Origin: a virus
Taxonomy: Duplodnaviria; Heunggongvirae; Uroviricota; Caudoviricetes
Strand: one strand, 5' to 3'
Length of the DNA: 64,000 bases
IMG/VR virus record: IMGVR_UViG_3300008108_000023
Location: 1 to 64,000 of that record
The notes beneath the pieces are model-generated. The model saw only the letters and a program-made list of their open reading frames with translations. It was not told the origin of the DNA and ran no database searches. The position numbers were made by a program, and so were the translations under genes. This document shows positions 1 through 64,000 of the stretch, one piece after another. How positions within the stretch are numbered: position 1 is the first letter of the stretch; each line of letters opens with the position of its first letter.

Positions 1-80
1 TTTTTCCATTAAAATGAACCTCGGGCACCGGAACCGGGAATTTTTTCCACTATAACGACGTTTTTTGAAAATATTTTCCA

Positions 81-272
81 CTATCGGTGGTCTTCTATTT
101 GTTTGATGATTGAAAAGTTTATGGGGAAATAGTTCTCATCACCATCCTCGGTCTGTAAAAAATAATGGTTTCTACCTACCTCGAATTTAACCACATCGTA
201 TATTGTGTACTCAGCCCAATACTGTGTGGTTGCCGATTGTAATAAAACTTTTATGTTATAGTGTTTAAGCAT
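81..272 (-). CDS. hypothetical small protein
   Basis: 63-aa ORF in the minus-strand array, tightly abutting the next ORF (274..489). Confidence 0.4.
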   Translation of the reverse strand: MLKHYNIKVLLQSATTQYWAEYTIYDVVKFEVGRNHYFLQTEDGDENYFPINFSIIKQIEDHR

Positions 273-273
273 A

Positions 274-489
274 TTATGATTCGTTTGTATTTTTTTCCCT
301 TACTTCTATGTACCTGTGTAAAATGATAAGACCGAGTAAACTGATAACGAAAGAAATGGTTGGAATATTTGAAATGATAAGTAAACCAAGACATATCCCA
401 TAAAGAAAATCATTCCATCTTCTACGCAATAGGGATACTAAGATATAGAATCCGTACATTATTGATATTAAGATGGTGATGATAGCCAT
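274..489 (-). CDS. hypothetical membrane protein (2 predicted TM helices)
   Basis: 71-aa ORF with two hydrophobic stretches; packed with neighbouring minus-strand ORFs. Confidence 0.4.
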   Translation of the reverse strand: MAIITILISIMYGFYILVSLLRRRWNDFLYGICLGLLIISNIPTISFVISLLGLIILHRYIEVREKNTNES

Positions 490-690
490 GTCCTTTTGTT
501 TTTAACAAAAATAACCAATTAATTTGAATATTCCAAAAAATCTTAATTATTTTCTCGTAAGGTATTGTTTAATTGTTCTAAAGAGTTGTTCAATTGAATC
601 AAACTGTAATTGTAATTCTCCATGACTCTGGCTAAACTTTCTATGGTCATTCTTAAACTTACCAACGGGTCGGCATATCCCCTTAATAAT

Positions 691-912
691 TTAAAATCCT
701 CCATCTTCGTTCTCCATATGTTTGAGATAGTCCTCGATAAAATTATCTACAATTCCCGACGACCTTTTGGTTTCAGGTACTGGTTGGTTGTTCAATCTTG
801 ATTCGTAGTAACGAATGATTTCTGATACACTTACACCAGACCTTACACAACCATCCAACAGATTTGTGAATCGGTTTTTGGTGTCATTTAATGCTTGTTC
901 TTTTTGTGTCAT
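691..912 (-). CDS. hypothetical protein
   Basis: 73-aa ORF; part of a tight minus-strand array. Confidence 0.45.
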   Translation of the reverse strand: MTQKEQALNDTKNRFTNLLDGCVRSGVSVSEIIRYYESRLNNQPVPETKRSSGIVDNFIEDYLKHMENEDGGF

Positions 913-1102
913 GTTCTATTACTTTTGGTTCCTGTATTCCTTTTTCTTTTAAATGTTGGATTGCCATTTCCACCGTTTCGTGTTTTCTGTAAGGAGGATT
1001 TGGTAATAACCCACAACCTTCCTTATATACAAAAACATTTTTCTGACAACCGAATGTAATAATCTTTTCCATATTGATTTTTATCCATTGGTTACACCAC
1101 AC
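884..1102 (-). CDS. hypothetical protein
   Basis: 72-aa ORF with short overlap to both flanking ORFs, as expected for a phage early-gene array. Confidence 0.4.
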   Translation of the reverse strand: MWCNQWIKINMEKIITFGCQKNVFVYKEGCGLLPNPPYRKHETVEMAIQHLKEKGIQEPKVIEHDTKRTSIK

Positions 1103-1302
1103 TTGTGTTTGTGTTCAACATACCACATTATTCTAAAAGTACCCAAAACAAAAAAGTATGTATCAAATTCATTTATCTCATCGGTTGATTTACAAATCCC
1201 CGTGTGATATGCCGGTATTTTGGTCTCGATACTTTTAGCCGACTTAGGAAAAGTATTAAACGCAATACTATATCTCTTTGTTAGTTTGAATGATTTATAC
1301 AT
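1081..1302 (-). CDS. hypothetical protein
   Basis: 73-aa ORF. Confidence 0.4.
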   Translation of the reverse strand: MYKSFKLTKRYSIAFNTFPKSAKSIETKIPAYHTGICKSTDEINEFDTYFFVLGTFRIMWYVEHKHKCGVTNG

Positions 1303-1307
1303 ATTAT

Positions 1308-1483
1308 TCTAATTTACTGTTAAACAATTCTATGGCCTTCTCTTTATCTTTTTCTTGAAAGATGTTATCAATAATAAACTTGGCTTCTTCCATTGTGCAC
1401 TTATCTTCAATGACATCAATGTATGTTTCTACATCAACACCCAATTCCCCCGCCATAAGTTCATCCATCAAATCATGAAACAT
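1308..1483 (-). CDS. small acidic protein (below 60-aa ORF-track cutoff)
   Basis: ATG at 1483..1481 right after the stop of 1485..1673; reads MFHDLMDELMAGELGVDVETYIDVIEDKCTMEEAKFIIDNIFQEKDKEKAIELFNSKLE; fills an otherwise empty 180-bp gap. Confidence 0.3.
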
Positions 1484-1484
1484 A

Positions 1485-1673
1485 TTACTCTGATTTAGTT
1501 TCTATACCGTTTTTCCAATCTTTCCAATTATCAAAATCTTTCAGTTTTTCATAATGGTCATCTTCCATTTTTCTTGCTTCGTTTAGTATATCGTCATAAA
1601 TTCCACTATACCTCGTATCCAATTGAAGTTTGGTGATTAACCAATTTACCGGTGTTAGTTTTTCGTTACTCAT
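1485..1673 (-). CDS. hypothetical protein
   Basis: 62-aa ORF; start overlaps the stop of 1666..2508. Confidence 0.45.
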   Translation of the reverse strand: MSNEKLTPVNWLITKLQLDTRYSGIYDDILNEARKMEDDHYEKLKDFDNWKDWKNGIETKSE

Positions 1674-2508
1674 TTGTATTTTTTAATCTTTTTATTATAT
1701 CGGTCATTCTTGTAAACATTTCCATACCCACAGGGATGGATAAGAGGGAAACCAAAAATTGATTTATATAAGAATACATTGCAATGGCTTCACCTTGTGT
1801 TAGTTTCACATTTTCGTGAGTGAAAATGATTAATGATAAAACCAAGAAGATGGTCTTTACCATATTGAGTGAAGTCCAATTCTTTCCTTGTAGGGTGGAT
1901 GCTGAAATCCAAATCCTTCTTCTCCTTTTAAAGAATGAATCAATCAAACCTCTATCGTTTGTGTTGAGCACATCCATTTTCTTTTCGTGTTGGTTGTGAC
2001 TAATTTTTGTGGACTGAGCAATCTTACCGTAGAACTTCCATACAATAAAACAAATGAACGGAGCACATAACAATACAATAAAACCAGTAACCACGTGGGA
2101 CATGAATATAAAAAACAATGTTCCAATTATGGAAAGTATTGACATTATATAATAGTGTATGTGGTGTTCCAAGAAATCCACAATACTATGTGCTAAATCC
2201 GTTCTACCCAACCTCGTTGAGACATCCGAATCCTCTGAACTATCCAAATAGTTAAACACAATATCATTGTAGATAGATGTGTAAATCTTGGTGTCAAATA
2301 CCATACGTTTATAAATGAAAAAATTGGAGAGAGATTCTATTAAAAGAAAAACCCCAATCCAATAATACTCCTTATTCAATAAACCATCTATTGATTTACC
2401 CAACACATAGGGTTCAACCAAGAAAATGATTTGTGCAATAAAGATGTAGAAGTATATTAATAATAATGACCTCTTATATTTTTCAATAATTTTATAAACG
2501 TACCGCAA
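1666..2508 (-). CDS. polytopic membrane protein
   Basis: 280-aa ORF with at least 6 hydrophobic TM-like segments. Confidence 0.55.
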   Translation of the reverse strand: MRYVYKIIEKYKRSLLLIYFYIFIAQIIFLVEPYVLGKSIDGLLNKEYYWIGVFLLIESLSNFFIYKRMVFDTKIYTSIYNDIVFNYLDSSEDSDVSTRLGRTDLAHSIVDFLEHHIHYYIMSILSIIGTLFFIFMSHVVTGFIVLLCAPFICFIVWKFYGKIAQSTKISHNQHEKKMDVLNTNDRGLIDSFFKRRRRIWISASTLQGKNWTSLNMVKTIFLVLSLIIFTHENVKLTQGEAIAMYSYINQFLVSLLSIPVGMEMFTRMTDIIKRLKNTNE

Positions 2509-2638
2509 AGTGAAATGAGATTTATTTTATTCTTTATCAAAATAAGTTGTGAATAGTGATAACAACGCAATACAAACGCATAAACCGATTACGATTATTC
2601 CAACTACTTGTGCTACTGGATGTAAATTTTCCATAATA

Positions 2639-3334
2639 TTAACAATTAACTCTTACTTTGTAGGTTTTTTCGACATCGTTAGTCATATTACCCATAATCA
2701 AAATATACATTTTTTCATTTGGAATACCAAATAACGATTTAATATCACTATCGGTTGGATAAACTTCCAATTCATCCACACCAATAAACTTGACATTATC
2801 GATGAGTTCTCTCATCTCATATAATGACAAATGAACACCGTGAACAACAATGAAGTGTTTATTGGGATAAGTGTACTCACCATTTTCTTCTTCACCACAT
2901 TCTACCTTACCTTCCCCATCACAGTCATCACATTCGGTTTCGTGTCCACAACAATTACACTCAACAGTCCCGTGTCCATCACATTGATAACATTCCTTAT
3001 ATTTTTTGTCAAACTCAGGAATCATCTTGATGTCTTCATAAACTTTTTCAAGGTCAGATACTTTAATTCTCCCGAATGGTTTTGAATCACCTTCATAAAA
3101 TTTACGAAACTCAAACATGACAGGTTGGGCGTTGACACCATTACCTTTGCTGTGGTCATGTATGTTTTCATTATTAATGTAGTCGACATCATGAAACCAC
3201 AACGCTTTGTATGAGTTGGTTGAAACTACCCACCCATTTTCATAACAAACAGGTTTCATGATTGGGTCTCTCCAATCATCTTTTGACGACCAAGATTCTA
3301 CGAACCTTACGTAATTTGGATTTTCTTTTATCAT
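2639..3334 (-). CDS. protein with DnaJ-type CxxCxGxG zinc-finger cluster
   Basis: CYQCDGHG...CNCCGHE...CDDCDGEG repeats (CxxCxGxG x3) in the middle of a 231-aa ORF. Confidence 0.55.
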   Translation of the reverse strand: MIKENPNYVRFVESWSSKDDWRDPIMKPVCYENGWVVSTNSYKALWFHDVDYINNENIHDHSKGNGVNAQPVMFEFRKFYEGDSKPFGRIKVSDLEKVYEDIKMIPEFDKKYKECYQCDGHGTVECNCCGHETECDDCDGEGKVECGEEENGEYTYPNKHFIVVHGVHLSLYEMRELIDNVKFIGVDELEVYPTDSDIKSLFGIPNEKMYILIMGNMTNDVEKTYKVRVNC

Positions 3335-3335
3335 A

Positions 3336-3983
3336 TTAATCTAATGAATTTGGTAAATAAAGTAGTGTGGGGTTTTTCTTTTGAATATCTAATTCAGGGT
3401 ATCTCTCCTTAAACTTCATCACATCAAATTTTTTGGTAATTAAGTGGTGTCCGTTCTTTGTTGGGATTACAGCCTCAACCTTTGGTCCCACCTTGTAACC
3501 AATTGGAACACCGGCTTCATCAAATTCAACTTCAGTAAATGGTTTACATTCATATTCAATAAATGCAACCATCATTGGACTCATCTCTTTTACATCATCA
3601 ACATCCACTATCCAACGTTTCTCCTGTGTCTTTAACTGACCAACAACGCTATCAAATAATCCTTTCTGATTATGTTGTCCATTCTGAATACGTTGAGCGA
3701 GGTCAACCATCATATTCAATGAAACATCAAAGTGATTTTGTTTTTGAACGTGGATGTATGCCCTCGCCTTAAACATCTCACACAGTTGTTTAATCTCATC
3801 GTACCTACGTTCAAGATGTTCGATACTTTCAATACAGTAAGTCTTAATTGTTCTCACCGATTGGTGATTATCTCTCTCCCCTTCGGGTTGGTCTTTCTTT
3901 CGTTTGAAAATGTAGAGCATATAGAAGTCACCCTCGTTTTCGAAGTTGAGTAATGACTTAACTAATTCTATATTATCTATCAT
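3336..3983 (-). CDS. hypothetical protein
   Basis: 215-aa ORF; start 1 nt after the stop of the downstream gene. Confidence 0.55.
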   Translation of the reverse strand: MIDNIELVKSLLNFENEGDFYMLYIFKRKKDQPEGERDNHQSVRTIKTYCIESIEHLERRYDEIKQLCEMFKARAYIHVQKQNHFDVSLNMMVDLAQRIQNGQHNQKGLFDSVVGQLKTQEKRWIVDVDDVKEMSPMMVAFIEYECKPFTEVEFDEAGVPIGYKVGPKVEAVIPTKNGHHLITKKFDVMKFKERYPELDIQKKNPTLLYLPNSLD

Positions 3984-4252
3984 TACAGAGACTGTACTTT
4001 TTTCATAATCTCTGTAACTTGTTCAGGTTCTAAATAACCAAGGACATCGCTGGTTATTGGTGTTTCGTAGGTGAGGTCACCATTTTTATCTAAGACCGCA
4101 AGTTCATACAAACCATCCTTACCACCGTAGGAGTATGTGTGAGAAACGACAGATACCCCGTATCCATTATCAAATTGTGTACGTACCTTTTTACCAACCA
4201 TAAATGGGGATTCATCGATTTGTTCGAATTCTAAATCGTTAAATGTTTTCAT
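3983..4252 (-). CDS. hypothetical protein
   Basis: 89-aa ORF. Confidence 0.5.
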   Translation of the reverse strand: MKTFNDLEFEQIDESPFMVGKKVRTQFDNGYGVSVVSHTYSYGGKDGLYELAVLDKNGDLTYETPITSDVLGYLEPEQVTEIMKKVQSL

Positions 4253-4267
4253 ATAATTAAATTAGTT

Positions 4268-4546
4268 TTATTCTGCAAGAATTGCTTCGTCAAACATACT
4301 ACCATCCTCTCTTTGTTTTGTAACAATTTGAGCGTTTACTCTTACACCTGAAGAGTAAAATTCCGACATCCATTTAGATTTTGGAATTGATTCCTCATTA
4401 ACAGGTATTTCTGTATATTCATCGTCGAACATTAAGATGTATCTAAAGAACCATCGGTCTTTAAATTTGTAAATTGTACCAGTGCACATAGTTTCTTTCT
4501 CTAAGTTGTTTGATTTGTATATTCTCATAGTTTGGTTTTCCTTCAC
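4268..4546 (-). CDS. hypothetical protein
   Basis: 92-aa ORF. Confidence 0.5.
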   Translation of the reverse strand: MKENQTMRIYKSNNLEKETMCTGTIYKFKDRWFFRYILMFDDEYTEIPVNEESIPKSKWMSEFYSSGVRVNAQIVTKQREDGSMFDEAILAE

Positions 4547-4621
4547 CTATTAAGTATTATCAAAGTCACAATAATTACGATAATACCAATTAATGACCAA
4601 AAAGCCATTTTTTCACTAAAT

Positions 4622-4888
4622 TCAATTTGTTCCTTCCTCTTTCCTTGGTTGTCCATTGTATGTAGTTTTAGGTGTTTCAATCTCCCAATACCCCACGATG
4701 AAGTATTGATTACGACCAACAGGAGAAACTTCATACTTTTTTCCACGAGCAATGGATGCATTAGTCACAACACAGTCCATTTGTTTGTATAAAACCCGTT
4801 GACCTATATAAAATGTGTTCATAGATACATAAAGATTAAAAATCCAAATCCTATACCTGCTAAGAAGTACACCAAGTTGTTCAACCAA
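4622..4888 (-). CDS. hypothetical protein
   Basis: 88-aa ORF. The competing overlapping ORF 4543..4761 more likely contains only a short C-terminal TM peptide. Confidence 0.4.
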   Translation of the reverse strand: MVEQLGVLLSRYRIWIFNLYVSMNTFYIGQRVLYKQMDCVVTNASIARGKKYEVSPVGRNQYFIVGYWEIETPKTTYNGQPRKEEGTN

Positions 4889-5325
4889 AAGGGATATCTT
4901 TCCATAATCACATTTTTCTTCAAATATAAAAATTTTTTTGTGAAATCCAAAAAAATCACAAAAAAAAACACCCTAATTTATCCAACTTTCAGGTGTTATG
5001 GTTGTCCCCGTTGCCGGGTTAGGAATAGACTTACAGGGGCACGTTGTTCTTTATCACCCTTTTGGTATTCCCCGCGGATAGTCAGTCCGAATAAGACGTT
5101 GTCTTATTATCAGTCCTCTACGGTTATCACACCGTTTCTCATCATGTGAGGCACACTATCCGATGATTAATCGGAACGTTTCTTTAGATATTCTTTTCTT
5201 GTTCTATATTCCCCTACTTTGTAACCAGCGAGAAACCAAAGAGAGAATCCTATGTATACTAAAATAACTGTCATAATTAATTTTGATACAAATATAATGT
5301 ATATTTTTTAATATGCAAAAATATT

Positions 5326-5514
5326 TTAATTTTTTTTGAAGTGTCTTTTACTACCTTCACAAATATTGTCTTTGGAAACGTCCCATATGTTTTTTTGAAC
5401 CATATGACAAGCGTGTGATTTACCCATTCGTTTAGAAAAATGGATGATGGTGTCATTATTATTATTTCTGACAACCCATGGACATTCCTTACAAGGTGAA
5501 CTAGTTTTCTTCAA
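5326..5514 (-). CDS. small Cys/His-rich protein
   Basis: 62-aa ORF with CKECPW...CHM...C residues; preferred over overlapping 5277..5474. Confidence 0.35.
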   Translation of the reverse strand: MKKTSSPCKECPWVVRNNNNDTIIHFSKRMGKSHACHMVQKNIWDVSKDNICEGSKRHFKKN

Positions 5515-6085
5515 ATTTAAAAATGTCTACCTGAGAGGATTTACCCCAGTTGTCCAAAAAATCAGAGGGTTCCATGGATTCACCCTTAAAAAATATTCTA
5601 TCGATGTAATCCCAGTCCCCATCAGGAAAGTCGACAGAACCGTGACAGTAGGTAAAATCTTCAATGGTTGGAACCGTTTCAGATTCAATTTCATATTCCC
5701 AAATACCACCTTTGTTTTCGTCAACACTCACATAGATATTTTCACCCTTTTCCATTGGGAATGCTCGGTGTGAAATATAATCATCCCAATCCTCATTCAC
5801 TGAAGAGATTGTTTGAATATCTTCAATACCAAAAGATAGTACGTTGTTACCATTTTCATCTTCAAGTTCAAAGGTCATTGTTTGGTTATCCAATGCTTTG
5901 TTTACGTGAAAGATGTCACCATCGTAAATGTCAATATCTAAACTTTCCAAGTCAAATCTAGTTTCCCAAAGTTCATCGTACTCTTTTTCTTCTTTTAAGA
6001 GTTCAATTTGTTCAACCTGTTCGTCAGTGAGTTTTTTACCGATAAACTCGGCGCTCCATCCATAAGTTTTTAGCGTATACTTCAT
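5501..6085 (-). CDS. acidic hypothetical protein
   Basis: 194-aa, D/E-rich ORF. Confidence 0.55.
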   Translation of the reverse strand: MKYTLKTYGWSAEFIGKKLTDEQVEQIELLKEEKEYDELWETRFDLESLDIDIYDGDIFHVNKALDNQTMTFELEDENGNNVLSFGIEDIQTISSVNEDWDDYISHRAFPMEKGENIYVSVDENKGGIWEYEIESETVPTIEDFTYCHGSVDFPDGDWDYIDRIFFKGESMEPSDFLDNWGKSSQVDIFKFEEN

Positions 6086-6087
6086 GT

Positions 6088-6384
6088 TTATCTTATTAAT
6101 TTTACTGTTGGTATTAAAAAATCATCATAATGTTTATGAGATAAAATATCCCATGAACTTGGATGTCTTTCCTTGAATATTTCTTGTCTTTCCAAAAGTG
6201 ACAGTGGTAAGGTACAATCCTCACCGAACATATACCAAAGTTCATAATCATTGATTATCCTTTGTGCAAATTCAGTAAGACTCTTGATTTTTACTTCTCT
6301 CAGGTATTCCCTATTTATACCTAAGTTATCATACCACTTGATATATTCTTGGTATGCTTCTTTGACTTTTTTGTGTACCACCAT
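6088..6384 (-). CDS. hypothetical protein
   Basis: 98-aa ORF. Confidence 0.5.
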   Translation of the reverse strand: MVVHKKVKEAYQEYIKWYDNLGINREYLREVKIKSLTEFAQRIINDYELWYMFGEDCTLPLSLLERQEIFKERHPSSWDILSHKHYDDFLIPTVKLIR

Positions 6385-6396
6385 ACAAAGATAATA

Positions 6397-6705
6397 TTAA
6401 AATTGTTGTGTTCTACCGATAAATCTTTTCGCCATCTCAACCCTAACTTCACCATTCTCCCTGTCAAATATTGGAGGTTCTACAAATTCACCCGACCTAC
6501 TTTTTAAACGGTAGTATAGATTAGTTTCTTCATATTCATAGAACTGATTTTTGTTTAGGTATTTTTTTAAATCTAATATCTCCTTATCACTACAACCTTT
6601 TGAAATCAACACCATCAACATTCTATCACAGAATGCAATAGATACTAAATTCCACTTGTAGTGTGGTTGTAAATACTCGTATACCTCAATGTTGGTGTGA
6701 AGCAT
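6397..6705 (-). CDS. hypothetical protein
   Basis: 102-aa ORF. Confidence 0.5.
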   Translation of the reverse strand: MLHTNIEVYEYLQPHYKWNLVSIAFCDRMLMVLISKGCSDKEILDLKKYLNKNQFYEYEETNLYYRLKSRSGEFVEPPIFDRENGEVRVEMAKRFIGRTQQF

Positions 6706-6831
6706 AGTGATTTATTTTTTTCGGATGTTTTCATTGATTGCATACAAAAGTATGCAAATGATAAATAATAAAAGTACAATCATGAGTCAATATTAAGAAG
6801 AATATTTTAAATTTCAAAATTTTTTTTGAAA

Positions 6832-7569
6832 TCACCAATAACCAATATCTTTTTTGAAATATTCTTCGTTTTCCCTATTCAAAAAGGACTTAATGATTAG
6901 TTTAATCATTCCCAAATACCCCATTTTCTTGAATCTACGGTCATCTTGACCAACGTAATGTTCGGATATTTTAAACTTTTTTGAATTGTATTTCCTACTT
7001 AAACCATAGTCTTCACTGTGTTGGTATTCCTCATTAAATTTACCTAATTCTCTAAATTTATCAGTTTTTGTCAAGAAAAAGGTACCAACAGCGAATGGAC
7101 TGAATTTACTAATAATATTATTAACGGAATTAAAACAAACGAATACCAATTTGGACTTCCAATTTTTAGATGTTGATTTTATTTTACATGTCATCAAATC
7201 CAAATCTTCCAAAATCATTTCCTCAATACAGTCGTGAATTGTAATTGAATTGAAGAATTGGATGTCAGCATCCACAAATAAAACATATTCAGTATTAACC
7301 AAATCACTCCCTAAATTTCTTGCTTCACCAACTTTACCACCGTCAATCATTTCTATCTTAAGTCTATCAGAGTACATCATAGACATATTATTGATAATCG
7401 CCCTTGTTCGGTCTGTTGAATGGTTATCAGCAATGATTACTCTTGTACCATCAATTAAAACTTGTTTGTGTATTGAGTCGAGAGTCTTCTTAATATACTT
7501 GTCTTCATTGTAACATGGAATTACAATGGTTAGTTTGTTTTTTATTTTTGTTGGTTTATAAAGTGGCAT
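6832..7569 (-). CDS. family-2 glycosyltransferase
   Basis: N-terminal LTIVIPCYNE motif and DxD-like VDAD, typical of the GT2 (GT-A) fold. Confidence 0.7.
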   Translation of the reverse strand: MPLYKPTKIKNKLTIVIPCYNEDKYIKKTLDSIHKQVLIDGTRVIIADNHSTDRTRAIINNMSMMYSDRLKIEMIDGGKVGEARNLGSDLVNTEYVLFVDADIQFFNSITIHDCIEEMILEDLDLMTCKIKSTSKNWKSKLVFVCFNSVNNIISKFSPFAVGTFFLTKTDKFRELGKFNEEYQHSEDYGLSRKYNSKKFKISEHYVGQDDRRFKKMGYLGMIKLIIKSFLNRENEEYFKKDIGYW

Positions 7570-8251
7570 ATCTCTGAAGTTTAAAATCCCCGTTATGATG
7601 TATTATGTAAGTATTGTTTTCTATCCAATCCCCACAATTTAAATACCTCACACCCTCAATAATTTTATCTTCAGGATTGTGTATGTGACCACATATCACA
7701 GTGTCACACTCTCTTTTTTTTGCCTGTCTAACCAGTTCTACCTCAAAACTCGTAATAAATTTAACAGCCTCTTTAACACTGTCCTTTAAAAATTTAGAAA
7801 GGGACCTCTTATGTCCAAATTTTTTTAGAGTCCTATCTATAGAAATCGCAATATCGTAACCAATGGAACCTAAAATACCTAACCATTTTAACTTAACCAC
7901 ACCATCATAAAGGTCTCCATGGGTAATAAATACATTACCATATTTGTATTCATTACAAATTTCAATGTTACCAAAAGATAAGTCCGTATATTGTCTTAAA
8001 AATTCATCATGATTACCAGTAACATAAATTACTTGAGTACCTCTTTTGGAATGTGATAATATTTTTCTTATCACATTGGTGTCGTTTTGTTTCCATCTGA
8101 ACTTCCTCTGTAACATCCAACCATCTATGATATCACCAACTAAAAACAAATAAGTTGGTTCATATTTTTTTAGGACTTCAAGCACCATTTCAGAATTACT
8201 ACCCTTAGTACCAAGGTGAACATCTGAAATAAAAAGTGCATCTATTTTCAT
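7556..8251 (-). CDS. LpxH-like calcineurin-type metallophosphoesterase
   Basis: LFISDVHLG, LVGDIIDGW, GNHDE and GHIHNPE motifs, very similar to the UDP-2,3-diacylglucosamine hydrolase (LpxH) family. Confidence 0.7.
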   Translation of the reverse strand: MKIDALFISDVHLGTKGSNSEMVLEVLKKYEPTYLFLVGDIIDGWMLQRKFRWKQNDTNVIRKILSHSKRGTQVIYVTGNHDEFLRQYTDLSFGNIEICNEYKYGNVFITHGDLYDGVVKLKWLGILGSIGYDIAISIDRTLKKFGHKRSLSKFLKDSVKEAVKFITSFEVELVRQAKKRECDTVICGHIHNPEDKIIEGVRYLNCGDWIENNTYIIHHNGDFKLQRYATL

Positions 8252-8276
8252 ATCTATAATTATCTCAATTAAATGA

Positions 8277-8741
8277 TTACAAATTTATTTCTATGATTTG
8301 TCCTTTATCTCTTTTAAACAAAAATCTATAAATTTTTACAAACAAATGTATAATAGACATTTTAAATGCATATGTGAATCCGCTACTGACATTTGTCAAC
8401 CTATAAACGGTAATTAATAGTGAATCGTCAAAATGTCTTTTTAAAATAAAGTACCTATGATAACCATCAAAAATATAATTTTTGTTTGTTAGATAGATGT
8501 GACCCTTATTATAATCAAACCCTCTTTCTATTATATCTAATTCAATTTGTTTATGTATTGGTTTTAAATGAATTGATTTTACTCTTGTTTTAATTTCGGA
8601 CATTGGTATTGTCTCTACTTTGACTTTAAAGCACCACCATTTATTACAAAAGAAATCACCGTCGTGCCTTTTTAACAATTCGGAATTATATCTTCTATCA
8701 ACAACTACTTTTATTTTTTCTAAAAAAGTCATATCCACCAT
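8277..8741 (-). CDS. possible ParB-like nuclease domain protein
   Basis: IFDGYHRY motif resembles the ParB/Srx DGxHR signature; otherwise unassigned. Confidence 0.4.
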   Translation of the reverse strand: MVDMTFLEKIKVVVDRRYNSELLKRHDGDFFCNKWWCFKVKVETIPMSEIKTRVKSIHLKPIHKQIELDIIERGFDYNKGHIYLTNKNYIFDGYHRYFILKRHFDDSLLITVYRLTNVSSGFTYAFKMSIIHLFVKIYRFLFKRDKGQIIEINL

Positions 8742-8945
8742 TTATTCCCCTAACTCAAGATTATTTTTGCGTTTAGTCATTTCGTTAAAAACCTCAATTG
8801 ACAAATTCGCCCTAAAATCATCTCTAGCACACTCATGGGGACTTAATTTTAAAAGTCTGTTCGCAACCTCATCTCTCCACTCGTGAAAGAATCCTTCATT
8901 AAAAGCCATCCATCCATAAAATTCGTGAGTTTCTGCGTTGTTCAT
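8742..8945 (-). CDS. hypothetical protein
   Basis: 67-aa ORF directly upstream of 8277..8741. Confidence 0.45.
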   Translation of the reverse strand: MNNAETHEFYGWMAFNEGFFHEWRDEVANRLLKLSPHECARDDFRANLSIEVFNEMTKRKNNLELGE

Positions 8946-8956
8946 TTATTGTCGAT

Positions 8957-9136
8957 TTAAAATTTTGAGGCAATCATATACCCCAAACAAAATGATGAGG
9001 TCACAGCAACCCAATAAAATAATGATTTAATTTTAAATGCTGTTCGATTGTGCTCTCCGTTTATGGTTGTTGCAGTTGCAAACAACCAGGTTACAATTAG
9101 AAACAATATACCAAATGTTAATAAAACTATTTTCAT
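8957..9136 (-). CDS. small 2-TM membrane protein (below ORF-track cutoff)
   Basis: 59-aa ORF reading MKIVLLTFGILFLIVTWLFATATT...FYWVAVTSSFCLGYMIASKF in the divergent gap 8946-9174. Confidence 0.3.
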   Translation of the reverse strand: MKIVLLTFGILFLIVTWLFATATTINGEHNRTAFKIKSLFYWVAVTSSFCLGYMIASKF

Positions 9137-9174
9137 ACGTAAAGTATAAATATTTATCTTTATAAATCAAAATT

Positions 9175-9591
9175 ATGATACAAATATCTCAAATCATTCT
9201 TCAAAACCCTGAAGGTAAATACTTGGTGTATTTAAGAGACAACAACCCAGATATCCCCTTTCCAAATCATTGGGACCTTATAGGTGGTCACGTTGAAAAA
9301 AGAGAAACACCATTAGAAGCGTTGAAAAGAGAAATGATAGAAGAAATTGAAACTGACTCGAGCAGTTTAGTTAGATTTTCTTTTTGGAAGAAGTATGTCT
9401 GTATTGAGGGTGATGTGTCCCCAAATATTAAATATATATTTCACGGTGTGATTGACAAACCTATTGAAGAAATTCCACTAAATGAGGGTCAGTATCTTAG
9501 ATTTGTAACTCAAAGTGAGTTATCTGAATTAAATTTTGCAAACATTATGGGTAAGATAATGCAAGATTTCGTGAGAGAAAGATTTGGTTAG
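9175..9591 (+). CDS. Nudix hydrolase
   Basis: Nudix box GGHVEKRETPLEALKREMIEEIE (Gx5Ex7REuxEExGu). Confidence 0.7.
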   Translation: MIQISQIILQNPEGKYLVYLRDNNPDIPFPNHWDLIGGHVEKRETPLEALKREMIEEIETDSSSLVRFSFWKKYVCIEGDVSPNIKYIFHGVIDKPIEEIPLNEGQYLRFVTQSELSELNFANIMGKIMQDFVRERFG

Positions 9592-10127
9592 TATTTTAAA
9601 ACTGTAAAATGAGACTCAAAGTTTTTTCTTGGAATCAAATACATATGTGACCTTTTCTCTTCAGGAATCAATACGTTAGTTCCAGCATAAACCTCGTCAC
9701 CACCTATCTTTACTTTGAAATTATTTTCTGAAATTAATTTTCTTAATTTATTAGTTTTAATCACCCAAATCTCTTTGATGTTCATAAAAACTATTACCCA
9801 CAAATCTGATTTGGTTACCATTATTCCACTGTCCTTACCGTGCATCCTAAATTCAATACATAGGTTACCAGTATCTATACCGGGAAAATAGGCACCGTTT
9901 GGTAATGTTCTACCGGGTTGTACCCATTTGTCTTCTGTCTTGACTTCTGCAACCACATGGGTTTTAGTTGGGAAATTGAATATTAAATCGAACTCTTTTA
10001 AATTACCATTTTCTTTTTCACTCTTCCCAACACAAATAGCATTGTATTCTCTTTCAAATACATCAATGACTACTTGTTCATTAGTTTGACCGATTTTTAT
10101 ATCTTCATGAAAATTCAGATTCCCCAT
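9588..10127 (-). CDS. hypothetical protein, possible PD-(D/E)xK nuclease fold
   Basis: FDLIF...VVAEVKTE resembles a D...ExK motif; weak. Confidence 0.45.
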   Translation of the reverse strand: MGNLNFHEDIKIGQTNEQVVIDVFEREYNAICVGKSEKENGNLKEFDLIFNFPTKTHVVAEVKTEDKWVQPGRTLPNGAYFPGIDTGNLCIEFRMHGKDSGIMVTKSDLWVIVFMNIKEIWVIKTNKLRKLISENNFKVKIGGDEVYAGTNVLIPEEKRSHMYLIPRKNFESHFTVLKY

Positions 10128-10195
10128 CTTCGCTGGTTAAATACATTTTCTCATAGTGTTCCCACCATAAAATCTCTTCTTGTTCAGAAGTAAGT

Positions 10196-10423
10196 TTATT
10201 TTCCACAGGGACAATGTCCTGCGTGTGTGATTCCTGAACCATGACTTCTATCGATTATGAGATAAGTATGTCCCTTATGTTCCCATTCAAAAACTCTGTA
10301 TTCGGATTGATTACTAAGTTTAATAGTTTGGGGGTTATTCCTATCGTTTACAACTTGTTTTGTGTTTGGTTCAGAACATGATGTGACGAGTAAAACAAAT
10401 AAAATAATACTACTTAATCTCAT
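10196..10423 (-). CDS. small secreted lipoprotein
   Basis: Signal peptide with lipobox LVTSC (MRLSSIILFVLLVTSCSE). Confidence 0.45.
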   Translation of the reverse strand: MRLSSIILFVLLVTSCSEPNTKQVVNDRNNPQTIKLSNQSEYRVFEWEHKGHTYLIIDRSHGSGITHAGHCPCGK

Positions 10424-11282
10424 CTAATTGAATTTCAATTTCTTGTTGTCCTTCTTTTACAACTTGACTACCGTCAGCCATTCTATAATACTTAAACAAA
10501 ACGTATTTATCGCCTTCGGTTGTTTTAAAATGTGTATGTTTGGTGTAAGGGTTTAGTTGAAAATCATGGTATAAATTTTTCCAAATTACTCCATCTCCTT
10601 TTACAGGTTTTACACTTCTTTCAATTGAATTAAAAGTTAGATGTCCACCCTCAGTAATGTTATTCAATGATATTTGGACACTCCACAATCTATTACCCAT
10701 GTTTGTAAACAATTTGTCCTCCGATATTTGATTAGGTAGTAGAAAATCGTATTTTTCCTCATAATTGAATTCGGGTGTTATTTTTTGAATAAAAACATCT
10801 TCACCAAATGAATCTCGAATACCAATAACAGAATTGATTCTCTCATTTACTGTTTTATAAATCTCAGACTTTTTATCTAACTTATGAATCATGGGTGATT
10901 GCAAGTCCTTAGATTTTTTCTGTGAGTTTAATTTTTTGTCTGTAATCGATATCAAATCATCACATTCAATTAATGTTAATAATTCAGGGTAATGATAAAT
11001 TTCAACTAAATTATTTTCAACTCTATAAGCTCTTGGGTTATCACATAGAGATTTATTGAACGGATAAAGTTCAACTTCGTAAGGTTGATTAAGGTTTTCC
11101 TGTGAATATTGTCTTTGCCAAATTAACGCGTTAGTTGGTTCAATTTCAAGTTCTCTTTTAATTAAATTGTAATCAAATCCATTATTAAGTAAAACATTAA
11201 AAATGGACTCTCTATCATATCCATTCACAATATTAGACCAAATCCATAGTTTCCATTCAGGAGTAAAAATTCTATTAATCAT
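10410..11282 (-). CDS. possible 2OG-Fe(II) oxygenase (prolyl 4-hydroxylase-like)
   Basis: C-terminal TEGGHLTFN...VKPVKGDGVIWKNL...HTHFKTTEGDKYVL resembles the P4Hc core; the HxD triad is not clearly seen. Confidence 0.45.
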   Translation of the reverse strand: MINRIFTPEWKLWIWSNIVNGYDRESIFNVLLNNGFDYNLIKRELEIEPTNALIWQRQYSQENLNQPYEVELYPFNKSLCDNPRAYRVENNLVEIYHYPELLTLIECDDLISITDKKLNSQKKSKDLQSPMIHKLDKKSEIYKTVNERINSVIGIRDSFGEDVFIQKITPEFNYEEKYDFLLPNQISEDKLFTNMGNRLWSVQISLNNITEGGHLTFNSIERSVKPVKGDGVIWKNLYHDFQLNPYTKHTHFKTTEGDKYVLFKYYRMADGSQVVKEGQQEIEIQLDEIK

Positions 11283-11285
11283 ATT

Positions 11286-11540
11286 TTATTTTTTTATTTT
11301 TCTTTCGATTACATACACAGTATCACCTTTTTCATATGACCTGTACGATGTTATTTTCATTTCGGGGTTTTTTAGATACAATTTCCAATATGGAGTTGTT
11401 TGTAAAGTATTGTCACAACCAATTCCATGATATTCAACAGAATCAACAATACATGGGATTTTAGTGTCAGTATATTGTGTCTTGTACTTGCAAGACATTA
11501 ATATTAGACCCAAAAAAATTACAAATGTTAGATTTTTCAT
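11286..11540 (-). CDS. small secreted lipoprotein
   Basis: MKNLTFVIFLGLILMSCKY: signal peptide plus lipobox. Confidence 0.5.
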   Translation of the reverse strand: MKNLTFVIFLGLILMSCKYKTQYTDTKIPCIVDSVEYHGIGCDNTLQTTPYWKLYLKNPEMKITSYRSYEKGDTVYVIERKIKK

Positions 11541-11576
11541 ATTCTAAATATAAATGATTTTTTTGATAAAACAAAA

Positions 11577-11831
11577 TTAATCTTCACAGAAACAATTGTT
11601 TCTTGAAAGAGCGATTAACTTGATGTGTTTTAAACATTCATTGTCGGCCCTAACTACCGCACCACACAAATCGTTATTCACAACAGATTGAACGAAACTA
11701 CCCCCAATGGGTCCAACCCCATCTCTTGTTCTCATTACCGATACAATGATGTTGATGATGTGTTCACTAACATCATCTTGTCCATACCTCTTTACGAAGT
11801 CTTTTGCTGCACTATATAATTTTTCTTCCAT
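11577..11831 (-). CDS. hypothetical protein
   Basis: 84-aa ORF. Confidence 0.45.
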   Translation of the reverse strand: MEEKLYSAAKDFVKRYGQDDVSEHIINIIVSVMRTRDGVGPIGGSFVQSVVNNDLCGAVVRADNECLKHIKLIALSRNNCFCED

Positions 11832-11834
11832 ATT

Positions 11835-12059
11835 TTAAACATTCCATGATGCCAACATTTGTCCTATATCATCATTCCTGTCCCTACCGTCGGCTTTAAA
11901 ATTATCATCATCCAGTGTAATATTTTTTGTGATTGTAATAATTCCTTTTTTTATCGCATCACATGGTTTTCTGTTACATGGACAAATTCTATATTCGAAT
12001 GAGGTGTTAATACCACATCTCACACATTCATAATAATCTTTTGTGGTTGTTGTTATCAT
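11835..12059 (-). CDS. small zinc-ribbon protein
   Basis: CVRCG...CPCNRKPC Cys pairs. Confidence 0.45.
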   Translation of the reverse strand: MITTTTKDYYECVRCGINTSFEYRICPCNRKPCDAIKKGIITITKNITLDDDNFKADGRDRNDDIGQMLASWNV

Positions 12060-12067
12060 TATTAGAA

Positions 12068-12553
12068 TTAGTTGTCAAACCAAAAGACAACTCTAAAACC
12101 ATTCTCTTTAATCGTATACCTCTTTTGGTCATCATTTGTTATCCAAAATTCTTCTTTAAACCTATTGTCCATAGAGTCAACAAAATATTTTAAGTTCTCA
12201 ACGATTTCTTCATTATCTGAATTATTGTACAGATAATCTTTGAGTTCTTTTAAGGTGTAGTAAGAAGCTGTATGGACCATATCACCTCTTTCATATTCCT
12301 TTCTTGTTGTCTCAGTCACATCCTCAGGTAAACCCCTTGGGTCCGCAATCGGGTCCATTGAACCTCTGACCTCCGCAAGAATTGAGAATAAATCATAATT
12401 TCTTCCCCAATAAAAAGCAACGTGGTCGTACTCCCTTTCGGAATCGTTCATTCCAAAATGTGGATTTATTTGCCAATGGTCAACATTGACCCATTTATTT
12501 TCACCATTTACTGAAGTGTATTTTTCCAAATACACATGAATATCACATCCCAT
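12068..12553 (-). CDS. hypothetical protein
   Basis: 161-aa ORF. Confidence 0.5.
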   Translation of the reverse strand: MGCDIHVYLEKYTSVNGENKWVNVDHWQINPHFGMNDSEREYDHVAFYWGRNYDLFSILAEVRGSMDPIADPRGLPEDVTETTRKEYERGDMVHTASYYTLKELKDYLYNNSDNEEIVENLKYFVDSMDNRFKEEFWITNDDQKRYTIKENGFRVVFWFDN

Positions 12554-12589
12554 GATTCAAATATAATTAATAATTTTTAAAATGTCAAT

Positions 12590-14503
12590 TTAGTACTGAG
12601 ATATCTTACCCAATTTAGTAACCTTGTTTCCCCTAAATTCTGAGTGTTCCTTTATTATGCCGTAAAAAGACACCTTTGAATTAATTGAAACGCTCTTATG
12701 TAAATTAGTTGTTAGGTATTCAGTATTAATTTCACCAAATTTAGAAAATATGTTACCATTTTTGTCAACCAAATCATAGACAGTTGTTGGCCCATAAAGA
12801 CCATTCACGGTTCTAATATCGGTAACAGTTAGTTCAAAATAAATTTTCATACCAGGACTACCGACAAATTTACTCACCTTTAATTTGGATTCGTCAATGT
12901 CCCTTGATTTGTGGTTAACAAATGCATCAAAGTCGGTTACAAATCCTAAAGTGGTTTTGGCTCTTGTGTAAGCAACGTATTCTAAATTTTTTTCTTGTTC
13001 AATTTGCCATGGTAAGGTTGCAAATTTCGATGGAAATAATTCTGGGTGGATAATAAAAACCCTTTCTGATTCAAGACCTTTAGATTTATGTACGTTACTC
13101 AAGCATATTCCACTTTTTTTATCATCTGAAAAGATATCATCGATTTTCTTTACAACAATTGCGGGGTCATCTATCCCGTGGGATAACGCTTCTATTACTT
13201 GTATCTTTTCACCAAATAGAATTACTTGGTTATCCTCTAACGCTTCACTTCTTTTCATTGTGTGATTTGTCATTGTTTTTTCAATCAACTTTTCTTTGTC
13301 CTTAAGAAGACAACATATTACGTTTGTCATGTTATATTCTTCATTCTTCTTGTTGCAAGAAAGTATCATGGTTTTCAAAGACTTACCAATATCAGAACCA
13401 ATTATATAAGATTTTTTACCTTCACTTAATAATTTGATACACAATGAGACAACCGGAAATGTATTTCTACACAAAACCATGTCCCCATCCATAATATCTT
13501 TATAGGAGAAGTTTTCAATTACTCTACCTGACCTATTTTTAGAATGAGCAATGATTGCTGGATTTATGTGTCGAACCAAATTTAAAATCTCAGGCGAGAC
13601 TCTATATGTAAAAGACAATGGTAATTCAACCGTGTTTGGTAGTTCTTTCAATTTTTGATATGACTCATGGTCAGCACCTGCAAAACCATATATCGCTTGT
13701 TTAGGGTCACCTACAGCAATGAATCTACCACCATCAGGTTTCATTGCTTTTTGCATCAATAAACGGTGACAAGAATTCAAATCTTGACATTCGTCTATAA
13801 AAACAAAATCGTAATTATCTCCCGAATGGTTCAAAATGATTGGTAAAGAAATCATGTCGGTATAATCGAGAACCTTTAGATAAGACATACCCAATTTAGA
13901 CAGATACCATGCGGCAGTGGATTCACCATCTTGATTGTTCACAGAATGAAACTCTGCAATTTTATTTATCTCACCAACACCAATTGGTTTGATATCAAAA
14001 TTTACTAAATGTTGTCTCGATAAATTACACAGAGTTACAACATCGGTAACAAATTTATACCTGTCAATATTCTCACCTTGAACAGAATCATGGATGCCTT
14101 GAATGTACTTGTTTTGTTCTTCGTTGAATCCGTATTTGTCTAAACTATCGGGTTTTTCACCACTGTAAAAATTAATGATGTCCCAAAAAAGATTTCGATA
14201 CTTTAAACTTTTTTCGTCAACACCACAATCATAGTTATTCCTCATGATTGTGTAACCGAAACCATGGACCGTTTTGACATCAATGTTCTTATTTTCGGGA
14301 ATCCTTCTTTTTAATTCATCTCGTATACTAACATTGAATGCCAAAAACAATACTGATTTATCATCAGGTATTAAGTCCAAAGCTTTTAATAGTGTCGTCG
14401 TTTTACCACTACCAGCAACAGCAGAAACTACTGCGTTTCGAGTATCTTTTAAAATAAAATTGAAAATATCTTTTTGATATTTGCTGGGTGTAAATTTAGA
14501 CAT
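12590..14503 (-). CDS. UvrD/Rep/PcrA-like superfamily I DNA helicase
   Basis: Walker A VVSAVAGSGKTTTL near the N-terminus, a 637-aa size, DECQD-like Walker B (FIDECQDL), and a C-terminal UvrD_C-like region. Confidence 0.8.
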   Translation of the reverse strand: MSKFTPSKYQKDIFNFILKDTRNAVVSAVAGSGKTTTLLKALDLIPDDKSVLFLAFNVSIRDELKRRIPENKNIDVKTVHGFGYTIMRNNYDCGVDEKSLKYRNLFWDIINFYSGEKPDSLDKYGFNEEQNKYIQGIHDSVQGENIDRYKFVTDVVTLCNLSRQHLVNFDIKPIGVGEINKIAEFHSVNNQDGESTAAWYLSKLGMSYLKVLDYTDMISLPIILNHSGDNYDFVFIDECQDLNSCHRLLMQKAMKPDGGRFIAVGDPKQAIYGFAGADHESYQKLKELPNTVELPLSFTYRVSPEILNLVRHINPAIIAHSKNRSGRVIENFSYKDIMDGDMVLCRNTFPVVSLCIKLLSEGKKSYIIGSDIGKSLKTMILSCNKKNEEYNMTNVICCLLKDKEKLIEKTMTNHTMKRSEALEDNQVILFGEKIQVIEALSHGIDDPAIVVKKIDDIFSDDKKSGICLSNVHKSKGLESERVFIIHPELFPSKFATLPWQIEQEKNLEYVAYTRAKTTLGFVTDFDAFVNHKSRDIDESKLKVSKFVGSPGMKIYFELTVTDIRTVNGLYGPTTVYDLVDKNGNIFSKFGEINTEYLTTNLHKSVSINSKVSFYGIIKEHSEFRGNKVTKLGKISQY

Positions 14504-14504
14504 A

Positions 14505-14723
14505 TTACTTTTCGATAAACATGTTTGTATTTGAAATTGGTACTCTTAAAACAGGAATATTTTTTTCATCTCCATCCAATTTCTTCATGACTTCATAGTA
14601 ACCACTGTCACTTATTCTAACAGTTGGTGCATCTGTAATCATTTCTAATAATTTTGAAGATTCTTTTGGACCTTCGTAAAGCTTAACTTCTTTTGTTGTT
14701 GTGTTAAAAATTAATGTTTGCAT
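14505..14723 (-). CDS. hypothetical protein
   Basis: 72-aa ORF abutting the helicase gene. Confidence 0.45.
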   Translation of the reverse strand: MQTLIFNTTTKEVKLYEGPKESSKLLEMITDAPTVRISDSGYYEVMKKLDGDEKNIPVLRVPISNTNMFIEK

Positions 14724-14729
14724 TTTTAT

Positions 14730-15839
14730 TTATTTTATGTTTAGTAAATATTTTTTAAATAATTCGTGCTCAACTGACACGCAGATTCTAGAATATGATG
14801 ACCATAAGTCCTTATCGTGATAAACAAACTTATCAAGACCAACAGCACCGATTCTATGTTGAAATAAGTAATCTTCCGATTTATTTATAACCGCGAAGAT
14901 ACCTAATGGTTGACCACCTTGGTAAATTTCTTCAACCAGTAGGTTTTTCTCTTTTAGGTAATTTACATTCTTAAAGATATTATTAGTTGTTATATTTTTA
15001 AATTGTTCTAATGAACTTCTTCCTTCGGGTGTGGTTAAAACTTTCTCAATAATCATTTGAGATGGGGAACATACGGCATTGAATTCATAAAGTAAACGAA
15101 TGTTTAATTCTGAATTAAAATCCTTGTCCTTACAAAAAATGAAACCCATTCTTAAACCCGATAAACCTACCCATTTTGAAAAAGATTCGGTGATAATAAC
15201 ATTATCAAGATGGGCAACTTTATCAAAGAAATCATCTTCATAAAATAACTTACGGTATGGTGAATCAAATATTATAATCGCACCTGTCATCGATATCTCA
15301 TAAATCTTTCTGAAAAGAATGTTGTCATCTATTTTTACACCTGTAGGATTATTTGGGTCACAAATAAAAATACAAGATGATTCACTAAAATTGGATGCTT
15401 CTAAAGATTCTAATGATTCATAAAATGAAAAAGACTTTTGTCTAATTGTTGCCATTTTAGAATAAGAACCCCAATAAAATTTTGGGAAATAAATATTTTC
15501 TACATTTAATAATTGGATAACCAAATCTAACGCAGGCATACCACCTGGTGTGATTGCAATATTATTGATGAAATTAGGTGAATTTGCAAATGAAGGAAAA
15601 TATTCTGAAACGATAGAATGTCTAAATGTTTCAATACCCAAGTTAGGTGCATATACTTGAAACTCTTTTGAGTTAAAATCAATTTGTTTCATAACTCCCG
15701 TCAAATCGATTTCCGTAACAGCGTTTACACCTCTATTTAATTCGAGATATGAATTACCTGATTCTTTTGCCGCCCTTTTAACTTTCTGACCAATCCCTAC
15801 TATCGAAGAGAAGGTTGCATTCGATATATTTACTTTCAT
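14730..15839 (-). CDS. PLP-dependent aminotransferase (class I/II)
   Basis: CDPNNPTGV (NPxNPTG-like) and SFSKWVGLSGLRMGF (PLP-lysine SFSKxxGxxGxRxG) motifs. Confidence 0.7.
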   Translation of the reverse strand: MKVNISNATFSSIVGIGQKVKRAAKESGNSYLELNRGVNAVTEIDLTGVMKQIDFNSKEFQVYAPNLGIETFRHSIVSEYFPSFANSPNFINNIAITPGGMPALDLVIQLLNVENIYFPKFYWGSYSKMATIRQKSFSFYESLESLEASNFSESSCIFICDPNNPTGVKIDDNILFRKIYEISMTGAIIIFDSPYRKLFYEDDFFDKVAHLDNVIITESFSKWVGLSGLRMGFIFCKDKDFNSELNIRLLYEFNAVCSPSQMIIEKVLTTPEGRSSLEQFKNITTNNIFKNVNYLKEKNLLVEEIYQGGQPLGIFAVINKSEDYLFQHRIGAVGLDKFVYHDKDLWSSYSRICVSVEHELFKKYLLNIK

Positions 15840-15911
15840 TATATTCTAAGTTAGTCTGTACTTACCACTAACAAAATATAATAAAAAGAAATCGTATTTC
15901 CAAAAATTAAT

Positions 15912-15937
15912 AAAAAAAAATCCCCTTTCGGGGATTA
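15912..15937 (-). terminator. rho-independent terminator (AATCCCC-TTTC-GGGGATT hairpin + U-run)
   Basis: Perfect 7-bp G/C-rich stem immediately after the stop of 15940..16296, followed by an A9 run on the + strand (U-run on the minus transcript). Confidence 0.7.
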
Positions 15938-15939
15938 AA

Positions 15940-16296
15940 TTAATATGGATTTTCAAATGTCAACGAGTCTAAGGACTCATCTATTTTGGAATTATACCAC
16001 CCATTTATCCAACATTTTGTGGTATCACCAATTTTGGCGGGTTTATTGGTTAGTATTGTGACACCATTTTCAAATGTTATATGATATTGATTTTGGAATA
16101 TTTCTTCACAGGATACTACCGGTACAGGATACCACTCTTTTTCGCTCCTTGGTATAACTTCCTCACTTATTTCTTCCTCAACTATATTTTCATCTGTAAT
16201 ATAGTTATGTATCTTTTCTTTATTAAAATGAAGAATACCAGTGAAAATTATGACCGTTATAAACGCCAAAAGAATCCTGACTTGTTTTATATCCAT
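15940..16296 (-). CDS. membrane-anchored protein (N-terminal TM)
   Basis: 118-aa ORF; start overlaps the stop of the glucosaminidase gene (ATGA); N-terminal hydrophobic helix. Confidence 0.5.
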   Translation of the reverse strand: MDIKQVRILLAFITVIIFTGILHFNKEKIHNYITDENIVEEEISEEVIPRSEKEWYPVPVVSCEEIFQNQYHITFENGVTILTNKPAKIGDTTKCWINGWYNSKIDESLDSLTFENPY

Positions 16297-16298
16297 GA

Positions 16299-16865
16299 TT
16301 AAAATTTTTCTTTTAATTTTTCAGTTTGAATTATGTCTTTCAATAATTTAACATACCCTTCACCCGCTTCGGCGTAGGTATTTGATAAATACAAATAGTA
16401 TTCATTTTCAGTATTAATCTGACCAAGGTATCGGCATTGGTAAAACGCATAATCATAAACAGATTGGTACCAGTTATCATAAAACGCGTGACCGTTTTGA
16501 GTTCCTTTGGCGGTGTTGATTCTAACTGTCGCCTGTTTCATACCAAACAGATTATTATTTTCCTTGAAAACTTGACTTTTGTAATGTCCCGTCTCAGCAA
16601 TGGCTTGAGCCATAACAATATGTGGAAATTTAACGTTTAATCTTTTTAGTTCTGATACAAACTTATCCTCTGAAAATTTATTTTTTTCTTTTTCTAATGA
16701 AATTACGATTAATTCTTTTTCGTAACTGTCCAAACTTTTAAACCGTATAAAACGACCTAAAATAAATGAAGAGATTACCAAAACAATTACAACCGACAAC
16801 GCGATTTTTACTTTTTTCCAATCCTTTTTCCAAAGGAGTAGAGAGTTATCATATTTGTAAAACAT
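16299..16865 (-). CDS. mannosyl-glycoprotein endo-beta-N-acetylglucosaminidase-family peptidoglycan hydrolase with N-terminal TM anchor
   Basis: MAQAIAETGHYKS...NNLFGMK matches the glucosaminidase (FlgJ/LytD-like) domain core; N-terminal TM segment. Confidence 0.7.
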   Translation of the reverse strand: MFYKYDNSLLLWKKDWKKVKIALSVVIVLVISSFILGRFIRFKSLDSYEKELIVISLEKEKNKFSEDKFVSELKRLNVKFPHIVMAQAIAETGHYKSQVFKENNNLFGMKQATVRINTAKGTQNGHAFYDNWYQSVYDYAFYQCRYLGQINTENEYYLYLSNTYAEAGEGYVKLLKDIIQTEKLKEKF

Positions 16866-16906
16866 AATTTTAGTGTTTGAGTGTTAGACAATTATTGTTC
16901 CAAAAT

Positions 16907-17287
16907 TTAACTTTTCGTAAAATGGTCCACGACCATTCTTGCACTTGAGTAGTTTGTAGCTAATGCCACTTCGTGCACATCACAAACCCTCATTAACATT
17001 TGTACATCAGGTTCGTGCGGGTGTTTATCCAATGGGTCCCTAAAAAATATAACCGCATCGATTTCTTTTCTCGAGACCATTGCAGCAATTTCCGCGTCTC
17101 CACCCATTGGTCCTGAATTGACTTGTTCAACCTTTGTAACACCAGCAAACATTATTCTTTTACCTGTCGTACCCGTTGCAACAATATCAACATCGGTTCG
17201 ATTAAAAAAATCTAATCGTTTCATTACAAAGGCAACCATGTCCGCCTTCTTACCGTCGTGTGCTATGAGTGCTATTTTCATAATCAA
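16907..17287 (-). CDS. mgsA: methylglyoxal synthase
   Basis: IALIAHDGKK, ATGTTG, GPMGGD, DAVIFFRDPL and HEPDV motifs align along the whole 126-aa length with bacterial MgsA. Confidence 0.85.
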   Translation of the reverse strand: MIMKIALIAHDGKKADMVAFVMKRLDFFNRTDVDIVATGTTGKRIMFAGVTKVEQVNSGPMGGDAEIAAMVSRKEIDAVIFFRDPLDKHPHEPDVQMLMRVCDVHEVALATNYSSARMVVDHFTKS

Positions 17288-17751
17288 AAAATAAACAACC
17301 TACCCCCAATCATAAACTGAGGTTTATCGGTTTGATAAAAACTTAAAGTTAAGTACAAGGGATATGATAATTTCAAATTTGCAGCGGTCTTCAATATAAT
17401 TTGATTACCACCATCAACAGATAAACCCGCCCCACCTGTTAAAATTAACCATTTATAATCTTTATTTGTGTAAACGTAATTTAAAACAACATAAATTTCT
17501 TCAGGTCTACCATTGATTGTTAAAGTATTGGGGTTAAATAAATTTAATTCGGCCATCAATTTACCATAACCAATTCCAATAAAGGCATTTGTTTTTTCTT
17601 TGGAGAATTCGTAACCCGCGGAATAATATGATGAATTACCTCTAGGACCATAAGATAATCCATAATTGAATATTCTTTGGGGTACTCTTAACCCTTGTGC
17701 CCATGTGTTGTTCATCAACAGCATACAAAATATCATTAAGAATTTTTTCAT
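17284..17751 (-). CDS. small outer-membrane beta-barrel-like protein
   Basis: Signal peptide (MKKFLMIFCMLLMNNTWAQ), alternating amphipathic strands, aromatic-rich sequence, C-terminal ...RLFIF ending in Phe. Confidence 0.5.
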   Translation of the reverse strand: MKKFLMIFCMLLMNNTWAQGLRVPQRIFNYGLSYGPRGNSSYYSAGYEFSKEKTNAFIGIGYGKLMAELNLFNPNTLTINGRPEEIYVVLNYVYTNKDYKWLILTGGAGLSVDGGNQIILKTAANLKLSYPLYLTLSFYQTDKPQFMIGGRLFIF

Positions 17752-17809
17752 TTTTTATGATTTACATACAAATATATTACTAGTATTTGAGATATCCAAA
17801 TTTTTTTTC

Positions 17810-17835
17810 AAAAAAAAGAGGGACCGAAATCCCTC
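17810..17835 (-). terminator. rho-independent terminator (GAGGGA-CCGAAA-TCCCTC + U-run)
   Basis: Hairpin just downstream of the stop of 17861..18901, with an A8 run on + (U-run for the minus transcript). Confidence 0.6.
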
Positions 17836-17860
17836 CTTACAAATTTAGATTTGATTGTAA

Positions 17861-18901
17861 TTAAATTCTCCTCAAGGTGGCATTTTCATTGTCATAGGTT
17901 CCTCGTAAGATTTCTCTCGGTCCTTCCGACATCATTCCACTTGTCTCGTACGCCCTTTCTTCCACAACCGCTTCAACATCACGTTCAACTACCCATTCTC
18001 TCTCTTCTCTTATATCCACATTTCTCATATCCATATCAGCTTCACCCATTGGGGATTCCATATCCGTTGGTTCTGGTAGTACCTCCATTTTGGTAAACTC
18101 TTTCAGTAACACATCCTCTTTGATTCTATCTTCTTCAGTCAACAAAGAGTTGTTGGTTACTGGGTTTTCACTAACTTCATTTTTAATGACACCCAATATA
18201 AAATCAGGTAAACCACTTTCTAATGAATCGATACGAGAATCAATTTGATTCCAAAAAGAAAATTCAGGGTCTGAGTCGAGTGATTTAAAGCAACCAACTT
18301 TTAATCCTGTTAATTTATTAATCACATAAATAAGGATACCTCTTTTGGAGTATCTTAGGAAATAATCCGGGTTATTCTCAGACGACGTACACCATTTTGT
18401 TGATGACCCATATTTCTTTGAGGCGTAAAACGTTAAAGGTCTTAAAACAATCCACTCATCTGAAGTGAACAATGTGTGAATTTGTTTTTCCAAATCTTTC
18501 TCGAAAGCTTTAATCTCAGCGAGACTAGTCGCCGTCATTACATCGTCAAAAGATTTAAATTTAGATAAGTCATTATCTTGAATCAATCCTCTTTCATTGT
18601 AATCACAAAATTTTTGGAATGTTTTTAAATCTGAAAAATTAAAACTCTGTTCCAAAAATCTGTAAGAGCTAAAAATTTGAAATGGGGTCATTCCTTTAAA
18701 GTGGTCATCTGTAATTCCAAATTCTCTTTTTAGATTCTCACGAACTTCATTGACGTACATGTCTAAATGTTTCGTGTTTTTTGAAAGTCGAATTAAAAAT
18801 TCGATGTACTTAGATTTACCCTCAGGGCAAAAGATTTGAAAGACATCAACCATATTTATGTTGTTGTCAGGATTTTGTTTTAGTTCTTTGATTCGTGACA
18901 T
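17861..18901 (-). CDS. hypothetical protein
   Basis: 346-aa ORF. Confidence 0.55.
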   Translation of the reverse strand: MSRIKELKQNPDNNINMVDVFQIFCPEGKSKYIEFLIRLSKNTKHLDMYVNEVRENLKREFGITDDHFKGMTPFQIFSSYRFLEQSFNFSDLKTFQKFCDYNERGLIQDNDLSKFKSFDDVMTATSLAEIKAFEKDLEKQIHTLFTSDEWIVLRPLTFYASKKYGSSTKWCTSSENNPDYFLRYSKRGILIYVINKLTGLKVGCFKSLDSDPEFSFWNQIDSRIDSLESGLPDFILGVIKNEVSENPVTNNSLLTEEDRIKEDVLLKEFTKMEVLPEPTDMESPMGEADMDMRNVDIREEREWVVERDVEAVVEERAYETSGMMSEGPREILRGTYDNENATLRRI

Positions 18902-18920
18902 ATTGTTTTAATTTAGTTTA

Positions 18921-19589
18921 TTAATAAAATTTACGTAACATTTGAACCACGTCCCAAGCGTCCTCAAGAGCGGTGTGAGCGACTTCTCCGTCAATTCCAG
19001 CACGTTCTTTACATTTTTTAAGACTTGGAATTGCGTTATCCTCATCCCATATACAATACAAAACGGAAGGGTCAATAATTCTTTGTCTGATTTTTATGAG
19101 TTTTTTCCACCACGGTAATTCTTCCAAGAACAATTTATCAAAGGTTCCAAAATTTTTACCGGCAACATTAATTGTAAGTGATGGTGTGTGATTGTTAAAA
19201 GCCGGTATCATTGTTCCATTGACATTTCTAACATGATTATTTAGAAATGATGAATTTGGGTAGATACCATTTAAGAATAAAAAGTCATAGAATTTTTGTG
19301 CCAGTTCATTTTCTTCCAAAAATACATAATCACTATGATGTTCCAAGTTTGCCCTATCCTCTTCGTTACCTTCTTTATATTCACCAATTAATGATATGAT
19401 TTCTTTGTTCATGGAAATCGCTCTCGGTGAACCGGTAATTTGGTTTTGAAGTACGATGGCGTTAAACTTTGGTAATTTCTCGTATGGTAATTTATTAGTG
19501 GTGTCTTCTATGATAGCACCAAAAGACAACACACTATTGTTTAACGGTTCGAGACCTGAAGTCTCAATGTCTATTGATACATATATCAT
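18921..19589 (-). CDS. DEDDh 3'-5' exonuclease (DnaQ/RNase T-like)
   Basis: Exo I SIDIETSGLEP and exo III HTALEDAWD (H-x4-D) motifs. Confidence 0.7.
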   Translation of the reverse strand: MIYVSIDIETSGLEPLNNSVLSFGAIIEDTTNKLPYEKLPKFNAIVLQNQITGSPRAISMNKEIISLIGEYKEGNEEDRANLEHHSDYVFLEENELAQKFYDFLFLNGIYPNSSFLNNHVRNVNGTMIPAFNNHTPSLTINVAGKNFGTFDKLFLEELPWWKKLIKIRQRIIDPSVLYCIWDEDNAIPSLKKCKERAGIDGEVAHTALEDAWDVVQMLRKFY

Positions 19590-19777
19590 CGGTCAAGTGC
19601 TTTTACAACTACAACAATCATGATGACAATAAAGATGAGGGCAAACCCACCCCATAGTGGTGCGGTCACCCACCACCACGACCAATCAATAACACCAGTA
19701 AGTTTAAGTGTCATAAAAATTAAAAACATCAGACCGAAGAATCCCACTCCTCCTGATGACGAACTATTTTCTGCCAT
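19586..19777 (-). CDS. small 2-TM membrane protein
   Basis: 63-aa ORF, highly hydrophobic, Trp-rich loop. Confidence 0.45.
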   Translation of the reverse strand: MAENSSSSGGVGFFGLMFLIFMTLKLTGVIDWSWWWVTAPLWGGFALIFIVIMIVVVVKALDR

Positions 19778-20256
19778 TAGTGTAAATTATATTTTTCTTT
19801 TAATATTTTGATTGTTTCTTCCGCGGAAGTATGAAGAATACCTTCACCACCGTTTTCATTCCAACCGTCTATAGTATCTTTCCTATCGTCGATTAATATT
19901 GTGTATGGAGCCGCGAAATCTTTTTTATGTTTAGCACTTCTTAATATTAAAGCAACACCGGGTAACTCCCTGTTTACCCATTCCATTTTCCCAATACGGG
20001 ATTCAACTTGTCTTGATGGTGCAGATAAAAGGGTTGGATTATACTTGGAAATGTGTTCCCACAAAATGTGACCGTCAGGTTCAATCCATTTCAAATTGAC
20101 CCAAAAATCATATCCCGCCTTTTCTATTGGTGCCCAAAATTGTGAGTCGTTACGATGTTCGTCTTTGTTCAAATCAATACCAGTAAGGTCTTTATAACCT
20201 TGGTTGAAATCTATTAAGACCCCATCTAAATCACAAAAAATAGTATACTTTGTCAT
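19777..20256 (-). CDS. HAD-superfamily 5'(3')-deoxyribonucleotidase-like phosphatase
   Basis: IFCDLDGVLIDF motif I (DxDGV) at the N-terminus; size and layout like NT5C-type nucleotidases. Confidence 0.6.
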   Translation of the reverse strand: MTKYTIFCDLDGVLIDFNQGYKDLTGIDLNKDEHRNDSQFWAPIEKAGYDFWVNLKWIEPDGHILWEHISKYNPTLLSAPSRQVESRIGKMEWVNRELPGVALILRSAKHKKDFAAPYTILIDDRKDTIDGWNENGGEGILHTSAEETIKILKEKYNLH

Positions 20257-20320
20257 TTGAAATACTTCTATGACAAGTATAAGAATAAATTTTTAAAATA
20301 AAAAATTTTAAAGAGTAATT

Positions 20321-20659
20321 TTAATAATCATCATTGTCAGAATCCTCAACAAAATCATTGTAGTAGGTGTCTTCCTCTTCTTCTGTGAGTTCTTCCCCCT
20401 CGAATTCATCTATCTCCAATTCAGCGTACAAGGCCTCGTAGACCATATCTTCTGTTAACCAAGTTGGTAATTCATCAACTTCGTTGTTTGGTTCATATGA
20501 TTTAATATCAACCTCATTGTTATCCATAAATAAATTATCATCTTCATCTGAATCATCTTTATTTATGTATTCATAGGTTACGAATAATTCAAATTCCTCG
20601 TCAGTGTCTGGATGAAAAACAGTAATTACTCGAGTATTTAATCCTTTTTTGTTTGCCAT
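20321..20659 (-). CDS. highly acidic protein
   Basis: 112-aa ORF with D/E runs (EDTYYNDFVEDSDNDDY). Confidence 0.5.
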   Translation of the reverse strand: MANKKGLNTRVITVFHPDTDEEFELFVTYEYINKDDSDEDDNLFMDNNEVDIKSYEPNNEVDELPTWLTEDMVYEALYAELEIDEFEGEELTEEEEDTYYNDFVEDSDNDDY

Positions 20660-20685
20660 TTTAATTATGAAATATTTATTATTAT

Positions 20686-21186
20686 ATGTTTAAGTATATA
20701 TCTGAAATATTATCAAAATTCACACAGAGACAAAGAATTGTTGCTCTGTCAATTTTGTTATTTTCAATTATAATTATCTCGGTTGGACCCAAAATCACTG
20801 AGTCTTTAACATATAATGACGAAGAACTGAAATTAAGGATAGAATCCCAAAACAATCAGATTGTACAACTAAACAATAGAATTGATGAGTTAAACAACCA
20901 AGTAATAGAAAATCAAAGAGAGTGTACCAATGAAATGGTTAAAAGGGAAAATGAGATATTAACTATTATAAGTGATATTGAAAACTATACCAATAAAATG
21001 AAAAACGAGACAAGAGTAGTAAACTCAATGTCTCGTAAAACCTATAATATTAATGATGATAGTTCCGTAAGAGTGATGGCGATGCTTCCTGAATCATCTA
21101 ACACCACCACTATTATTAATAATAAAAGGGATGAGAAATTAATTGGGATGATAAGGAACTTGAAGAAAAAAGTTAAGGACCAATAA
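20686..21186 (+). CDS. membrane-anchored coiled-coil protein
   Basis: N-terminal TM (IVALSILLFSIIIISV) then heptad-rich Q/N/E sequence; lone plus-strand gene. Confidence 0.5.
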   Translation: MFKYISEILSKFTQRQRIVALSILLFSIIIISVGPKITESLTYNDEELKLRIESQNNQIVQLNNRIDELNNQVIENQRECTNEMVKRENEILTIISDIENYTNKMKNETRVVNSMSRKTYNINDDSSVRVMAMLPESSNTTTIINNKRDEKLIGMIRNLKKKVKDQ

Positions 21187-21187
21187 T

Positions 21188-21421
21188 TTACTTGGTTGCA
21201 ATTATTTCACCGGTTTCAACATCAGTTACGTATATTTTTCCATCGTCACCTTTACCAATAGCCACAGTTCTTTTTAATTCTTGTTCATCTTCGTACTCCT
21301 GAGCACCTGGTAATTCCTCGGGCTGTGCTTGAGTATCGAAATCATCAAACTCAGCTTCGTTGATTGTTCTTTTTACAATATTTTCTAAATCTTTGATTGA
21401 TAATTTAACTACTTTTTTCAT
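21188..21421 (-). CDS. small acidic protein
   Basis: 77-aa ORF. Confidence 0.45.
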   Translation of the reverse strand: MKKVVKLSIKDLENIVKRTINEAEFDDFDTQAQPEELPGAQEYEDEQELKRTVAIGKGDDGKIYVTDVETGEIIATK

Positions 21422-21453
21422 TTTTTCTTTTATCTATAAATATCGTATGTAAA

Positions 21454-21488
21454 CAAAAAACCCCTCTTTCGAGGGGTTCTTTTTATTT
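21454..21488. terminator. bidirectional rho-independent terminator (CCCCTC-TTTC-GAGGGG flanked by A- and T-runs)
   Basis: G/C hairpin immediately after the stop of 21483..22334, with A-run on one side and T-run on the other. Confidence 0.65.
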
Positions 21489-22334
21489 AATACCTATCAT
21501 CGTATTATTTTTGTCACCTAACATGGTTTCGGGTAACTTCCCATTCCATTTATTAATCCATTCAAGTTGTAGGAGTAAAGGTGTAATTGTTTGTTGTTTC
21601 ATCCGATTGGCTTCGGATTCCGCTTTAGCCGCGGTCAACATTGCTTGAGCATTACCATTGGCGGTTGCAATTTTAATCTTGGCTTGAGCTTCCGCAGTTT
21701 TTACCTCATTTTCCGCCCTTAACGCTGCTTGGACCGCATTGTTCTTGGCTTCAATGGACTTCTTAAATGTCTCAGGGTAAATCAAATTTGAGGTGAATTG
21801 GTTTATCACAAACCCTTCTTTTAAAAGTTGACTTTCCAATAGTTTACGAACCTCAACTTCAAACACCGCCCTATTCGAGATTAGTTCATCAGCAGTGTAC
21901 TTATTTGTTGCTAAACGAAACGCGTCATATACTGCGGTCTTTAAAAATCCCTCCTCAATTTCAGGTAATGACCTACGATACTTTGAAAATATTGTGGGTA
22001 CTTTTTCTCTTTGAACCGAATAGTTCATAATTGGGGATACTTGAAACTCAGAACCGTCTTTTGAGTTTACAACAAATGAATTATCAGATTCCTCAGTTTT
22101 CTTATACTCTTTGTGTTGAATATAGGTTGGGAATTCATAAATCTTTGTTGTGAAGGGGTTGTAGAATACCATACCTGTACATTCGGTGACATCATCAACA
22201 CCCTTTCCATCACCATATAGATTTACTTTTACACCGACGTGACCGGCGTCAATTCTCTCACAAGAGAAAAACAATAAGGTTAGGATAATGAATCCTAAAA
22301 TTCCGAAAATTAATCGTTTCAAAAATGGTTCCAT
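21483..22334 (-). CDS. SPFH/band-7 (stomatin/prohibitin/HflC-like) domain membrane protein
   Basis: N-terminal TM then AGHVGVKV... SPFH-like core and C-terminal coiled-coil Ala/Gln-rich region. Confidence 0.65.
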   Translation of the reverse strand: MEPFLKRLIFGILGFIILTLLFFSCERIDAGHVGVKVNLYGDGKGVDDVTECTGMVFYNPFTTKIYEFPTYIQHKEYKKTEESDNSFVVNSKDGSEFQVSPIMNYSVQREKVPTIFSKYRRSLPEIEEGFLKTAVYDAFRLATNKYTADELISNRAVFEVEVRKLLESQLLKEGFVINQFTSNLIYPETFKKSIEAKNNAVQAALRAENEVKTAEAQAKIKIATANGNAQAMLTAAKAESEANRMKQQTITPLLLQLEWINKWNGKLPETMLGDKNNTMIGIK

Positions 22335-22337
22335 AAT

Positions 22338-22682
22338 TTATTTAGTTTGTTTTTTAATTTTAATTGTTGTTTTAGATTTTCTTTCTTTTTTGGTAACTTT
22401 CTTTGGATTATAATCCAATTCCGTCTCAGGTGTTTTATTTGGGTCCGGTGTGAAGAGTTCAAAAGGTTCATCATTAAAGTACATAAACCTAATATAAAAA
22501 ACCGCAAACATTGCCGTACCCACCGAAAAAATCGCTGAGATTATGTTGATTATCGTATTTGCAACGGTTAATCCAGGAAAGATTAAAAATTGATAAGAAA
22601 TTCCAATGAAGAAAAATACCAAAAAGGTAATCGTTGTTTTGGATTTTATAATATTGGTGAAGATTTTGTTTAACATGTTCAT
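22338..22682 (-). CDS. membrane protein with basic C-terminal tail
   Basis: 114-aa ORF, 3 hydrophobic segments, K-rich C-terminus. Confidence 0.45.
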   Translation of the reverse strand: MNMLNKIFTNIIKSKTTITFLVFFFIGISYQFLIFPGLTVANTIINIISAIFSVGTAMFAVFYIRFMYFNDEPFELFTPDPNKTPETELDYNPKKVTKKERKSKTTIKIKKQTK

Positions 22683-22720
22683 TAATTAAATTATATGAAA
22701 TATTTTTTAAAGTAAAAAAT

Positions 22721-23392
22721 TTAACCTACAACATTTTTCATGTCGTCATTGTGATGGTCTATATCCCCCAATTCAGAACCAATCGGAACCTTCAACATTG
22801 GATTTAAAACCTCATGTACAAAGTCATATGGTCTGAACTCAGGGTGTCCATCCATACCAACATCCATTCTTCTCCCACCACTAACTTTTAAGTGGTTAGG
22901 TAAATGACAGTGTCCGTGTAAATGGATTCTACCCTTTCTCAGATTGTTCCACGAACTGATAGGATAATGTAACATCTCGAATGAATGCCCTTGGTATTCA
23001 AGTCTATTGTAATGACTTACACTGGTAAATAAACTCTGACAATTCTCACGGTTTCTTTCAATGTGATGGTCATGGTTACCCAATAGGATGTGAATCTCTT
23101 GACAAACGATTCTATGTCTGAATTCCGCTATATTATCAAACCCACCGAATGACCAATCACCCAAGTGAATCAAAACATCATCCTGTCCAACAACCTCATT
23201 GATGTTGTTTACAATCGCGGCGTTCATCTTATCAAGAGTTGCGAAGTCTCTCGTTTGATTAACGGGAATACTACCGTCAGGCATTCTCCAATTAGTAATT
23301 CCTCTACATATATTAGTATGTGAGTAATGCGTGTCAGACGTTATCCAAACTTTTCTATTGTTATCTATTCTTAACATATTAACTAAAATCAA
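22721..23392 (-). CDS. calcineurin-like metallophosphoesterase
   Basis: SDTHYSH, GDWSFGG, LLGNHDHH and HGHCH motifs (MPP fold metal ligands). Confidence 0.7.
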   Translation of the reverse strand: MILVNMLRIDNNRKVWITSDTHYSHTNICRGITNWRMPDGSIPVNQTRDFATLDKMNAAIVNNINEVVGQDDVLIHLGDWSFGGFDNIAEFRHRIVCQEIHILLGNHDHHIERNRENCQSLFTSVSHYNRLEYQGHSFEMLHYPISSWNNLRKGRIHLHGHCHLPNHLKVSGGRRMDVGMDGHPEFRPYDFVHEVLNPMLKVPIGSELGDIDHHNDDMKNVVG

Positions 23393-23906
23393 CTGATGTA
23401 CTCACACGAAGTCCATCGATTATTAAATCATCATATTTTTCGTTGTCCATCCAAAACATTCCGTGGCCTTTCGACCTTTGGTCTCTCCTGTATTCTTCAT
23501 TTACAACCCAACCATCTGGTTGACCCCACTCAAGAGCCATGGTGATAAACTCTTCAACATTCCATTCTTCACCATATTCATCCACAATTCTTCCTGAACG
23601 AATAAATGAAAGTAGTTCTTCTTTATTTGAATAATGTTTATTATTATGAAAATTCCAACAAAACTTCCACCCACCACTTCTTTTACCTAAATGAATTGAT
23701 GTACCATCTCTGAATATGTCCCAAGGGCTAACTATCTCCCAAGATTCTTTAAATGGGTCAATAAAGGGAAATCCACGTTCAATATCACTAGGTGACATTG
23801 TCATCTTTTCTATATCTCTTTGGAGACGTGATTTACGTGACTCCATTTCCTCTGCGGTCGGTATACGATAATAATTTGTACCCATTTTAAAATTAATATG
23901 GGCCAA
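23379..23906 (-). CDS. hypothetical protein
   Basis: 175-aa ORF overlapping the start of the MPP gene. Confidence 0.5.
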   Translation of the reverse strand: MAHINFKMGTNYYRIPTAEEMESRKSRLQRDIEKMTMSPSDIERGFPFIDPFKESWEIVSPWDIFRDGTSIHLGKRSGGWKFCWNFHNNKHYSNKEELLSFIRSGRIVDEYGEEWNVEEFITMALEWGQPDGWVVNEEYRRDQRSKGHGMFWMDNEKYDDLIIDGLRVSTSVDFS

Positions 23907-23942
23907 ATATATGAAATAATTTTGGATATACCAAAATATTGC

Positions 23943-23969
23943 AAAAAAAAATCCCGATTTCTCGGGATT
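23943..23969 (-). terminator. rho-independent terminator (AATCCCGA-TTTC-TCGGGATT + U-run)
   Basis: 8-bp hairpin 15 nt after the stop of 23985..25178, with an A9 run on +. Confidence 0.7.
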
Positions 23970-23984
23970 TAATTTGGTTTTAAT

Positions 23985-25178
23985 TTATTTGACCACTTTT
24001 TGAACTATTCGACTCACCAATTTATTTTTTATTGATTCGTTAAGTTCATTTTGGTTTGGACCCCCAACTTGGTATCTTTTTACTGTTGCGCTTTTAAGAT
24101 TGTCTTTTGGATTTAATGATAAAATCTGTGTTTTTAAATCATTAATAACTTCCATTAACGCATCCACAACTTGTTTATCGTTCATTACCGTATAATTATC
24201 ATTGAATGTTGTTCCAGGTCTAAGTTGTGCGGTTGCAGATGATTGAATTAATTTATCATCGAGAAACCCACCTTTTAATCCACTTTCGCTTTCAAGTTTT
24301 TTACCTAACTTGGTTTGAGCTCTAGCGGTCCACGCAAAACTATTTTCACCAATTAATTCTCCTTTAAGTTCAAAATCCATTCTAACTGTAACGTCTATGT
24401 TTTTTTCCTCAAGACCATATGCGTCTAACATATATTTTGGTGTTTTACCAGCATATTGTTTCAACATTTTTTTGTCTGCTCTCCAGTTATTGTAATTTTT
24501 ATTGTACTGACGAGCCATATAAAATGTTTTCATTTCATCAGTATCTTTACCCTGAACTCGAGCCACTGCCGATAATAAAAAATCCCTTACTGTTGGGTAA
24601 GCATTATAGTTATGTGTTGAGTATTCAATTAATTGATTTGTAAATTTACCATATTGGTCGACATTCTTTCTATCTCTAGCAACCACAGCAGGAATACTTC
24701 TTTTGTTAAGTTCTTGAACAAACGATTCGTCTTCAAAAGTATTTGCAATGATTGTGAATAGTCTTCTCTTAATTGTTTCTTGTTCTTTATATGTGTCACC
24801 TGTGGGTTTATATCCACCCTCAACATATTTTTCAATAGGTCTATGGTACTTTCCTCTCTTACAAGCGGCTAATTGTGGTTCTAAATTGTGGAGTTCTTTG
24901 ATTTTTTCTAAGAATTCTTTGTTTGCATTTTTAAACGCTTCAAGTTCCTGACAATCTAATGGTACCACTAATATCTCACCACCCTCTTGTAAGGTGGGGT
25001 TTGCAATCCAATAATCAGGGATATCTGTGTCATTATCTTCTTTGAAGAAAGGTTTATATTTTACTAGTTTACCTTTGTCATCCCTGACACCCTTTTGTTT
25101 GTATGCCATTTCCTCCACATCAGAGATATAAGATTCAGAAATGATACGTCTTAAATATTTTTCGGTTAATTTATCCAT
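23985..25178 (-). CDS. hypothetical protein
   Basis: 397-aa ORF. Confidence 0.55.
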   Translation of the reverse strand: MDKLTEKYLRRIISESYISDVEEMAYKQKGVRDDKGKLVKYKPFFKEDNDTDIPDYWIANPTLQEGGEILVVPLDCQELEAFKNANKEFLEKIKELHNLEPQLAACKRGKYHRPIEKYVEGGYKPTGDTYKEQETIKRRLFTIIANTFEDESFVQELNKRSIPAVVARDRKNVDQYGKFTNQLIEYSTHNYNAYPTVRDFLLSAVARVQGKDTDEMKTFYMARQYNKNYNNWRADKKMLKQYAGKTPKYMLDAYGLEEKNIDVTVRMDFELKGELIGENSFAWTARAQTKLGKKLESESGLKGGFLDDKLIQSSATAQLRPGTTFNDNYTVMNDKQVVDALMEVINDLKTQILSLNPKDNLKSATVKRYQVGGPNQNELNESIKNKLVSRIVQKVVK

Positions 25179-25221
25179 AGAAATAATTCTTTACATATAA
25201 ATACAACCAAAAACAGAATTG

Positions 25222-25446
25222 TTAATACTTATCGGACAATCTTCTGACTTTTTCACCCAATTCCATATCGTTTGGTGTATCCCTAATTAAATCAATTGGA
25301 ACACATAAGTTTTTAGTCTCATCGGAACGATTACATTTCTCACACAATTGACCTAATCCCTCAACGTAACCGTATCTCAAATCAATATGAGTTTCAAATT
25401 CATATGGTGTCTCAACACCACAAATTACACAGGTATCTTTTGCCAT
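25222..25446 (-). CDS. small zinc-ribbon protein
   Basis: CVICG...CEKCN Cys pairs. Confidence 0.45.
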   Translation of the reverse strand: MAKDTCVICGVETPYEFETHIDLRYGYVEGLGQLCEKCNRSDETKNLCVPIDLIRDTPNDMELGEKVRRLSDKY

Positions 25447-25501
25447 AACTTTTTGTTTTATGAAAAGATATGAAAGAAAAAGAAAAAGTAAAATTAATTT
25501 T

Positions 25502-26830
25502 TTACGCTAAAGATTTGATTTTTGGACTGGCACCTCTTTCGTAACCATCTACAACTTTGGCAACCAAAGTACCAGTACCCCAAGTCTTAAGTGATTCACA
25601 CTTAGCAATTTCCGCAGCACCAATATCATTTACCAAACCATCAACAATACAAGTATAAAGACCATTTCTCAATGTTTTGATGGTTGCTTTCATACCGTCT
25701 TCTAAAGATTTGTAATTTTTAACACCAACACTATTTGCGTTAGTGGAACCCGGTAAATCCCATGTGGTATTAAATGGATTATATTTTCCACCCGAACCTT
25801 CTGACTGTCTCCAAGCGTATAAGAATTTTAAGTTTTCCTCACTTTCGGGTGCACCTAAATTTTCAAGTAGTTTTTTATAAAAATTGATGTCCGTTAAACC
25901 GTCAACATTGATTTGTGAATTTTTAGCCGCTTGGTCAAGGTATTGTTTTAACTCTTCGGATTTAACACCTTTAGCTTTTAATAATTCCAATAACTTATTT
26001 AACATTTCAGGTGTGGCATTTTCAGAAGTACCACTACTAGAAGATGATTTACCACCATATTGTAAATGAAAATGACCACCAGTTGCGGCTTTGGTTGGAT
26101 TGGTGTATTCATCTATGTATGAAAAATTACCATCACTACTTTTTGTTGAGTTGAGTAATTTTATAAAATCGGAAGCGTTTTTTGAATTATATGGATTTAA
26201 AACCAAATCAATTGCATTTCCTTTGGTGTGTTGACTTACGTAATTTAAATTATGGTGGAATTTATCGTTACCTGCGGTTATGGTAACCTCAACATCAGGA
26301 TTACTTTGACTGTACTTGTCAAGAATTTGACTAACAATATCTGTGAGTTTGTCATTAATAGAACCACCACTGGTTAACTCATTACCTTTTTCGGTGTAAC
26401 CTAAATCATCTAATTTATCTCTTAATGAATCGGCACTTTCTTTGATTACAGAATTATCTGATTTGAATTTTCTAACAGCACTTGCGGTTTCAGGACCAAA
26501 TAAACCATCAACACCAAATTTAGGTAACTCATAACCCAAGAGTATTAAACCAATTTGCATAGTTTCGACACCTTTTTGATATTCCATAGAACCTCTTGGT
26601 TGTTCTGATAACCCACCCTGAGCTGCGGTATCTTCTAATGTCTTATAAAATTCTGCAACGTCAGGTGAAACTAAGTCCGCCTTTTTGGGGTCGTCTATTT
26701 TTTTTTCGTCTTTTTTACCTAACCCAATTTTACCCAATAAATCATCGATAAAATTTTCATTTACCATTGATTTACCGTAGGTAATTTCATGGATTCGTTG
26801 TAATTCTTCTTGTAGTGTGGGTTTTTTCAT
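25502..26830 (-). CDS. peptidoglycan-binding protein with M15-family (VanY/L-Ala-D-Glu peptidase-like) domain; candidate lysin
   Basis: PG_binding_1-like LILLGYELPKFGVDGLFGPETASAVRKF; downstream SQHTKGNAIDL (SxHxxGxAxD) and GGHFHLQY motifs typical of peptidase M15. Confidence 0.6.
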   Translation of the reverse strand: MKKPTLQEELQRIHEITYGKSMVNENFIDDLLGKIGLGKKDEKKIDDPKKADLVSPDVAEFYKTLEDTAAQGGLSEQPRGSMEYQKGVETMQIGLILLGYELPKFGVDGLFGPETASAVRKFKSDNSVIKESADSLRDKLDDLGYTEKGNELTSGGSINDKLTDIVSQILDKYSQSNPDVEVTITAGNDKFHHNLNYVSQHTKGNAIDLVLNPYNSKNASDFIKLLNSTKSSDGNFSYIDEYTNPTKAATGGHFHLQYGGKSSSSSGTSENATPEMLNKLLELLKAKGVKSEELKQYLDQAAKNSQINVDGLTDINFYKKLLENLGAPESEENLKFLYAWRQSEGSGGKYNPFNTTWDLPGSTNANSVGVKNYKSLEDGMKATIKTLRNGLYTCIVDGLVNDIGAAEIAKCESLKTWGTGTLVAKVVDGYERGASPKIKSLA

Positions 26831-26881
26831 TAAAACAATTCTATACTTAAATAAATATCCCTACGTTTAGAAACGGTGTAA

Positions 26882-27454
26882 TTAAGTAAGGTAATCGATA
26901 ATCTTTTGTTTTATACCAGATTGTTTGATACCTAAAGTAGATGATGGAGTTAATACAAAATTATCTAAACCCCAATCTTTCCAGTCCTCTCCATTTTTAC
27001 CCATATCCAAATCATCAACAGAAACCCAATGAGTAACTTCAGGGTGGTCGTGTAAAAATTGTTTAATCTCGATAACGCGAGTCATCTCCAAATCCCATCT
27101 CGGTGACCAAACCCATACTTTATCATTATACCAATTACACTGACCTAAATTAGGTGTGAGAGCGATTGGTTTTTTAGAGATACCTTTTGATTCGTAGTAT
27201 TCACCCATTTCTTCGAGATTTGCCCACCTCTTCCAATCAGATGACGTTACAATTTCCGCACCTGTTTTTTCGATGATTTGGTTTAATACCTTAACCGCTT
27301 TTTGATTGAAATTATCAAATCGGTATTCTAGTGGCATTTCTGATGTTGTCATAGATAATTTACGACCACCCCATTTTTCTTGTTTCTTGAATCGACCACC
27401 CCATTCTGACGACAAACAAATTACACCGTCGTGGTCTAAAAATATAACTTTCAT
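26882..27454 (-). CDS. HAD-like hydrolase
   Basis: MKVIFLDHDGVI motif I (DxDGV). Confidence 0.5.
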   Translation of the reverse strand: MKVIFLDHDGVICLSSEWGGRFKKQEKWGGRKLSMTTSEMPLEYRFDNFNQKAVKVLNQIIEKTGAEIVTSSDWKRWANLEEMGEYYESKGISKKPIALTPNLGQCNWYNDKVWVWSPRWDLEMTRVIEIKQFLHDHPEVTHWVSVDDLDMGKNGEDWKDWGLDNFVLTPSSTLGIKQSGIKQKIIDYLT

Positions 27455-28137
27455 TTATTGAATCTTTTAAATATTTTAATAAAGTCTGACGAATATTTTT
27501 CATAGACAGAATCTTTCCATTCATGATGTTTACCTGTTGACATGTATGCTTGAATCTCGTCATCAATAATCGTTTTGTCGTCAGAATATCCACCTTTAAT
27601 TAAAACTTTTTTCAAATGTTCATAATCTCTATGATTAATATCTCCAATTAAATAATCGACCTCAACTTTGTATTGTGGGTTTGTATAATAAAATCCGTGA
27701 GCTATTTCATGATTCATTACACCACTTTTTACTTTATCAGCGCCGATAAGATACCAAGAATGTTGTTCACCACGATTCTTTATTCTACACTCTCTTTCAC
27801 AGTATTCAATAATTTCATACATAGTATAATCATATTGGGTTCGAGGTAAACCAAACGTATTTTTTGCCTCTAAAAGAACTTTCGAGGGTATATTATAACC
27901 AGTCCAATCGCTTGGATACGTAAAATGAGGTTTTTTATTTGTATCAATGTACAACTTCATGTATTGTTCTAAAGTGAAAAACTTACCTCTAATCTGTGGG
28001 TATGGAGATTCGTAAAATTCTTGGTATCTACAAAACAAGCTAGACCTATCATATTGGTTTTTAACGATAACAGCAAATATGAAAGGTTTTATTTCTCTCA
28101 CTTCACCTTCAATTAATGAATTTGAAATACGCATCAT
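27451..28137 (-). CDS. putative zinc metallopeptidase (HExxH)
   Basis: VMNHEIAHGFYY contains HEIAH (HExxH). Confidence 0.45.
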   Translation of the reverse strand: MMRISNSLIEGEVREIKPFIFAVIVKNQYDRSSLFCRYQEFYESPYPQIRGKFFTLEQYMKLYIDTNKKPHFTYPSDWTGYNIPSKVLLEAKNTFGLPRTQYDYTMYEIIEYCERECRIKNRGEQHSWYLIGADKVKSGVMNHEIAHGFYYTNPQYKVEVDYLIGDINHRDYEHLKKVLIKGGYSDDKTIIDDEIQAYMSTGKHHEWKDSVYEKYSSDFIKIFKRFNK

Positions 28138-28195
28138 TTTAAGATTTTTTAGTAAATATAACTATTTTTTTTCAAATTATCACTATATTTGACTT

Positions 28196-28663
28196 GTGAA
28201 TATATTCTTTCTTGATAAAGATGTAAAAAAATGTGCCGAATATCATTGCGACAAACACGTTGTGAAAATGATATTGGAAACTGCACAACTTTTGTGTGGG
28301 GCTCATCACATGACCGAACAAGTAACCGGTCAAGTACCGTACAAGTTGTCACATAAAAATCACCCGTGTTCAATATGGGTAAGAGAATCCTTGACAAACT
28401 ATCTAATACTCTGTGAATTGGGTTTAGAACTTTGTAAAGAGTACACTTACCGTTATGGTAAACGTCATAAATCTCAAGAAGTTATTGAGTGGTGTGTCAC
28501 AAATAAATTAAAAATTTGTGACAAAGGTTTGACTACACCACCAAAAGCAATGCCAATAGAGTATAAAACAGATTGTGTGATTGAATCTTACAGAAACTAC
28601 TACAGGGGTGCAAAATCAAAATTCACAACATGGAAAAATAGAGATGTACCTCCTTGGTTTTAG
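28196..28663 (+). CDS. hypothetical protein (GTG start as given; true start uncertain)
   Basis: 155-aa ORF diverging from the minus-strand block; a TATATTTG motif lies just upstream. Confidence 0.45.
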   Translation: MNIFFLDKDVKKCAEYHCDKHVVKMILETAQLLCGAHHMTEQVTGQVPYKLSHKNHPCSIWVRESLTNYLILCELGLELCKEYTYRYGKRHKSQEVIEWCVTNKLKICDKGLTTPPKAMPIEYKTDCVIESYRNYYRGAKSKFTTWKNRDVPPWF

Positions 28664-28817
28664 TAGAAATTTTGTTCGGTATGTTGTTTATTATCGTCCC
28701 AAGTATAATCATTATCTGATTCATAATTCTCCTGAATTATTTCATCATTTACAATTGGGTTATCTTCTTTAATGACCTGATTATTAATTTCTTTTGGACT
28801 TTTCATGAAAATAAATA

Positions 28818-29285
28818 TTAAGGTCCGACAAAATATTTTGACCTCCAAAATTGATACCATTTTCTCTTTTGGATTGGTTTACATTTTGAGAACGGATTGT
28901 CCCCAAAATTTACTCTTCCTTGATATCTTGAAGATAAAACATTTAAAAATATTTCATGGTATTCAGGTGGTATAGTATTAAAGTCTGCCTTTATTTCAAC
29001 TCGTAAAGAAACTGGTCCCTCATCGTGTTGAACTACCAAATAATCATTTAGGGTGATTATTGTTGATTTTCTAATATTAATCCATTCACCACTAATACCA
29101 ATATCCTGATTGTTTTCATTTGATGGGTCAACAACTATCATCTCTTCTTCTTTTTGTGGTTCGACTTTTTGTTTTGTCTTATTCTGTCTCATTTGATAAT
29201 ATGTGGTCAAATTCTTCGGCAGCTTTTGGGTTTCTTTCATAGAACATATCATACGCCATCGCGAACCTATTATATTCAGTTTCAA
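28818..29285 (-). CDS. hypothetical protein
   Basis: 155-aa ORF; overlaps 29179..29451 out of frame. Confidence 0.4.
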   Translation of the reverse strand: MKLNIIGSRWRMICSMKETQKLPKNLTTYYQMRQNKTKQKVEPQKEEEMIVVDPSNENNQDIGISGEWINIRKSTIITLNDYLVVQHDEGPVSLRVEIKADFNTIPPEYHEIFLNVLSSRYQGRVNFGDNPFSKCKPIQKRKWYQFWRSKYFVGP

Positions 29286-29451
29286 ATAAAAATAGATAGG
29301 TTTGTAAACTATCCATTTCCTGTTTGGTTCTTGATAGTTCCGTTTTTAATTTATTTTCTCTATGTATGGATTTTTGGAGAAGAATACCCATAGAGATGGC
29401 AAACAACATGGTGAGTACCAAATAAAATTTGATATCTTGAATGAATTTCAT
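29179..29451 (-). CDS. type-II membrane coiled-coil protein
   Basis: N-terminal TM (FYLVLTMLFAISMGILL) followed by a heptad-rich segment. Confidence 0.4.
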   Translation of the reverse strand: MKFIQDIKFYLVLTMLFAISMGILLQKSIHRENKLKTELSRTKQEMDSLQTYLFLFETEYNRFAMAYDMFYERNPKAAEEFDHILSNETE

Positions 29452-29692
29452 GGTTAATACAATTTAAAAGATTTCTTCCGCGATACCGAGTATCTCCGCC
29501 ACAAAAAATAAAATTGCCGCAGTTTCTAAATTGGTAAAAAATAAGAAATAACAAGCCACGATTCTCAAACCTGACTTGGCCAAACTTATATTGAAGTGAG
29601 AATTAGATTTTGATTCTTTTGGTTCCATGATTAAGGGGTTTTACCAACCAAATATAGAAAAGAAAAATTTGATTTCCAAAAAAATCCTAAAA

Positions 29693-31096
29693 TTATTTTG
29701 AAATATATTCATATTTTTCTTTAGTCCATGTCATATTGGAATATTTCATCATTTTTTTTGATATTTCATTTATTGCGGGATTGAAATAAGACTCAACAGG
29801 ACTATTGGCCTTACCAAAAGACATTATCAAACTACCTTTTTTATATTCTAAATTAATCTTTGTTCGATTACATTTCATGGAAAGATAGATATAGACCACA
29901 CCTTTGCTGAATTGTTTAGACATACAATTTTTCATCATAAATCCTTCAGTGAAAAAATCCTCTTCGGTTTTGAGTATTTTGGTTTGAAAAACTTTATTGT
30001 CAATTATAATGTCAGATTCTATTTCATTTATGAACTCCTCATTAAATGAATATCTTGTTTTGTAACCCCTTTTAAAATGATTTTTTATGTTTTCAAATTT
30101 ATTTAAAAGTAATTCTACAGAGTCGGAATCGCTCGCATTAAATTTACAGGGGATATTTTTGGATTCTATGAATTCTCGAAGATTCATTAATTTGTTCACC
30201 AACTCAACAAAATTATCTTTATATAGGTTTGTGGTTTCCCAATCATTAATAACCTTGACCATCATGGATTTTTCTTTATCATTTTTCAAAGTGTGGAATT
30301 TTCTGAAATTAGAATTACGTTTTACAATGTCGTGCCACTTAGTTTGTCTTAAATAATCAACGTAACCATCACCAAAAAGTTTACATAGAAAGCTTAGACT
30401 TTTAATATTCACATCAAAGTTTTGTGGTTTATTTAATTCAGCAATCAAGTACTTTGATTTAATTCCATACGAATCTAAAATAGAAGGTAAAAATTTATTA
30501 TCATTTAATTTTAACCATTTTTTCTGTGGATACTCTTGTTGAATTGTGGTGTAAACAGTATCATGGTATTTTATATTTTTCTTTGATAAATGAAAATCAA
30601 CTAACAAATCATATAGTGGATTAATATAGCATTTCTCTTGATAATTCTTTTCAATATTAAAATTTGACTCAGATTGTATTTTGGATATTAAAATATTAAT
30701 AATGTCCTGAATTGATTTATTATACCTTTTACCCCAATAATCTTTTCTCTTTTCACCCTTGTACATGCCGTTTTCTATTAGTGCAAGTATTGAATCAAAA
30801 TTATTCTTCTTTCTATTATTTTTACTTCTACCTTTATCACCTTCACTCACTGAATAGTTTGATAATTGGTAGTAAGTATTTATGTCCCCGTTTTTTAAAT
30901 TAACCGTGAACCCGTGATGGATGGTAAGGATGTTTTTTATTCCGTATCGTAAATAATCGAAAGAAAAATCCGCGATATAGTGTATCAAACTATCATATTG
31001 ATACAACTGTAATTCACAAATCGAAACCGAATTGTTCGTTTTGGATTTTTTGTTTTGATAATGTCTAAGTAACAAATCCATGTATAAAATATACAT
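29693..31096 (-). CDS. large K/N-rich protein, paralog A of a tandem pair
   Basis: Shares LPSILDSYGIKSKYLIAELNKPQNF... and C-terminal EEDFFTEGFMMKNCMSKQF blocks with 31120..32955. Confidence 0.55.
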   Translation of the reverse strand: MYILYMDLLLRHYQNKKSKTNNSVSICELQLYQYDSLIHYIADFSFDYLRYGIKNILTIHHGFTVNLKNGDINTYYQLSNYSVSEGDKGRSKNNRKKNNFDSILALIENGMYKGEKRKDYWGKRYNKSIQDIINILISKIQSESNFNIEKNYQEKCYINPLYDLLVDFHLSKKNIKYHDTVYTTIQQEYPQKKWLKLNDNKFLPSILDSYGIKSKYLIAELNKPQNFDVNIKSLSFLCKLFGDGYVDYLRQTKWHDIVKRNSNFRKFHTLKNDKEKSMMVKVINDWETTNLYKDNFVELVNKLMNLREFIESKNIPCKFNASDSDSVELLLNKFENIKNHFKRGYKTRYSFNEEFINEIESDIIIDNKVFQTKILKTEEDFFTEGFMMKNCMSKQFSKGVVYIYLSMKCNRTKINLEYKKGSLIMSFGKANSPVESYFNPAINEISKKMMKYSNMTWTKEKYEYISK

Positions 31097-31119
31097 GGAC
31101 TAAATTTAATTATGTAGTA

Positions 31120-32955
31120 TTAAAACTCTATGTCACCATTCATCAGTTGTTCAAATAAATCAGGTTCTCTTTGGTTGACTTCCTTCCCATTTATTTTAAC
31201 TTTCACCTTTTTAATATCAATGTGGTTCAATAATCTTTGTGACGCAAATTTTCTAACTCTTTGTTTTAATATTTCTAATGATTCACCAAAATACTCAGGT
31301 GGTAACTTATTACAAAAATGTCTCTCCTGAATACAGTCACCTGTTTTTTTGTTAAACTCACATGTTACTCTATCTGAACCACCGTTGGTCCTCAATGAAA
31401 TTATCATTGATGATTCTTTGTTTGCGTAACTGGCAACACAGTGGTGCATAAATGTACCCTCTTCCGAATATTCTTCTTCTCTCTTTAATATCACAGGAGA
31501 AAAAATATGATTGTCGTTCTCAAATCGAGTCTTTATTTGTTCCTCCACTAATCTCACCATTCTGTTGTCATATTGATATTCGATTGACCAACCCTTTTTG
31601 ATTAATGAACATGTCTTGGATAGTTCAATGTGCTCTGTATGAAAGTCCGTGTAATTTGTTGCCCTCATTTTTATGTTAGGGTCAAATTCACGAATCTTTT
31701 CAATCATATCGAAGTGGTCTTTTATCAAAGTGTATATACCTCGAGTAACCGACGATACTGAATGGTCTCCTGCCGGTTTGGGAATCAGGGAATTTAAAAT
31801 TTTAATGATATTTTCCCTATCAACATTATCAATAAACAGGTGTCGGTGGTGATTTTTAGCACCTCTCAATTCAAGCGGTACCATAGAATGTGCATTACCA
31901 TTATCTACCATAAAAAGATTAAAACATTCACTTTTCAAAGAACCGAGGTATTTTGGATAATCCTTTCCAAGTAAATCACACATACATGAAAACTCTTGTA
32001 AATTTAATTTTGGATTTTCATGGAAAAGTTTCAAGGTAAATTTTGAATTTATTCCGTAACTATCCAAAATAGATTGCATTAATTTTCTCTGATTCTTTTT
32101 AAGGTATTTTTCAGTTGGGTAATGTATTTTAATAAGTGGTACAAAGTCGTTTGGTGTTTTTATTTTTTTCTTTTCCGCAAAGAATTCAATAAAACTAGTT
32201 ATAAAAAAATGTTTATCAAATAAGTTTCCAACGTTAGTAGGTAAGTTTGGAATGTGATTTTTAATAACATTTACAAATTCGTGTTCATTAAATGTGTCAT
32301 CAAATTCCTTAGCGATTTTAAGATTGTTACTAAACTCTTTTTTTAAATTGAAAAGACTGTTTGAACCCAACAAGATTTCTAACGTAGTAAATGAATTTTT
32401 TCTAAATCTTTTGGATTTTATCTTTCCAAAATTCATATCCCCAATCGTAAAATCTCCCTTCTGTAAATCAATTGTTAACGTCATTACCTTGGAAGATTTA
32501 CGGAAATATTTCCAATTAAAATCACGATATCTGGTATTCTTGTAACACCTTATGTAAAGTTTACCTTCTCTAAGTTCTATTGTTCTTTCAAATGTTACAA
32601 TTTGTATTGATGAGAAAGGATTCCCATAATGTCTTTTTAAATGTTTTTCACTTGTTGTGTAACAAGGTTCTTTTGTCAATTTTATGAAAGAAACGTATTC
32701 TTTTTCTTTTTCACCATAAAAATATTTTGTCCTCGCACCCTTTGATGGTCTTGGTTCCAATTTTATGGTTTCAAATTTGGTATCCCTATTTACAACGGGC
32801 TCAAGTGTCTTAACCTGTTCAGTAAATAAAAAATCATCATCCAGTTCTTTACCATCAGATACAACAATTGGTATTGGTCTATCTTCAGACAACATACAAT
32901 TATCCCTAACTAAATCTATTCTGAAATAAGAAAATCTTTGTTTGATGAGTTGCAT
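31120..32955 (-). CDS. large K/N-rich protein, paralog B of a tandem pair (PcfJ-like HCV motif?)
   Basis: MQSILDSYGINSKFTLKLFHENPKLN... and EEGTFMHHCVASYANKESSMI blocks collinear with paralog A. Confidence 0.6.
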   Translation of the reverse strand: MQLIKQRFSYFRIDLVRDNCMLSEDRPIPIVVSDGKELDDDFLFTEQVKTLEPVVNRDTKFETIKLEPRPSKGARTKYFYGEKEKEYVSFIKLTKEPCYTTSEKHLKRHYGNPFSSIQIVTFERTIELREGKLYIRCYKNTRYRDFNWKYFRKSSKVMTLTIDLQKGDFTIGDMNFGKIKSKRFRKNSFTTLEILLGSNSLFNLKKEFSNNLKIAKEFDDTFNEHEFVNVIKNHIPNLPTNVGNLFDKHFFITSFIEFFAEKKKIKTPNDFVPLIKIHYPTEKYLKKNQRKLMQSILDSYGINSKFTLKLFHENPKLNLQEFSCMCDLLGKDYPKYLGSLKSECFNLFMVDNGNAHSMVPLELRGAKNHHRHLFIDNVDRENIIKILNSLIPKPAGDHSVSSVTRGIYTLIKDHFDMIEKIREFDPNIKMRATNYTDFHTEHIELSKTCSLIKKGWSIEYQYDNRMVRLVEEQIKTRFENDNHIFSPVILKREEEYSEEGTFMHHCVASYANKESSMIISLRTNGGSDRVTCEFNKKTGDCIQERHFCNKLPPEYFGESLEILKQRVRKFASQRLLNHIDIKKVKVKINGKEVNQREPDLFEQLMNGDIEF

Positions 32956-33173
32956 TTTTGATATTTTTTACAAATATACCACTTTTTTAATGATATCCAT
33001 ATTTATTTTTATAAAATTATTAACATGGCAGCAGGAAAAAGTTCAAAAGGTAAATCATCAAACGCATCTATAAAGGTGAATTTTGGTAAAAGAAGATTAG
33101 GTAAAGCTAAAAAATCTTTTAATAAACACGATAAAAGTGAGAAAAACTACCGTGGACAGGGTAGGAGAACTAA

Positions 33174-33485
33174 TTAAAAAATACTCCCCAATAACCCAAT
33201 TAAAGTATAAGATAACTTATACCCTGTGAACGCACCCAATGCCGAAGGGATTGGGAAAACTATCAACTTACCTAAATCTGTAACGTACTTTGGTCGATTA
33301 ACTATCCGACCCATGTAATAATAGTAGACAATATAACCGATAAGAACAGCAAAGTCGGTTCTTGTTGCAATAAAAACAACAAGTGTCGCTCCGATGAAAC
33401 CGAAAGTAAAATTGTCTCTAATTCCTTCCCATATCTCATAAGTTGTAGCATTTTTATATTCTTTTACGATTTTACGGAGCTTCAC
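33174..33485 (-). CDS. small polytopic membrane protein
   Basis: 103-aa ORF, 3 hydrophobic helices. Confidence 0.45.
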   Translation of the reverse strand: MKLRKIVKEYKNATTYEIWEGIRDNFTFGFIGATLVVFIATRTDFAVLIGYIVYYYYMGRIVNRPKYVTDLGKLIVFPIPSALGAFTGYKLSYTLIGLLGSIF

Positions 33486-33504
33486 TTGTTGTTATTTTAT
33501 GTTA

Positions 33505-34881
33505 TTACTTATCAGAATTCAAGTTACCTTGAATTGACCATGTGAAATCTAATTTAACATCATTCTTAAATAACGATGTGTCCATCATATCAATGTATTG
33601 ATTTGTGGTGTATCCATTCTTACCCGTCATAGTCGACAATGCGTGACATGACATACAGTTTGTTTGCATTCCATACACAAAATCAGGTCTGAATTTGTTT
33701 TGTAAACTGAAAACTTTTGGACCAAATCCACCCTCTAAATAAGGATTGAAAGCAAGTATCGGTCTAGCGTTGTTGTCAGAACCGCCACTCACAGGTTGAT
33801 TCGGCCAAACCATTGCGTATGCTGTACTAACTGCGTAGTGTGAAGCGGCGCCTTTAAGTTCTTTAGGTCTAAGACCTGCTTCAAATTTAGAACTTGGTGA
33901 AGGAGGGTTAGACGGGTCAGGGCACCAAAAATAAGTTTGCCATGTCCAATTTTTAAATTCTTTTGTTGTTACGTGCATGGCTACCAACAACACATAGTCA
34001 CCTTCGATAAATTGTCTACTTGGTGTAGTTCCAACGTCTTGGTGACTATTGAGATAGTCCGCACCTACTCTATCAATTTTATAATTAATAAAATCATTTA
34101 CGTTACAGGTCGCATCTTTAATTTGTTCCTCTGTGGGATTTGATGTTGTTACAGGTACTAACTTTTTATTCGGTTCCTGTTTATTATTAACATCGGCGTA
34201 AACCCATTGTTGCCATTCATTATATCTATACGCTTTGGCCGGATTTGGTGATACCCAAACAGGTACTCTAATCAAACCGTTTTTACTTGGTACACCAGCA
34301 TAATATGTTGGTTTGGTGGTGATTGAAGTATTAGGAAATTCAGGTACCGCACCAATTCCATCTTTTACCAAATATTTGTTCAATGACGATTGATTAAATA
34401 ATTTGTTTGATGTTGCAAAATGTGCCGCAGATGGGTCATAAGAAACTGTTTCCAACACAGTGAAGTTTGTGTCAATCTTTTGTCCCGCGAAAAGTTTACC
34501 ATGTACAAATTGTTTCGGGATGTTAAGTTCAGTTCTGTTTGATTTTTCCATTGAACTTGAAACTTGACCCTGTGCAGACATTGCAGATAGTTCTTGAACA
34601 CCCATCCAAGTTTCAAAAACCAACAATGTTTGACCATTGTATTTTTGTTTTGTTGGTTGAGTAAGTCCAGCCCAAATACCCCACGCGTGATTTACAATAC
34701 TGGTTGTATCTTGATTCTCTAACCATCCGTAAATTTTCGTAGAGTCTTCAGGAAAATTGAATCCCGAAATACCTAAGTCCGTTGGGAACTCTTGTGGTTT
34801 AATTGTTTTACTCGTGTCAGAACATGAGTATACGATTGTAAACAATCCTAAAATTAATAATAGTGTTTTTGTAATTTTCAT
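33505..34881 (-). CDS. secreted lipoprotein with single CXXCH (c-type haem-binding-like) motif
   Basis: Signal peptide plus lipobox (LFTIVYSCSDTS); NCMSCHALSTM near the C-terminus. Confidence 0.6.
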   Translation of the reverse strand: MKITKTLLLILGLFTIVYSCSDTSKTIKPQEFPTDLGISGFNFPEDSTKIYGWLENQDTTSIVNHAWGIWAGLTQPTKQKYNGQTLLVFETWMGVQELSAMSAQGQVSSSMEKSNRTELNIPKQFVHGKLFAGQKIDTNFTVLETVSYDPSAAHFATSNKLFNQSSLNKYLVKDGIGAVPEFPNTSITTKPTYYAGVPSKNGLIRVPVWVSPNPAKAYRYNEWQQWVYADVNNKQEPNKKLVPVTTSNPTEEQIKDATCNVNDFINYKIDRVGADYLNSHQDVGTTPSRQFIEGDYVLLVAMHVTTKEFKNWTWQTYFWCPDPSNPPSPSSKFEAGLRPKELKGAASHYAVSTAYAMVWPNQPVSGGSDNNARPILAFNPYLEGGFGPKVFSLQNKFRPDFVYGMQTNCMSCHALSTMTGKNGYTTNQYIDMMDTSLFKNDVKLDFTWSIQGNLNSDK

Positions 34882-34885
34882 TTTT

Positions 34886-35134
34886 TTATTTGTTTTTATT
34901 TTTATTTTCTATAACTATGAACTTATTTATTTCGTGAAGAACTTCGGCAGTATCATATCTTACACTATAAACCACGTCCCATATTGTTCTATCATTATAA
35001 GAAGGGTGTAATCTTGATTGGGCCCATTTTTTGGCTTTATTAAAATCCTCTACTGACCATTTTACTGGTTCAACTATTGTTGGGGAATTTAAACGCCTAA
35101 GTTTCATCAATAGCAGTTTTAAAAATTTAATCAT
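34886..35134 (-). CDS. hypothetical protein
   Basis: 82-aa ORF. Confidence 0.4.
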   Translation of the reverse strand: MIKFLKLLLMKLRRLNSPTIVEPVKWSVEDFNKAKKWAQSRLHPSYNDRTIWDVVYSVRYDTAEVLHEINKFIVIENKNKNK

Positions 35135-35306
35135 CTATATTTTTCAATTATCTGTTATGTTTTGGTGTATAACCAATAACCAATTGATAACTAAACCAAC
35201 CAATTATTAATTCATAATCACCATTTAACCAACTGTTATATGTTATTTTAACATATGGTAAAATATAAGATTGATATACAACTTTGTCAATACTTATTTT
35301 CATAGT

Positions 35307-36632
35307 TTAATTACTTAAGGGTGCTTTAATCGATGGGTGTGATTGATAATTTTCGATTTGAAAATCCTTATTTTCCAAATGAGTTATTAAAGATGAGTCT
35401 TCAGATAATGATTTATAAAATTCATCGGTCTTCATATGTTTTAGTTTGGGTAATTTATAAGGTTCTCTTGTGTATCGTGGTATTTTATATATCTCATAAT
35501 ATTCAGACATACCTCCACCAAATGGTGCTAAGTCTTTCAACGCACTTTTATAACCATTAGGACCCATCGCCTCTTTTAACATACCTTCTCTCTCTTCATG
35601 TGTATACTTTCTACCGATTTGTTCTCTTGCTTGTTCAACATGGTTACTATACAAATGAGTATCACCTAAATTACCAATCAACTCATCAGGTACCATATTT
35701 ACTTCTTTAGCAATAATCTCAAGTAACAAACCGTAAGAAGCAATATTGAATGGTAGACCTAAGAATGTGTCTACTGAGCGTTGATTCCACATTAAAGAGA
35801 TTGCTCGTTTAGGAACTCTTAAACTATCCATGTGAACATCGTGATAATCACTACTTTGATTTAAAGGGTCTTTTGTTGAGTTATAATAATTAATCCTTTC
35901 ATCTAAACTCAACTCTCTCGTATAAACTTGAAATCCATAATGACAAGGTGGAAGAACCATTTGGTCCAGCTCTCCAACATTCCAAGCATTGACCATTAAT
36001 CGTCTTGAGTCTGGATTTGTTTTAAGGTCGTTGATTAGGTTTGTGATTTGGTCTATTGAATTGTTTTGGTATTCTATTTTGACACCATACTTGGTAACAT
36101 CTTCACCGATTTCAATTGCTTTTAGTACTCTGTGTTGGTCAGAACCTTTTACATCCTTTAAGTCGTAATTAGTCACATTCTTTCTACCCCATCTTCTCCA
36201 TTGCTTACCATACACAGGTCCGAGGTCACCCCACTTCTTAGCAAACTCATCATCGGTTTTTATTTTGTTGATGAATTCTTCTTTTGTTAATCGAAATCCT
36301 AACTCTAACATTTTTTCTTTTGACATATTAGGTAAGATTTTGGCATCTTCAATTAGATAGTTCTTATACGCATCACCATCCCAAATATGACAATTGTTAT
36401 CAACAAGGAACTTGATGTTTGTATCACCACGAAGGAACCATAACAATTCGGTTACCATCGTCTTCCACGCCATTTTCTTGGTTGTAAGTAATGGAAACCC
36501 ATCGGACATTTTATGACGGATTGTATAACCAAAAATAGATTTGGTTCCTGTACCTGTACGGTCTTTCTTTTCTACCCCATAATCTATAATAGTTTGGAGT
36601 AAGTCTGTGTATTGTTTATCTAATTTGTTCAT
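35307..36632 (-). CDS. thyA: thymidylate synthase (ThyA-type) with large insertions
   Basis: DRTGTGT, DLGPVYGKQWRRWG, NAWNVGELDQMVLPPCH, QRSVDTFLGLPFNIASY (the substrate-specificity Asn is retained) and DTHLYSNH motifs; 441 aa versus about 265-320 for typical ThyA. Confidence 0.85.
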   Translation of the reverse strand: MNKLDKQYTDLLQTIIDYGVEKKDRTGTGTKSIFGYTIRHKMSDGFPLLTTKKMAWKTMVTELLWFLRGDTNIKFLVDNNCHIWDGDAYKNYLIEDAKILPNMSKEKMLELGFRLTKEEFINKIKTDDEFAKKWGDLGPVYGKQWRRWGRKNVTNYDLKDVKGSDQHRVLKAIEIGEDVTKYGVKIEYQNNSIDQITNLINDLKTNPDSRRLMVNAWNVGELDQMVLPPCHYGFQVYTRELSLDERINYYNSTKDPLNQSSDYHDVHMDSLRVPKRAISLMWNQRSVDTFLGLPFNIASYGLLLEIIAKEVNMVPDELIGNLGDTHLYSNHVEQAREQIGRKYTHEEREGMLKEAMGPNGYKSALKDLAPFGGGMSEYYEIYKIPRYTREPYKLPKLKHMKTDEFYKSLSEDSSLITHLENKDFQIENYQSHPSIKAPLSN

Positions 36633-37246
36633 TACTCAAATGTTTGAATTTTTGCGTCTACTTCTTTTAATTCAGACCACGTTCCAAGATACGTAATCGC
36701 TCTGACTTTTCTATTATCAATCCACACATATTCTTGGTCATCTTTGATTCTTGGTTTGTCCATAACCAATCCGTGATATTTAAAACCTTTTTCTTTTAAC
36801 CATGTTTCGGTTACTTCACGGTCTTTACTTTCACGAGCGGTAAAAAATGTAATTACATTTCCCTCATCGTACCATTTGTTGATGATACCCAACGCGTTTG
36901 GGTAATGGTTAGCTGTCGGATAAAGATGTGAATCTTCATTTTTAATGTCGTCACAAATTGTCCCATCAATATCAATCAGAAAAACCCGACTAACCATTTT
37001 TTGCGTTATTATGATGTCAGCAATTGTACTATGAAAAATATCATCGTACATTACTTGACAATTTGTTTTTAAAACATACTCGACTTCATCACCGTCTTTT
37101 ACATCATATTTTCCGCTTTTTATTTTTTCTAAAGTTTCTTTTGATGCTTCAAAATTCTTTGATGAATCTTCAGAAACAATAAACCATCCTTCGACACTGT
37201 TAATAAGTTCGTCAGATTTTTTTTGATATATTAATTTACCTTTCAT
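36632..37246 (-). CDS. HAD-superfamily phosphatase
   Basis: FLIDIDGTICDD motif I; start overlaps the thyA stop. Confidence 0.55.
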   Translation of the reverse strand: MKGKLIYQKKSDELINSVEGWFIVSEDSSKNFEASKETLEKIKSGKYDVKDGDEVEYVLKTNCQVMYDDIFHSTIADIIITQKMVSRVFLIDIDGTICDDIKNEDSHLYPTANHYPNALGIINKWYDEGNVITFFTARESKDREVTETWLKEKGFKYHGLVMDKPRIKDDQEYVWIDNRKVRAITYLGTWSELKEVDAKIQTFE

Positions 37247-37640
37247 TTCTAACCCATTTTCTATCTGAATTTAATGTAAAAGCACCAATAAAATCGTCAC
37301 CCCGATTCCAATCTTTTGGTGATAATAATGATAATGTATTTACACCATTAAAATTATATAAGTAATATGTTTCACCAACAATTGGGTCAAAAGAAATTTT
37401 TGATTCCCAAACCATTATTGAATCCACATACTCTCTTTGAAGTTTTTCTATTGATTGAATGATTTCTTCTCTTTGACGATTAAAGACATCAATCATTTTT
37501 TTTGAGGACTCTTTTTTTACGAGACCCACATTAGGTAATTCAAATTTTGGCGAACCGATACTGGTAGGATAATGCTTTCTATTAGCGTCGTACCCATTTG
37601 TTTCATCCCAAACAACAATATCAGGTTTCTTTTTATTCAT
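37236..37640 (-). CDS. hypothetical protein
   Basis: 134-aa ORF. Confidence 0.5.
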   Translation of the reverse strand: MNKKKPDIVVWDETNGYDANRKHYPTSIGSPKFELPNVGLVKKESSKKMIDVFNRQREEIIQSIEKLQREYVDSIMVWESKISFDPIVGETYYLYNFNGVNTLSLLSPKDWNRGDDFIGAFTLNSDRKWVRNER

Positions 37641-37792
37641 CCTCCAAACCGTCCATTAAAGTTACGTCCCAATCTGAAAAATCGTCACCTAATTCCATAC
37701 CCAATTTCAAATTTTCCAAAAAATTTTTTTCCCATTCCTCATAAGAAAGATTTGAGTTGGGATTTTGTTTAATGTAAATTTTATATTGTCTT

Positions 37793-38221
37793 TTAAGGGT
37801 TGACATCGTTTTGTTCAGAATCTCTTATGTCAATTAATTTTTGAATTCTACTCCTACCTTTTTCACCAATTGGTACCGGATTACCTTCTTCATCAATCCT
37901 AACAAACCTTATGTTTGTTTTCAAGATGACAATTTGGTTACCTGTGTAAACATTATGTGCTCTTGCTTCCATATACAAGGTAACTGAAGTATTCCCTAAT
38001 TTACTTGGTGACCCGTAAATTTTAATCAACTGACCCTCTTTGGCTGGTTTTTCAAAAAAACATTTATCAATTGATACGGTAACTAATCTTGGTGAATCAC
38101 ACAATTGCATGGAGTATCCCGCAGCCGCCGCGTCAATCCACGCTAAAAGTTTTCCACCGAATAAATTTCCGTGGAATCCTAAATCCGACTTTTTTATGGG
38201 GTGTGAATTCAAAAATTCCAT
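37793..38221 (-). CDS. hotdog-fold acyl-CoA thioesterase (YciA/4HBT-like)
   Basis: GNLFGGKLLAWIDAAAAGY... region typical of acyl-CoA thioester hydrolases. Confidence 0.7.
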   Translation of the reverse strand: MEFLNSHPIKKSDLGFHGNLFGGKLLAWIDAAAAGYSMQLCDSPRLVTVSIDKCFFEKPAKEGQLIKIYGSPSKLGNTSVTLYMEARAHNVYTGNQIVILKTNIRFVRIDEEGNPVPIGEKGRSRIQKLIDIRDSEQNDVNP

Positions 38222-38391
38222 TACTCAAAAGTTATTTGTTCTCTAATAATGTATTCTTTTAATGCGTTTTCCGCTTCTATTTTAGTTGCAAAAACCCCAA
38301 TAGTTTGGTCAAATTCTGTTGGGTCGGACACACCAAATTGTCCGTTTAATGTTTCATAAATGAACGTATCTAAAATTTGTTGACTTACCAT
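38222..38391 (-). CDS. small protein (below ORF-track cutoff)
   Basis: ATG at 38391; reads MVSQQILDTFIYETLNGQFGVSDPTEFDQTIGVFATKIEAENALKEY...; stop abuts the thioesterase start. Confidence 0.3.
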
Positions 38392-38398
38392 AATTAAT

Positions 38399-38563
38399 TT
38401 ATATTTCTTGATTTTTATTTGATTCCGATTCTTGATTTATTGATTCAGAATTTTTAGTCTCTTGCATTTTCTTAAATAAATTCATCAATGTGGACTCTTC
38501 TCTCTTTAATCTTTGATTACGAGCTTGAACTTTTTTTCTATGTTCTTTGTCTTTTTTTCCCAT
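38399..38563 (-). CDS. small basic protein (below ORF-track cutoff)
   Basis: MGKKDKEHRKKVQARNQRLKREESTLMNLFKKMQETKNSES...; starts 7 nt after the glnA stop. Confidence 0.3.
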   Translation of the reverse strand: MGKKDKEHRKKVQARNQRLKREESTLMNLFKKMQETKNSESINQESESNKNQEI

Positions 38564-38569
38564 GGTATT

Positions 38570-39694
38570 TTATTCTTCTTCATCTTTTCGATAACTTTCC
38601 AAGAGTTCCTCCCCTGAAAGTGTACCGTATTTATTTACAATTTTTTCGGTGTCTATTTCAACATTCATCATGTGATGAACATTATTTAATTCTTCGGCTA
38701 ATGATAAACTATCACTAATCACTTTAACGATTTTATATGGGTCCGCGTGTGATGCTGGTCTCCTGTCTTCAAGATAACCCTTCCATGTCTCACCAACGGA
38801 TTTTGGTACACGGATAGATGCACCTCTGTCTGAGACACCCCAACTAAATTTATCAATAGATTGTGTCTCAAAATGACCTGTTAATCTCAAATGGTTATCA
38901 GAACCATAAGAGTCAATATGTTCTTGTGTTCTTGATTCAAAAGACCTAAAAATTGCATTGAAGTATTGTTCACCACCCTCTTCTCTCATTTTTTGATTTG
39001 AGAAATTTGTATGTAAACCTGAACCGTTCCATTCTCCGTGGGTCATCGGTTTGGGATGTAACTCAATAGAACGACCATATTTCTCAGCAATTTTATGTAA
39101 AAAATATCTACTCATCCATAAATCATCAGAAGCGGCAATTTTACCTGTTGCAAAAATTTGGTATTCCCATTGACCTAATGCAACCTCTGAATTGGTTCCC
39201 TCCACATTGATGTCATATTTTAAACACATGTTCAAATGTTCATCAGAAATATTTCGACCAACAATATGTCCACCTACACCACAATAATAAATTCCTTGAC
39301 CGTCAATGATACCATTTCTTTCAAATCCAAGAATTGGATTATTATGTGAAGAACGAATAAAATATTCCTGTTCAAATCCAACCCAAAAATTTACATCTTC
39401 CTCACCTACTTTTGCTCTATGATTTGATGGATGAATTTCATTATTACCATCTAAAACCTCACATAATACATATACTGTATCAAGTGAACTATTTGTATGA
39501 TATAATTTTACTGGCTTAAGATAACAATCTGAAAAGTTACCTTCCGCTTGTTTAGTTGAGCTTCCGTCAAACCCCCAATTGGGGATGTGTTTCAATTCAA
39601 ATGGTGCCGGTAGGTCCACAATTTTTATTTTACTTCTGAGATTTGGCTCAGGGGAATACCCATCAAGCCATACGTATTCTACTTTTGTTTTCAT
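38570..39694 (-). CDS. glnA: glutamine synthetase, type II (eukaryote-like GS)
   Basis: GS signature WGFDGSSTKQAEGNFSDCYL and ATP-site KPMTHGEWNGSGLHTNFS, plus RGASIRVP; the 374-aa length fits GSII rather than GSI/GSIII. Confidence 0.85.
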   Translation of the reverse strand: MKTKVEYVWLDGYSPEPNLRSKIKIVDLPAPFELKHIPNWGFDGSSTKQAEGNFSDCYLKPVKLYHTNSSLDTVYVLCEVLDGNNEIHPSNHRAKVGEEDVNFWVGFEQEYFIRSSHNNPILGFERNGIIDGQGIYYCGVGGHIVGRNISDEHLNMCLKYDINVEGTNSEVALGQWEYQIFATGKIAASDDLWMSRYFLHKIAEKYGRSIELHPKPMTHGEWNGSGLHTNFSNQKMREEGGEQYFNAIFRSFESRTQEHIDSYGSDNHLRLTGHFETQSIDKFSWGVSDRGASIRVPKSVGETWKGYLEDRRPASHADPYKIVKVISDSLSLAEELNNVHHMMNVEIDTEKIVNKYGTLSGEELLESYRKDEEE

Positions 39695-39900
39695 TTTTTA
39701 TAATATATGTTTTTCTGTATCTGAATACCGACCATAAAAATTAAGAATCTCAAAGCCAAACCCCAGCTTGGTGAGGTTGCACCGGTTTCAAAAAACGTGT
39801 CTTTACGGTAGTAAAATATGGGAGTTGGTAAAAGAAACCAATGGTATTTCTTTCTTATTACAAAAAAATCCGTGATGTATTTCTTTTCTTTATTTGACAT
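39691..39900 (-). CDS. small membrane protein
   Basis: 69-aa ORF; start overlaps the glnA stop. Confidence 0.4.
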   Translation of the reverse strand: MSNKEKKYITDFFVIRKKYHWFLLPTPIFYYRKDTFFETGATSPSWGLALRFLIFMVGIQIQKNIYYKK

Positions 39901-40010
39901 TTTTTTTCTTTTTTAAATAATCTAAAACTATATTGAATGAACCAAGAGAAATTATACCAAATCCAAAATATTTTTCAATCTCGGGATTACTGGTGTTCAT
40001 TCCGTATTTT

Positions 40011-40256
40011 TCAATTATGATTCCCGTCAGAATCATCAGTACGTAAATTATTGTCCTTATATTCATATGTTTTTAAGTATTGAATTGTTTTATATAACGT
40101 GTGTGTTTCCCTCATGTTAAAAACACCGGAATAATGACCATGTTGTAAACCCATTTCAATAATTTGAATTGCCATCTGTGGGTTTAAATTATCTAAAACC
40201 ATTTCCAATTCATCATTATTGTCAAAATTTAATTGGTCGTTGAATAGTCCTTTCAT
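40011..40256 (-). CDS. hypothetical protein
   Basis: 81-aa ORF. Confidence 0.45.
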   Translation of the reverse strand: MKGLFNDQLNFDNNDELEMVLDNLNPQMAIQIIEMGLQHGHYSGVFNMRETHTLYKTIQYLKTYEYKDNNLRTDDSDGNHN

Positions 40257-40280
40257 GATATTAAAATATAGTAAACAAAT

Positions 40281-40676
40281 ATGATAAAGTCAAATATTTA
40301 TAAAAATATGTCAGTGATTATTAATAATACAAAGTTCCCTGCGGAATACCTATCCGAACCTGAAGAAATTAGTCAAGGTATGATGGGTAGAGATAATTTA
40401 AATGGTTGTATGGTTTTTAATATGGGTGGTGTTGGTCACCATTCTTTTTGGATGAAAAACTGTTTAATACCTTTGGATATTGTTTTTGTATTGAAAAATA
40501 GAATCAGTAAAATACATAGAAATTGTGAACCCGCTGGTCAAAATGAATTGAACCCAAAAAGATACACCGGCATAGGTGACCATGTTATTGAGTTTCCCGC
40601 CGGTGTTACTGATAAATTTAAAGAAGGTGACCGAGTTAATATGTATTTGGGAACACCTATGAATCCTGTCCGTTAA
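40281..40676 (+). CDS. DUF192 (COG1430)-family protein
   Basis: ISQGMMGR...GMVF...HSFWMKNCLIPLDIVFV...GDRV pattern matches the DUF192 consensus. Confidence 0.6.
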   Translation: MIKSNIYKNMSVIINNTKFPAEYLSEPEEISQGMMGRDNLNGCMVFNMGGVGHHSFWMKNCLIPLDIVFVLKNRISKIHRNCEPAGQNELNPKRYTGIGDHVIEFPAGVTDKFKEGDRVNMYLGTPMNPVR

Positions 40677-40678
40677 TT

Positions 40679-41533
40679 TTATTCTTCAAACATTACCAGT
40701 TGTTTCTTTTGGTTATCATAATCAATCAATCTCTGTTGAGATATCTTTGTGTAAGATTCTGATAACTCAAAACCAATATAATTTCTATTCAGCTTCTTAG
40801 CTGACAAAGCGGTGGTTCCACTTCCTGAAAAACAATCAACAATCAGGTCATTTTGATAGGAAAGTATTTTTATTGCTTTCATTGGGATGTCCATGGAGAA
40901 TGTGGCTTTAGTTAAAGATTTTGTGTCGTTGAAGTATTTCCATTGACCAAAGACTAATTCCATGAATTCGTTTTTGTCTTTATCTGAATAAACCCTTTTG
41001 TTTTTAAAATTACCTTCCTCGTTTTCGACCTCAATCTGATTATAAGACCATTGAGATATACCTTTTTCTTTCTTTTTGTAATCTTTCTTATATGCAAGAA
41101 TTACACATTCTTTTGGATTGTATATGTATGGTGATGATGGTGACATCCAAGAACCCCAAGCGGTTGTTTTAGAACGGTGTGGAGAATCCTCCTCTAAGTC
41201 CACAACACCAAAGAATCCAAAACCAATCTCTTTCATCATCTGCCAATATTCAGATACTAAGAAAATTCTCCCACCTCTTTCTCTAACGTTTATTTCATAT
41301 GGTATATTCAAGGCAATTCTACCATCATCTTTTAATGTACGGTAAACTTCGGATAACCATTTCTTACACCACTCAAAATACTCATCCATCGGAGCATCGT
41401 CTTTGTGCACATCATAACTAATACCGACATTGTACGGTGGACTCGTAACAAAGAGGTCTACAGTACCGTCATTTAACTCCTTAAACAGTTCTAAGCAGTC
41501 ACCCTGATAAATTTTATTCATTTCCATTGACAA
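40679..41533 (-). CDS. beta-class DNA methyltransferase (N4-cytosine/N6-adenine; SPPY)
   Basis: Motif IV DLFVTSPPYNVG N-terminal and motif I DCFSGSGTT C-terminal (PF01555-like order). Confidence 0.8.
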   Translation of the reverse strand: MSMEMNKIYQGDCLELFKELNDGTVDLFVTSPPYNVGISYDVHKDDAPMDEYFEWCKKWLSEVYRTLKDDGRIALNIPYEINVRERGGRIFLVSEYWQMMKEIGFGFFGVVDLEEDSPHRSKTTAWGSWMSPSSPYIYNPKECVILAYKKDYKKKEKGISQWSYNQIEVENEEGNFKNKRVYSDKDKNEFMELVFGQWKYFNDTKSLTKATFSMDIPMKAIKILSYQNDLIVDCFSGSGTTALSAKKLNRNYIGFELSESYTKISQQRLIDYDNQKKQLVMFEE

Positions 41534-41614
41534 ATTGTTTTCTATTTATTATTATTACAAAAGATAACGAATAAAAAACAATAAACCAAAATATTTATAA
41601 AAAAACTTAAAATC

Positions 41615-41800
41615 ATGGGATGCGGATGTAAAAAAAGAAACCAACCTGTTAGTAATCAAACGGTAAACATTCAACTAACCGAAGGTGGTTCAACACCTCC
41701 ACAGGAGATTACAATTATGGAACAACAACTTGACCAAATCATAAAAAAGGTTGAGGAGATTAACAATCAAACTAACGAAGAAAACACAGAAGGACAATAA
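41615..41800 (+). CDS. small protein with MGCGC N-terminus
   Basis: 61-aa ORF followed by a clear terminator hairpin. Confidence 0.4.
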   Translation: MGCGCKKRNQPVSNQTVNIQLTEGGSTPPQEITIMEQQLDQIIKKVEEINNQTNEENTEGQ

Positions 41801-41804
41801 ATTG

Positions 41805-41840
41805 TATCGGACAGTCTAATAAATTGTCCGATATTTTTTG
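41805..41840 (+). terminator. rho-independent terminator (TATCGGACA / TGTCCGATA stem + T-run)
   Basis: 9-bp stem with 11-nt loop immediately after the stop of 41615..41800, followed by TTTTTTG. Confidence 0.6.
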
Positions 41841-42077
41841 TCTTTTATAATATATATAAATTTATATACTTATATTATGCCTAAACAACAAACAAAACTA
41901 ACCAGCGTTAACATCATAGATGATGTTTATAAAAGATTTAAGATAAAAAGTGTAGATGGTTCAATCAATCTACAAAAATTAGTAAACCGAGCTCTTGACC
42001 TATATAACACTAGAGAAGATTTTAGAAAACAAATTGATAATCACAACGGTCTTGCACCAAACGGTTCCAAATTTTAA
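41838..42077 (+). CDS. hypothetical protein
   Basis: 79-aa ORF immediately upstream of the glycan operon. Confidence 0.4.
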   Translation: MSFIIYINLYTYIMPKQQTKLTSVNIIDDVYKRFKIKSVDGSINLQKLVNRALDLYNTREDFRKQIDNHNGLAPNGSKF

Positions 42078-42126
42078 GTTGTGAATTTTATTTCTTATAT
42101 TATCATCAATATTTTAAAACAAAAAA

Positions 42127-43584
42127 ATGATTACAATAGGTTACAGTACAAGAGAGTCCAACCCAAAATTTCAAGAATATTTAAAAAAAACTTGTGGACA
42201 CCCCAAAGTTCAAGTTATTGAAAAAGTAAACAATGGTGAAAAAAGTCTTTCACAAACTTACAATGAAATTATTCAAGAGTCGATTCATGATATTGTCGTA
42301 CTTTGTCATGATGACATTTACTTTAATACGACTTCGTGGGGTAGAAAATTAGTCAAACATTTTGAAGAATCTGACTACGGGATTCTCGGTGTTGCCGGTA
42401 CAACCAATATTCATGAGAGTGGTAGGTGGTGGACAGATAATACCAAAATGGTTGGTATTGTTAATCATGAAAATGAGGGTAAAAAATGGGAATCGAGATA
42501 TGCAAATGGAATCCCAAATTCAATTCACGAAGTTTGTTTAGTGGATGGTTTATTCATTGGAATCCACAAAAACAGAATAAAACACACTTTTGATGAGTCA
42601 GTACCGGGTTTTCATTTTTATGATATGGTATTCTGTACTAGCAATCACTTAAGTGAGGTAAACATCGGTGTTATATACAACATAAGAATCACTCACAAAT
42701 CAATCGGAATGACCAATGATTCTTGGGAAAAGAATAGGGAATTTTACATTGAAAAATTTAAAGAGAACCTACCAATTAATATAACACCAAAAATTGATTA
42801 TGACATAACCAAACCAAAACAGTTTAAAGATAAATTTAATTTAATAGTTCAAACATCAAACGATAATGAAAATTTAATTCAGTTTTTTGAAAACATAAAA
42901 AAATTACCAGTGTTTGATAGTTTACAGATTTCACTCATCTCGACGGATACCAATATAGACAATATTAGAGAATTTGAATCTGAAAATATTAAAATTTACG
43001 AGGGTTTTTTTGATACATTAAATAAAAACTTATCAGTACTGAAATGGGATGAATCGTTTATGGAATCAAAAACAGATTTGTTATTTTTCAGTAATGATAC
43101 TGTTACCGTATTGAACGACGTTTTCTCAAGTATGTATTCAATATTTAAGAGTGAAAAAAATACTTTTGGGTGCGTCTTTCCTACAGTATTAGAAAACGAC
43201 CGAACAATTTTTTCAAATGGATTGGATATAGTTCAAAACAACGAACAGTTCAATTTAATTTTTAAAAACAAATCATCTTTTTTCAATATTTTACACGGAC
43301 ACTTTCCAAACAATTTTGGTAGTATTAGTGACTTTTTTGCCACTACATCTACAAATTTAAAAATGATTGATTGGTTTGATATTAATTTAGAAACATCAAT
43401 TTATAACTTAGATTTTGCGTTGAAAACTTTACTTAAAAAACGTAAAACATTCATTGACACAAACAGTGTGGTAATGATTGATATGGCATCAAAATTTGAA
43501 AAGGTTGATGTTGAATTAAAACAAGTCTTAGGTCAGTACATAAACTCACCTGAAATTAGAAAAAATATCAAACAATTAAGATGA
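42127..43584 (+). CDS. glycan-operon protein 1 (possible glycosyltransferase)
   Basis: 485-aa first ORF of the plus-strand operon; VLCHDDIYF DxD-like motif; weak. Confidence 0.55.
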   Translation: MITIGYSTRESNPKFQEYLKKTCGHPKVQVIEKVNNGEKSLSQTYNEIIQESIHDIVVLCHDDIYFNTTSWGRKLVKHFEESDYGILGVAGTTNIHESGRWWTDNTKMVGIVNHENEGKKWESRYANGIPNSIHEVCLVDGLFIGIHKNRIKHTFDESVPGFHFYDMVFCTSNHLSEVNIGVIYNIRITHKSIGMTNDSWEKNREFYIEKFKENLPINITPKIDYDITKPKQFKDKFNLIVQTSNDNENLIQFFENIKKLPVFDSLQISLISTDTNIDNIREFESENIKIYEGFFDTLNKNLSVLKWDESFMESKTDLLFFSNDTVTVLNDVFSSMYSIFKSEKNTFGCVFPTVLENDRTIFSNGLDIVQNNEQFNLIFKNKSSFFNILHGHFPNNFGSISDFFATTSTNLKMIDWFDINLETSIYNLDFALKTLLKKRKTFIDTNSVVMIDMASKFEKVDVELKQVLGQYINSPEIRKNIKQLR

Positions 43585-44360
43585 TAAAAATTGTATCGGG
43601 ATTTACAGAAAAAGGTGGTTCTACCACTTTTTTTATAAACTTAACAAATTTCTTAAATGAAAATGGTATTGATTGCACATTTTACGGTAATCAGAATTAC
43701 CATTTAGACAAATGTAAATCAGGGAACATTGAAAAAGATTTAAAGTATGAATCTGATGATATTGTAATTACCCATTTTTTACAACTACAGGAAAGACCAC
43801 CTGTTAAAAAAGTTATTTTGTCTTGTCATGAAAAATGGTGGTTCCCTGTTGGTAAAATTAAACAGTATTGGGACCTGTGCGTGTTTTTACATGAAGAGCA
43901 TCGAAAATATCACTCGGATTACAGGGGTGATTATGTAATAATACCAAACATCAAAGAAAATTTAATTATTTCAAATAAAGAGCTGGTAAGAAATATTGCA
44001 GGAATTATTGGTACAATTGAAGACAGAAAACAGACCCATGTGTCAATACAAAGAGCATTAAAAGACAGGTGTGAAAAAATCTATTTGTTCGGTCACATCG
44101 GTGACCAAAACTATTTTGACAAATTGGTAAAACCTTTAATGAATCCAAGAGTAATTCATTACGGTCACACCACCAATAAACAAGAAATGTACGATATGAT
44201 TGGTAAGGTATATCACTCATCAAAGGGTGAGGTTGCTTGTTTGGTTAAAGATGAATGTTATTTAACCGGTACAGAGTTTTATGGTAATGAAGAGACTATG
44301 AATGAAGTTTCTAAATTAAGTAACGAAGAGATATTAACACTTTGGAAAAACATATTTTAA
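43581..44360 (+). CDS. glycan-operon protein 2
   Basis: 259-aa ORF, ATGA overlap with upstream gene. Confidence 0.5.
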   Translation: MIKIVSGFTEKGGSTTFFINLTNFLNENGIDCTFYGNQNYHLDKCKSGNIEKDLKYESDDIVITHFLQLQERPPVKKVILSCHEKWWFPVGKIKQYWDLCVFLHEEHRKYHSDYRGDYVIIPNIKENLIISNKELVRNIAGIIGTIEDRKQTHVSIQRALKDRCEKIYLFGHIGDQNYFDKLVKPLMNPRVIHYGHTTNKQEMYDMIGKVYHSSKGEVACLVKDECYLTGTEFYGNEETMNEVSKLSNEEILTLWKNIF

Positions 44361-44361
44361 A

Positions 44362-45084
44362 ATGAAGATACACGCACATATACTGTCATGGAATGAAGAA
44401 AAAATATTACCATTCACATTGGATTACTATAGTACAATCTGTGAAAAAATATTCATATACGATAATATGTCAACGGACTCCTCTGATGAGATTTATAAGA
44501 GGTACCCAAAAGTTGAGGTTATTAAATGGGATAGTGGTAATGAAATAAATGAAATTAATTACGTAAACATTAAATCCGAAGAGTATAAAAAAAGAAGTAG
44601 AGGTCAGGGTGTTGATTGGGTTATAGTTTGTGACTGTGATGAGTTTATATACCATGAAAATCTTATGGATAAACTTCAAGAGTACAAAGAAATGGGTATA
44701 ACCGTCCCAAGAATAGACGGTCACGACATGGTTAGTACTGAATTTCCAATATACGACGGTGAATTCATTACAACAAAAATTAAAACAGGTTCACAAACGT
44801 ATGAACCAATGTGTAAAAATATAATTTTTCATCCTGATTTAGATATAAAATACGGCATTGGTGGTCACAGTTTTAATTCTGTTGATGGTAAATTTTCGGA
44901 TGAGCGGGAAATAAAACTTCTTCACTATAAATTCTTGGGTAAAGACTACGTGAAGAACATTTACATTTCAAGAGCAAAGAGATTGTCATCGTTCAATAAA
45001 CAACATAAATTCGGTGAACATTATTTTAATTTACCATTCAATTACATGGACAGCATGTTAAAAGAAAATTATCAAGTTATATGA
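44362..45084 (+). CDS. glycosyltransferase-like (GT-A, DxD)
   Basis: ILSWNEEKILPF...IYDNMSTD...VCDCDEFIYHE resembles Glyco_tranf_2_4-type GT-A proteins. Confidence 0.55.
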   Translation: MKIHAHILSWNEEKILPFTLDYYSTICEKIFIYDNMSTDSSDEIYKRYPKVEVIKWDSGNEINEINYVNIKSEEYKKRSRGQGVDWVIVCDCDEFIYHENLMDKLQEYKEMGITVPRIDGHDMVSTEFPIYDGEFITTKIKTGSQTYEPMCKNIIFHPDLDIKYGIGGHSFNSVDGKFSDEREIKLLHYKFLGKDYVKNIYISRAKRLSSFNKQHKFGEHYFNLPFNYMDSMLKENYQVI

Positions 45085-45902
45085 GGAAAATACTTATATC
45101 GGATTTTACCATTAAAGAAGTACCTCACGGTGGTTCTGAATGGGTGAATCAAGTTTTAATTGATAGATTTAATCTTGAGTTTGAATATTCAAACCAAGTC
45201 AAGTCATTTGATTACAACGCCCTGTATATTATATCAAATATTTCTTTGATGAACCCAAACTTGGTTAATCAAATACAAAATTTGAACTACGTCATTATTG
45301 AAAACGATTATAAAATATGTGCAAGTAGACACCCATGGAGATATACCGACAACATAATTCCGATTGAGGAAAGAACCAACTATTCTCTTTACCGGAATGC
45401 AAAAGCGGTATTTGTTCAAACAACCGACCACATGAACGTTTATCTTAAAAACGATGTTGTTGCTAATTTTATAAATCTGAATAGTTCGATATGGTCAAAT
45501 GAGGACTTAGAATTATTGAGGAATTTAAATAAATCCAACAATGTTAAAAACGACAAATATTCTGTTTACTATACAAATAATTGGATAAAGAACACCCAAG
45601 GTAGTCTGAAGTATTGTTCTGAAAATAAATTACCGGTCCATATTCTTAAAGAATCTAAAGACAGAGTTGAATTTTTAAGTAATATGGCCAAATGTAAAGG
45701 TATTGTGTTTTTCCCGATAGCAAGAGAAACTTTTTGTAGACTGGTTGTTGAGGCAAAATGTTTAGGTTTGGAAGTAATAACGACACAAAATTATGGTGCA
45801 AGTTTAGAAGAATGGTTTAATAGGTTATCAGGTGATGAATTAATTGATTTCTTAGAAACTAACACTTTAAAAAATTTAGAAATCATTTCAACTTATATAT
45901 GA
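45081..45902 (+). CDS. glycan-operon protein 4
   Basis: 273-aa ORF, ATGA overlap at both ends. Confidence 0.5.
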   Translation: MRKILISDFTIKEVPHGGSEWVNQVLIDRFNLEFEYSNQVKSFDYNALYIISNISLMNPNLVNQIQNLNYVIIENDYKICASRHPWRYTDNIIPIEERTNYSLYRNAKAVFVQTTDHMNVYLKNDVVANFINLNSSIWSNEDLELLRNLNKSNNVKNDKYSVYYTNNWIKNTQGSLKYCSENKLPVHILKESKDRVEFLSNMAKCKGIVFFPIARETFCRLVVEAKCLGLEVITTQNYGASLEEWFNRLSGDELIDFLETNTLKNLEIISTYI

Positions 45903-46891
45903 TATTATTTTGTTACGGCACAAGACCTGAGTATATTAAAATAAAAAAATTAATAGAAATGTGTGGGGAAAGTATTCCCCATAAAATTTTATATGTTACC
46001 CAACACAAAGATATTGTATTGGGTGATTTTGATTATAAATTATCCATTGATGATACGTGTGAAAATAGATTGGATAGTATTATGTCATCCGTATTTTTAA
46101 ATTTTAAAAAAGAATTTTTGGAAGGGGTTACACATATACTTATCCAAGGGGACACCGCAACCGCTCTTTCATTATCCCTAATAGGATTACACCATAAAAA
46201 AGAAGTGATTCATTTAGAAGCGGGATTACGGACATATGACTACAATCACCCTTACCCCGAAGAAATGTATCGGCAGTTAATTAGTAGAATTTCAAACTAT
46301 AATCTTTGCCCAACAGAAAGTAACAAGATGAACTTAGAAAATGAAAAAGTTCAGGGTAAAAATTTTGTAGTTGGCAATACCGTATTAGATAATCTTAATA
46401 AAGAAAATATTACATACGAAAATAAAGTCTTAATCACTTTACATAGAAGAGAGAATCATGAGATGATGTCGGAGTGGTTTGATGTTATCAATCGATTAGC
46501 AAAGAATAATCCTGAATTAAAATTCATTCTTCCAATACACCCAAACCCAAACGTCATAAAACACAAACATATATTGACACATGTTGATGTTATTGAACCA
46601 TTAACCCATGATAAATTTATTGAGGAATTCAAATCCTGTAAATTACTAATTTCAGATAGTGGGGGTGTTCAAGAAGAGGCGTCGTTCCTAAATAAGAAAG
46701 TTATTGTATGTAGAGAAAAAACTGAGAGACCTGAGTCCTTGGGTAAAACGTCTTTTATATGTAAAAAACCCATTGACTTAGAAGGTATTTTTTACGATAT
46801 TATTAACGATTTCCAAACAGAATATGATTGTCCTTTTGGTGATGGTAATTCTTGTGAAAGAATCATTGAAATATTTAGAAAAATTGTATGA
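45899..46891 (+). CDS. UDP-N-acetylglucosamine 2-epimerase (WecB/NeuC family)
   Basis: FCYGTRPEYIKI, HLEAGLRTYD, DSGGVQEEA, ERPE and FGDGNSCERI motifs collinear with E. coli WecB. Confidence 0.85.
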   Translation: MILFCYGTRPEYIKIKKLIEMCGESIPHKILYVTQHKDIVLGDFDYKLSIDDTCENRLDSIMSSVFLNFKKEFLEGVTHILIQGDTATALSLSLIGLHHKKEVIHLEAGLRTYDYNHPYPEEMYRQLISRISNYNLCPTESNKMNLENEKVQGKNFVVGNTVLDNLNKENITYENKVLITLHRRENHEMMSEWFDVINRLAKNNPELKFILPIHPNPNVIKHKHILTHVDVIEPLTHDKFIEEFKSCKLLISDSGGVQEEASFLNKKVIVCREKTERPESLGKTSFICKKPIDLEGIFYDIINDFQTEYDCPFGDGNSCERIIEIFRKIV

Positions 46892-47616
46892 GTATAACGG
46901 TAATATTAAATGGGTATAAAAGACCACATGTTCTCCAAAAACAATTGGAATCAATTAGAAATCAAAGTGTCCAACCCGAATCAATTTTATTTTGGCAAAA
47001 TTCTGGTTCTCAATTTGATGAGGGACTAACCAAAGATTTAATTCACGCATCTTGTAATAGTAATTTAGGTGTGTGGGCAAGATTTGCATTTGCTTTAAAT
47101 GCCAACACAGAATATATTTGTGTTTTTGATGATGACACAATACCGGGTAAACTATGGTTAGAAAACTGTCTAAACACCATGAAAATTCAAGAAGGTTTAT
47201 TAGGAACTATCGGTGTAAAATTTCACACAAAAAACTCTTATTGGCCAGCAACAAGAGTCGGTTGGGACCAACCTAACGAAGAAATTGAAAAGGTCGACAT
47301 TGTTGGTCACTCGTGGTTCTTTAAAAGAGAATGGTTATCGATATTTTGGAGAGAATTACCTGAAATCAATCAGAGTAAATTAGTTGGTGAGGATATGCAC
47401 TTTTCATATACATTACAGAAATACGCAAATATCGGAACTTACGTTCCTCCCCATCCTAAAGAAAATAGAGAAATGTGGGGTAGTATACCAGAATATGCAT
47501 GGGAACATGGAACTGATTCCAACGCAATTTCCGTAAATCATTCAAATATGAATTTAATGGGTGAAGTTTACCGTGGGTATGTAAATAAAGGATTTAAGAC
47601 AATATTAAATGATTGA
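46888..47616 (+). CDS. glycosyltransferase-like (DxD)
   Basis: ITVILNGYKRP...IRNQS and FDDDTIPG motifs. Confidence 0.55.
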   Translation: MSITVILNGYKRPHVLQKQLESIRNQSVQPESILFWQNSGSQFDEGLTKDLIHASCNSNLGVWARFAFALNANTEYICVFDDDTIPGKLWLENCLNTMKIQEGLLGTIGVKFHTKNSYWPATRVGWDQPNEEIEKVDIVGHSWFFKREWLSIFWRELPEINQSKLVGEDMHFSYTLQKYANIGTYVPPHPKENREMWGSIPEYAWEHGTDSNAISVNHSNMNLMGEVYRGYVNKGFKTILND

Positions 47617-48328
47617 AAAGTATATTGAAGATTTTAATTCGTTTTGGGAAAAGATAGATAGTCGAACTAACTTTTCTTTTGTTAGATATGCCGATGGTGA
47701 AGTGATGTTAATGAATAATTCACCGATAGAAAAGAATACACAAGCGTATCAAAACGATAAATGGTTTTCGAGTGGGGGACAAACCAAATTAGGTGTGGAT
47801 TTAAATGAATGTATAGGGTTGAACGACCCAAATTTTTATTTTGCAATATCCTCCAAAACTGATAGTATTAGAGACTATAATTTTTTATATGATAGAATAC
47901 AAAATAAATCAAACATTACATTTGCTAACCTATGGATTAACGCAAATTACAAAGAAAATATATCAAGAATAAGAAATATAAATCGAGATGTTGTTTTAAT
48001 TTGTAATGAAAATTGTGATTTAAAAAACATACCATTTAGTGTATCAGAATTTGTACCGTTCCCTAATGATTGTGTAAACTATTGGGAAGAACATAGAGAT
48101 TCGTTTTTAGAAAAAATATACAATGTTTCTTCAAAATATAAAGATACTTTATTTATCGTATGTTGTGGACCAACATCTGCTGTTATCATAAAACATATGT
48201 TTACAAATAATAGTAATAACACTTATATTGATTTTGGTTCCGCATTAGATGTATTCATACATAATAAAATAACTAGACCATACATGTATGAAGGGTCACA
48301 ATATCATAATCACATATCAAAATTTTAA
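47609..48328 (+). CDS. glycan-operon protein 7
   Basis: 239-aa ORF. Confidence 0.5.
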   Translation: MIEKYIEDFNSFWEKIDSRTNFSFVRYADGEVMLMNNSPIEKNTQAYQNDKWFSSGGQTKLGVDLNECIGLNDPNFYFAISSKTDSIRDYNFLYDRIQNKSNITFANLWINANYKENISRIRNINRDVVLICNENCDLKNIPFSVSEFVPFPNDCVNYWEEHRDSFLEKIYNVSSKYKDTLFIVCCGPTSAVIIKHMFTNNSNNTYIDFGSALDVFIHNKITRPYMYEGSQYHNHISKF

Positions 48329-48334
48329 TTCAGT

Positions 48335-48925
48335 ATGAATAATGATTTTTGTGTCATAGTACAAGGACCTTCAGACTACGTTAAAGAATTAAAAAACGCT
48401 TGGACTGGTTATGATTTGATTTGGTCAACATGGCAAGGTGAAGAATCAAAATACGATACTAATGATGTTGTCTTATTCAACAGTATTCCACACGATAGGG
48501 GTGTACAAAATATAGCACTACAAAAAATATCAACTTTGAATGGAATAATGAAAGCCAAAGAAATAGGTTACAACAGAGTCCTTAAATGGAGAAGTGATTT
48601 ACTACCATCTAATGCAAATAGATTAGTTTCCACATTTAAAAAAGAGTGTGTAAATTTTTTGACTTGGCATAATGAAGGAAAATATTTTGTTGATTATTTT
48701 GTGGAGGGTGAAATAGATACGGTGTTTGATATTTGGAATGTATCTACCATACACGATGAGTATTCGGAAAAAATAATCACGGAAAATATAATATCACTTA
48801 ACTATAAAAATATAAACTTTATGGGTGGCGAATTAAGTAATGATAATGAAATTTTTTGGTTAAAACGAAATATTAATTTGTCCACATATAAAGACGCACC
48901 ATGTTATAGTATGGTGGTGATTTAA
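48335..48925 (+). CDS. glycan-operon protein 8
   Basis: 196-aa ORF. Confidence 0.5.
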   Translation: MNNDFCVIVQGPSDYVKELKNAWTGYDLIWSTWQGEESKYDTNDVVLFNSIPHDRGVQNIALQKISTLNGIMKAKEIGYNRVLKWRSDLLPSNANRLVSTFKKECVNFLTWHNEGKYFVDYFVEGEIDTVFDIWNVSTIHDEYSEKIITENIISLNYKNINFMGGELSNDNEIFWLKRNINLSTYKDAPCYSMVVI

Positions 48926-48936
48926 AAATTATAAAA

Positions 48937-49671
48937 ATGATAGATAATTCAAAATTTATTGACGACGCATTTACTCAAGATGAATTAAATAGGGGTGCCT
49001 TTACCGATTTGAATGGTAGATGTCCATTATGGACAACAAAAATGATTAATGTTATAAAAGATAAAATTGACTTTAATGATGTCAACACAATATTAGATAT
49101 TGGGTCAAGAGATGGTTGCCAAAGTTTAGAGTTAAATAGATGGTTTCCACATGCTAAAATATATGCGTTTGAACCAGTAAAAGAAAACTACGAATTTACA
49201 GTTAAGAACGTTGAGAAAATTAATAACATAAAAGTTTACCAATACGCAATAAACAATTACAACGGTAAAACTAAATTTTACGAAGTTTATAATGGAAATG
49301 TGGGTGCCAGTTCTTTATTACAGACAACAAACCACTGGCGTTCATCTCAGTGGGCCCAAAAGGAAACTGAGGTTGACTGTATTGTTCTTAGTGATTGGTT
49401 AAAAGAAAATGATATTAAAAGTGTTGATTTGATTTGGATGGATGTTCAAGGTGCAGAAAATATCGTATTAGACTCTCTAAAAGAATATTTAAATGATGTA
49501 AAAATAATAACCACCGAAGTAGGGTTACAGGAATTATATCGTGGTTCTACAAGTAAATCTGAACTAGATGAAAAACTAAATAGGTTTATACCAATAGACG
49601 AGTCGCCAGAATCTTCAAACACAGAAATGGATGTGGTTTATATCAACAAAAATTTAACACCTTATGGATAA
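48937..49671 (+). CDS. FkbM-family SAM-dependent methyltransferase
   Basis: LDIGSRDGCQSLEL...IYAFEPVKENYEF...NGNVGASSL matches the FkbM domain. Confidence 0.7.
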   Translation: MIDNSKFIDDAFTQDELNRGAFTDLNGRCPLWTTKMINVIKDKIDFNDVNTILDIGSRDGCQSLELNRWFPHAKIYAFEPVKENYEFTVKNVEKINNIKVYQYAINNYNGKTKFYEVYNGNVGASSLLQTTNHWRSSQWAQKETEVDCIVLSDWLKENDIKSVDLIWMDVQGAENIVLDSLKEYLNDVKIITTEVGLQELYRGSTSKSELDEKLNRFIPIDESPESSNTEMDVVYINKNLTPYG

Positions 49672-50365
49672 TAAAATTTGTTACGTTACTTATACAAATT
49701 CAAAATGTTCAGATATTTTGGATATGTTCTTGTTAGAACAAAAAAAGTACACAAACTTACCGATGTATTTTATTACAGATGTAATGATACCCGAGCAAAT
49801 TTGTTTTTTATATGAAAATCAAGAACCTTATTATGAATCATGGTTAAAGTGTTTATCTTCAATACCATATGACTATTTTATATACTTACAAGAAGACTTT
49901 ATTCTTTATAACAATGTCAGTCATGATAAAATTTTTAATTACCTCGATTTTTTACATGATAACCAAGAATATTCGTTCATTAGATTGTTAAAATCGGGGT
50001 CTGTTAAAGATAAAAAAATTTATGAGACCTTATATGAAATAGAATCCGACAATAAAGATATATTTTCTATGCAACCAACTATTTGGAAAAAAGATGATTA
50101 CATTAAAATCATGAAAGGTACCAAAAATAATATGTGGTTAGAGAATGAAACATATAGAAATTTTATGATAGAAAACAACATCAAAGGTTTATATCATTAC
50201 GATGGTGAAAACAAAAGGGGGTTGAATCATTTTGATAGTTCTGTTTATCCATATATAGCAACGGCTTTAGTTAGAGGTAAATGGAATTTATCTGAATACC
50301 CTAATGAACTCTCTCCATTAATAAATGAATATGAAATAAACGTAAATGTTCGGGGGATACATTAA
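49664..50365 (+). CDS. glycan-operon protein 10
   Basis: 233-aa ORF. Confidence 0.5.
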   Translation: MDNKICYVTYTNSKCSDILDMFLLEQKKYTNLPMYFITDVMIPEQICFLYENQEPYYESWLKCLSSIPYDYFIYLQEDFILYNNVSHDKIFNYLDFLHDNQEYSFIRLLKSGSVKDKKIYETLYEIESDNKDIFSMQPTIWKKDDYIKIMKGTKNNMWLENETYRNFMIENNIKGLYHYDGENKRGLNHFDSSVYPYIATALVRGKWNLSEYPNELSPLINEYEINVNVRGIH

Positions 50366-50367
50366 TA

Positions 50368-51042
50368 ATGAAAATTGTTCTATCTTTTTACACCAACAAT
50401 AAATTTAGTAACACCGTTCAAAAATTAATCGGATATTATAATTCACGTGGTTTCAATGATATCCGAGGATTTAAATCTGAAGATGTTAAGAAAGGTATTT
50501 TTTATGAAAACCATAAAGAAATATTAGATTGTGAAACGGGTGATGGATTTTGGTTGTGGAAACCAAAAATTATTTTAGATATTTTGAATGAATTAGAAGA
50601 TGGGGATGCATTAATTTATACCGATGCCGGTGATTTAGTTGATGTTGATTATAATACGATTGCAAATTATTTGAAAGATAATGATTATTATTTTACAAAT
50701 TGGAATGGAAATCGTTGGCCTCAAAAAATATGTACAAAAAGAGACTGTTTTATCTTGATGGATTGTGATGAAGAAAAGTTTCATGAAACACCACAGATGG
50801 AAGCAGGATTTATCATCATTAAAAAAACCAAACAAATGATGGAATTTGTTCACGATTATTTTAAGTATTGTAGTATTAAACAGATAGTTGACAATGAACC
50901 AAATCAAATTGGTGAGAATTTTCCAAATTGGCAATTCCATAGAAATGACCAAAGTATATTAACTAACTTGGTTGTGAAACATAATTTAAAATTTGATTAT
51001 TGTCTCGATTATAGAATAAAATACAACGTATATATACCATGA
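50368..51042 (+). CDS. glycan-operon protein 11 (possible glycosyltransferase)
   Basis: 224-aa ORF; DGFWLWKP and YTDAGD motifs; weak. Confidence 0.5.
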   Translation: MKIVLSFYTNNKFSNTVQKLIGYYNSRGFNDIRGFKSEDVKKGIFYENHKEILDCETGDGFWLWKPKIILDILNELEDGDALIYTDAGDLVDVDYNTIANYLKDNDYYFTNWNGNRWPQKICTKRDCFILMDCDEEKFHETPQMEAGFIIIKKTKQMMEFVHDYFKYCSIKQIVDNEPNQIGENFPNWQFHRNDQSILTNLVVKHNLKFDYCLDYRIKYNVYIP

Positions 51043-51800
51043 AATTTATTGCATTAAATTATAATTATGACTTAAATAAAATGTCCCAAATCGGTCGGAA
51101 ATGGGCGTTTGATGTCTACAAAAATAAAGAGTTTATATCTGATTATTCATCAGCATCTTATGCTTCATTTATTGATAAGAATAGAAAAAGTATTTTACAT
51201 CTTTATACTGATGATGTTGAGGGTATGAAAGAAAAAATGAACAAGTATAACATTGACCAAGACAGAATTATTTATATTGATTACACGGAACAACTTACCA
51301 AATACAATGAAAGTCTTAATTATAGTTTTACAGTTTTAAATGATTTTATTAATTATGCAAAATCAGAAACTGAGTACACTGTAAAAATCGATAATGATTT
51401 ATTTTTTCATTCGGAATTACCACAAATTGATGATAATTCTATTATGGTTTGGAAGTATGAAAGAATCGTTAGGAATGGTGACCCGAGATGGGGTGAAATA
51501 AAAATATGTAAACAGGTTACAAATGATTTAGATTTTAAAATTTATAATTTAGGTATTTTTGGGTTGCCCGCGGATTACAATATTCACCAAGCAAAAAAAA
51601 TTATGGAAGATATGATATCGGTAGACATTTCAGATGTGACTGATACAGACTCGAAGATTTATCATTGTTGTGAGCAAACGGCAAATAATTGGATTTTTCA
51701 CAAAGAAAATTATAACGTGATTGAAACGTATAATTATGTTGACCACCTGTTTGATAGAAAAGGTGATTGTATAGAATTATCAAAATATCTTTTAAAATGA
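51039..51800 (+). CDS. glycan-operon protein 12
   Basis: 253-aa ORF. Confidence 0.5.
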   Translation: MKFIALNYNYDLNKMSQIGRKWAFDVYKNKEFISDYSSASYASFIDKNRKSILHLYTDDVEGMKEKMNKYNIDQDRIIYIDYTEQLTKYNESLNYSFTVLNDFINYAKSETEYTVKIDNDLFFHSELPQIDDNSIMVWKYERIVRNGDPRWGEIKICKQVTNDLDFKIYNLGIFGLPADYNIHQAKKIMEDMISVDISDVTDTDSKIYHCCEQTANNWIFHKENYNVIETYNYVDHLFDRKGDCIELSKYLLK

Positions 51801-52564
51801 AAACATCAGTAGTATTGACAATTCACAACAAGGAATTCTTAATGAACCAAGTGGTGAGTAACTTGGTAAATAATTTATCAGAACTGAATGACCAGATTGT
51901 AATAGTTTTTGATGGTTGTACAGATAATAGTGAAGGTATTGTTCGTGACAATTTAAAGAGAGTTAGTAATAAAAAAATTGATTACCTGTATGCCGACAAT
52001 GTTTTTGAAACCAAAGCAAATAATATTGGTCTAAAGTCTGTTATAAATGATTATGTGGTCTTAATCCAAGATGATATGGTTGTCACAGAAAAAGATTTTG
52101 ATAAGAGGATGTTGGAACCGTTCATAAAATATAGTGATGTGTTCGCTGTAACATCTTTTGTTGCTCACAATAACATCTATAATGAACAAACAAAACAAAT
52201 AAATTACATCGATATTGCACATAAAGATAACTCATCAAGAGATATTTTTTATGCTAGAGAATATGGTAACAGAGGTCCACTAATGTACAACTATAATGAC
52301 GTGGTCAAATTAAATTTTTTAGACGAATATTTTTCACCCCAAAATTATGATGATATGGATATGTCCATGAGAGCATTCAAAGAACTCGGAAAAGTGTCAG
52401 GTTTATATACGATAGATTATATTTCCGAACCTGGATGGGGGACCACTAGACAAAAAAATCAATCATTACATAATAATTTAGTTTACGTAAACGCAGCAAA
52501 AATACTTGAAAAACACAGGGATTTATTGTATAATAAAGACAAATATAAAGAGGATAGAGAATGA
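51797..52564 (+). CDS. family-2 glycosyltransferase
   Basis: MKTSVVLTIHNKE... GT2 N-terminus and LIQDDMV DxD; start chosen at the ATGA overlap (51797) rather than ORF-track 51767. Confidence 0.65.
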   Translation: MKTSVVLTIHNKEFLMNQVVSNLVNNLSELNDQIVIVFDGCTDNSEGIVRDNLKRVSNKKIDYLYADNVFETKANNIGLKSVINDYVVLIQDDMVVTEKDFDKRMLEPFIKYSDVFAVTSFVAHNNIYNEQTKQINYIDIAHKDNSSRDIFYAREYGNRGPLMYNYNDVVKLNFLDEYFSPQNYDDMDMSMRAFKELGKVSGLYTIDYISEPGWGTTRQKNQSLHNNLVYVNAAKILEKHRDLLYNKDKYKEDRE

Positions 52565-53178
52565 ATAATATAGAGCTAAAGACATTTATGATTAATCATA
52601 ATGTTAATATCCATGGTGTGATTCACGTTGGTGCACATTTTGGTCAAGAAGATGAAGTTTATAAGGAATTGGGTATTTCAAACAGAATATACTTTGAACC
52701 TCTATCGTCTAATTTTGAGACCTTAAAAGAAAAAATAGATGATGACGCAATTTTAGTTAAACTGGCGTTAGGTAATGAAAAGAGAAAAGTTTCTATGTTT
52801 GTAGAATCCTTTAATAAAGGTATGTCATCCTCAATATTAGAACCGAAATTACATTCTGTTCAATTTCCTCATATCGTTTTTGATTCTGTAGAAGAAGTTG
52901 AAATGGATAGATTGGATGATTTAAATTACGATTTTTCAAAATACAACATGATGAATATCGATGTTCAAGGTTTTGAATTAGAGGTTCTCAAAGGTTCCGT
53001 GAATACATTAATCAACATTGACTACGTTATTGTAGAAATAAACAGAGCCGAATTATATAAAGGTTGTCCACACTTTGATGAAATAAACAATTGGATGACA
53101 CATCATGGGTTTACCTGTGTTGAACAATTTTGGTGGGGTAATAATTTTGGTGAGGGATTTTTTAAAAAAATAAAATGA
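52561..53178 (+). CDS. FkbM-family SAM-dependent methyltransferase
   Basis: IHVGAHFGQEDEVY...IYFEPLSSNFETL...GMSSSI matches the FkbM domain. Confidence 0.65.
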   Translation: MNNIELKTFMINHNVNIHGVIHVGAHFGQEDEVYKELGISNRIYFEPLSSNFETLKEKIDDDAILVKLALGNEKRKVSMFVESFNKGMSSSILEPKLHSVQFPHIVFDSVEEVEMDRLDDLNYDFSKYNMMNIDVQGFELEVLKGSVNTLINIDYVIVEINRAELYKGCPHFDEINNWMTHHGFTCVEQFWWGNNFGEGFFKKIK

Positions 53179-54236
53179 AACGAGTATTAGTATTGGGTGG
53201 TGGCGGATTTATTGGTGGTCACCTAGCAAAAAGATTAAAAAATGAAGGAAACTACGTAAGAGTAGTTGATATAAAAAGACACGAATATTTTGATGAGAAA
53301 GACTTTTGTGACGAATTCTTAATATATGACCTTACGGACCCAAAAAACGTATCATCAGTAATGAGATTAGAAGAATTAAATGGTACGATATTACCGTTTA
53401 ATTATTACAAACAACCATATTCAACTGAGGTCCCATTTGATGAGGTTTATCAATTAGCTGCCGATATGGGTGGTGCTGGTTACATCTTCACTGGTGAAAA
53501 TGACGCGAATGTTATGCACAATTCTGCAATGATAAATTTAAATGTTGTAAATGAATCAGTGAAGACAAAAGTTAAGAAGATTTTTTATTCATCATCGGCA
53601 TGTATGTATCCTGAACACAATCAATTAGACCCTAACAACCCAAATTGTGAAGAATCATCAGCATATCCCGCGAATCCTGATTCAGAATATGGTTGGGAAA
53701 AACTTTTTTCGGAAAGGTTGTACTTGGCTTTTCACAGAAATCACGGTTTGGATGTTCGAATTGCTAGATTTCATAACATATTTGGTCCATATGGTACGTG
53801 GAAAGGTGGTAAAGAAAAAGCACCAGCAGCTATGTGTAGAAAAGTTGCCGAAATGTTAGACGGTGGAGAAATTGAAGTTTGGGGTGATGGTCAACAGACT
53901 CGTTCATTCTTATATGTGGATGAATGTGTTGAAGCGGTTTTAAGACTAATGAGACAAGACTCTTTTTTGGGTCCTGTAAACATTGGTTCTGAAGAGAAAG
54001 TAACAATTAATGATTTGGCTCAAATGGCTATAGATATTTCAGGTAAAGAAATTTATATCAGAAATATTGGTGGGGAAGAATTTAAACAGAAGTATGGATA
54101 TAAATGTCCTGTTGGTGTGAGGGGAAGAAATTCAGACAATAAATTATACCACGAAAAAATAGGTTGGGTTGTTAGTGAACCTCTGTTCTATGGAATGGAA
54201 AAAACCTATAAATGGATTAATAGTTTAGTTAAATAA
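53175..54236 (+). CDS. GDP-mannose 3,5-epimerase-like NAD-dependent epimerase (SDR)
   Basis: GGGGFIGGHL Rossmann motif; SSSACMYPE, RFHNIFGPYGTWKGGKEKAPAAMCRK, WGDGQQTRSF, VDECVEAVLRL, PVNIGSEEKV and GVRGRNSDN blocks closely parallel plant GME (as recalled). Confidence 0.8.
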   Translation: MKRVLVLGGGGFIGGHLAKRLKNEGNYVRVVDIKRHEYFDEKDFCDEFLIYDLTDPKNVSSVMRLEELNGTILPFNYYKQPYSTEVPFDEVYQLAADMGGAGYIFTGENDANVMHNSAMINLNVVNESVKTKVKKIFYSSSACMYPEHNQLDPNNPNCEESSAYPANPDSEYGWEKLFSERLYLAFHRNHGLDVRIARFHNIFGPYGTWKGGKEKAPAAMCRKVAEMLDGGEIEVWGDGQQTRSFLYVDECVEAVLRLMRQDSFLGPVNIGSEEKVTINDLAQMAIDISGKEIYIRNIGGEEFKQKYGYKCPVGVRGRNSDNKLYHEKIGWVVSEPLFYGMEKTYKWINSLVK

Positions 54237-54268
54237 AAAAGGGGGTTATTGACCCCCTTCTTTTTTTT
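54235..54268. terminator. strong bidirectional terminator (AAGGGGGT-TATTG-ACCCCCTT + T9)
   Basis: Perfect 8-bp G/C stem between the converging epimerase gene and the minus-strand glutaredoxin-like gene, flanked by A6 and T9. Confidence 0.75.
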
Positions 54269-54539
54269 CAATGTATTTTAATATAATTGCTAACGCCTCG
54301 TCGTCCCCATTAAAATCTTTTTCGGGACAAAAAAAGGGTCCTTTACCAGTGTCGTCTTTTTTAATGTAAAAGGCGGGTAAATATTCATTACCCGTTTGTT
54401 CAATTACTTTATTCCAAATCTCTTTATTCTTACCAACTTCAACTTCTCGGTAAGGTAATGATTCTTTTTGGAGTCTCTCTTTTAATCTTTTACAACCTCC
54501 ACAACCCTCAAGTGTAAATAGAAGTAATTCATTCGCCAT
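54246..54539 (-). CDS. glutaredoxin/NrdH-like redoxin (CGGC)
   Basis: LFTLEGCGGCKRLKERL: CxxC in thioredoxin-fold context, 97 aa. Confidence 0.5.
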   Translation of the reverse strand: MANELLLFTLEGCGGCKRLKERLQKESLPYREVEVGKNKEIWNKVIEQTGNEYLPAFYIKKDDTGKGPFFCPEKDFNGDDEALAIILKYIEKKEGGQ

Positions 54540-54540
54540 A

Positions 54541-54846
54541 TTATAAAGTGTTTAATATTTCTTTGTAAAAAGAATCGGGTCTAACACCTGATGTTCTTGA
54601 TACTTCGTTATTACCATTAAATATCATTACCGTTGGTACTGAACGTACCCCATATTCTTGAGAACCTGACATTTCAGAATCAACATTAACCTTGACGAAT
54701 TTAACATCAGGGTATTCGTGTTGTAGTAAATCTAATTTTGGTAATAACATTTTACATGGTCCACACCATTCAGCGTAAAAGTCGGCAAGAACTTTCTCAC
54801 CGTTTTGTTTCATTTCATTTAGTTTTTCAACTGTTACTAATTCCAT
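54541..54846 (-). CDS. trxA: thioredoxin
   Basis: Canonical WCGPC active site (FYAEWCGPCKM); 101 aa. Confidence 0.8.
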   Translation of the reverse strand: MELVTVEKLNEMKQNGEKVLADFYAEWCGPCKMLLPKLDLLQHEYPDVKFVKVNVDSEMSGSQEYGVRSVPTVMIFNGNNEVSRTSGVRPDSFYKEILNTL

Positions 54847-54858
54847 TTTTCTTTAATT

Positions 54859-55926
54859 TTAAAATCCTATTTGTTTTTTATTTTCAACTCGAACCACGTC
54901 TTCATCGATATTATAAATATCCGCAAGTGTAGTTGGTTTATCAACTGTTTTTTTCTTACCTAAGTGTTTTAATAATTTGTTAGATTCTTCAACACTTAGA
55001 GGTTCAAATTTATGTTCACAAATTAATCTACCCTTTCTCAGTAGGGCTTGGTCAATTTTTTCTTTTTTCATATTGAAGGTAGCAACGATTTGAATATTCA
55101 AACAATCCCCAAGAATACCATCTGTTATGTTTAATATATTAGAAACACCAACAGAAGAACCGTTTAATTCTCTATCTGAAATTACTTTCTCGGCATCTTC
55201 AATAATCAGAATAGAGTTTTTATGTTCCATCAAGAATGGAATAATTGAGGGTTCTGAAAGAGATTCGGCCATAGATGGTGGAATAAATAGTATCTCTTTA
55301 TCGACAATCAATCTTGTAAGGTACTTTATATACGAAGTTTTGCCCGTGCCGGGGTCTCCATGAAATAACACAATACCTTTATCATTTTTCTTGTTCAGTC
55401 GAGTGACAATAGTATCGTGTAGTTTTACAAACTTATCACCGTAATTTAATTTTATGTCAACATCAGGTACATTTAATTCATATTCCTCGGTGTCCATATG
55501 ACCATGTTCAGATTTTACTAAACTAATACCACTCTTTTTTAATTCAAACTCAAATCCTGATATTTTTTTCAAATCAAAATTTGTATCAAATATACCATGA
55601 GATAATGTGTAATAAAATTCTAACTCAAATAATAATTCTTCTTTTTCATATTTTGATTTTAATAATATTGCAGTTTTATTATTATCATTAAGAAGAAAAA
55701 TTTCTGTATTTGGTTTATGTACTCTTCTTTTAGAGGTTGAATTTAATTCACATATAGGTCTATATCCATCTGATATGAAATAATCCATTACATCTGATGT
55801 ATACACCTTCTCCGTCTTATAAACAGATGGTATTTCATCAAAGGTGTGAAGATACAATTGATTCGTTGGTACGTCGGTACCATACGATGTTTCATAAATA
55901 AAATATTGGTCTGGTGTTTTTCTCAT
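54859..55926 (-). CDS. AAA+ ATPase
   Basis: Walker A GDPGTGKT, Walker B ILIIEDAEK; C-terminal ATPase module after a roughly 170-aa N-domain. Confidence 0.75.
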   Translation of the reverse strand: MRKTPDQYFIYETSYGTDVPTNQLYLHTFDEIPSVYKTEKVYTSDVMDYFISDGYRPICELNSTSKRRVHKPNTEIFLLNDNNKTAILLKSKYEKEELLFELEFYYTLSHGIFDTNFDLKKISGFEFELKKSGISLVKSEHGHMDTEEYELNVPDVDIKLNYGDKFVKLHDTIVTRLNKKNDKGIVLFHGDPGTGKTSYIKYLTRLIVDKEILFIPPSMAESLSEPSIIPFLMEHKNSILIIEDAEKVISDRELNGSSVGVSNILNITDGILGDCLNIQIVATFNMKKEKIDQALLRKGRLICEHKFEPLSVEESNKLLKHLGKKKTVDKPTTLADIYNIDEDVVRVENKKQIGF

Positions 55927-55927
55927 T

Positions 55928-56218
55928 CTATTTGTAATAAAATTTTAAATCCGTTGATTCATAAAAGTAAATTCCATTAAATTCACTATCTTCTACTTTT
56001 TTAAAAATCATCAAAGATACTCTTAGAAATTCAAGTTGTTCCTGTGTTAATTGAGGTTCACCTGTTTTTCTAAAATTATTTTCAGCGACTTTTAAAATAC
56101 TATTATAAAACTCATCTTCGTTCAAGTTTGATAAAAAATATTTTCTCGCTTCCTCATTACTTTCAAAGTAATTTTTAATTGTTTGCAAATATATCAAACT
56201 TTCAGGAGAAAAATCCAT
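55928..56218 (-). CDS. hypothetical protein
   Basis: 96-aa ORF between the AAA ATPase and Dam. Confidence 0.45.
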   Translation of the reverse strand: MDFSPESLIYLQTIKNYFESNEEARKYFLSNLNEDEFYNSILKVAENNFRKTGEPQLTQEQLEFLRVSLMIFKKVEDSEFNGIYFYESTDLKFYYK

Positions 56219-56220
56219 TT

Positions 56221-57111
56221 TTAATAATTCATAATCAGTAATTCAATACCTTCGTTTTGTGTTCCGTCTTTTTTAGCGGCAGCCGCCTTTTTGAAAGTTT
56301 CTTTAGCCCATTTGTAACCAGTTGGTTGAAACATCAAAAGTTGTCCATTTTTACCAATACCAACACCATTTTCGGGGAACCAATCATGAAGTTGTTTAAA
56401 CTCATAATAAGATAAACTAAATTTACCTTGTATACCCTTTAATGTGTTTGCCAACCTTTCATGGTCATTACTATCAAAATCATGATTTGAATAATAATTT
56501 TCTGTTTTCCAATAAGGGGGGTCCATGTAAAAATATGTTTTTGGCGAATCATACTTTTCAACAACTTTTTGGAAATCCATGTTTTCGACAAACGTGATTC
56601 TATCTAAATGTGCTCTATATTCAGGATGTTTGAGTTTGTCCATAAAGATTAACACCTTACATCTGTACTTACCCTTGTAATCAGTATAACTAGAAGTTTC
56701 GGGTTTGGAACCTGAGAAAACTTGAGTTAATACGTAAACGTATTTTGCGGCAACATCAAAATTGGGCTCATCCCCAATGACTAATTCTTCGTTGAATACT
56801 TCTTTTTGGTATGTACGGAACATTTGTTCATATTCAGGTGGGGTGTTTTCCACACCTAATTGTTGACATGGGTATTTCGCGAGTTCATCCCATAACCTAT
56901 CGTAATGTTTAGCACATTTAAAAAGGTTTGCGTTCAATCGATTAAAGTCATTGTAAACGACTGTTTTGAGATTGGGGTATTTCTTTAGGTCCATATTAAA
57001 AAAGACCCAAAACATACCCGAAAACCCCTCCACGTAGGTTTCAATATCATTAGGTATGAACGGAACAATCCACTTACCTATTCTAGCTTTTCCTCCAATG
57101 TAAGATATCAT
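56221..57111 (-). CDS. Dam-like N6-adenine DNA methyltransferase (D12 class, DPPY)
   Basis: N-terminal YIGGKARIGKWI (AdoMet motif) and MDPPYW catalytic motif. Confidence 0.8.
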   Translation of the reverse strand: MISYIGGKARIGKWIVPFIPNDIETYVEGFSGMFWVFFNMDLKKYPNLKTVVYNDFNRLNANLFKCAKHYDRLWDELAKYPCQQLGVENTPPEYEQMFRTYQKEVFNEELVIGDEPNFDVAAKYVYVLTQVFSGSKPETSSYTDYKGKYRCKVLIFMDKLKHPEYRAHLDRITFVENMDFQKVVEKYDSPKTYFYMDPPYWKTENYYSNHDFDSNDHERLANTLKGIQGKFSLSYYEFKQLHDWFPENGVGIGKNGQLLMFQPTGYKWAKETFKKAAAAKKDGTQNEGIELLIMNY

Positions 57112-57284
57112 TTATAATTTTATATTTTGCGTTATTAGTCCTCTAACTATAAAAATATAAGAAACTTTTTTCAAAAATGGAAATCAGTGCGCACTTTTAT
57201 TTTACCGGCTGAGATTTGGTCTTTCCACCTTTCTGTCTTTTTCTTCTCGCGGCGCAGTGGGCTTTTTGAGAAAAACCTTTTGGA

Positions 57285-57566
57285 TTGCTACAATCTATGG
57301 TCTTTTTATATTTCATTGACCATTTTTCAACCACCATGTCTTCCAACAATTCAATCAATTTCATATTGATAAATACTTATTTATTACTTATTTTTTGTAT
57401 TATGGGATGTTCTAATTGTAAACAGAAGAAAGAAATGGCTCCTCCAACAAAGGAGTCATTGGAAAGATTAGCACAAAAGACAGAAAAGGTGATGTATGGT
57501 GCTTTTATTATTTGGAGTGTTTTCGCGGTTTACGGAATCTACTCCTTTGTTAAAAACTTTCTATGA
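57285..57566 (+). CDS. small membrane protein
   Basis: 93-aa ORF with two hydrophobic segments. Confidence 0.4.
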   Translation: MLQSMVFLYFIDHFSTTMSSNNSINFILINTYLLLIFCIMGCSNCKQKKEMAPPTKESLERLAQKTEKVMYGAFIIWSVFAVYGIYSFVKNFL

Positions 57567-58201
57567 AAAATGGAAAATACTTTGTAGTTCTCTTTTGTAA
57601 CAAGAAAAGAGTTAAAATTCTATACAGGTGTCAAAAAAGGACAACTGTGTACGAGTATTGGCATGAATATAAGACAGAGAAAAAACCAAGATTTGTAAAA
57701 ACACAAAACAGAAAAAGAAACAACGAAGTAGTTTATGAACTTGCGTTAATTTTTCCTAACAATAGGTGGGCGACTAAAACATTTGTCAAGGATAGTTTGG
57801 GGAGATTGATTGAGGCTAAGTACGAAGATGATAAATTCAGAATCAAAGAGATAATTCCTTATTGGAAAGAAGAACTAATATACGATTTTCAAAAGAAGGA
57901 AAGAATTAGATATCATGAATTGTTAGAACAAATAACATCTATAAATGAAATAGGTCAAATATTCACATTGAATAATAAACTATTTGTTCAAAACGATGAT
58001 AATATACTGTTGTTTGGAAATAAGAACATCCGTGACGCTAAAAGGTTGTTTGAATTGATAAGAGAGGACGTTCTAAAAAAGAAGAAAGGTAATTTCATAT
58101 TCATAAAAGACGTGTCAACCGCACAAAGAAAATTGTTATATCAACTACTTGAATCCAAAGGATTTAAAAAATCAGAATTATTTAGACACTACTCTTATTA
58201 A
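57563..58201 (+). CDS. hypothetical basic protein
   Basis: 212-aa K/R-rich ORF, ATGA overlap with upstream ORF. Confidence 0.5.
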   Translation: MKNGKYFVVLFCNKKRVKILYRCQKRTTVYEYWHEYKTEKKPRFVKTQNRKRNNEVVYELALIFPNNRWATKTFVKDSLGRLIEAKYEDDKFRIKEIIPYWKEELIYDFQKKERIRYHELLEQITSINEIGQIFTLNNKLFVQNDDNILLFGNKNIRDAKRLFELIREDVLKKKKGNFIFIKDVSTAQRKLLYQLLESKGFKKSELFRHYSY

Positions 58202-58421
58202 AGATGATATCCACCTGACCAATTTTAATTGTAAAAGTTTTGTCGGGTTTAACCATTCGACTATTTTGTTTTTTTGAGATATAATCAAAAGTTTGTAGAA
58301 ACTTTTCGTTTTCTAACTCAATAACCAATGTGCACGATTTAGTATCCAAATTAATTTTTTCAATTAAATCTGATATTATTGCCAATTGATTTATCAAGTC
58401 ACCTTTTTTTTCCATATCCAA
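58182..58421 (-). CDS. hypothetical protein
   Basis: 79-aa ORF converging on 57563..58201 with a 20-nt overlap. Confidence 0.35.
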   Translation of the reverse strand: MDMEKKGDLINQLAIISDLIEKINLDTKSCTLVIELENEKFLQTFDYISKKQNSRMVKPDKTFTIKIGQVDIIFNKSSV

Positions 58422-58611
58422 AAATTATAGAAAGTCTTTTAAAAAAAGAAAGTTTTTCTTTTTTAGGGGTCTCAAACATTTTGGTTTTATCCAATTTTTT
58501 GATTTCCTCAATCATTTGATTCTTGTGGGATTGTATCTCCTTGGAGTCCCTCTCCACTTCCCGATTCAACCAATTTAATCCCTGTTGTATTCTCTTGTCT
58601 TGCATCCTCAA
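58399..58611 (-). CDS. coiled-coil protein fragment/ORF (overlaps 58508..58963)
   Basis: 70-aa ORF in a different frame from 58508..58963 over 104 nt. Confidence 0.35.
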   Translation of the reverse strand: MRMQDKRIQQGLNWLNREVERDSKEIQSHKNQMIEEIKKLDKTKMFETPKKEKLSFFKRLSIIFGYGKKR

Positions 58612-58963
58612 TAAATGATATTTCTTTTAACTTATCAAGTGTCTGGTGTTGAAACAAAACTTCTAACTCTTTAATCTTTTGTTGTAAGAGTCTTTGTTTC
58701 TCTTCCATTTCTTTATTCATGGTTATTATTTCTTTTGCACAAGAAAAAACAACATCATAACCATCAGCGGTTGCATTACTGATTAATGAAACCAAAGTAA
58801 ATTTCTCATTTTTATCTTGTATCTTATATTTGATAGATTTGTATTGAGAAATTATTGATTCGATTTTCCAAGTAACAGGAAGTTTAATGTCTAAACTTAC
58901 GTTATTGTCTATTTCTCTCAAAGAGAAAAAATATGGTCTTAAATGTCTTATATTGTCAAACAC
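58508..58963 (-). CDS. coiled-coil protein
   Basis: 151-aa ORF with heptad-rich EEKQRLLQQKIKELEVLF. Confidence 0.45.
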   Translation of the reverse strand: MFDNIRHLRPYFFSLREIDNNVSLDIKLPVTWKIESIISQYKSIKYKIQDKNEKFTLVSLISNATADGYDVVFSCAKEIITMNKEMEEKQRLLQQKIKELEVLFQHQTLDKLKEISFIEDARQENTTGIKLVESGSGEGLQGDTIPQESND

Positions 58964-58967
58964 TAAA

Positions 58968-59150
58968 TTATATTATTAAAAATGTTATTATGTAAGAAAC
59001 CGCAAGATAAAACAAAACAGATTCTATTTTGGTCAACTTTAATATTGAGGGTTGTTCTGAGAAGAATTTTATCAAAAATTCAACACAGAACCTTAGTACG
59101 TAAATGGTACTCAATACCATCAAAAAAATAAAGATATAATTAATCATCAT
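58968..59150 (-). CDS. small 2-TM membrane protein
   Basis: 60-aa hydrophobic ORF. Confidence 0.4.
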   Translation of the reverse strand: MMINYIFIFLMVLSTIYVLRFCVEFLIKFFSEQPSILKLTKIESVLFYLAVSYIITFLII

Positions 59151-59322
59151 GTTTTTTTATTTCTTGTAATAGTTCTTTTCTATAAAGAGGAATTAACTCT
59201 TTTATTTCTTGAGCATATTTTCTAGCTCGAATAGATGCACTTCTATTACCCTTTTCGAATACCTTGGTGGTATCAACAGACATTTTTTCCACCAAGTCTT
59301 TGATTTGTTTAAGTGTGTCCAT
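59140..59322 (-). CDS. histone H1-like (Hc1-type) DNA-binding protein
   Basis: FEKGNRSASIRARKYAQEIKEL matches the KGNKAAGxRxRK core of Bacteroidota-type histone H1-like proteins. Confidence 0.55.
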   Translation of the reverse strand: MDTLKQIKDLVEKMSVDTTKVFEKGNRSASIRARKYAQEIKELIPLYRKELLQEIKKHDD

Positions 59323-59357
59323 TTTTCCGTTTTTATATATAGTATACGGAAAATAAA

Positions 59358-59822
59358 CTACTTTTTCAAGTTTTGTTCGAATAATTTATAAATTTCTGTG
59401 AGAATGTCCAACTCGGACCTTGACTTTTGATATCTAAAATCAAATAACTTGTAAAAGTATTCAGATATTCTATTTTCTTTTTCTTCCAATTTAACAAAAT
59501 AGTACGCCTCATAGAAAAAATTCCACATATATTCATAGTGGGTTCCTTTCTCCTTGAAGAATATTTTTTCTTTATCAAAATTGGTGATTATTTTATTCCA
59601 ACACCAATTAAAATGGTTTCGTTGGTCTATTTCGTCATAAAGTACATCAGAACCTAAAAAGGTTTCGTCTACTAAATCATATAAAGAAGATAGGAAATCA
59701 TAAAATAATATTATTTTATCCCTATTAATGTTGTAGGTTCTATACCAAATGTCTATTTGATGTTTGTATTTTTCAGAAATATCTGACTCAATATACTCTT
59801 CTCTATTTTCCATAATCCTCAT
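59358..59822 (-). CDS. hypothetical protein
   Basis: 154-aa ORF. Confidence 0.5.
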   Translation of the reverse strand: MRIMENREEYIESDISEKYKHQIDIWYRTYNINRDKIILFYDFLSSLYDLVDETFLGSDVLYDEIDQRNHFNWCWNKIITNFDKEKIFFKEKGTHYEYMWNFFYEAYYFVKLEEKENRISEYFYKLFDFRYQKSRSELDILTEIYKLFEQNLKK

Positions 59823-59863
59823 CTGTTAAAATATAAGGATAAAAGAAAACAAAAAAAAGAAGA

Positions 59864-61189
59864 TTACTGAGTACTTTCGTTGTATCCGATGATTTTTTTC
59901 ATTCTCGAGATTTCCTCATTCACAATTGAAGTCATTGTAGTTTTAGATTCATTCACACTCTTTACTTTTAAAGGTTGAACTCCTCTTGCTCCATGGAATG
60001 CTTCAGGTGCGTCTTTCTCTTTTTCTTTTTTTCTTTCAGCCGATTTACTTAATCTCTCTCCTGTTTTTGTTTTTATAACGTTAGCAGCATTTTGTGAGTT
60101 ACCCATTTTTGAGTCACCTTCTAATGCCATTTTTAATCTTTTTTTGAATGATTCTGATGGTTCAAAATCATAATTTAAATCTAAAAGGGTACCACCCTTC
60201 ATATTATCATCAATATACTCTTCTTGTTTCTCAGTTGGGTTTACCGCCATTTTTTCACCTTTACCAACTTGTTTTGGAAACTCAGGATTATCATTACCAT
60301 CAAATGTTGATGCTTTTTTCAGTTTTTTCTGAACATCTTTAATTGCGTCGTCATTTTCTTTTTTAGAACCACTCTGAGCTTTCTTAGTTACCGCAATACC
60401 GGGTACCGCCTCACTTAGATTTTTTTTTGAATCAATTACCATTTTTTTAATCAAAGAAACCATTTCACTTTCAGTAAGTCTAAGAACCGATTTCTTAGAT
60501 TCATACATACCAGTACCACACTCTGAACACATTCCTTCCTCATTCATGGGTGAACCACACTCACTACACGTACCCATTTCACCTTCATTTGTATCAATAT
60601 CTTTAGTGATTGTTACTTTATGCATTTTACCACTTCCTTTAGGGAATTCGAATTCTTTTTTACCAGCATCTCTCGCTTTATCAGCAGCCAAAACAAACGC
60701 GCTTGATTCCTCCACATTTGTTTCTTCTTCCATATAACCTTGTCCACACTCATCACAAACACCTTCCTCTTCTTCAAGTTGTTTCCATGATTCTTCAACA
60801 TTATGTACTTTTCCGTTAAATTTAATTTCTTTTAGACCTTTTTCTTTAGCGGATAAAATGGCTTCTGCCATGCTCGATACTTTAATTTTTTTCATTTTTG
60901 TGGTTTCTTTATTTTCTTCTAATTCTTCTCCCATCTGGTCTAATTTATCAATCATTTCAGTTGGTGAATTATATTTTACTTTTTCGATTATGAACTCCTT
61001 TTTAGGATGTTTCTTTTTATAAATATCCAAATGTTGCATTGCAATTTCTTCGGATTCAAATGTTTCAACGGGTTCTCCCTCGCAAGTAATTTGAAACATA
61101 TCTTGAGATTTTTTATTTTCTTTTAATATGGTTCTTTTTACTTCGTCAAATAATGACTCCGAAATGATATTTGATATATTCTTTTTCAT
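59864..61189 (-). CDS. K/E-rich protein with zinc ribbons
   Basis: CDECGQG and CSECGSP...CSECGTG Cys pairs; long charged low-complexity stretches. Confidence 0.55.
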   Translation of the reverse strand: MKKNISNIISESLFDEVKRTILKENKKSQDMFQITCEGEPVETFESEEIAMQHLDIYKKKHPKKEFIIEKVKYNSPTEMIDKLDQMGEELEENKETTKMKKIKVSSMAEAILSAKEKGLKEIKFNGKVHNVEESWKQLEEEEGVCDECGQGYMEEETNVEESSAFVLAADKARDAGKKEFEFPKGSGKMHKVTITKDIDTNEGEMGTCSECGSPMNEEGMCSECGTGMYESKKSVLRLTESEMVSLIKKMVIDSKKNLSEAVPGIAVTKKAQSGSKKENDDAIKDVQKKLKKASTFDGNDNPEFPKQVGKGEKMAVNPTEKQEEYIDDNMKGGTLLDLNYDFEPSESFKKRLKMALEGDSKMGNSQNAANVIKTKTGERLSKSAERKKEKEKDAPEAFHGARGVQPLKVKSVNESKTTMTSIVNEEISRMKKIIGYNESTQ

Positions 61190-61693
61190 TTACTTAATAA
61201 ATATCTTATTTATTTCATTTATTACAATTTTCTCGACCTGAGAATACGGTAATCCTAATTTTTTTGATACATTATAAACGGATTCTTTCAATTCTTGGTC
61301 TTCAAAAAAATCTAAACTTTTGATATCACCCTGATTACAGTAAGGATATTTTTTACATCTTTCTTTTACCTTTACATAAACACCACCAGGACCTCCCCAT
61401 TTTGGGAAATTTTTATCTTTTACCGCTCGACTGTTCATGATACTATTGGGACCATTGATTTTTAATGGGTTCGACCTACCAGCACTATAAGAAGTGTCAT
61501 ATTGTCCTGAAGAAGAAGAGTCTGTAACTTCACTTAATTCTTCTTCAAAATTATGAATCTTTTTTATTTTCCTTTTAACTAATGGACCGCTCAGAGCTCC
61601 CTCAAATGAACCTGAGGAATCTGCAGAAGTTTCATTTGTATCTTTTGGGGAAGATTTTTTCCCTCTCAATATTTTCTCGAAATTATATGACAT
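61190..61693 (-). CDS. hypothetical protein
   Basis: 167-aa ORF. Confidence 0.5.
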   Translation of the reverse strand: MSYNFEKILRGKKSSPKDTNETSADSSGSFEGALSGPLVKRKIKKIHNFEEELSEVTDSSSSGQYDTSYSAGRSNPLKINGPNSIMNSRAVKDKNFPKWGGPGGVYVKVKERCKKYPYCNQGDIKSLDFFEDQELKESVYNVSKKLGLPYSQVEKIVINEINKIFIK

Positions 61694-61932
61694 TATCTAA
61701 CACTTTTTAAGGGTTGTTCCCAAAAAGACTTACGTTGCCATAGTGTTTTGAAAAGTTCCACAACAACTTTAGATGATAGGTCAACGATTCTTTCATCAAC
61801 TGACCTAGCACCTATCTCTTTTTGTATTATTTTCATTACAATGGTATGTGCTTGAGTGGTCTCAAGAAAATCTTTCATTTCTTTTCTTGCAATCTTTTCA
61901 ATTTCTTTAACATCGGTGTTTGTAAGTGCCAT
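61693..61932 (-). CDS. hypothetical protein
   Basis: 79-aa ORF. Confidence 0.45.
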   Translation of the reverse strand: MALTNTDVKEIEKIARKEMKDFLETTQAHTIVMKIIQKEIGARSVDERIVDLSSKVVVELFKTLWQRKSFWEQPLKSVR

Positions 61933-62477
61933 TATGCGTTCATTCTATCTCTAATTAATGGCTCCATAGCCGATGTGAAAGTTGGTTCAAATTTTCTCAA
62001 TTTTTCTAACATGTCCATTGTTTCGTCGTCTAATAATAACATGTCGCCATTTATGTATAACCCACTACCTTCACCCGAAATCATAACAAAATTAATTTCT
62101 AAGTCTGTAATTTCACCATCAAGTCTGATTTCAGTCTCGGTTATGGTAATTCCAGGTTCTAAACTTGCAATTTGTGAAACTTGTTGTCTAAATGAATCAA
62201 TTATTTGTGATAAGGCGGTTTTTTCTTCAGGTTTAAGTTTTATATCCTCTTGGTCAGAAGACAATAATTTAACATCCACATCATTAACAACCTCCACGTT
62301 ATCGTACTGTTTTTTGTTTAACTCGTTATCGGTATTTTGTGTATTGGTATTAGGTTGTTGAGTTTCATCCTCTTCCTTAATCAAATTCTTGTTGGTGTAC
62401 ACGGTTTCATTAAGAGACCTTAACGTCTTTAACATACCTTTTATCTCGTCGTACCCCGATGTTTTTCTATTGTTCAT
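61932..62477 (-). CDS. hypothetical protein
   Basis: 181-aa ORF. Confidence 0.5.
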   Translation of the reverse strand: MNNRKTSGYDEIKGMLKTLRSLNETVYTNKNLIKEEDETQQPNTNTQNTDNELNKKQYDNVEVVNDVDVKLLSSDQEDIKLKPEEKTALSQIIDSFRQQVSQIASLEPGITITETEIRLDGEITDLEINFVMISGEGSGLYINGDMLLLDDETMDMLEKLRKFEPTFTSAMEPLIRDRMNA

Positions 62478-63072
62478 TTTTAAAAATTAGTCTAAAATTA
62501 AATGATGGGTTTATATCTGTATAAATATTTGAGAAATTAGATTTACACACTACACCATTAAATTTAATAGCGCTTTCAAGATATCCCTGAGAAGGTACTA
62601 TATTTTTTGGTATACCGTGGGATTCACATATATGTTCACACAATGATGAAATTGATAATACTTGGTCATCATTATACCTATCCCAAAAATAATGGTTTCT
62701 CCAATTTCTAACGAAAGGTTCACATCTGTAAGGGTCTCCAATCCAATTATGCATGAAACCTGTTACGGTATTTTTACTTAACCATCCTAAATTTTCAACC
62801 GCAATTTTAATAAATTGTTTGTCAATATAAGGTTCGTCAAATGTATTTGAATAATAGTTGGTATCGAAAAGTTGGTAGATTGTACCTAATTTAGTGACAA
62901 TAAAGTGTGGTATTTCGTCGTATTTACCACACTTCCTGTACTTTAATTTATTAATGAAATCGTCCGCACGTCTATTAGTGTCGTACAGTAATATTTGGGT
63001 TTTTTTCGTTCTGCGACGAACAACATTTAAAGTTTTATCATCTAAACCTTCTACGTTGTGTATTTCCAACAT
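62467..63072 (-). CDS. possible N-acetylmuramoyl-L-alanine amidase (amidase_2/PGRP-like)
   Basis: IPHFIVTKLGTIYQLFD and IKIAVENLGW resemble the T7-lysozyme-type GYHFIIKRDGTV / SIGV blocks; weak. Confidence 0.35.
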   Translation of the reverse strand: MLEIHNVEGLDDKTLNVVRRRTKKTQILLYDTNRRADDFINKLKYRKCGKYDEIPHFIVTKLGTIYQLFDTNYYSNTFDEPYIDKQFIKIAVENLGWLSKNTVTGFMHNWIGDPYRCEPFVRNWRNHYFWDRYNDDQVLSISSLCEHICESHGIPKNIVPSQGYLESAIKFNGVVCKSNFSNIYTDINPSFNFRLIFKNEQ

Positions 63073-63186
63073 TTCTAGTTAACCTTTTACTGATAACAGA
63101 AGAAATGTCGTTGTCTTCTGTATTATTTATTTCCCCATTGTCCAAACCAAAGTTTTCCAACGATTCCTCCTGTTGTGGGGACTCTT

Positions 63187-63933
63187 CTAATTTTTTTTTT
63201 CTTCCTCAATGGGAAGTTGTTCATCTTGTATTGGTTCCTCAACAATCGGTTCAGGTGTTTCAATTATTTCCTCAACAATCGGTTCAGGTGTAACAATTGG
63301 TTCTTCAATTACTATCGGTTGTTCTTCAACTATTACAGGTTGTTCTTCAACAATTGGTTCTTCAATTACTATCGGTTGTTCTTCAACTATTACAGGTTGT
63401 TCTTCAACAATTGGTTCAGGAGTAATAGTTGTTTCTTCAATTACTATCGGTTGTTCTTCAACAATTGGTTCAGGTGCAATAGTTGGTTCAGGTGTGACAA
63501 TTGGTTCTTCAACTATTACAGGTTGTTCTTCAACAATTGGTTCAGGAGTAATAGTTGTTTCTTTAACAACCACCGGTTCTTCTTTAATTAAATGGTCCTC
63601 AATTAAAAAAACATCTGATGAGTCATTATCCTCTTCTTCCTCAGGAGTTTCAACATCTTTTGGTTGGGGGGTTTTGTTAAGTAATTTTTCTAAAATATCT
63701 AAATCTTCTTGAGAGATTCTAACTCGAGAGACTTCACCAACAATGTCTTTAGCATCTACCACCGGTGTTTCTTCACCAACGGGTTCAGGAGCGTCTTTTA
63801 CCACTGGTTGTTCAACCTCTACAGTATTTTTCTCACTCTGAGTAAACTTAACTAACATATGTAGAAAAGAAAGTGAAATGATTGGTAACATACCTCCAGC
63901 GAAAAACGCTAAAAATCTTTTGTGACCAATCAT
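63187..63933 (-). CDS. C-terminally membrane-anchored acidic tandem-repeat protein (EPIVEEQPVIVE repeats)
   Basis: The C-terminal ~30 aa (start of the listed string, MIGHKRFLAFFAGGMLPIISLSFLHMLVKF) form a hydrophobic anchor; the body is repeats of (T)PEPIVEEQPVIVEE encoded by the 63230-63590 tandem DNA repeats. Confidence 0.55.
   Translation of the reverse strand: MIGHKRFLAFFAGGMLPIISLSFLHMLVKFTQSEKNTVEVEQPVVKDAPEPVGEETPVVDAKDIVGEVSRVRISQEDLDILEKLLNKTPQPKDVETPEEEEDNDSSDVFLIEDHLIKEEPVVVKETTITPEPIVEEQPVIVEEPIVTPEPTIAPEPIVEEQPIVIEETTITPEPIVEEQPVIVEEQPIVIEEPIVEEQPVIVEEQPIVIEEPIVTPEPIVEEIIETPEPIVEEPIQDEQLPIEEEKKN
63230..63590. repeat. in-frame tandem DNA repeats (units of about 57-63 nt: caacaattggttcttcaattactatcggttgttcttcaactattacaggttgttcttcaa)
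   Basis: Near-identical units repeat at least 5 times within ORF 63187..63933. Confidence 0.7.
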
Positions 63934-64000
63934 GTCTGTAGGGTCAACACCAATATATTCTAAAAGTGGTGAAACTAACTCAACCCAAGAAATAAATGCT

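Follow-up and report, generated by a model that had tools for sequence, protein, structure and literature searches.

What does a phage build with a long run of sugar-modifying and sugar-transferring enzymes, and on which acceptor is the product assembled? These questions are raised by a gene block at positions 42127-54236 of a 64,000-nucleotide stretch of viral DNA (the window analysed here), which the original prediction had read as an operon for making glycans in the genome of a phage, with enzymes that tailor nucleotide sugars and others that transfer them. Evidence from HMMs, structure and motifs supports this reading. The source is an uncultured freshwater jumbo phage of roughly 290 kb, and its host probably belongs to the Bacteroidota. 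A protein identical to one product of the block (g12) is encoded on contigs of up to 288 kb, while related contigs measure 270-340 kb. The nearest relatives of the helicase belong to phages of Bacteroides, Chryseobacterium and Flavobacterium, a 150-bp stretch of thyA shows 92% identity to a Flavobacterium phage, and a Shine-Dalgarno-like core is present upstream of only 4 of 50 genes. A glutamine synthetase is also encoded in the window. The phage-like context proposed earlier is reflected in the helicase, thymidylate synthase, DNA methyltransferase and thioredoxin genes of the flanks.

The block forms a contiguous plus-strand series where nearly all surrounding genes lie on the minus strand, as predicted, and both GC skew and AT skew flip sign exactly across 42-54 kb. 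It holds 15 back-to-back ORFs; the seventeen genes counted previously are reached only if two small upstream ORFs, u1 (41615-41800) and u2 (41877-42077), are included. Overlaps make up 10 of the 14 junctions (eight of the 4-nt ATGA type and two of 8 nt), in line with the expectation that most would overlap, and the other four are gaps of 1-11 nt. The terminators expected at both ends are the two best matches in 16 kb, in which 20 matches were found as against 6.0 +/- 2.8 in shuffles. Upstream, the second-best match is a plus-strand terminator-like hairpin with a 12-pair stem and a following T run (41804-41834), which lies between u1 and u2 and is nearly invariant among five relatives. Downstream, the top match is a bidirectional intrinsic-terminator-like hairpin (54239-54259; AAAAAAGGGGGTTATTGACCCCCTTCTTTTTTTT) with a 9-bp stem, 5 G-C pairs and an A run and a T run on its sides, common to the glycan locus and the convergent glutaredoxin gene. 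The locus comprises 15 soluble enzymes read as a single plus-strand transcription unit. Its 15-gene order is found again, at 97.9% nucleotide identity, in an independent assembly (L010), and an assembly artefact is therefore ruled out.

The left border is formed by an N6/N4 DNA methyltransferase gene (40679-41533, minus strand; PHROG 67 DNA methyltransferase, 7.8e-45) and the right border by glutaredoxin-like and thioredoxin-like genes (54246-54846, minus strand; PHROG 22). Genes of the same families (PF01555 on the left, PF00462 and PF00085 on the right) occupy these positions in L003, L004 and L010. The plus-strand ORF u1, which precedes the upstream hairpin, encodes 61 residues with the N-terminus MGCGCKK; its identity in L001, L003, L004 and L006 is 87-100%, its aligned DNA shows codon-like substitutions, and a Pfam search gave no match. 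The 66-residue product of u2 (plus strand) is possibly a regulator, judging from weak ribbon-helix-helix similarity (PF23807 RHH_10, E=0.0066, under threshold). A 66-aa u2 gene is called in L003, L004, L006 and L010, and the intergenic DNA beside it is better conserved than coding DNA. The exact 10-mer CTTATATTAT occurs in the window only at 41869-41878 and 42094-42103.

All 15 genes lie on the plus strand. The first, g01 (42127-43584), encodes the anchor glycosyltransferase, which has an N-terminal GT-A domain (residues 1 to ~215) with an invariant H61-D62-D63 and a second, GT-A-like domain at the C-terminus (~237-485), where conservation is lower and a conserved DxD is absent. Motifs suggest that g02 (43581-44360) and g04 (45081-45902) are compact GT-B/GT4-like glycosyltransferases. 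For g02, which has no match in Pfam, NCBIfam or PDB, these are an N-terminal KGGS and an invariant EX7E motif (E217-x7-E225), and its identity stays at 63-88% even where that of g01 drops to about 42-56%; for g04, an invariant EX7E motif (E216-x7-E224) is accompanied by a weak PF00534 match (0.0025, residues 196-240). Between them, g03 (44362-45084) is a GT-A glycosyltransferase of GT2 type (PF13704 Glyco_tranf_2_4, 3.2e-15; DCD at residue 91). A non-hydrolysing UDP-GlcNAc 2-epimerase of WecB type, predicted to yield UDP-ManNAc, is encoded by g05 (45899-46891; PF02350, Epimerase_2, 4e-60); it scores 209.9 bits against TIGR00236 wecB (cutoff 210.15) and only 37.7 bits with the NeuC model. This enzyme is rare in cultured phages (19 records, each at most 34% identical). 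The conserved 5' core ends with g06 (46888-47616), a GT2 glycosyltransferase of GT-A fold (PF00535, 1e-6; DDD at residue 81), and the recombination breakpoint coincides with its stop codon, since L003, L006 and L007 show nucleotide similarity only up to 47614.

Beyond this point, g07 (47609-48328) is a divergent allele, only 46-48% identical to its counterpart in relatives, and probably a GT-D-fold glycosyltransferase (PF22882 GT-D-like, 1.2e-4, full profile covered, under threshold; NF040628, 1.4e-4). The g08 protein (48335-48925) has no match among Pfam and NCBIfam profiles and is possibly WavE-like, since one member of its family matches PF07507 WavE (1.6e-4). Two FkbM-family enzymes follow, g09 (48937-49671; PF05050, 1e-19), a SAM-dependent methyltransferase predicted to O-methylate sugars, and its distant paralog g14 (52561-53178; PF05050, 1.3e-16). 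Found in 13 of 79 loci, g10 (49664-50365) has no match in Pfam, NCBIfam or PDB profiles and, by hhalign, resembles the g11 family only weakly (E 0.0023, probability 12%). A search of the PDB gave no convincing match for g11 (50368-51042), which is probably a glycosyltransferase domain of an undescribed family: it has 3,858 representative homologs, is fused in larger proteins to GT11, GT25, GT15 or GT2 domains, and keeps G58, G60, W64, K65, Y84, D86, R192, D194 and Q195 invariant. The sequence orphan g12 (51039-51800) is assigned by structure as a putative GT8-like retaining GT-A glycosyltransferase, resembling LgtC as well as glycogenin and protein-glycosylating GT8-type toxins. The GT-A glycosyltransferase g13 (51797-52564; GT2; PF00535, 1.9e-12) likely starts at ATG 51797, where it forms an ATGA overlap with g12, and not at TTG 51767; a 255-aa gene is called in L010. 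The conserved 3' end of the locus is an SDR gene (53175-54236; Pfam SDR match, 1e-40) for a GDP-mannose 3,5-epimerase, 79-84% identical in relatives. It matches the Arabidopsis enzyme (PDB 2c59, 1.3e-87), and by alignment its C143, Y172, K176 and K215 correspond to AtGME C145, Y174, K178 and K217, the full set of catalytic residues.

The enzyme calls made earlier (2-epimerase, SDR, two FkbM methyltransferases and, with GT2-type matches for four ORFs, the transferases) therefore hold, and the ORFs do match glycosyltransferase and sugar-modifying families in HMM searches. Where eight ORFs had been left without a recognisable family, seven of the 15 have no above-threshold Pfam match and, after further work, two (g08, g10) stay unassigned. 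The terms 'complete-looking' and 'self-contained', on the other hand, do not fit: none of the 15 cluster proteins has a membrane segment, and the 15 genes include no sugar-activating nucleotidyltransferase, priming transferase, flippase, polymerase or ligase, so that the cluster is not self-contained.

Throughout the lineage the locus is a fixture, marked by the conserved, virus-specific anchor g01 and, in this sub-lineage, by g02 and g04. Relatives of g01 (42-94% identity across a deep viral lineage) head comparable loci on 474 viral contigs, and g01 is the sole universal gene in the 79 loci compared. In L003, L004 and L010 the locus has the methyltransferase gene on one side and the glutaredoxin gene on the other; across g01 contigs, the neighbourhoods differ and include genes for PolB, dUTPase or a tail-fibre chaperone, and dUTPase/DCD genes stand directly upstream of g01 in L011 and L012. 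The downstream ~10 kb of the 79 loci encode 870 proteins (173 clusters, 76 singletons), mostly sugar enzymes, and cluster representatives match GT2 (14), FkbM (6), Epimerase (5), RmlD (4) and CmcI O-methyltransferase (3), along with GDP-mannose dehydratase, DegT, acetyltransferases, GT92 and GT11. These downstream genes are swapped as whole-gene modules, like those of bacterial O-antigen or capsule loci. Near-identical phages differ through such swaps, with sharp breakpoints at gene boundaries; in L006, for example, g01 is 99% identical and the distal genes are different. Relatives' loci also gain a RuBisCO-like protein, an MBL-fold enzyme and a nucleotidyltransferase. Among 185,579 species genomes, g01-type genes were found on only 9 MAG contigs; as the scan used exact peptide motifs, bacteria may encode distant relatives from the PF13712 family. 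No g01 homolog was detectable in 50,697 deposited phage records.

The explanation favoured here is that the phage glycosylates its own virion proteins in the cytoplasm. At least eight glycosyltransferases would add sugars in succession, judging from family membership and conserved catalytic residues: the GT-A fold enzymes g01, g03, g06, g13 and g12, the EX7E GT-B-like g02 and g04, and probably g07 and g11. The two FkbM enzymes would O-methylate the glycan to give a methylated hetero-oligosaccharide. The acceptor, the least certain step, would be cytoplasmic and phage-encoded: structural proteins of the virion would themselves carry the growing glycan, either ahead of assembly or in its course, much as in mycobacteriophages of clusters O and F, chloroviruses and mimiviruses. 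If so, related phages would acquire differing surface glycotypes. Conserved anchor enzymes amid otherwise variable genes imply a conserved acceptor; furthermore, the absence of any protein with two or more hydrophobic segments among the 15 cluster and 870 lineage proteins counts for a cytoplasmic, phage-encoded acceptor, and so does the distribution of g01 (474 viral against 9 MAG contigs). There is also experimental precedent, as tandem glycosyltransferases with an O-methyltransferase modify capsid and tail tube proteins (PMC11600133, citing Freeman 2023). The position of the locus among DNA-metabolism genes and not structural genes speaks against a virion acceptor; in mycobacteriophages, the cassette goes with the structural module. 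The enzymatic and architectural parts of this explanation are highly probable on their own; with the virion acceptor included, the whole statement is tentative and falls somewhat short of an even chance.

The three candidate targets originally proposed (virion, host envelope, DNA) remain the right ones, ranked by the present evidence and not settled. Remodelling of host envelope glycans is doubtful but the closest contender. Here, soluble phage glycosyltransferases and methyltransferases would act at the inner membrane face on undecaprenyl-linked intermediates of host LPS O-antigen, capsule or general O-glycans, which host flippases and ligases would export; superinfection could thereby be blocked, progeny kept from adsorbing to lysing cells and debris, or grazer recognition altered. 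Most O-antigen glycosyltransferases are peripheral and lack a membrane helix, and the missing membrane proteins are therefore compatible with such acceptors, even though no priming transferase, flippase, polymerase, ABC transporter or ligase occurs among the 870 proteins of the 79 loci. Bacteroidota typically carry ManNAc derivatives and O-methylated sugars in their LPS and in the O-glycans of their proteins, so that host glycan remodelling or mimicry fits the donor sugars and methylation equally well. The variable locus centre could follow variable host acceptors, and WavE resemblance is seen in one g08-family member and in L012. A conserved anchor essentially absent from bacterial genomes would nevertheless be unexpected if the acceptor were a host-specific lipid-linked glycan. 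In addition, no integrase or lysogeny gene was found among the scanned window proteins, and a lytic cycle allows little time for the replacement of an existing surface layer. By analogy, the cyanophage literature leans to host-surface modification, the standard reading of similar cyanomyovirus clusters, one of which has an epimerase at 57% identity.

Less probable still is some other acceptor, cytoplasmic or secreted (a free oligosaccharide, glycolipid, glycosylated small molecule or host proteins), with possible roles in takeover, defence evasion or osmoprotection. The solubility of every enzyme, the likeness of g12 to protein-glycosylating toxins, glycogenin and LgtC, and the unusual sugar or small-molecule chemistry suggested by the RuBisCO-like, MBL-fold and nucleotidyltransferase genes of relatives agree with it; yet phage precedent is lacking for so large a dedicated pathway in such a role, and hypervariability is more usual in exposed surface structures. 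Glycosylation of hydroxymethylated pyrimidines in hypermodified phage DNA, as a guard against restriction, is very unlikely. The locus does sit amid nucleotide and DNA-metabolism genes, with dUTPase/DCD genes beside g01 in two relatives, but the product of the thyA homolog is a genuine thymidylate synthase (TIGR03284, 305 bits, cutoff 108), a hydroxymethylase is absent among the scanned window proteins, and the two DNA methyltransferases flanking the locus point to methylation-based protection. The 8-11 glycosyltransferases, with a GDP-mannose 3,5-epimerase and FkbM sugar methyltransferases, go far beyond any DNA-glycan system known, and locus-wide hypervariability would be hard to square with the constraints of DNA polymerase and packaging, even if phage glycosyltransferases adding diverse glycans to DNA are on record (Pyle 2024, as cited). 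Finally, opposite strand and terminators on both sides give the block the look of an island, as if a bacterial O-antigen or capsule locus had come in either as a recent horizontal insert without a role in infection or through chimeric assembly. This reading is effectively refuted: GC content (0.28-0.33) agrees with that of the flanks, the membrane components defining bacterial loci are missing, and the locus keeps its place in independently assembled relatives while its anchor gene spans the lineage in varied neighbourhoods, so that a recent horizontal insert is discounted.

Large phage glycan clusters are already known in cyanomyoviruses (P-SSM2, S-SSM7, S-SCSM1, S-SCSM2R), one with 13 glycosyltransferases and 22 cell-wall genes, and the earlier view of the locus as unusual in a bacteriophage was overstated. 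Like the locus here, these clusters belong to large lytic phages, reach some 10 kb or more and combine nucleotide-sugar epimerases or dehydratases, many glycosyltransferases and a methyltransferase, while export machinery is missing; the ~11-kb run in S-SSM7 comprises three epimerases, a transferase, a methyltransferase, a UDP-glucose dehydrogenase and four to five glycosyltransferases. The GDP-mannose 3,5-epimerase, so annotated in S-SCSM1, is common to both at about 57% identity (matches in 84 Synechococcus phage records, best full-length ~56-58%). Cyanomyoviruses differ in host phylum and phage lineage, and a defined layout in which a variable centre lies between a conserved anchor and a conserved 3' epimerase is undescribed in the cyanophage papers covered here. 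By description, the phage resembles the 'Moraphages' (Perez-Hernandez et al. 2025, PMC12619734), uncultured, mostly freshwater jumbo phages of 200-307 kb with predicted Bacteroidota hosts, in its glutamine synthetase (encoded by 9 of 25 Moraphages) and contig sizes; four glycosyltransferase orthogroups belong to their core genome, and that paper gives the glycosyltransferases one paragraph without describing a glycan locus or its variability. Mycobacteriophage cassettes (clusters O and F; Freeman et al. 2023) likewise pair tandem soluble glycosyltransferases with an O-methyltransferase in lytic phages and, according to summaries (PMC11600133, PMC12619734), have been shown to glycosylate capsid and tail tube subunits; as summarised, they hold 3-5 genes and no reported nucleotide-sugar tailoring enzymes, whereas the locus here has 15 genes and lies away from structural genes. 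Giant viruses, in chlorovirus capsid and mimivirus fibril glycans, also use virus-encoded soluble glycosyltransferases, sugar-nucleotide enzymes and methyltransferases independently of host export, although they infect eukaryotes and the likeness does not go beyond the fold (about 10% identity). In chlorovirus capsid glycans, a conserved core bears decorations that differ from strain to strain. Compared with bacterial O-antigen and capsule loci, the locus is virus-encoded and has no priming phosphoglycosyltransferase, Wzx/Wzy, ABC transporter, chain-length regulator or membrane protein; it nevertheless shares with them a single operon of nucleotide-sugar genes, glycosyltransferases and modifying enzymes, with conserved ends, a mosaic centre and recombination at gene boundaries.

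The glycan locus comprises 15 adjoining plus-strand ORFs of 196-485 aa (g01-g15; 42127-54236), with ORFs of at least 120 aa in the rest of the 64-kb window lying nearly all on the minus strand, and both GC and AT skew flip sign over exactly the 15-gene stretch. Of its 14 junctions, eight are ATGA-type overlaps of 4 nt, two are overlaps of 8 nt and four are gaps of 1-11 nt, counted with the start of g13 at ATG 51797 instead of TTG 51767, where a 255-aa gene is called in the related contig L010. The original prediction had counted 17 genes in this operon, a number reached only by adding two small plus-strand ORFs upstream, u1 (41615-41800) and u2 (41877-42077). The former encodes a conserved 61-aa protein with a Cys-rich N terminus (MGCGCKK) and no family match, while the latter is a conserved small ORF with a weak ribbon-helix-helix match. 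Judging from their conservation in relatives and from substitutions that resemble codon changes, both are real genes.

A scan of 16 kb returned 20 terminator-like sites, against 6.0 +/- 2.8 in shuffled sequence, and the top two of them border the locus. These are a conserved hairpin between u1 and u2 (41804-41834) and the hairpin AAAAAAGGGGG-TTATTGA-CCCCCTTCTTTTTTTT (54239-54259), which is common to the locus and the convergent glutaredoxin gene. Sigma-70-like promoter sites occurred at chance (97 versus 97.8 in shuffles), and the Bacteroidota -7 motif TAnnTTTG showed no enrichment and no copy upstream of the locus. The intergenic stretches before u2 (41835-41876) and before g01 (42078-42126) are nearly invariant among relatives whose coding DNA differs by 15-20%. 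The 10-mer CTTATATTAT occurs exactly at 41869-41878 and 42094-42103 and nowhere else in the 64 kb; with one mismatch allowed its frequency falls to chance, so that just the two exact copies stand out. On this pattern, the two stretches may be putative phage-specific regulatory sites.

The 12-kb locus holds two epimerases, at least eight glycosyltransferases (GTs) and two methyltransferases. Clear Pfam matches were obtained for 8 of the 15 genes, namely g01 (Glyco_tranf_2_5, E 2.9e-24), g03 (Glyco_tranf_2_4, E 3.2e-15), g05 (Epimerase_2, E 4e-60), g06 (GT2, E 1e-6), g09 (FkbM, E 1e-19), g13 (GT2, E 1.9e-12), g14 (FkbM, E 1.3e-16) and g15 (NAD-dependent epimerase, E 1e-40). The g05 protein (330 aa) scored 209.9 bits with the WecB equivalog model TIGR00236 (366 positions; cutoff 210.15) and only 37.7 bits with the NeuC model, against 235.9. 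It is most likely a non-hydrolysing epimerase with UDP-ManNAc as predicted product; an exact-protein look-up returned no identical protein on record. The assignment of g15 as a GDP-mannose 3,5-epimerase, already made in the original prediction, proved correct: g15 matches the Arabidopsis enzyme (2c59) at 1.3e-87, with the next SDR class at about 1e-21, and its residues C143, Y172, K176 and K215 align with C145, Y174, K178 and K217 of AtGME. The features of an extended SDR, a catalytic Cys/Lys acid-base pair and a Tyr-x3-Lys motif can thus be read from its sequence. In comparison with the plant enzyme and the homolog in the close relative L003, g15 also has about 16-28 extra residues inserted behind the NAD-binding strand (residues ~60-87; 53340-53440), at which nucleotide similarity to relatives is interrupted.

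The predicted structure of g01 has two GT-A-like domains (pLDDT 91), of which the N-terminal one is well conserved with an invariant H61-D62-D63, and the C-terminal one is less conserved and lacks a conserved DxD. Database searches gave no matches for g02 and g04, apart from a weak Glycos_transf_1 match of g04 at its E-x7-E. Each of the two carries an invariant E-x7-E where GT4-type GT-B enzymes typically have it, and at the level of this motif both may be compact EX7E GT-B/GT4-like enzymes. The g12 model displays a GT-A fold with a DxD motif and its nearest structural neighbours in GT8, so that this sequence orphan is assigned by predicted structure as a GT8-like retaining GT-A enzyme. The family of g11 is large and unannotated, and larger proteins carry this domain joined to one of type GT11, GT25, GT15 or GT2; g11 is probably another GT. 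An MJ0936-type phosphodiesterase was also considered for g11 and rejected, as the match was partial only (2e-4 over 65 residues). The g07 protein matched a GT-D-like model along the whole of the model, but below threshold (1.2e-4). One relative of g08 matched WavE weakly (1.6e-4), and neither g08 nor g10 received an assignment. Single-sequence searches of the PDB gave nothing meaningful for g02, g04, g11 and g12, family profiles of g12, g11 and g10 found no credible PDB match, and NCBIfam added nothing for the seven ORFs lacking an above-threshold Pfam match. Paralogy was not detected among the ORFs without assignment (hhalign of g10 with g11 was weak, at 12% probability, and that of g12 with g10 or g11 gave nothing), the sole paralog pair being g09/g14. 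Resolving or delimiting the orphan families g12, g11, g02 and g04 extends the known range of uncharacterised GTs.

In close relatives, the locus occupies the same site, from an N6/N4 methyltransferase gene to the glutaredoxin gene. Identity to the window is 83-99% for g01-g06 and 79-84% for the 3'-terminal g15, while the middle differs. All five close relatives examined (L003, L004, L006, L007 and L008) have a 396-aa MBL-fold (metallo-beta-lactamase) gene after g06 (8221-9411 in L003), which the window and L010 lack. The g07 protein is just 46-48% identical to its counterparts in close relatives, and g11 and g13 occur, among the five, in L007 only. L003 and L004 carry as extras a nucleotidyltransferase, a RuBisCO-like protein and further methyltransferases. 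The RuBisCO large-subunit-like gene (PF00016, 6.9e-33; 391 aa; 11177-12352 in L003 and 10572-11747 in L004) lies inside the glycan locus and adjoins the nucleotidyltransferase and a 99-107-aa ORF. One would not expect such an enzyme in a phage pathway for sugars, and its presence hints at unusual sugar chemistry. Nucleotide similarity stops precisely where genes end; in three relatives, for instance, it is lost at the g06 stop codon (47614-47616). Furthermore, the g01 gene of L006 is 99% identical and yet followed by a different distal gene set, which argues that the exchange is recent.

Relatives of g01 were found on 474 IMG/VR contigs. The lineage was surveyed in 79 loci by simple ORF chaining over about 10 kb downstream of each g01-like gene, followed by single-linkage clustering. 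In most of them, the g01-like gene leads a co-directional run of 9-14 or more genes and it is the sole gene universal to all, while the 870 downstream proteins form 173 clusters, including 76 singletons. Cluster representatives mainly match GT2, FkbM, SDR epimerase/RmlD, CmcI-type O-methyltransferase and GDP-mannose dehydratase, along with DegT aminotransferase, acetyltransferases, GT92 and GT11; one 270-kb contig has a fucosyltransferase and amino-sugar version of the locus (GT11, GT10, dehydratase, DegT, RmlD-like reductase). A motif scan of 185,579 species genomes, which relied on exact peptide patterns, matched g01 nine times, always on MAG contigs. Their labels are Methanobacterium, Thiomargarita, Parabeggiatoa, Competibacteraceae and Thiodictyon, and they may represent either phage contigs that were wrongly binned or true relatives within large sulfur bacteria. 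Taken together, the survey of relatives and the genome scan indicate a locus that is old and vertically kept, with a virus-specific anchor and hypervariable content. That the block is an assembly artefact or a recent insert is hardly credible: base composition, the independent assembly L010, the 474 viral contigs with g01 relatives and the nucleotide comparison rule out a recent horizontal insert or chimera.

Membrane, export and priming functions are consistently missing from the locus. The highest 19-residue hydropathy among the 15 proteins is 1.51, so that none has a membrane-spanning segment by the hydropathy threshold used, and none of the 870 proteins from the 79 related loci is polytopic, all having fewer than two hydrophobic segments. 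Similarly, 95 Pfam families were matched in these loci, and the 25 commonest of them include no priming phosphoglycosyltransferase, flippase, polymerase or ABC transporter. The 15 genes include no sugar-1-phosphate nucleotidyltransferase, and the locus is therefore expected to draw on host UDP-GlcNAc, GDP-mannose and SAM. Contrary to the original prediction, the pathway is hence not self-contained, since it needs the host's supply of sugar nucleotides and SAM.

The genes flanking the locus encode a phage-type helicase, a thymidylate synthase, two DNA methyltransferases, thioredoxin-like and glutaredoxin-like proteins, an AAA ATPase, a glutamine synthetase and an aminotransferase. The locus DNA had no megablast match in 50,697 phage records, and the flanking DNA matched just 150 bp of thyA, at 92% identity to Flavobacterium phage vB_FspM_immuto; DNA and g01 searches revealed no close deposited phage. 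The top relatives of the helicase are from Bacteroides, Chryseobacterium and Flavobacterium phages (33-36% identity). The GC content is near 31%, and only 4 of 50 likely genes are preceded within 20 nt by a Shine-Dalgarno-like core; the upstream regions are A/T-rich and G-depleted, in line with a Bacteroidota-type host. From the helicase relatives, the thyA stretch, the GC content and the scarcity of Shine-Dalgarno-like cores, we infer a host among the Bacteroidota. A protein identical to g12 occurs in 76 blocks of the collection, on contigs of up to 288 kb, and the 82.6-kb independent contig L010 has the same 15-gene locus at 97.9% nucleotide identity, which points to an uncultured jumbo phage present in many samples as the source. 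Relatives reside on contigs of 270-340 kb. The recently named freshwater "moraphages" are similar in size and in predicted host, in having GTs in the core genome and in glutamine synthetase, which was reported in 9 of 25 moraphage genomes (PMC12619734); the resemblance is circumstantial.

Several further minus-strand genes of the window were annotated. The thymidylate synthase (35307-36632) has 441 aa against a normal length of about 265-320 aa and matches in three to four separate stretches, implying at least one insertion in the predicted protein, with a total of about 110 aa or more. The glutamine synthetase-like gene (38570-39694) matches Gln-synt_C (3.6e-17) and has the N-terminal domain. 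Others encode a 611-aa PcfJ-like protein (31120-32955), a 369-aa class I/II aminotransferase (14730-15839) and a protein of 442 aa (25502-26830) that has a peptidoglycan-binding domain and matches an endolysin weakly. The window contains no tRNA genes.

Family knowledge allows a pathway to be proposed, in which host pools would be converted to UDP-ManNAc and GDP-L-Gal (or L-Gul), eight to eleven transferases would attach the sugars in steps and the two FkbM enzymes would O-methylate them. The product would be a methylated hetero-oligosaccharide with a conserved inner part (built by g01-g06) and a variable outer part. As acceptor, phage virion proteins glycosylated in the cytoplasm are tentatively favoured over a remodelled host surface. 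The anchor enzymes persist throughout a deep viral lineage in which everything else varies, which argues for an acceptor that is itself conserved and phage-encoded. Virion proteins are further suggested by the near absence of the anchor from bacterial genomes, by export or priming functions never being present, and by the precedents of mycobacteriophages and giant viruses, the latter likewise glycosylating their own proteins with soluble enzymes. The main rival, in which host LPS, capsule or O-glycan would be remodelled via the host's carriers and flippases, is a real but doubtful possibility. It is the usual reading of cyanophage clusters, and peripheral GTs require no membrane helix; moreover, Bacteroidota glycans typically contain ManNAc derivatives and methylated sugars, the chemistry predicted here.

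Glycosylation of phage DNA is very improbable. The sole thyA-family gene in the 64-kb window scores as a true thymidylate synthase (TIGR03284, 305 bits), and no hydroxymethyl-pyrimidine pathway (dCMP or dUMP hydroxymethylase) was found among the proteins scanned in this window of a genome of about 290 kb. DNA methyltransferases flank the locus, and its size and chemistry are far beyond those of known DNA-glycan systems. Other acceptors are, as a group, unlikely.

Extending the favoured virion acceptor to the whole lineage, it is conceivable, and offered here as a speculation, that the virions of a deep jumbo-phage lineage bear a glycan coat specified by a hypervariable, O-antigen-like locus with g01 as its anchor, giving recombining phage "serotypes". 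The locus would be of much greater interest if the glycan were such a variable coat. If so, the coat could be a determinant of host range or defence evasion, a bait for the SusC/SusD-type machinery with which Bacteroidota capture glycans, or a mask of structural proteins against intracellular or extracellular recognition. Variable glycan coats would then exist in tailed phages outside the actinobacteriophages, with a bearing on host range, environmental persistence and the scoring of phage diversity. If the acceptor were instead the host envelope, the locus would represent a large phage-driven rewrite of Bacteroidota surface glycans in lytic infection. The exchange of downstream genes between near-identical phages, in addition, bears the mark of diversifying selection acting on an exposed structure. 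Glycan synthesis repeatedly takes up 4-5% of the genome in large phages of aquatic bacteria, the first cyanophage examples dating back twenty years. For identifying the glycosylated target, the present lineage provides a cleaner handle, with a single virus-specific anchor enzyme on hundreds of contigs and no membrane machinery.

Among known systems, the "LPS/CWSM"-type cluster of cyanomyoviruses likewise groups sugar-modifying enzymes and several GTs in a large lytic phage. Large glycan clusters are present in P-SSM2, S-SSM7, S-SCSM1 and S-SCSM2R (one with 13 GTs and 22 cell-wall genes), and calling such a cassette unusual in a phage was thus an overstatement. In S-SSM7, a comparable run spans about 11 kb and includes a GDP-mannose 3,5-epimerase 57% identical to g15, and the S-SCSM1 enzyme is already annotated as such. 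When g01, g05 and g15 were searched, clear cyanophage orthologs were obtained for g15 only (84 Synechococcus phage records, 57% identity). No cyanophage ortholog of g01 was found, and g05 had no match in Synechococcus or Prochlorococcus phages, its cyanophage matches being confined to freshwater Microcystis, Aphanizomenon and Planktothrix phages (31-32% identity).

[quoted passage not shown] The mycobacteriophage cassette lies within or beside the structural module, whereas the neighbours here are DNA methyltransferases, thioredoxins, glutamine synthetase and thymidylate synthase; a Peptidase_S74 gene about 7 kb upstream of the locus was seen only in L012, one of the viral contigs with a g01-type gene. 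Serotype-conversion modules (gtrABC/oac) consist of one to three genes, including a membrane flippase (GtrA), a bactoprenol GT (GtrB) or an acyltransferase, near a prophage integrase. The phage locus, in contrast, has 15 genes and no membrane protein, and no integrase was found among the window proteins scanned (some small ORFs fell outside the scan). Bacterial O-antigen and capsule loci share with it conserved flanks and a mosaic, recombining centre, but their Wzx/Wzy- or ABC-dependent forms encode polytopic membrane proteins, whereas the phage locus is without any membrane component. As we have not found them described, three aspects appear to be new: the anchor-plus-variable architecture quantified across a viral lineage, the gene-boundary module swaps between near-identical phages, and the predicted enzyme set, which combines a tandem GT-A anchor, compact EX7E enzymes, an orphan GT8-like enzyme and a WecB-type epimerase of a kind rare in cultured phages.

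Follow-up and report, generated by a model that had tools for sequence, protein, structure and literature searches.

In plants, GDP-mannose 3,5-epimerase (GME, or GM35E) belongs to the ascorbate and cell-wall pathway, and the structures of the Arabidopsis enzyme (AtGME; 2c59, 2c54, 2c5a and 2c5e) and of Myrciaria dubia GME (8sg0) have the extended-SDR fold in common. GMER/Fcl and GalE belong to the same extended-SDR superfamily and CEP1 epimerase family and also proceed through transient oxidation at C4. GMER uses a His as base, a Lys to tune the catalytic Cys and a reduction by NADPH, whereas GM35E has a Lys base and an Arg for tuning, and GalE is without the extra acid/base pair (PMC8787198). 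The first bacterial GM35E to be characterized, in 2019, was MfGM35E from the thermoacidophilic Verrucomicrobium Methylacidiphilum fumariolicum, for which 50.5% identity and a Man:L-Gal:L-Gul product ratio of 80:15:5 were reported; its proposed role is in surface-polysaccharide or natural-product glycan synthesis, not in ascorbate synthesis (PMC6678494). Phage-encoded like the gene described here are the GMEs of T4-like cyanophages (S-SCSM1 ORF123, S-SSM7 SSSM7_253, S-CAM9, P-TIM68 and S-SCSM2R), which likewise have nucleotide-sugar enzymes, glycosyltransferases and methyltransferases clustered around them. S-SCSM1 ORF123 was named as a GME in 2022 (PMC9602691). We found no enzyme assay of any phage GME in the literature.

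The gene studied here lies in a window of 64,000 nucleotides, positions 1 to 64,000 of the Caudoviricetes record IMGVR_UViG_3300008108_000023 (IMG/VR). The original prediction, made from the letters of the DNA, had read an ORF at 53175-54236 as a GME homolog with five collinear sequence blocks, placed in a phage-like operon for a glycan. The ORF is genuine, with its exact start and stop recovered (ATG at 53175, stop codon ending at 54236), all five blocks are present in the translation, and alignment to AtGME 2c59 bears out their collinearity; the genome is that of a phage and the operon is one of glycan synthesis. The features of the gene are as follows, with AtGME numbering in brackets and residue roles as given in the GM35E review (PMC8787198).

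53175..54236, + strand: GME ORF, GDP-mannose 3,5-epimerase (GM35E/GME) homolog, 353 aa, extended SDR
53196..53216, + strand: NAD-binding glycine motif G8-x-x-G11-x-x-G14 (GGGGFIG), aligned to GAGGFIA of AtGME
53589..53615, + strand: SSSACMYPE block with triad Ser141 (At S143) and catalytic acid Cys143 (At C145), invariant in 164 aligned sequences
53688..53702, + strand: YGWEK with catalytic Tyr172 and Lys176 (At Y174/K178), invariant in 164 sequences
53766..53843, + strand: block with Asn201 (At N203) and catalytic base Lys215 (At K217), invariant in 164 sequences
53880..53909, + strand: WGDGQQTRSF with Arg243 (At R243), a diphosphate contact, invariant in the alignment
54114..54140, + strand: GVRGRNSDN with Arg318 (At R306), which acidifies the catalytic Cys, invariant in the alignment

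The five blocks of the window protein are SSSACMYPE (aa 139-147), RFHNIFGPYGTWKGGKEKAPAAMCRK (aa 198-223), WGDGQQTRSF (aa 236-245), VDECVEAVLRL (aa 248-258) and GVRGRNSDN (aa 314-322), and their counterparts in 2c59, in the same order, are ASSACIYPE, RFHNIYGPFGTWKGGREKAPAAFCRK, WGDGLQTRSF, IDECVEGVLRL and GVRGRNSDN. The two proteins have an identical triad and Cys/Lys pair, together with equivalents of Arg306, Arg243 and Asn203. They differ in the glycine motif (GxxGxxG in the window protein, GxxGxxA in AtGME) and in length, the window protein having shorter N- and C-terminal extensions (353 aa against the 379-aa AtGME chain) and three insertions, of about 22 aa (60-87), 11 aa (301-311) and 2 aa. 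Either form of the glycine motif agrees with the GxxGxxG/A reported for GM35E (PMC6678494).

Judged by its sequence, the window protein is a member of the GM35E/GME clade. In a phmmer search of PDB sequences, GME structures scored 286-298 bits (E=1e-87 to 4e-84; AtGME 295-298, Myrciaria GME 286), with AtGME 2c59 as the best match (E=1.3e-87, 298 bits), and every other SDR family, among them UXS, GalE, Fcl and the dTDP-glucose dehydratase RmlB, reached at most 80 bits. We looked in particular for a best match to GalE or dTDP-glucose dehydratase, the outcome that the original prediction had named as counting against it, and none was seen (295-298 bits for AtGME against 80 or fewer). The pairwise blastp comparison with Arabidopsis GME that it had proposed gave E=2e-101 over 345 columns, the identity being 44% across all of them and 50% when gapped columns are left out; both searches put the similarity far outside what chance would produce. 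Pfam PF01370 also matched (E=1e-40), and a Foldseek search with an AF2 model ranked the GME entries 2c5a/2c59 first. This model, a monomer of moderate quality built from a shallow 12-sequence alignment, has a pLDDT of 72, active-site loops below 50 and a TM score of 0.6 to 2c59; it served only to rank folds. An identical protein is already public under the automated JGI name GDP-D-mannose 3',5'-epimerase (IMG).

The NCBIfam search of the window protein yielded no GME assignment, the collection apparently being without a GM35E model. Its top match was to Fcl, model NF047922 (E=1.5e-29), and there is a match to Pfam GDP_Man_Dehyd as well, as would be expected if the protein were a GDP-L-fucose synthase (GMER/Fcl, a 3,5-epimerase-4-reductase) or a nucleotide-sugar 4,6-dehydratase. 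Such an identity is very improbable: NF047922 yields 103 bits where its cut-off asks for 500, for which reason we reject this top match as evidence, and the dTDP-glucose dehydratase model TIGR01181 reaches 67.5 bits against 365. Lys215 in place of His and Arg318 in place of Lys form the GM35E signature rather than that of GMER, and a GDP-mannose 4,6-dehydratase to feed an Fcl is absent from the operon. A GalE-like UDP-glucose/UDP-hexose 4-epimerase is equally improbable. Depositors do name the cyanophage genes that are 55-58% identical to ours "UDP-glucose 4-epimerase", and the Pfam Epimerase family is common to both enzymes, yet such misannotation of GM35E is common (PMC8787198). The galE model TIGR01179 gives 57 bits where its cut-off is 262, the best GME structure outscores those of the GalE family by 298 bits to about 70, and the additional Cys/Lys acid-base pair, missing from GalE, is present in the window protein; together these effectively refute the GalE identity.

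The active-site residues point in the same direction. The extended-SDR Rossmann fold and the N-terminal GxxGxxG/A NAD+ motif are both present, the [ST]xnYx3K triad is complete (S141, Y172, K176), and the Cys acid and Lys base for the C3/C5 epimerisations are there as C143 and K215, accompanied by the Cys-acidifying R318, the diphosphate-binding R243 and the conserved N201. None of the eight GM35E-defining residues varies when the window protein is aligned with 81 viral homologs, 80 bacterial homologs and AtGME, so that the original reading as a GME homolog holds on residues as well as on scores. Hundreds of genomes carry homologs that are 61-96% identical, which speaks for purifying selection on the gene. 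We propose, with a probability of about 0.82, that the product of the ORF is a functional GDP-mannose 3,5-epimerase, dependent on NAD+, that supplies an L-hexose donor to a phage glycan operon. Its substrate and products we infer from the characterized enzymes of plants and Methylacidiphilum, to which it is homologous.

Beyond these shared residues, the window protein carries two insertions of some length relative to AtGME.

53352..53435, + strand: insertion 1, long form of the variable beta3-beta4 loop, aa 60-87, net gain about 22 aa over AtGME
54075..54107, + strand: insertion 2, EEFKQKYGYKC, aa 301-311, 11 aa that plant GME lacks in the alignment

The extra segment that had been predicted at about residues 60-90 is thus real, and corresponds to aa 60-87; insertion 2 and a third insertion of 2 aa at aa 106-107 had been overlooked. 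In insertion 1, 28 residues stand opposite 6 AtGME residues in the alignment; the segment bears the motif [LI]xPF[SN]YxK[QH]P[YF], and the AF2 model gives it a pLDDT of about 94 and places beta strands at residues 65-68 and 84-86. The variable loop at this site occurs in three length classes in the phage/Bacteroidota clade, and S-SSM7 GME has a short loop there. By alignment, then, insertion 1 is one of these loop length classes and no peculiarity of the window gene. The long form is found in 19 of 80 viral loci and in 1 of 80 genome loci, and its near confinement to viruses is the sole mildly unusual trait of the gene. Insertion 2 recurs in 79 of 80 viral homologs and in 48 of 80 bacterial ones, which makes it a trait of the clade.

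It has to be considered whether these insertions alter what the enzyme makes. The 28-aa segment with insertion 1 lies near the NAD-binding region and could change enzyme properties, and a GME-clade enzyme of shifted specificity might carry out C5-only epimerisation favouring GDP-L-gulose, or act on another GDP-sugar (GDP-heptose, GDP-6-deoxyhexose), in which case the operon's L-sugar would not be L-galactose. Identity to any assayed GM35E is only 44-50%, and BlmG and similar bacterial GME homologs have been proposed as suppliers of L-gulose rather than L-galactose (PMC6678494). We nevertheless regard a shifted specificity as unlikely, because the acid/base pair for both epimerisations and the eight defining residues are invariant, insertion 2 is found in the majority of members from bacteria and viruses, insertion 1 is missing from near-identical alleles (P0009, of 332 aa, for example), and MfGM35E, which is similarly diverged, yields the canonical product ratio (PMC6678494). 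Also unlikely, to a similar degree, is that the nearly virus-only long insertion is a virus-specific adaptation, for example for docking to a glycosyltransferase or to the assembling virion so that GDP-L-Gal/L-Gul is channelled into a methylated glycan of the phage particle; were it so, this would be the first bacteriophage virion glycan with L-galactose or L-gulose. Our preferred reading remains a canonical GDP-mannose 3,5-epimerase. Both the window protein and MfGM35E are of the prokaryote type and lie at a similar distance from plant enzymes, with about 50% identity (the MfGM35E figure being the published one). Whereas MfGM35E comes from a Verrucomicrobium, the nearest cellular relatives of the window protein are in Bacteroidota, at 70-76% identity by tblastn and about 79-80% over ungapped columns.

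Whereas plant GME serves ascorbate and cell-wall synthesis, the window gene stands in a phage glycan operon, of which the following features were recovered.

42127..54236, + strand: glycan operon, 15 genes, 12 kb, GME last
42127, 44362, 46888 and 51767, + strand: four GT2-type glycosyltransferases, Pfam matches above curated cut-off
45899-46891, + strand: WecB-type UDP-GlcNAc 2-epimerase
47609, + strand: weak GT-D-like match, below threshold
48937, + strand: FkbM methyltransferase
52561..53178, + strand: FkbM-family methyltransferase (Pfam PF05050, E=1e-16), its stop overlapping the GME start (ATGA)
54239..54269, + strand: hairpin resembling an intrinsic terminator, 3 nt past the GME stop (stem of 9 bp, 5 of them G-C, followed by a T-run)

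GME is therefore the final, translationally coupled gene of the operon; the hairpin behind it overlaps the 3' end of a convergent glutaredoxin gene. Six operon proteins had no family match in Pfam or NCBIfam and gave only noise against PDB sequences at E<=1. The same operon occurs on JGI contig L001, with diverged copies on L083, L100 and L136. FkbM genes are found in the GME cluster at 26 of 80 viral loci and are directly adjacent to GME only in this phage lineage, and on this basis we reject a dedicated GME-methyltransferase module. When 12 kb of the window was compared with cultured phages at the nucleotide level, only a 153-nt thymidylate-synthase stretch matched, so the phage has no close cultured relative; the window's helicase is closest to those of Bacteroides, Chryseobacterium and Flavobacterium phages. 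The cyanophages represent another lineage, probably with a host in another phylum, and the S-SCSM1 cluster has GMD, Fcl and fucosyltransferases that the window operon does not.

We propose that the enzyme would act as follows. GDP-D-mannose would most likely be drawn from the host pool; genes for its supply (ManA/B/C) were absent among the approximately 45 window ORFs scanned, which leaves the substrate to the host. C4 would be oxidised via tightly bound NAD+ and the Ser141/Tyr172/Lys176 triad, C5 and C3 would be epimerised with Cys143 as acid, Lys215 as base and Arg318 tuning the Cys, and C4 would then be re-reduced. The resulting L-hexose donor would feed the operon, where a neighbouring transferase presumably uses it and would in doing so pull an unfavourable equilibrium forward. 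The WecB-type epimerase would contribute UDP-ManNAc, and a methylated heteroglycan would be assembled in the cytoplasm of the infected cell. That this glycan contains L-galactose or L-gulose, as originally suggested, is a plausible and reasonable inference; none of the operon's glycosyltransferases could be assigned a donor, and a GDP-L-Gal-using one was not identifiable among them.

Where the glycan is attached is a more delicate matter. The operon may remodel a lipid-linked surface polysaccharide of the host (LPS, O-antigen or capsule) during infection rather than the virion, and we give this possibility real weight at somewhat less than even odds. UDP-ManNAc, the product of WecB, is a common surface-glycan precursor. 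Cyanophage "LPS / cell-wall" clusters are also usually credited with such remodelling of the host surface, the cyanophage literature places GME in cell-wall synthesis or modification (e.g. PMC9602691), and bacterial GME homologs adjoin Bac_transf priming transferases (present at 26 of 80 bacterial loci) and DegT aminotransferases, as is typical of surface-polysaccharide loci. Against this, the 15-gene operon holds no priming transferase, flippase or polymerase, and no TM-like segment was found in any of its 15 proteins. Soluble viral sets of glycosyltransferases and methyltransferases have precedent in chloroviruses, whose capsid proteins are glycosylated by virus-encoded enzymes that are all soluble, and mycobacteriophage virions also carry glycosylation. 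Because the operon lacks a membrane protein, we lean slightly toward phage virion proteins as the acceptor.

The original prediction was mistaken on one point, namely the supposed rarity of GME beyond plants and algae. Public proteins include more than 8000 homologs, at least 596 loci occur in IMG/VR viral contigs, and 311 confirmed loci, stemming from just two narrow peptide patterns, occur in GTDB bacterial and archaeal species genomes, chiefly of Bacteroidota and Alphaproteobacteria. Among 216 cultured-phage records, the top-scoring matches are at GME level and belong to T4-like cyanophages, with about 57% identity (55-58%, full-length) and mostly the label "UDP-glucose 4-epimerase". Both the enzyme family as such and its occurrence in bacteria and phages are already documented, and the discovery value of this gene is small. 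The residue fingerprint would, however, correct the labels of GME in dozens of cultured cyanophage genomes, where it is called "UDP-glucose 4-epimerase" or a generic epimerase. GME is evidently among the commoner sugar-nucleotide genes of aquatic phages, and glycans with L-galactose or L-gulose may for that reason be a widespread and unstudied part of phage infection. The phage and Bacteroidota GMEs also form a large natural library for the biocatalytic production of L-sugars, the aim that motivated the MfGM35E work (PMC6678494).

A GT11 fucosyltransferase-family gene keeps company with GME in 27 of 80 viral loci, and GT11 is a plausible user of GDP-L-Gal by analogy with GDP-L-Fuc; fucosyltransferase-catalysed L-galactosylation is named in the title of a 1997 paper cited in the GM35E review (PMC8787198). 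The window operon itself holds neither a GT11-like protein nor an HxRRxD motif. In viral loci more generally, GME often adjoins either a PhoH gene or a gene of the GT11 family.

The open reading frame runs on the plus strand of the window from an ATG at 53175 to a stop codon ending at 54236 and encodes a product of 353 amino acids, here called the window protein. The five peptide blocks on which the original prediction of a GDP-mannose 3,5-epimerase (GME, or GM35E) rested are all found in this translation (residues 139–147, 198–223, 236–245, 248–258 and 314–322), and they lie in the same order as in plant GME, collinear in the phmmer alignment. When all PDB chains are searched with phmmer, the top matches are four entries of the Arabidopsis thaliana enzyme (AtGME; 2c59 and variants; E = 1.3e-87 to 8.8e-87, 295–298 bits), with Myrciaria dubia GME next (8sg0, at 286 bits). 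No other family exceeds 80 bits, the score of UDP-xylose synthase; structures of the GalE-like, GDP-fucose synthase and dTDP-glucose dehydratase families fall below it. The best matches are GME structures rather than members of the GalE or RmlB families, as expected of a GME homolog. In pairwise blastp the window protein and AtGME are identical in 44% of 345 columns (E = 2e-101); over the 301 ungapped columns the figure is 50%. An AlphaFold2 model is of moderate quality (pLDDT 72) because the underlying alignment is shallow; its best Foldseek matches are GME crystal structures. In an NCBIfam scan of the window protein no model scored above its cut-off: GDP-L-fucose synthase (Fcl, or GMER), the best match, reached 103 bits against a cut-off of 500, dTDP-glucose dehydratase 67 against 365, and galE 57 against 262.

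A review of GM35E (PMC8787198) names the features that set it apart from its SDR neighbours: a Gly motif, a Ser/Tyr/Lys triad (S143, Y174 and K178 in AtGME), a catalytic acid that is Cys (C145), a base that is Lys (K217) where GMER uses His, a Cys-acidifying residue that is Arg (R306) where GMER has Lys, R243 as the diphosphate contact, and a conserved Asn, N203. In an alignment of the window protein, 81 viral and 80 bacterial homologs, and the residues of AtGME taken from the phmmer alignment, the eight GM35E-defining positions, which in the window protein are S141, C143, Y172, K176, N201, K215, R243 and R318, show no variation (164/164 aligned sequences). By every sequence criterion tested, the window protein is a GM35E.

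The gene is a real, intact and correctly recognised GM35E, but an ordinary one, belonging to a known and abundant kind. The assertion that GME homologs are seldom found beyond plants and algae proved wrong. Public homologs number at least 8000, each at E ≤ 1e-20, and identity to the window protein is 74% or higher in each of the 120 best clusters; IMG/VR holds at least 596 loci. A scan of GTDB, using one genome per species and two narrow peptide patterns only, confirmed 311 loci. The best 80 of these (61–76% identity) belong mainly to Bacteroidota (Flavobacteriales, Chryseobacterium, Kaistella, Maribacter, Saprospiraceae, Chitinophagaceae) and Alphaproteobacteria (Sphingomonadales, Rhodobacterales), with Marinimicrobia and Margulisbacteria in smaller share. 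Matches occur in 216 cultured-phage records, the top ones being T4-like cyanophages at 55–58% identity over the full length (S-SSM7, S-CAM9, S-T4, P-TIM68, S-SCSM2R and others). The S-SSM7 homolog, the only cultured-cyanophage GME aligned, carries the full residue signature. Nearly all of the best cyanophage homologs are labelled 'UDP-glucose 4-epimerase' or generically; other labels include 'NAD-dependent dehydratase' and 'nucleotide-sugar epimerase' (records H1–H30, e.g. NC_015287.1 200671–201726, which is L002 7992–9047).

A protein identical to the window protein is already public on 34 contigs, the longest of 288 kb, under the JGI name 'GDP-D-mannose 3',5'-epimerase'. In 2019 the GM35E of the bacterium Methylacidiphilum was characterized and showed the canonical 80:15:5 equilibrium; BlmG and the A201A pathway are also treated in that paper (PMC6678494). 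ORF123 of cyanophage S-SCSM1 has been explicitly named GDP-mannose-3,5-epimerase (PMC9602691). The automated name was already the right one, and published phage precedents exist. What interest is left concerns a long loop largely restricted to viruses, the L-sugar glycan apparently made by aquatic phages, and the widespread misannotation in cyanophages.

The predicted extra insertion near residues 60–90 is borne out by the AtGME alignment: residues 60–87 (insertion 1) form a stretch of 28 residues versus 6 in the plant enzyme. Further insertions comprise 11 residues at 301–311 (insertion 2) and 2 residues at 106–107. Insertion 2, found in 79 of 80 viral and 48 of 80 bacterial homologs, is a clade trait. 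The loop at insertion 1 varies in length and falls into three classes: a short one resembling that of plants (13 residues over the segment measured), a medium one (24) and a long one (34–39). The long form occurs in 19 of 80 viral loci but in just one of the 80 genome loci, on a 1.1-kb MAG contig; the medium form is found in true chromosomes as well, among them that of Maribacter halichondriae, whose genome is complete. The long loop contains a conserved motif, [LI]xPF[SN]YxK[QH]P[YF], and is predicted to form short beta strands (pLDDT ~94). In a neighbour-joining tree built without indel columns, the long-loop and medium-loop forms cluster, and the window protein falls in an all-viral group of nine nested in a mixed clade of 72 viral and Bacteroidota sequences. 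A natural allele of 332 amino acids (P0009) is 92% identical to the window protein over aligned positions, with the differences concentrated at residues 49–88, where its loop is short. Since this allele is near-identical yet short-looped, insertion 1 is dispensable for the fold and was recently exchanged.

The phage setting originally proposed holds, given PHROG matches that include a DNA helicase and thymidylate synthase and given related IMG/VR contigs. A GME 95% identical to that of the window lies on a 171-kb IMG/VR contig (L083), and the locus recurs across many metagenomes. Two DNA methyltransferases, which flank the glycan operon, and peptidoglycan hydrolase domains are also encoded. 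The features discussed here are:

1666–2508, minus strand: ABC_membrane_3 match (ABC transporter transmembrane region), away from the operon
6832–7569, minus strand: further GT2 glycosyltransferase, adjacent to a calcineurin-like phosphoesterase, away from the operon
21483–22334, minus strand: SPFH/Band 7 protein, away from the operon
35307–36632, minus strand: thymidylate synthase, 441 aa
40679–41533, minus strand: N6_N4_Mtase family enzyme
42127–54236, plus strand: 15-gene block (glycan operon)
54246–54539, minus strand: glutaredoxin
54541–54846, minus strand: thioredoxin
54859–55926, minus strand: AAA ATPase
56221–57111, minus strand: Dam-like D12-class N6-adenine methyltransferase
approx. 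59140–59322 (15966–16148 on L001, a JGI contig with the same operon), minus strand: 60-aa ORF with a precomputed Pfam match to Hc1 (PF07432)

The 12 kb of the window searched against cultured phages yielded no close nucleotide relative; the sole match, 153 nt at 92% to Flavobacterium phage immuto, lies inside the thymidylate synthase ORF. That product seems long for its family, and its PHROG match, spanning residues 2–350 versus only 246 profile positions, suggests an internal insertion. The host is likely a member of the Bacteroidota, because phages of Bacteroides, Chryseobacterium and Flavobacterium carry the closest helicases and because, among the best 80 of the 311 GTDB loci, the nearest cellular GMEs come from Bacteroidota. 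Matches to a sigma-70-like promoter between 41400 and 54700 are at chance level (80 versus 81); such a result would fit a host with a non-sigma-70 promoter consensus, such as Bacteroidota. The match to Hc1, the chlamydial histone H1-like protein, makes the 60-aa product look like a small DNA-binding protein, unusual for a phage.

GME is the last gene of the plus-strand block, which lies within a mostly minus-strand region and with which GC skew flips sign. Its start overlaps the stop codon of the upstream methyltransferase (ATGA), and 3 nt past its own stop begins a terminator-like hairpin, 9 bp long and rich in G+C, with a T-run after it. The glutaredoxin, thioredoxin and ATPase genes form a tight head-to-tail array convergent with the operon, and the 3' end of the glutaredoxin gene overlaps this hairpin. 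Terminator-like hairpins are in roughly threefold excess between 41400 and 54700 (16 versus 5.2 ± 2.5 in shuffles). The operon encodes four GT2-type glycosyltransferases above curated Pfam cut-offs, one more weak, sub-threshold GT-D-like match, two FkbM-family methyltransferases and a WecB-type non-hydrolysing UDP-GlcNAc 2-epimerase (209.9 bits, essentially at the TIGR00236 cut-off of 210.15); family searches with six of its proteins detected no family. Most of its genes have diverged copies (roughly 35–76% protein identity) on at least two other IMG/VR contigs (L100 and L136), and a third, L118, has part of the set, so that the whole operon, not GME alone, is conserved across phage lineages.

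By homology, we propose that the enzyme would take host GDP-D-mannose, oxidize it at C4 on bound NAD+, epimerize C5 and C3, re-reduce the intermediate, and release GDP-L-galactose with some GDP-L-gulose. No genes for GDP-mannose supply were found among the ~45 window ORFs scanned. The equilibrium of GM35E favours GDP-mannose (PMC6678494), and a consuming transferase is therefore needed; several operon transferases are candidate consumers of the L-hexose donor. The end product would be a methylated heteroglycan with ManNAc-derived and L-hexose residues.

Gene neighbours of GME elsewhere fit the picture of an L-hexose donor. A GT11 (fucosyltransferase-family) gene, of which a search of the window operon found none, accompanies GME in 27 of 80 viral loci, ~2.3 kb upstream; GDP-L-galactose is an analogue of GDP-L-fucose. 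In bacterial loci, Bac_transf priming transferases (26 of 80 loci) and DegT aminotransferases occur with GME, which identifies those loci as surface-polysaccharide clusters. FkbM and GME share a cluster in 26 of 80 viral loci and are directly adjacent only in the window's phage lineage.

None of the 15 operon proteins has a TM-like hydrophobic segment; the operon therefore lacks a priming phosphoglycosyl transferase, flippase and polymerase. That every product is soluble speaks slightly for a direct attachment of the glycan to phage proteins. There are precedents: chlorovirus capsid glycans are made by virus-encoded soluble glycosyltransferase and methyltransferase proteins, and mycobacteriophage virions are glycosylated. 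The cyanophage literature instead assumes modification of the host cell wall or LPS (PMC9602691), a destination that is here slightly the less probable of the two.

A PhoH-like ATPase gene lies 3' of GME in 51 of the 80 viral loci (L083–L162; e.g. L132 11468–12217), immediately after it (within 150 bp) in 31 of those 51, with a conserved series of phage genes beyond. The GME–PhoH arrangement marks a large, distinct phage clade with GME in a fixed position.
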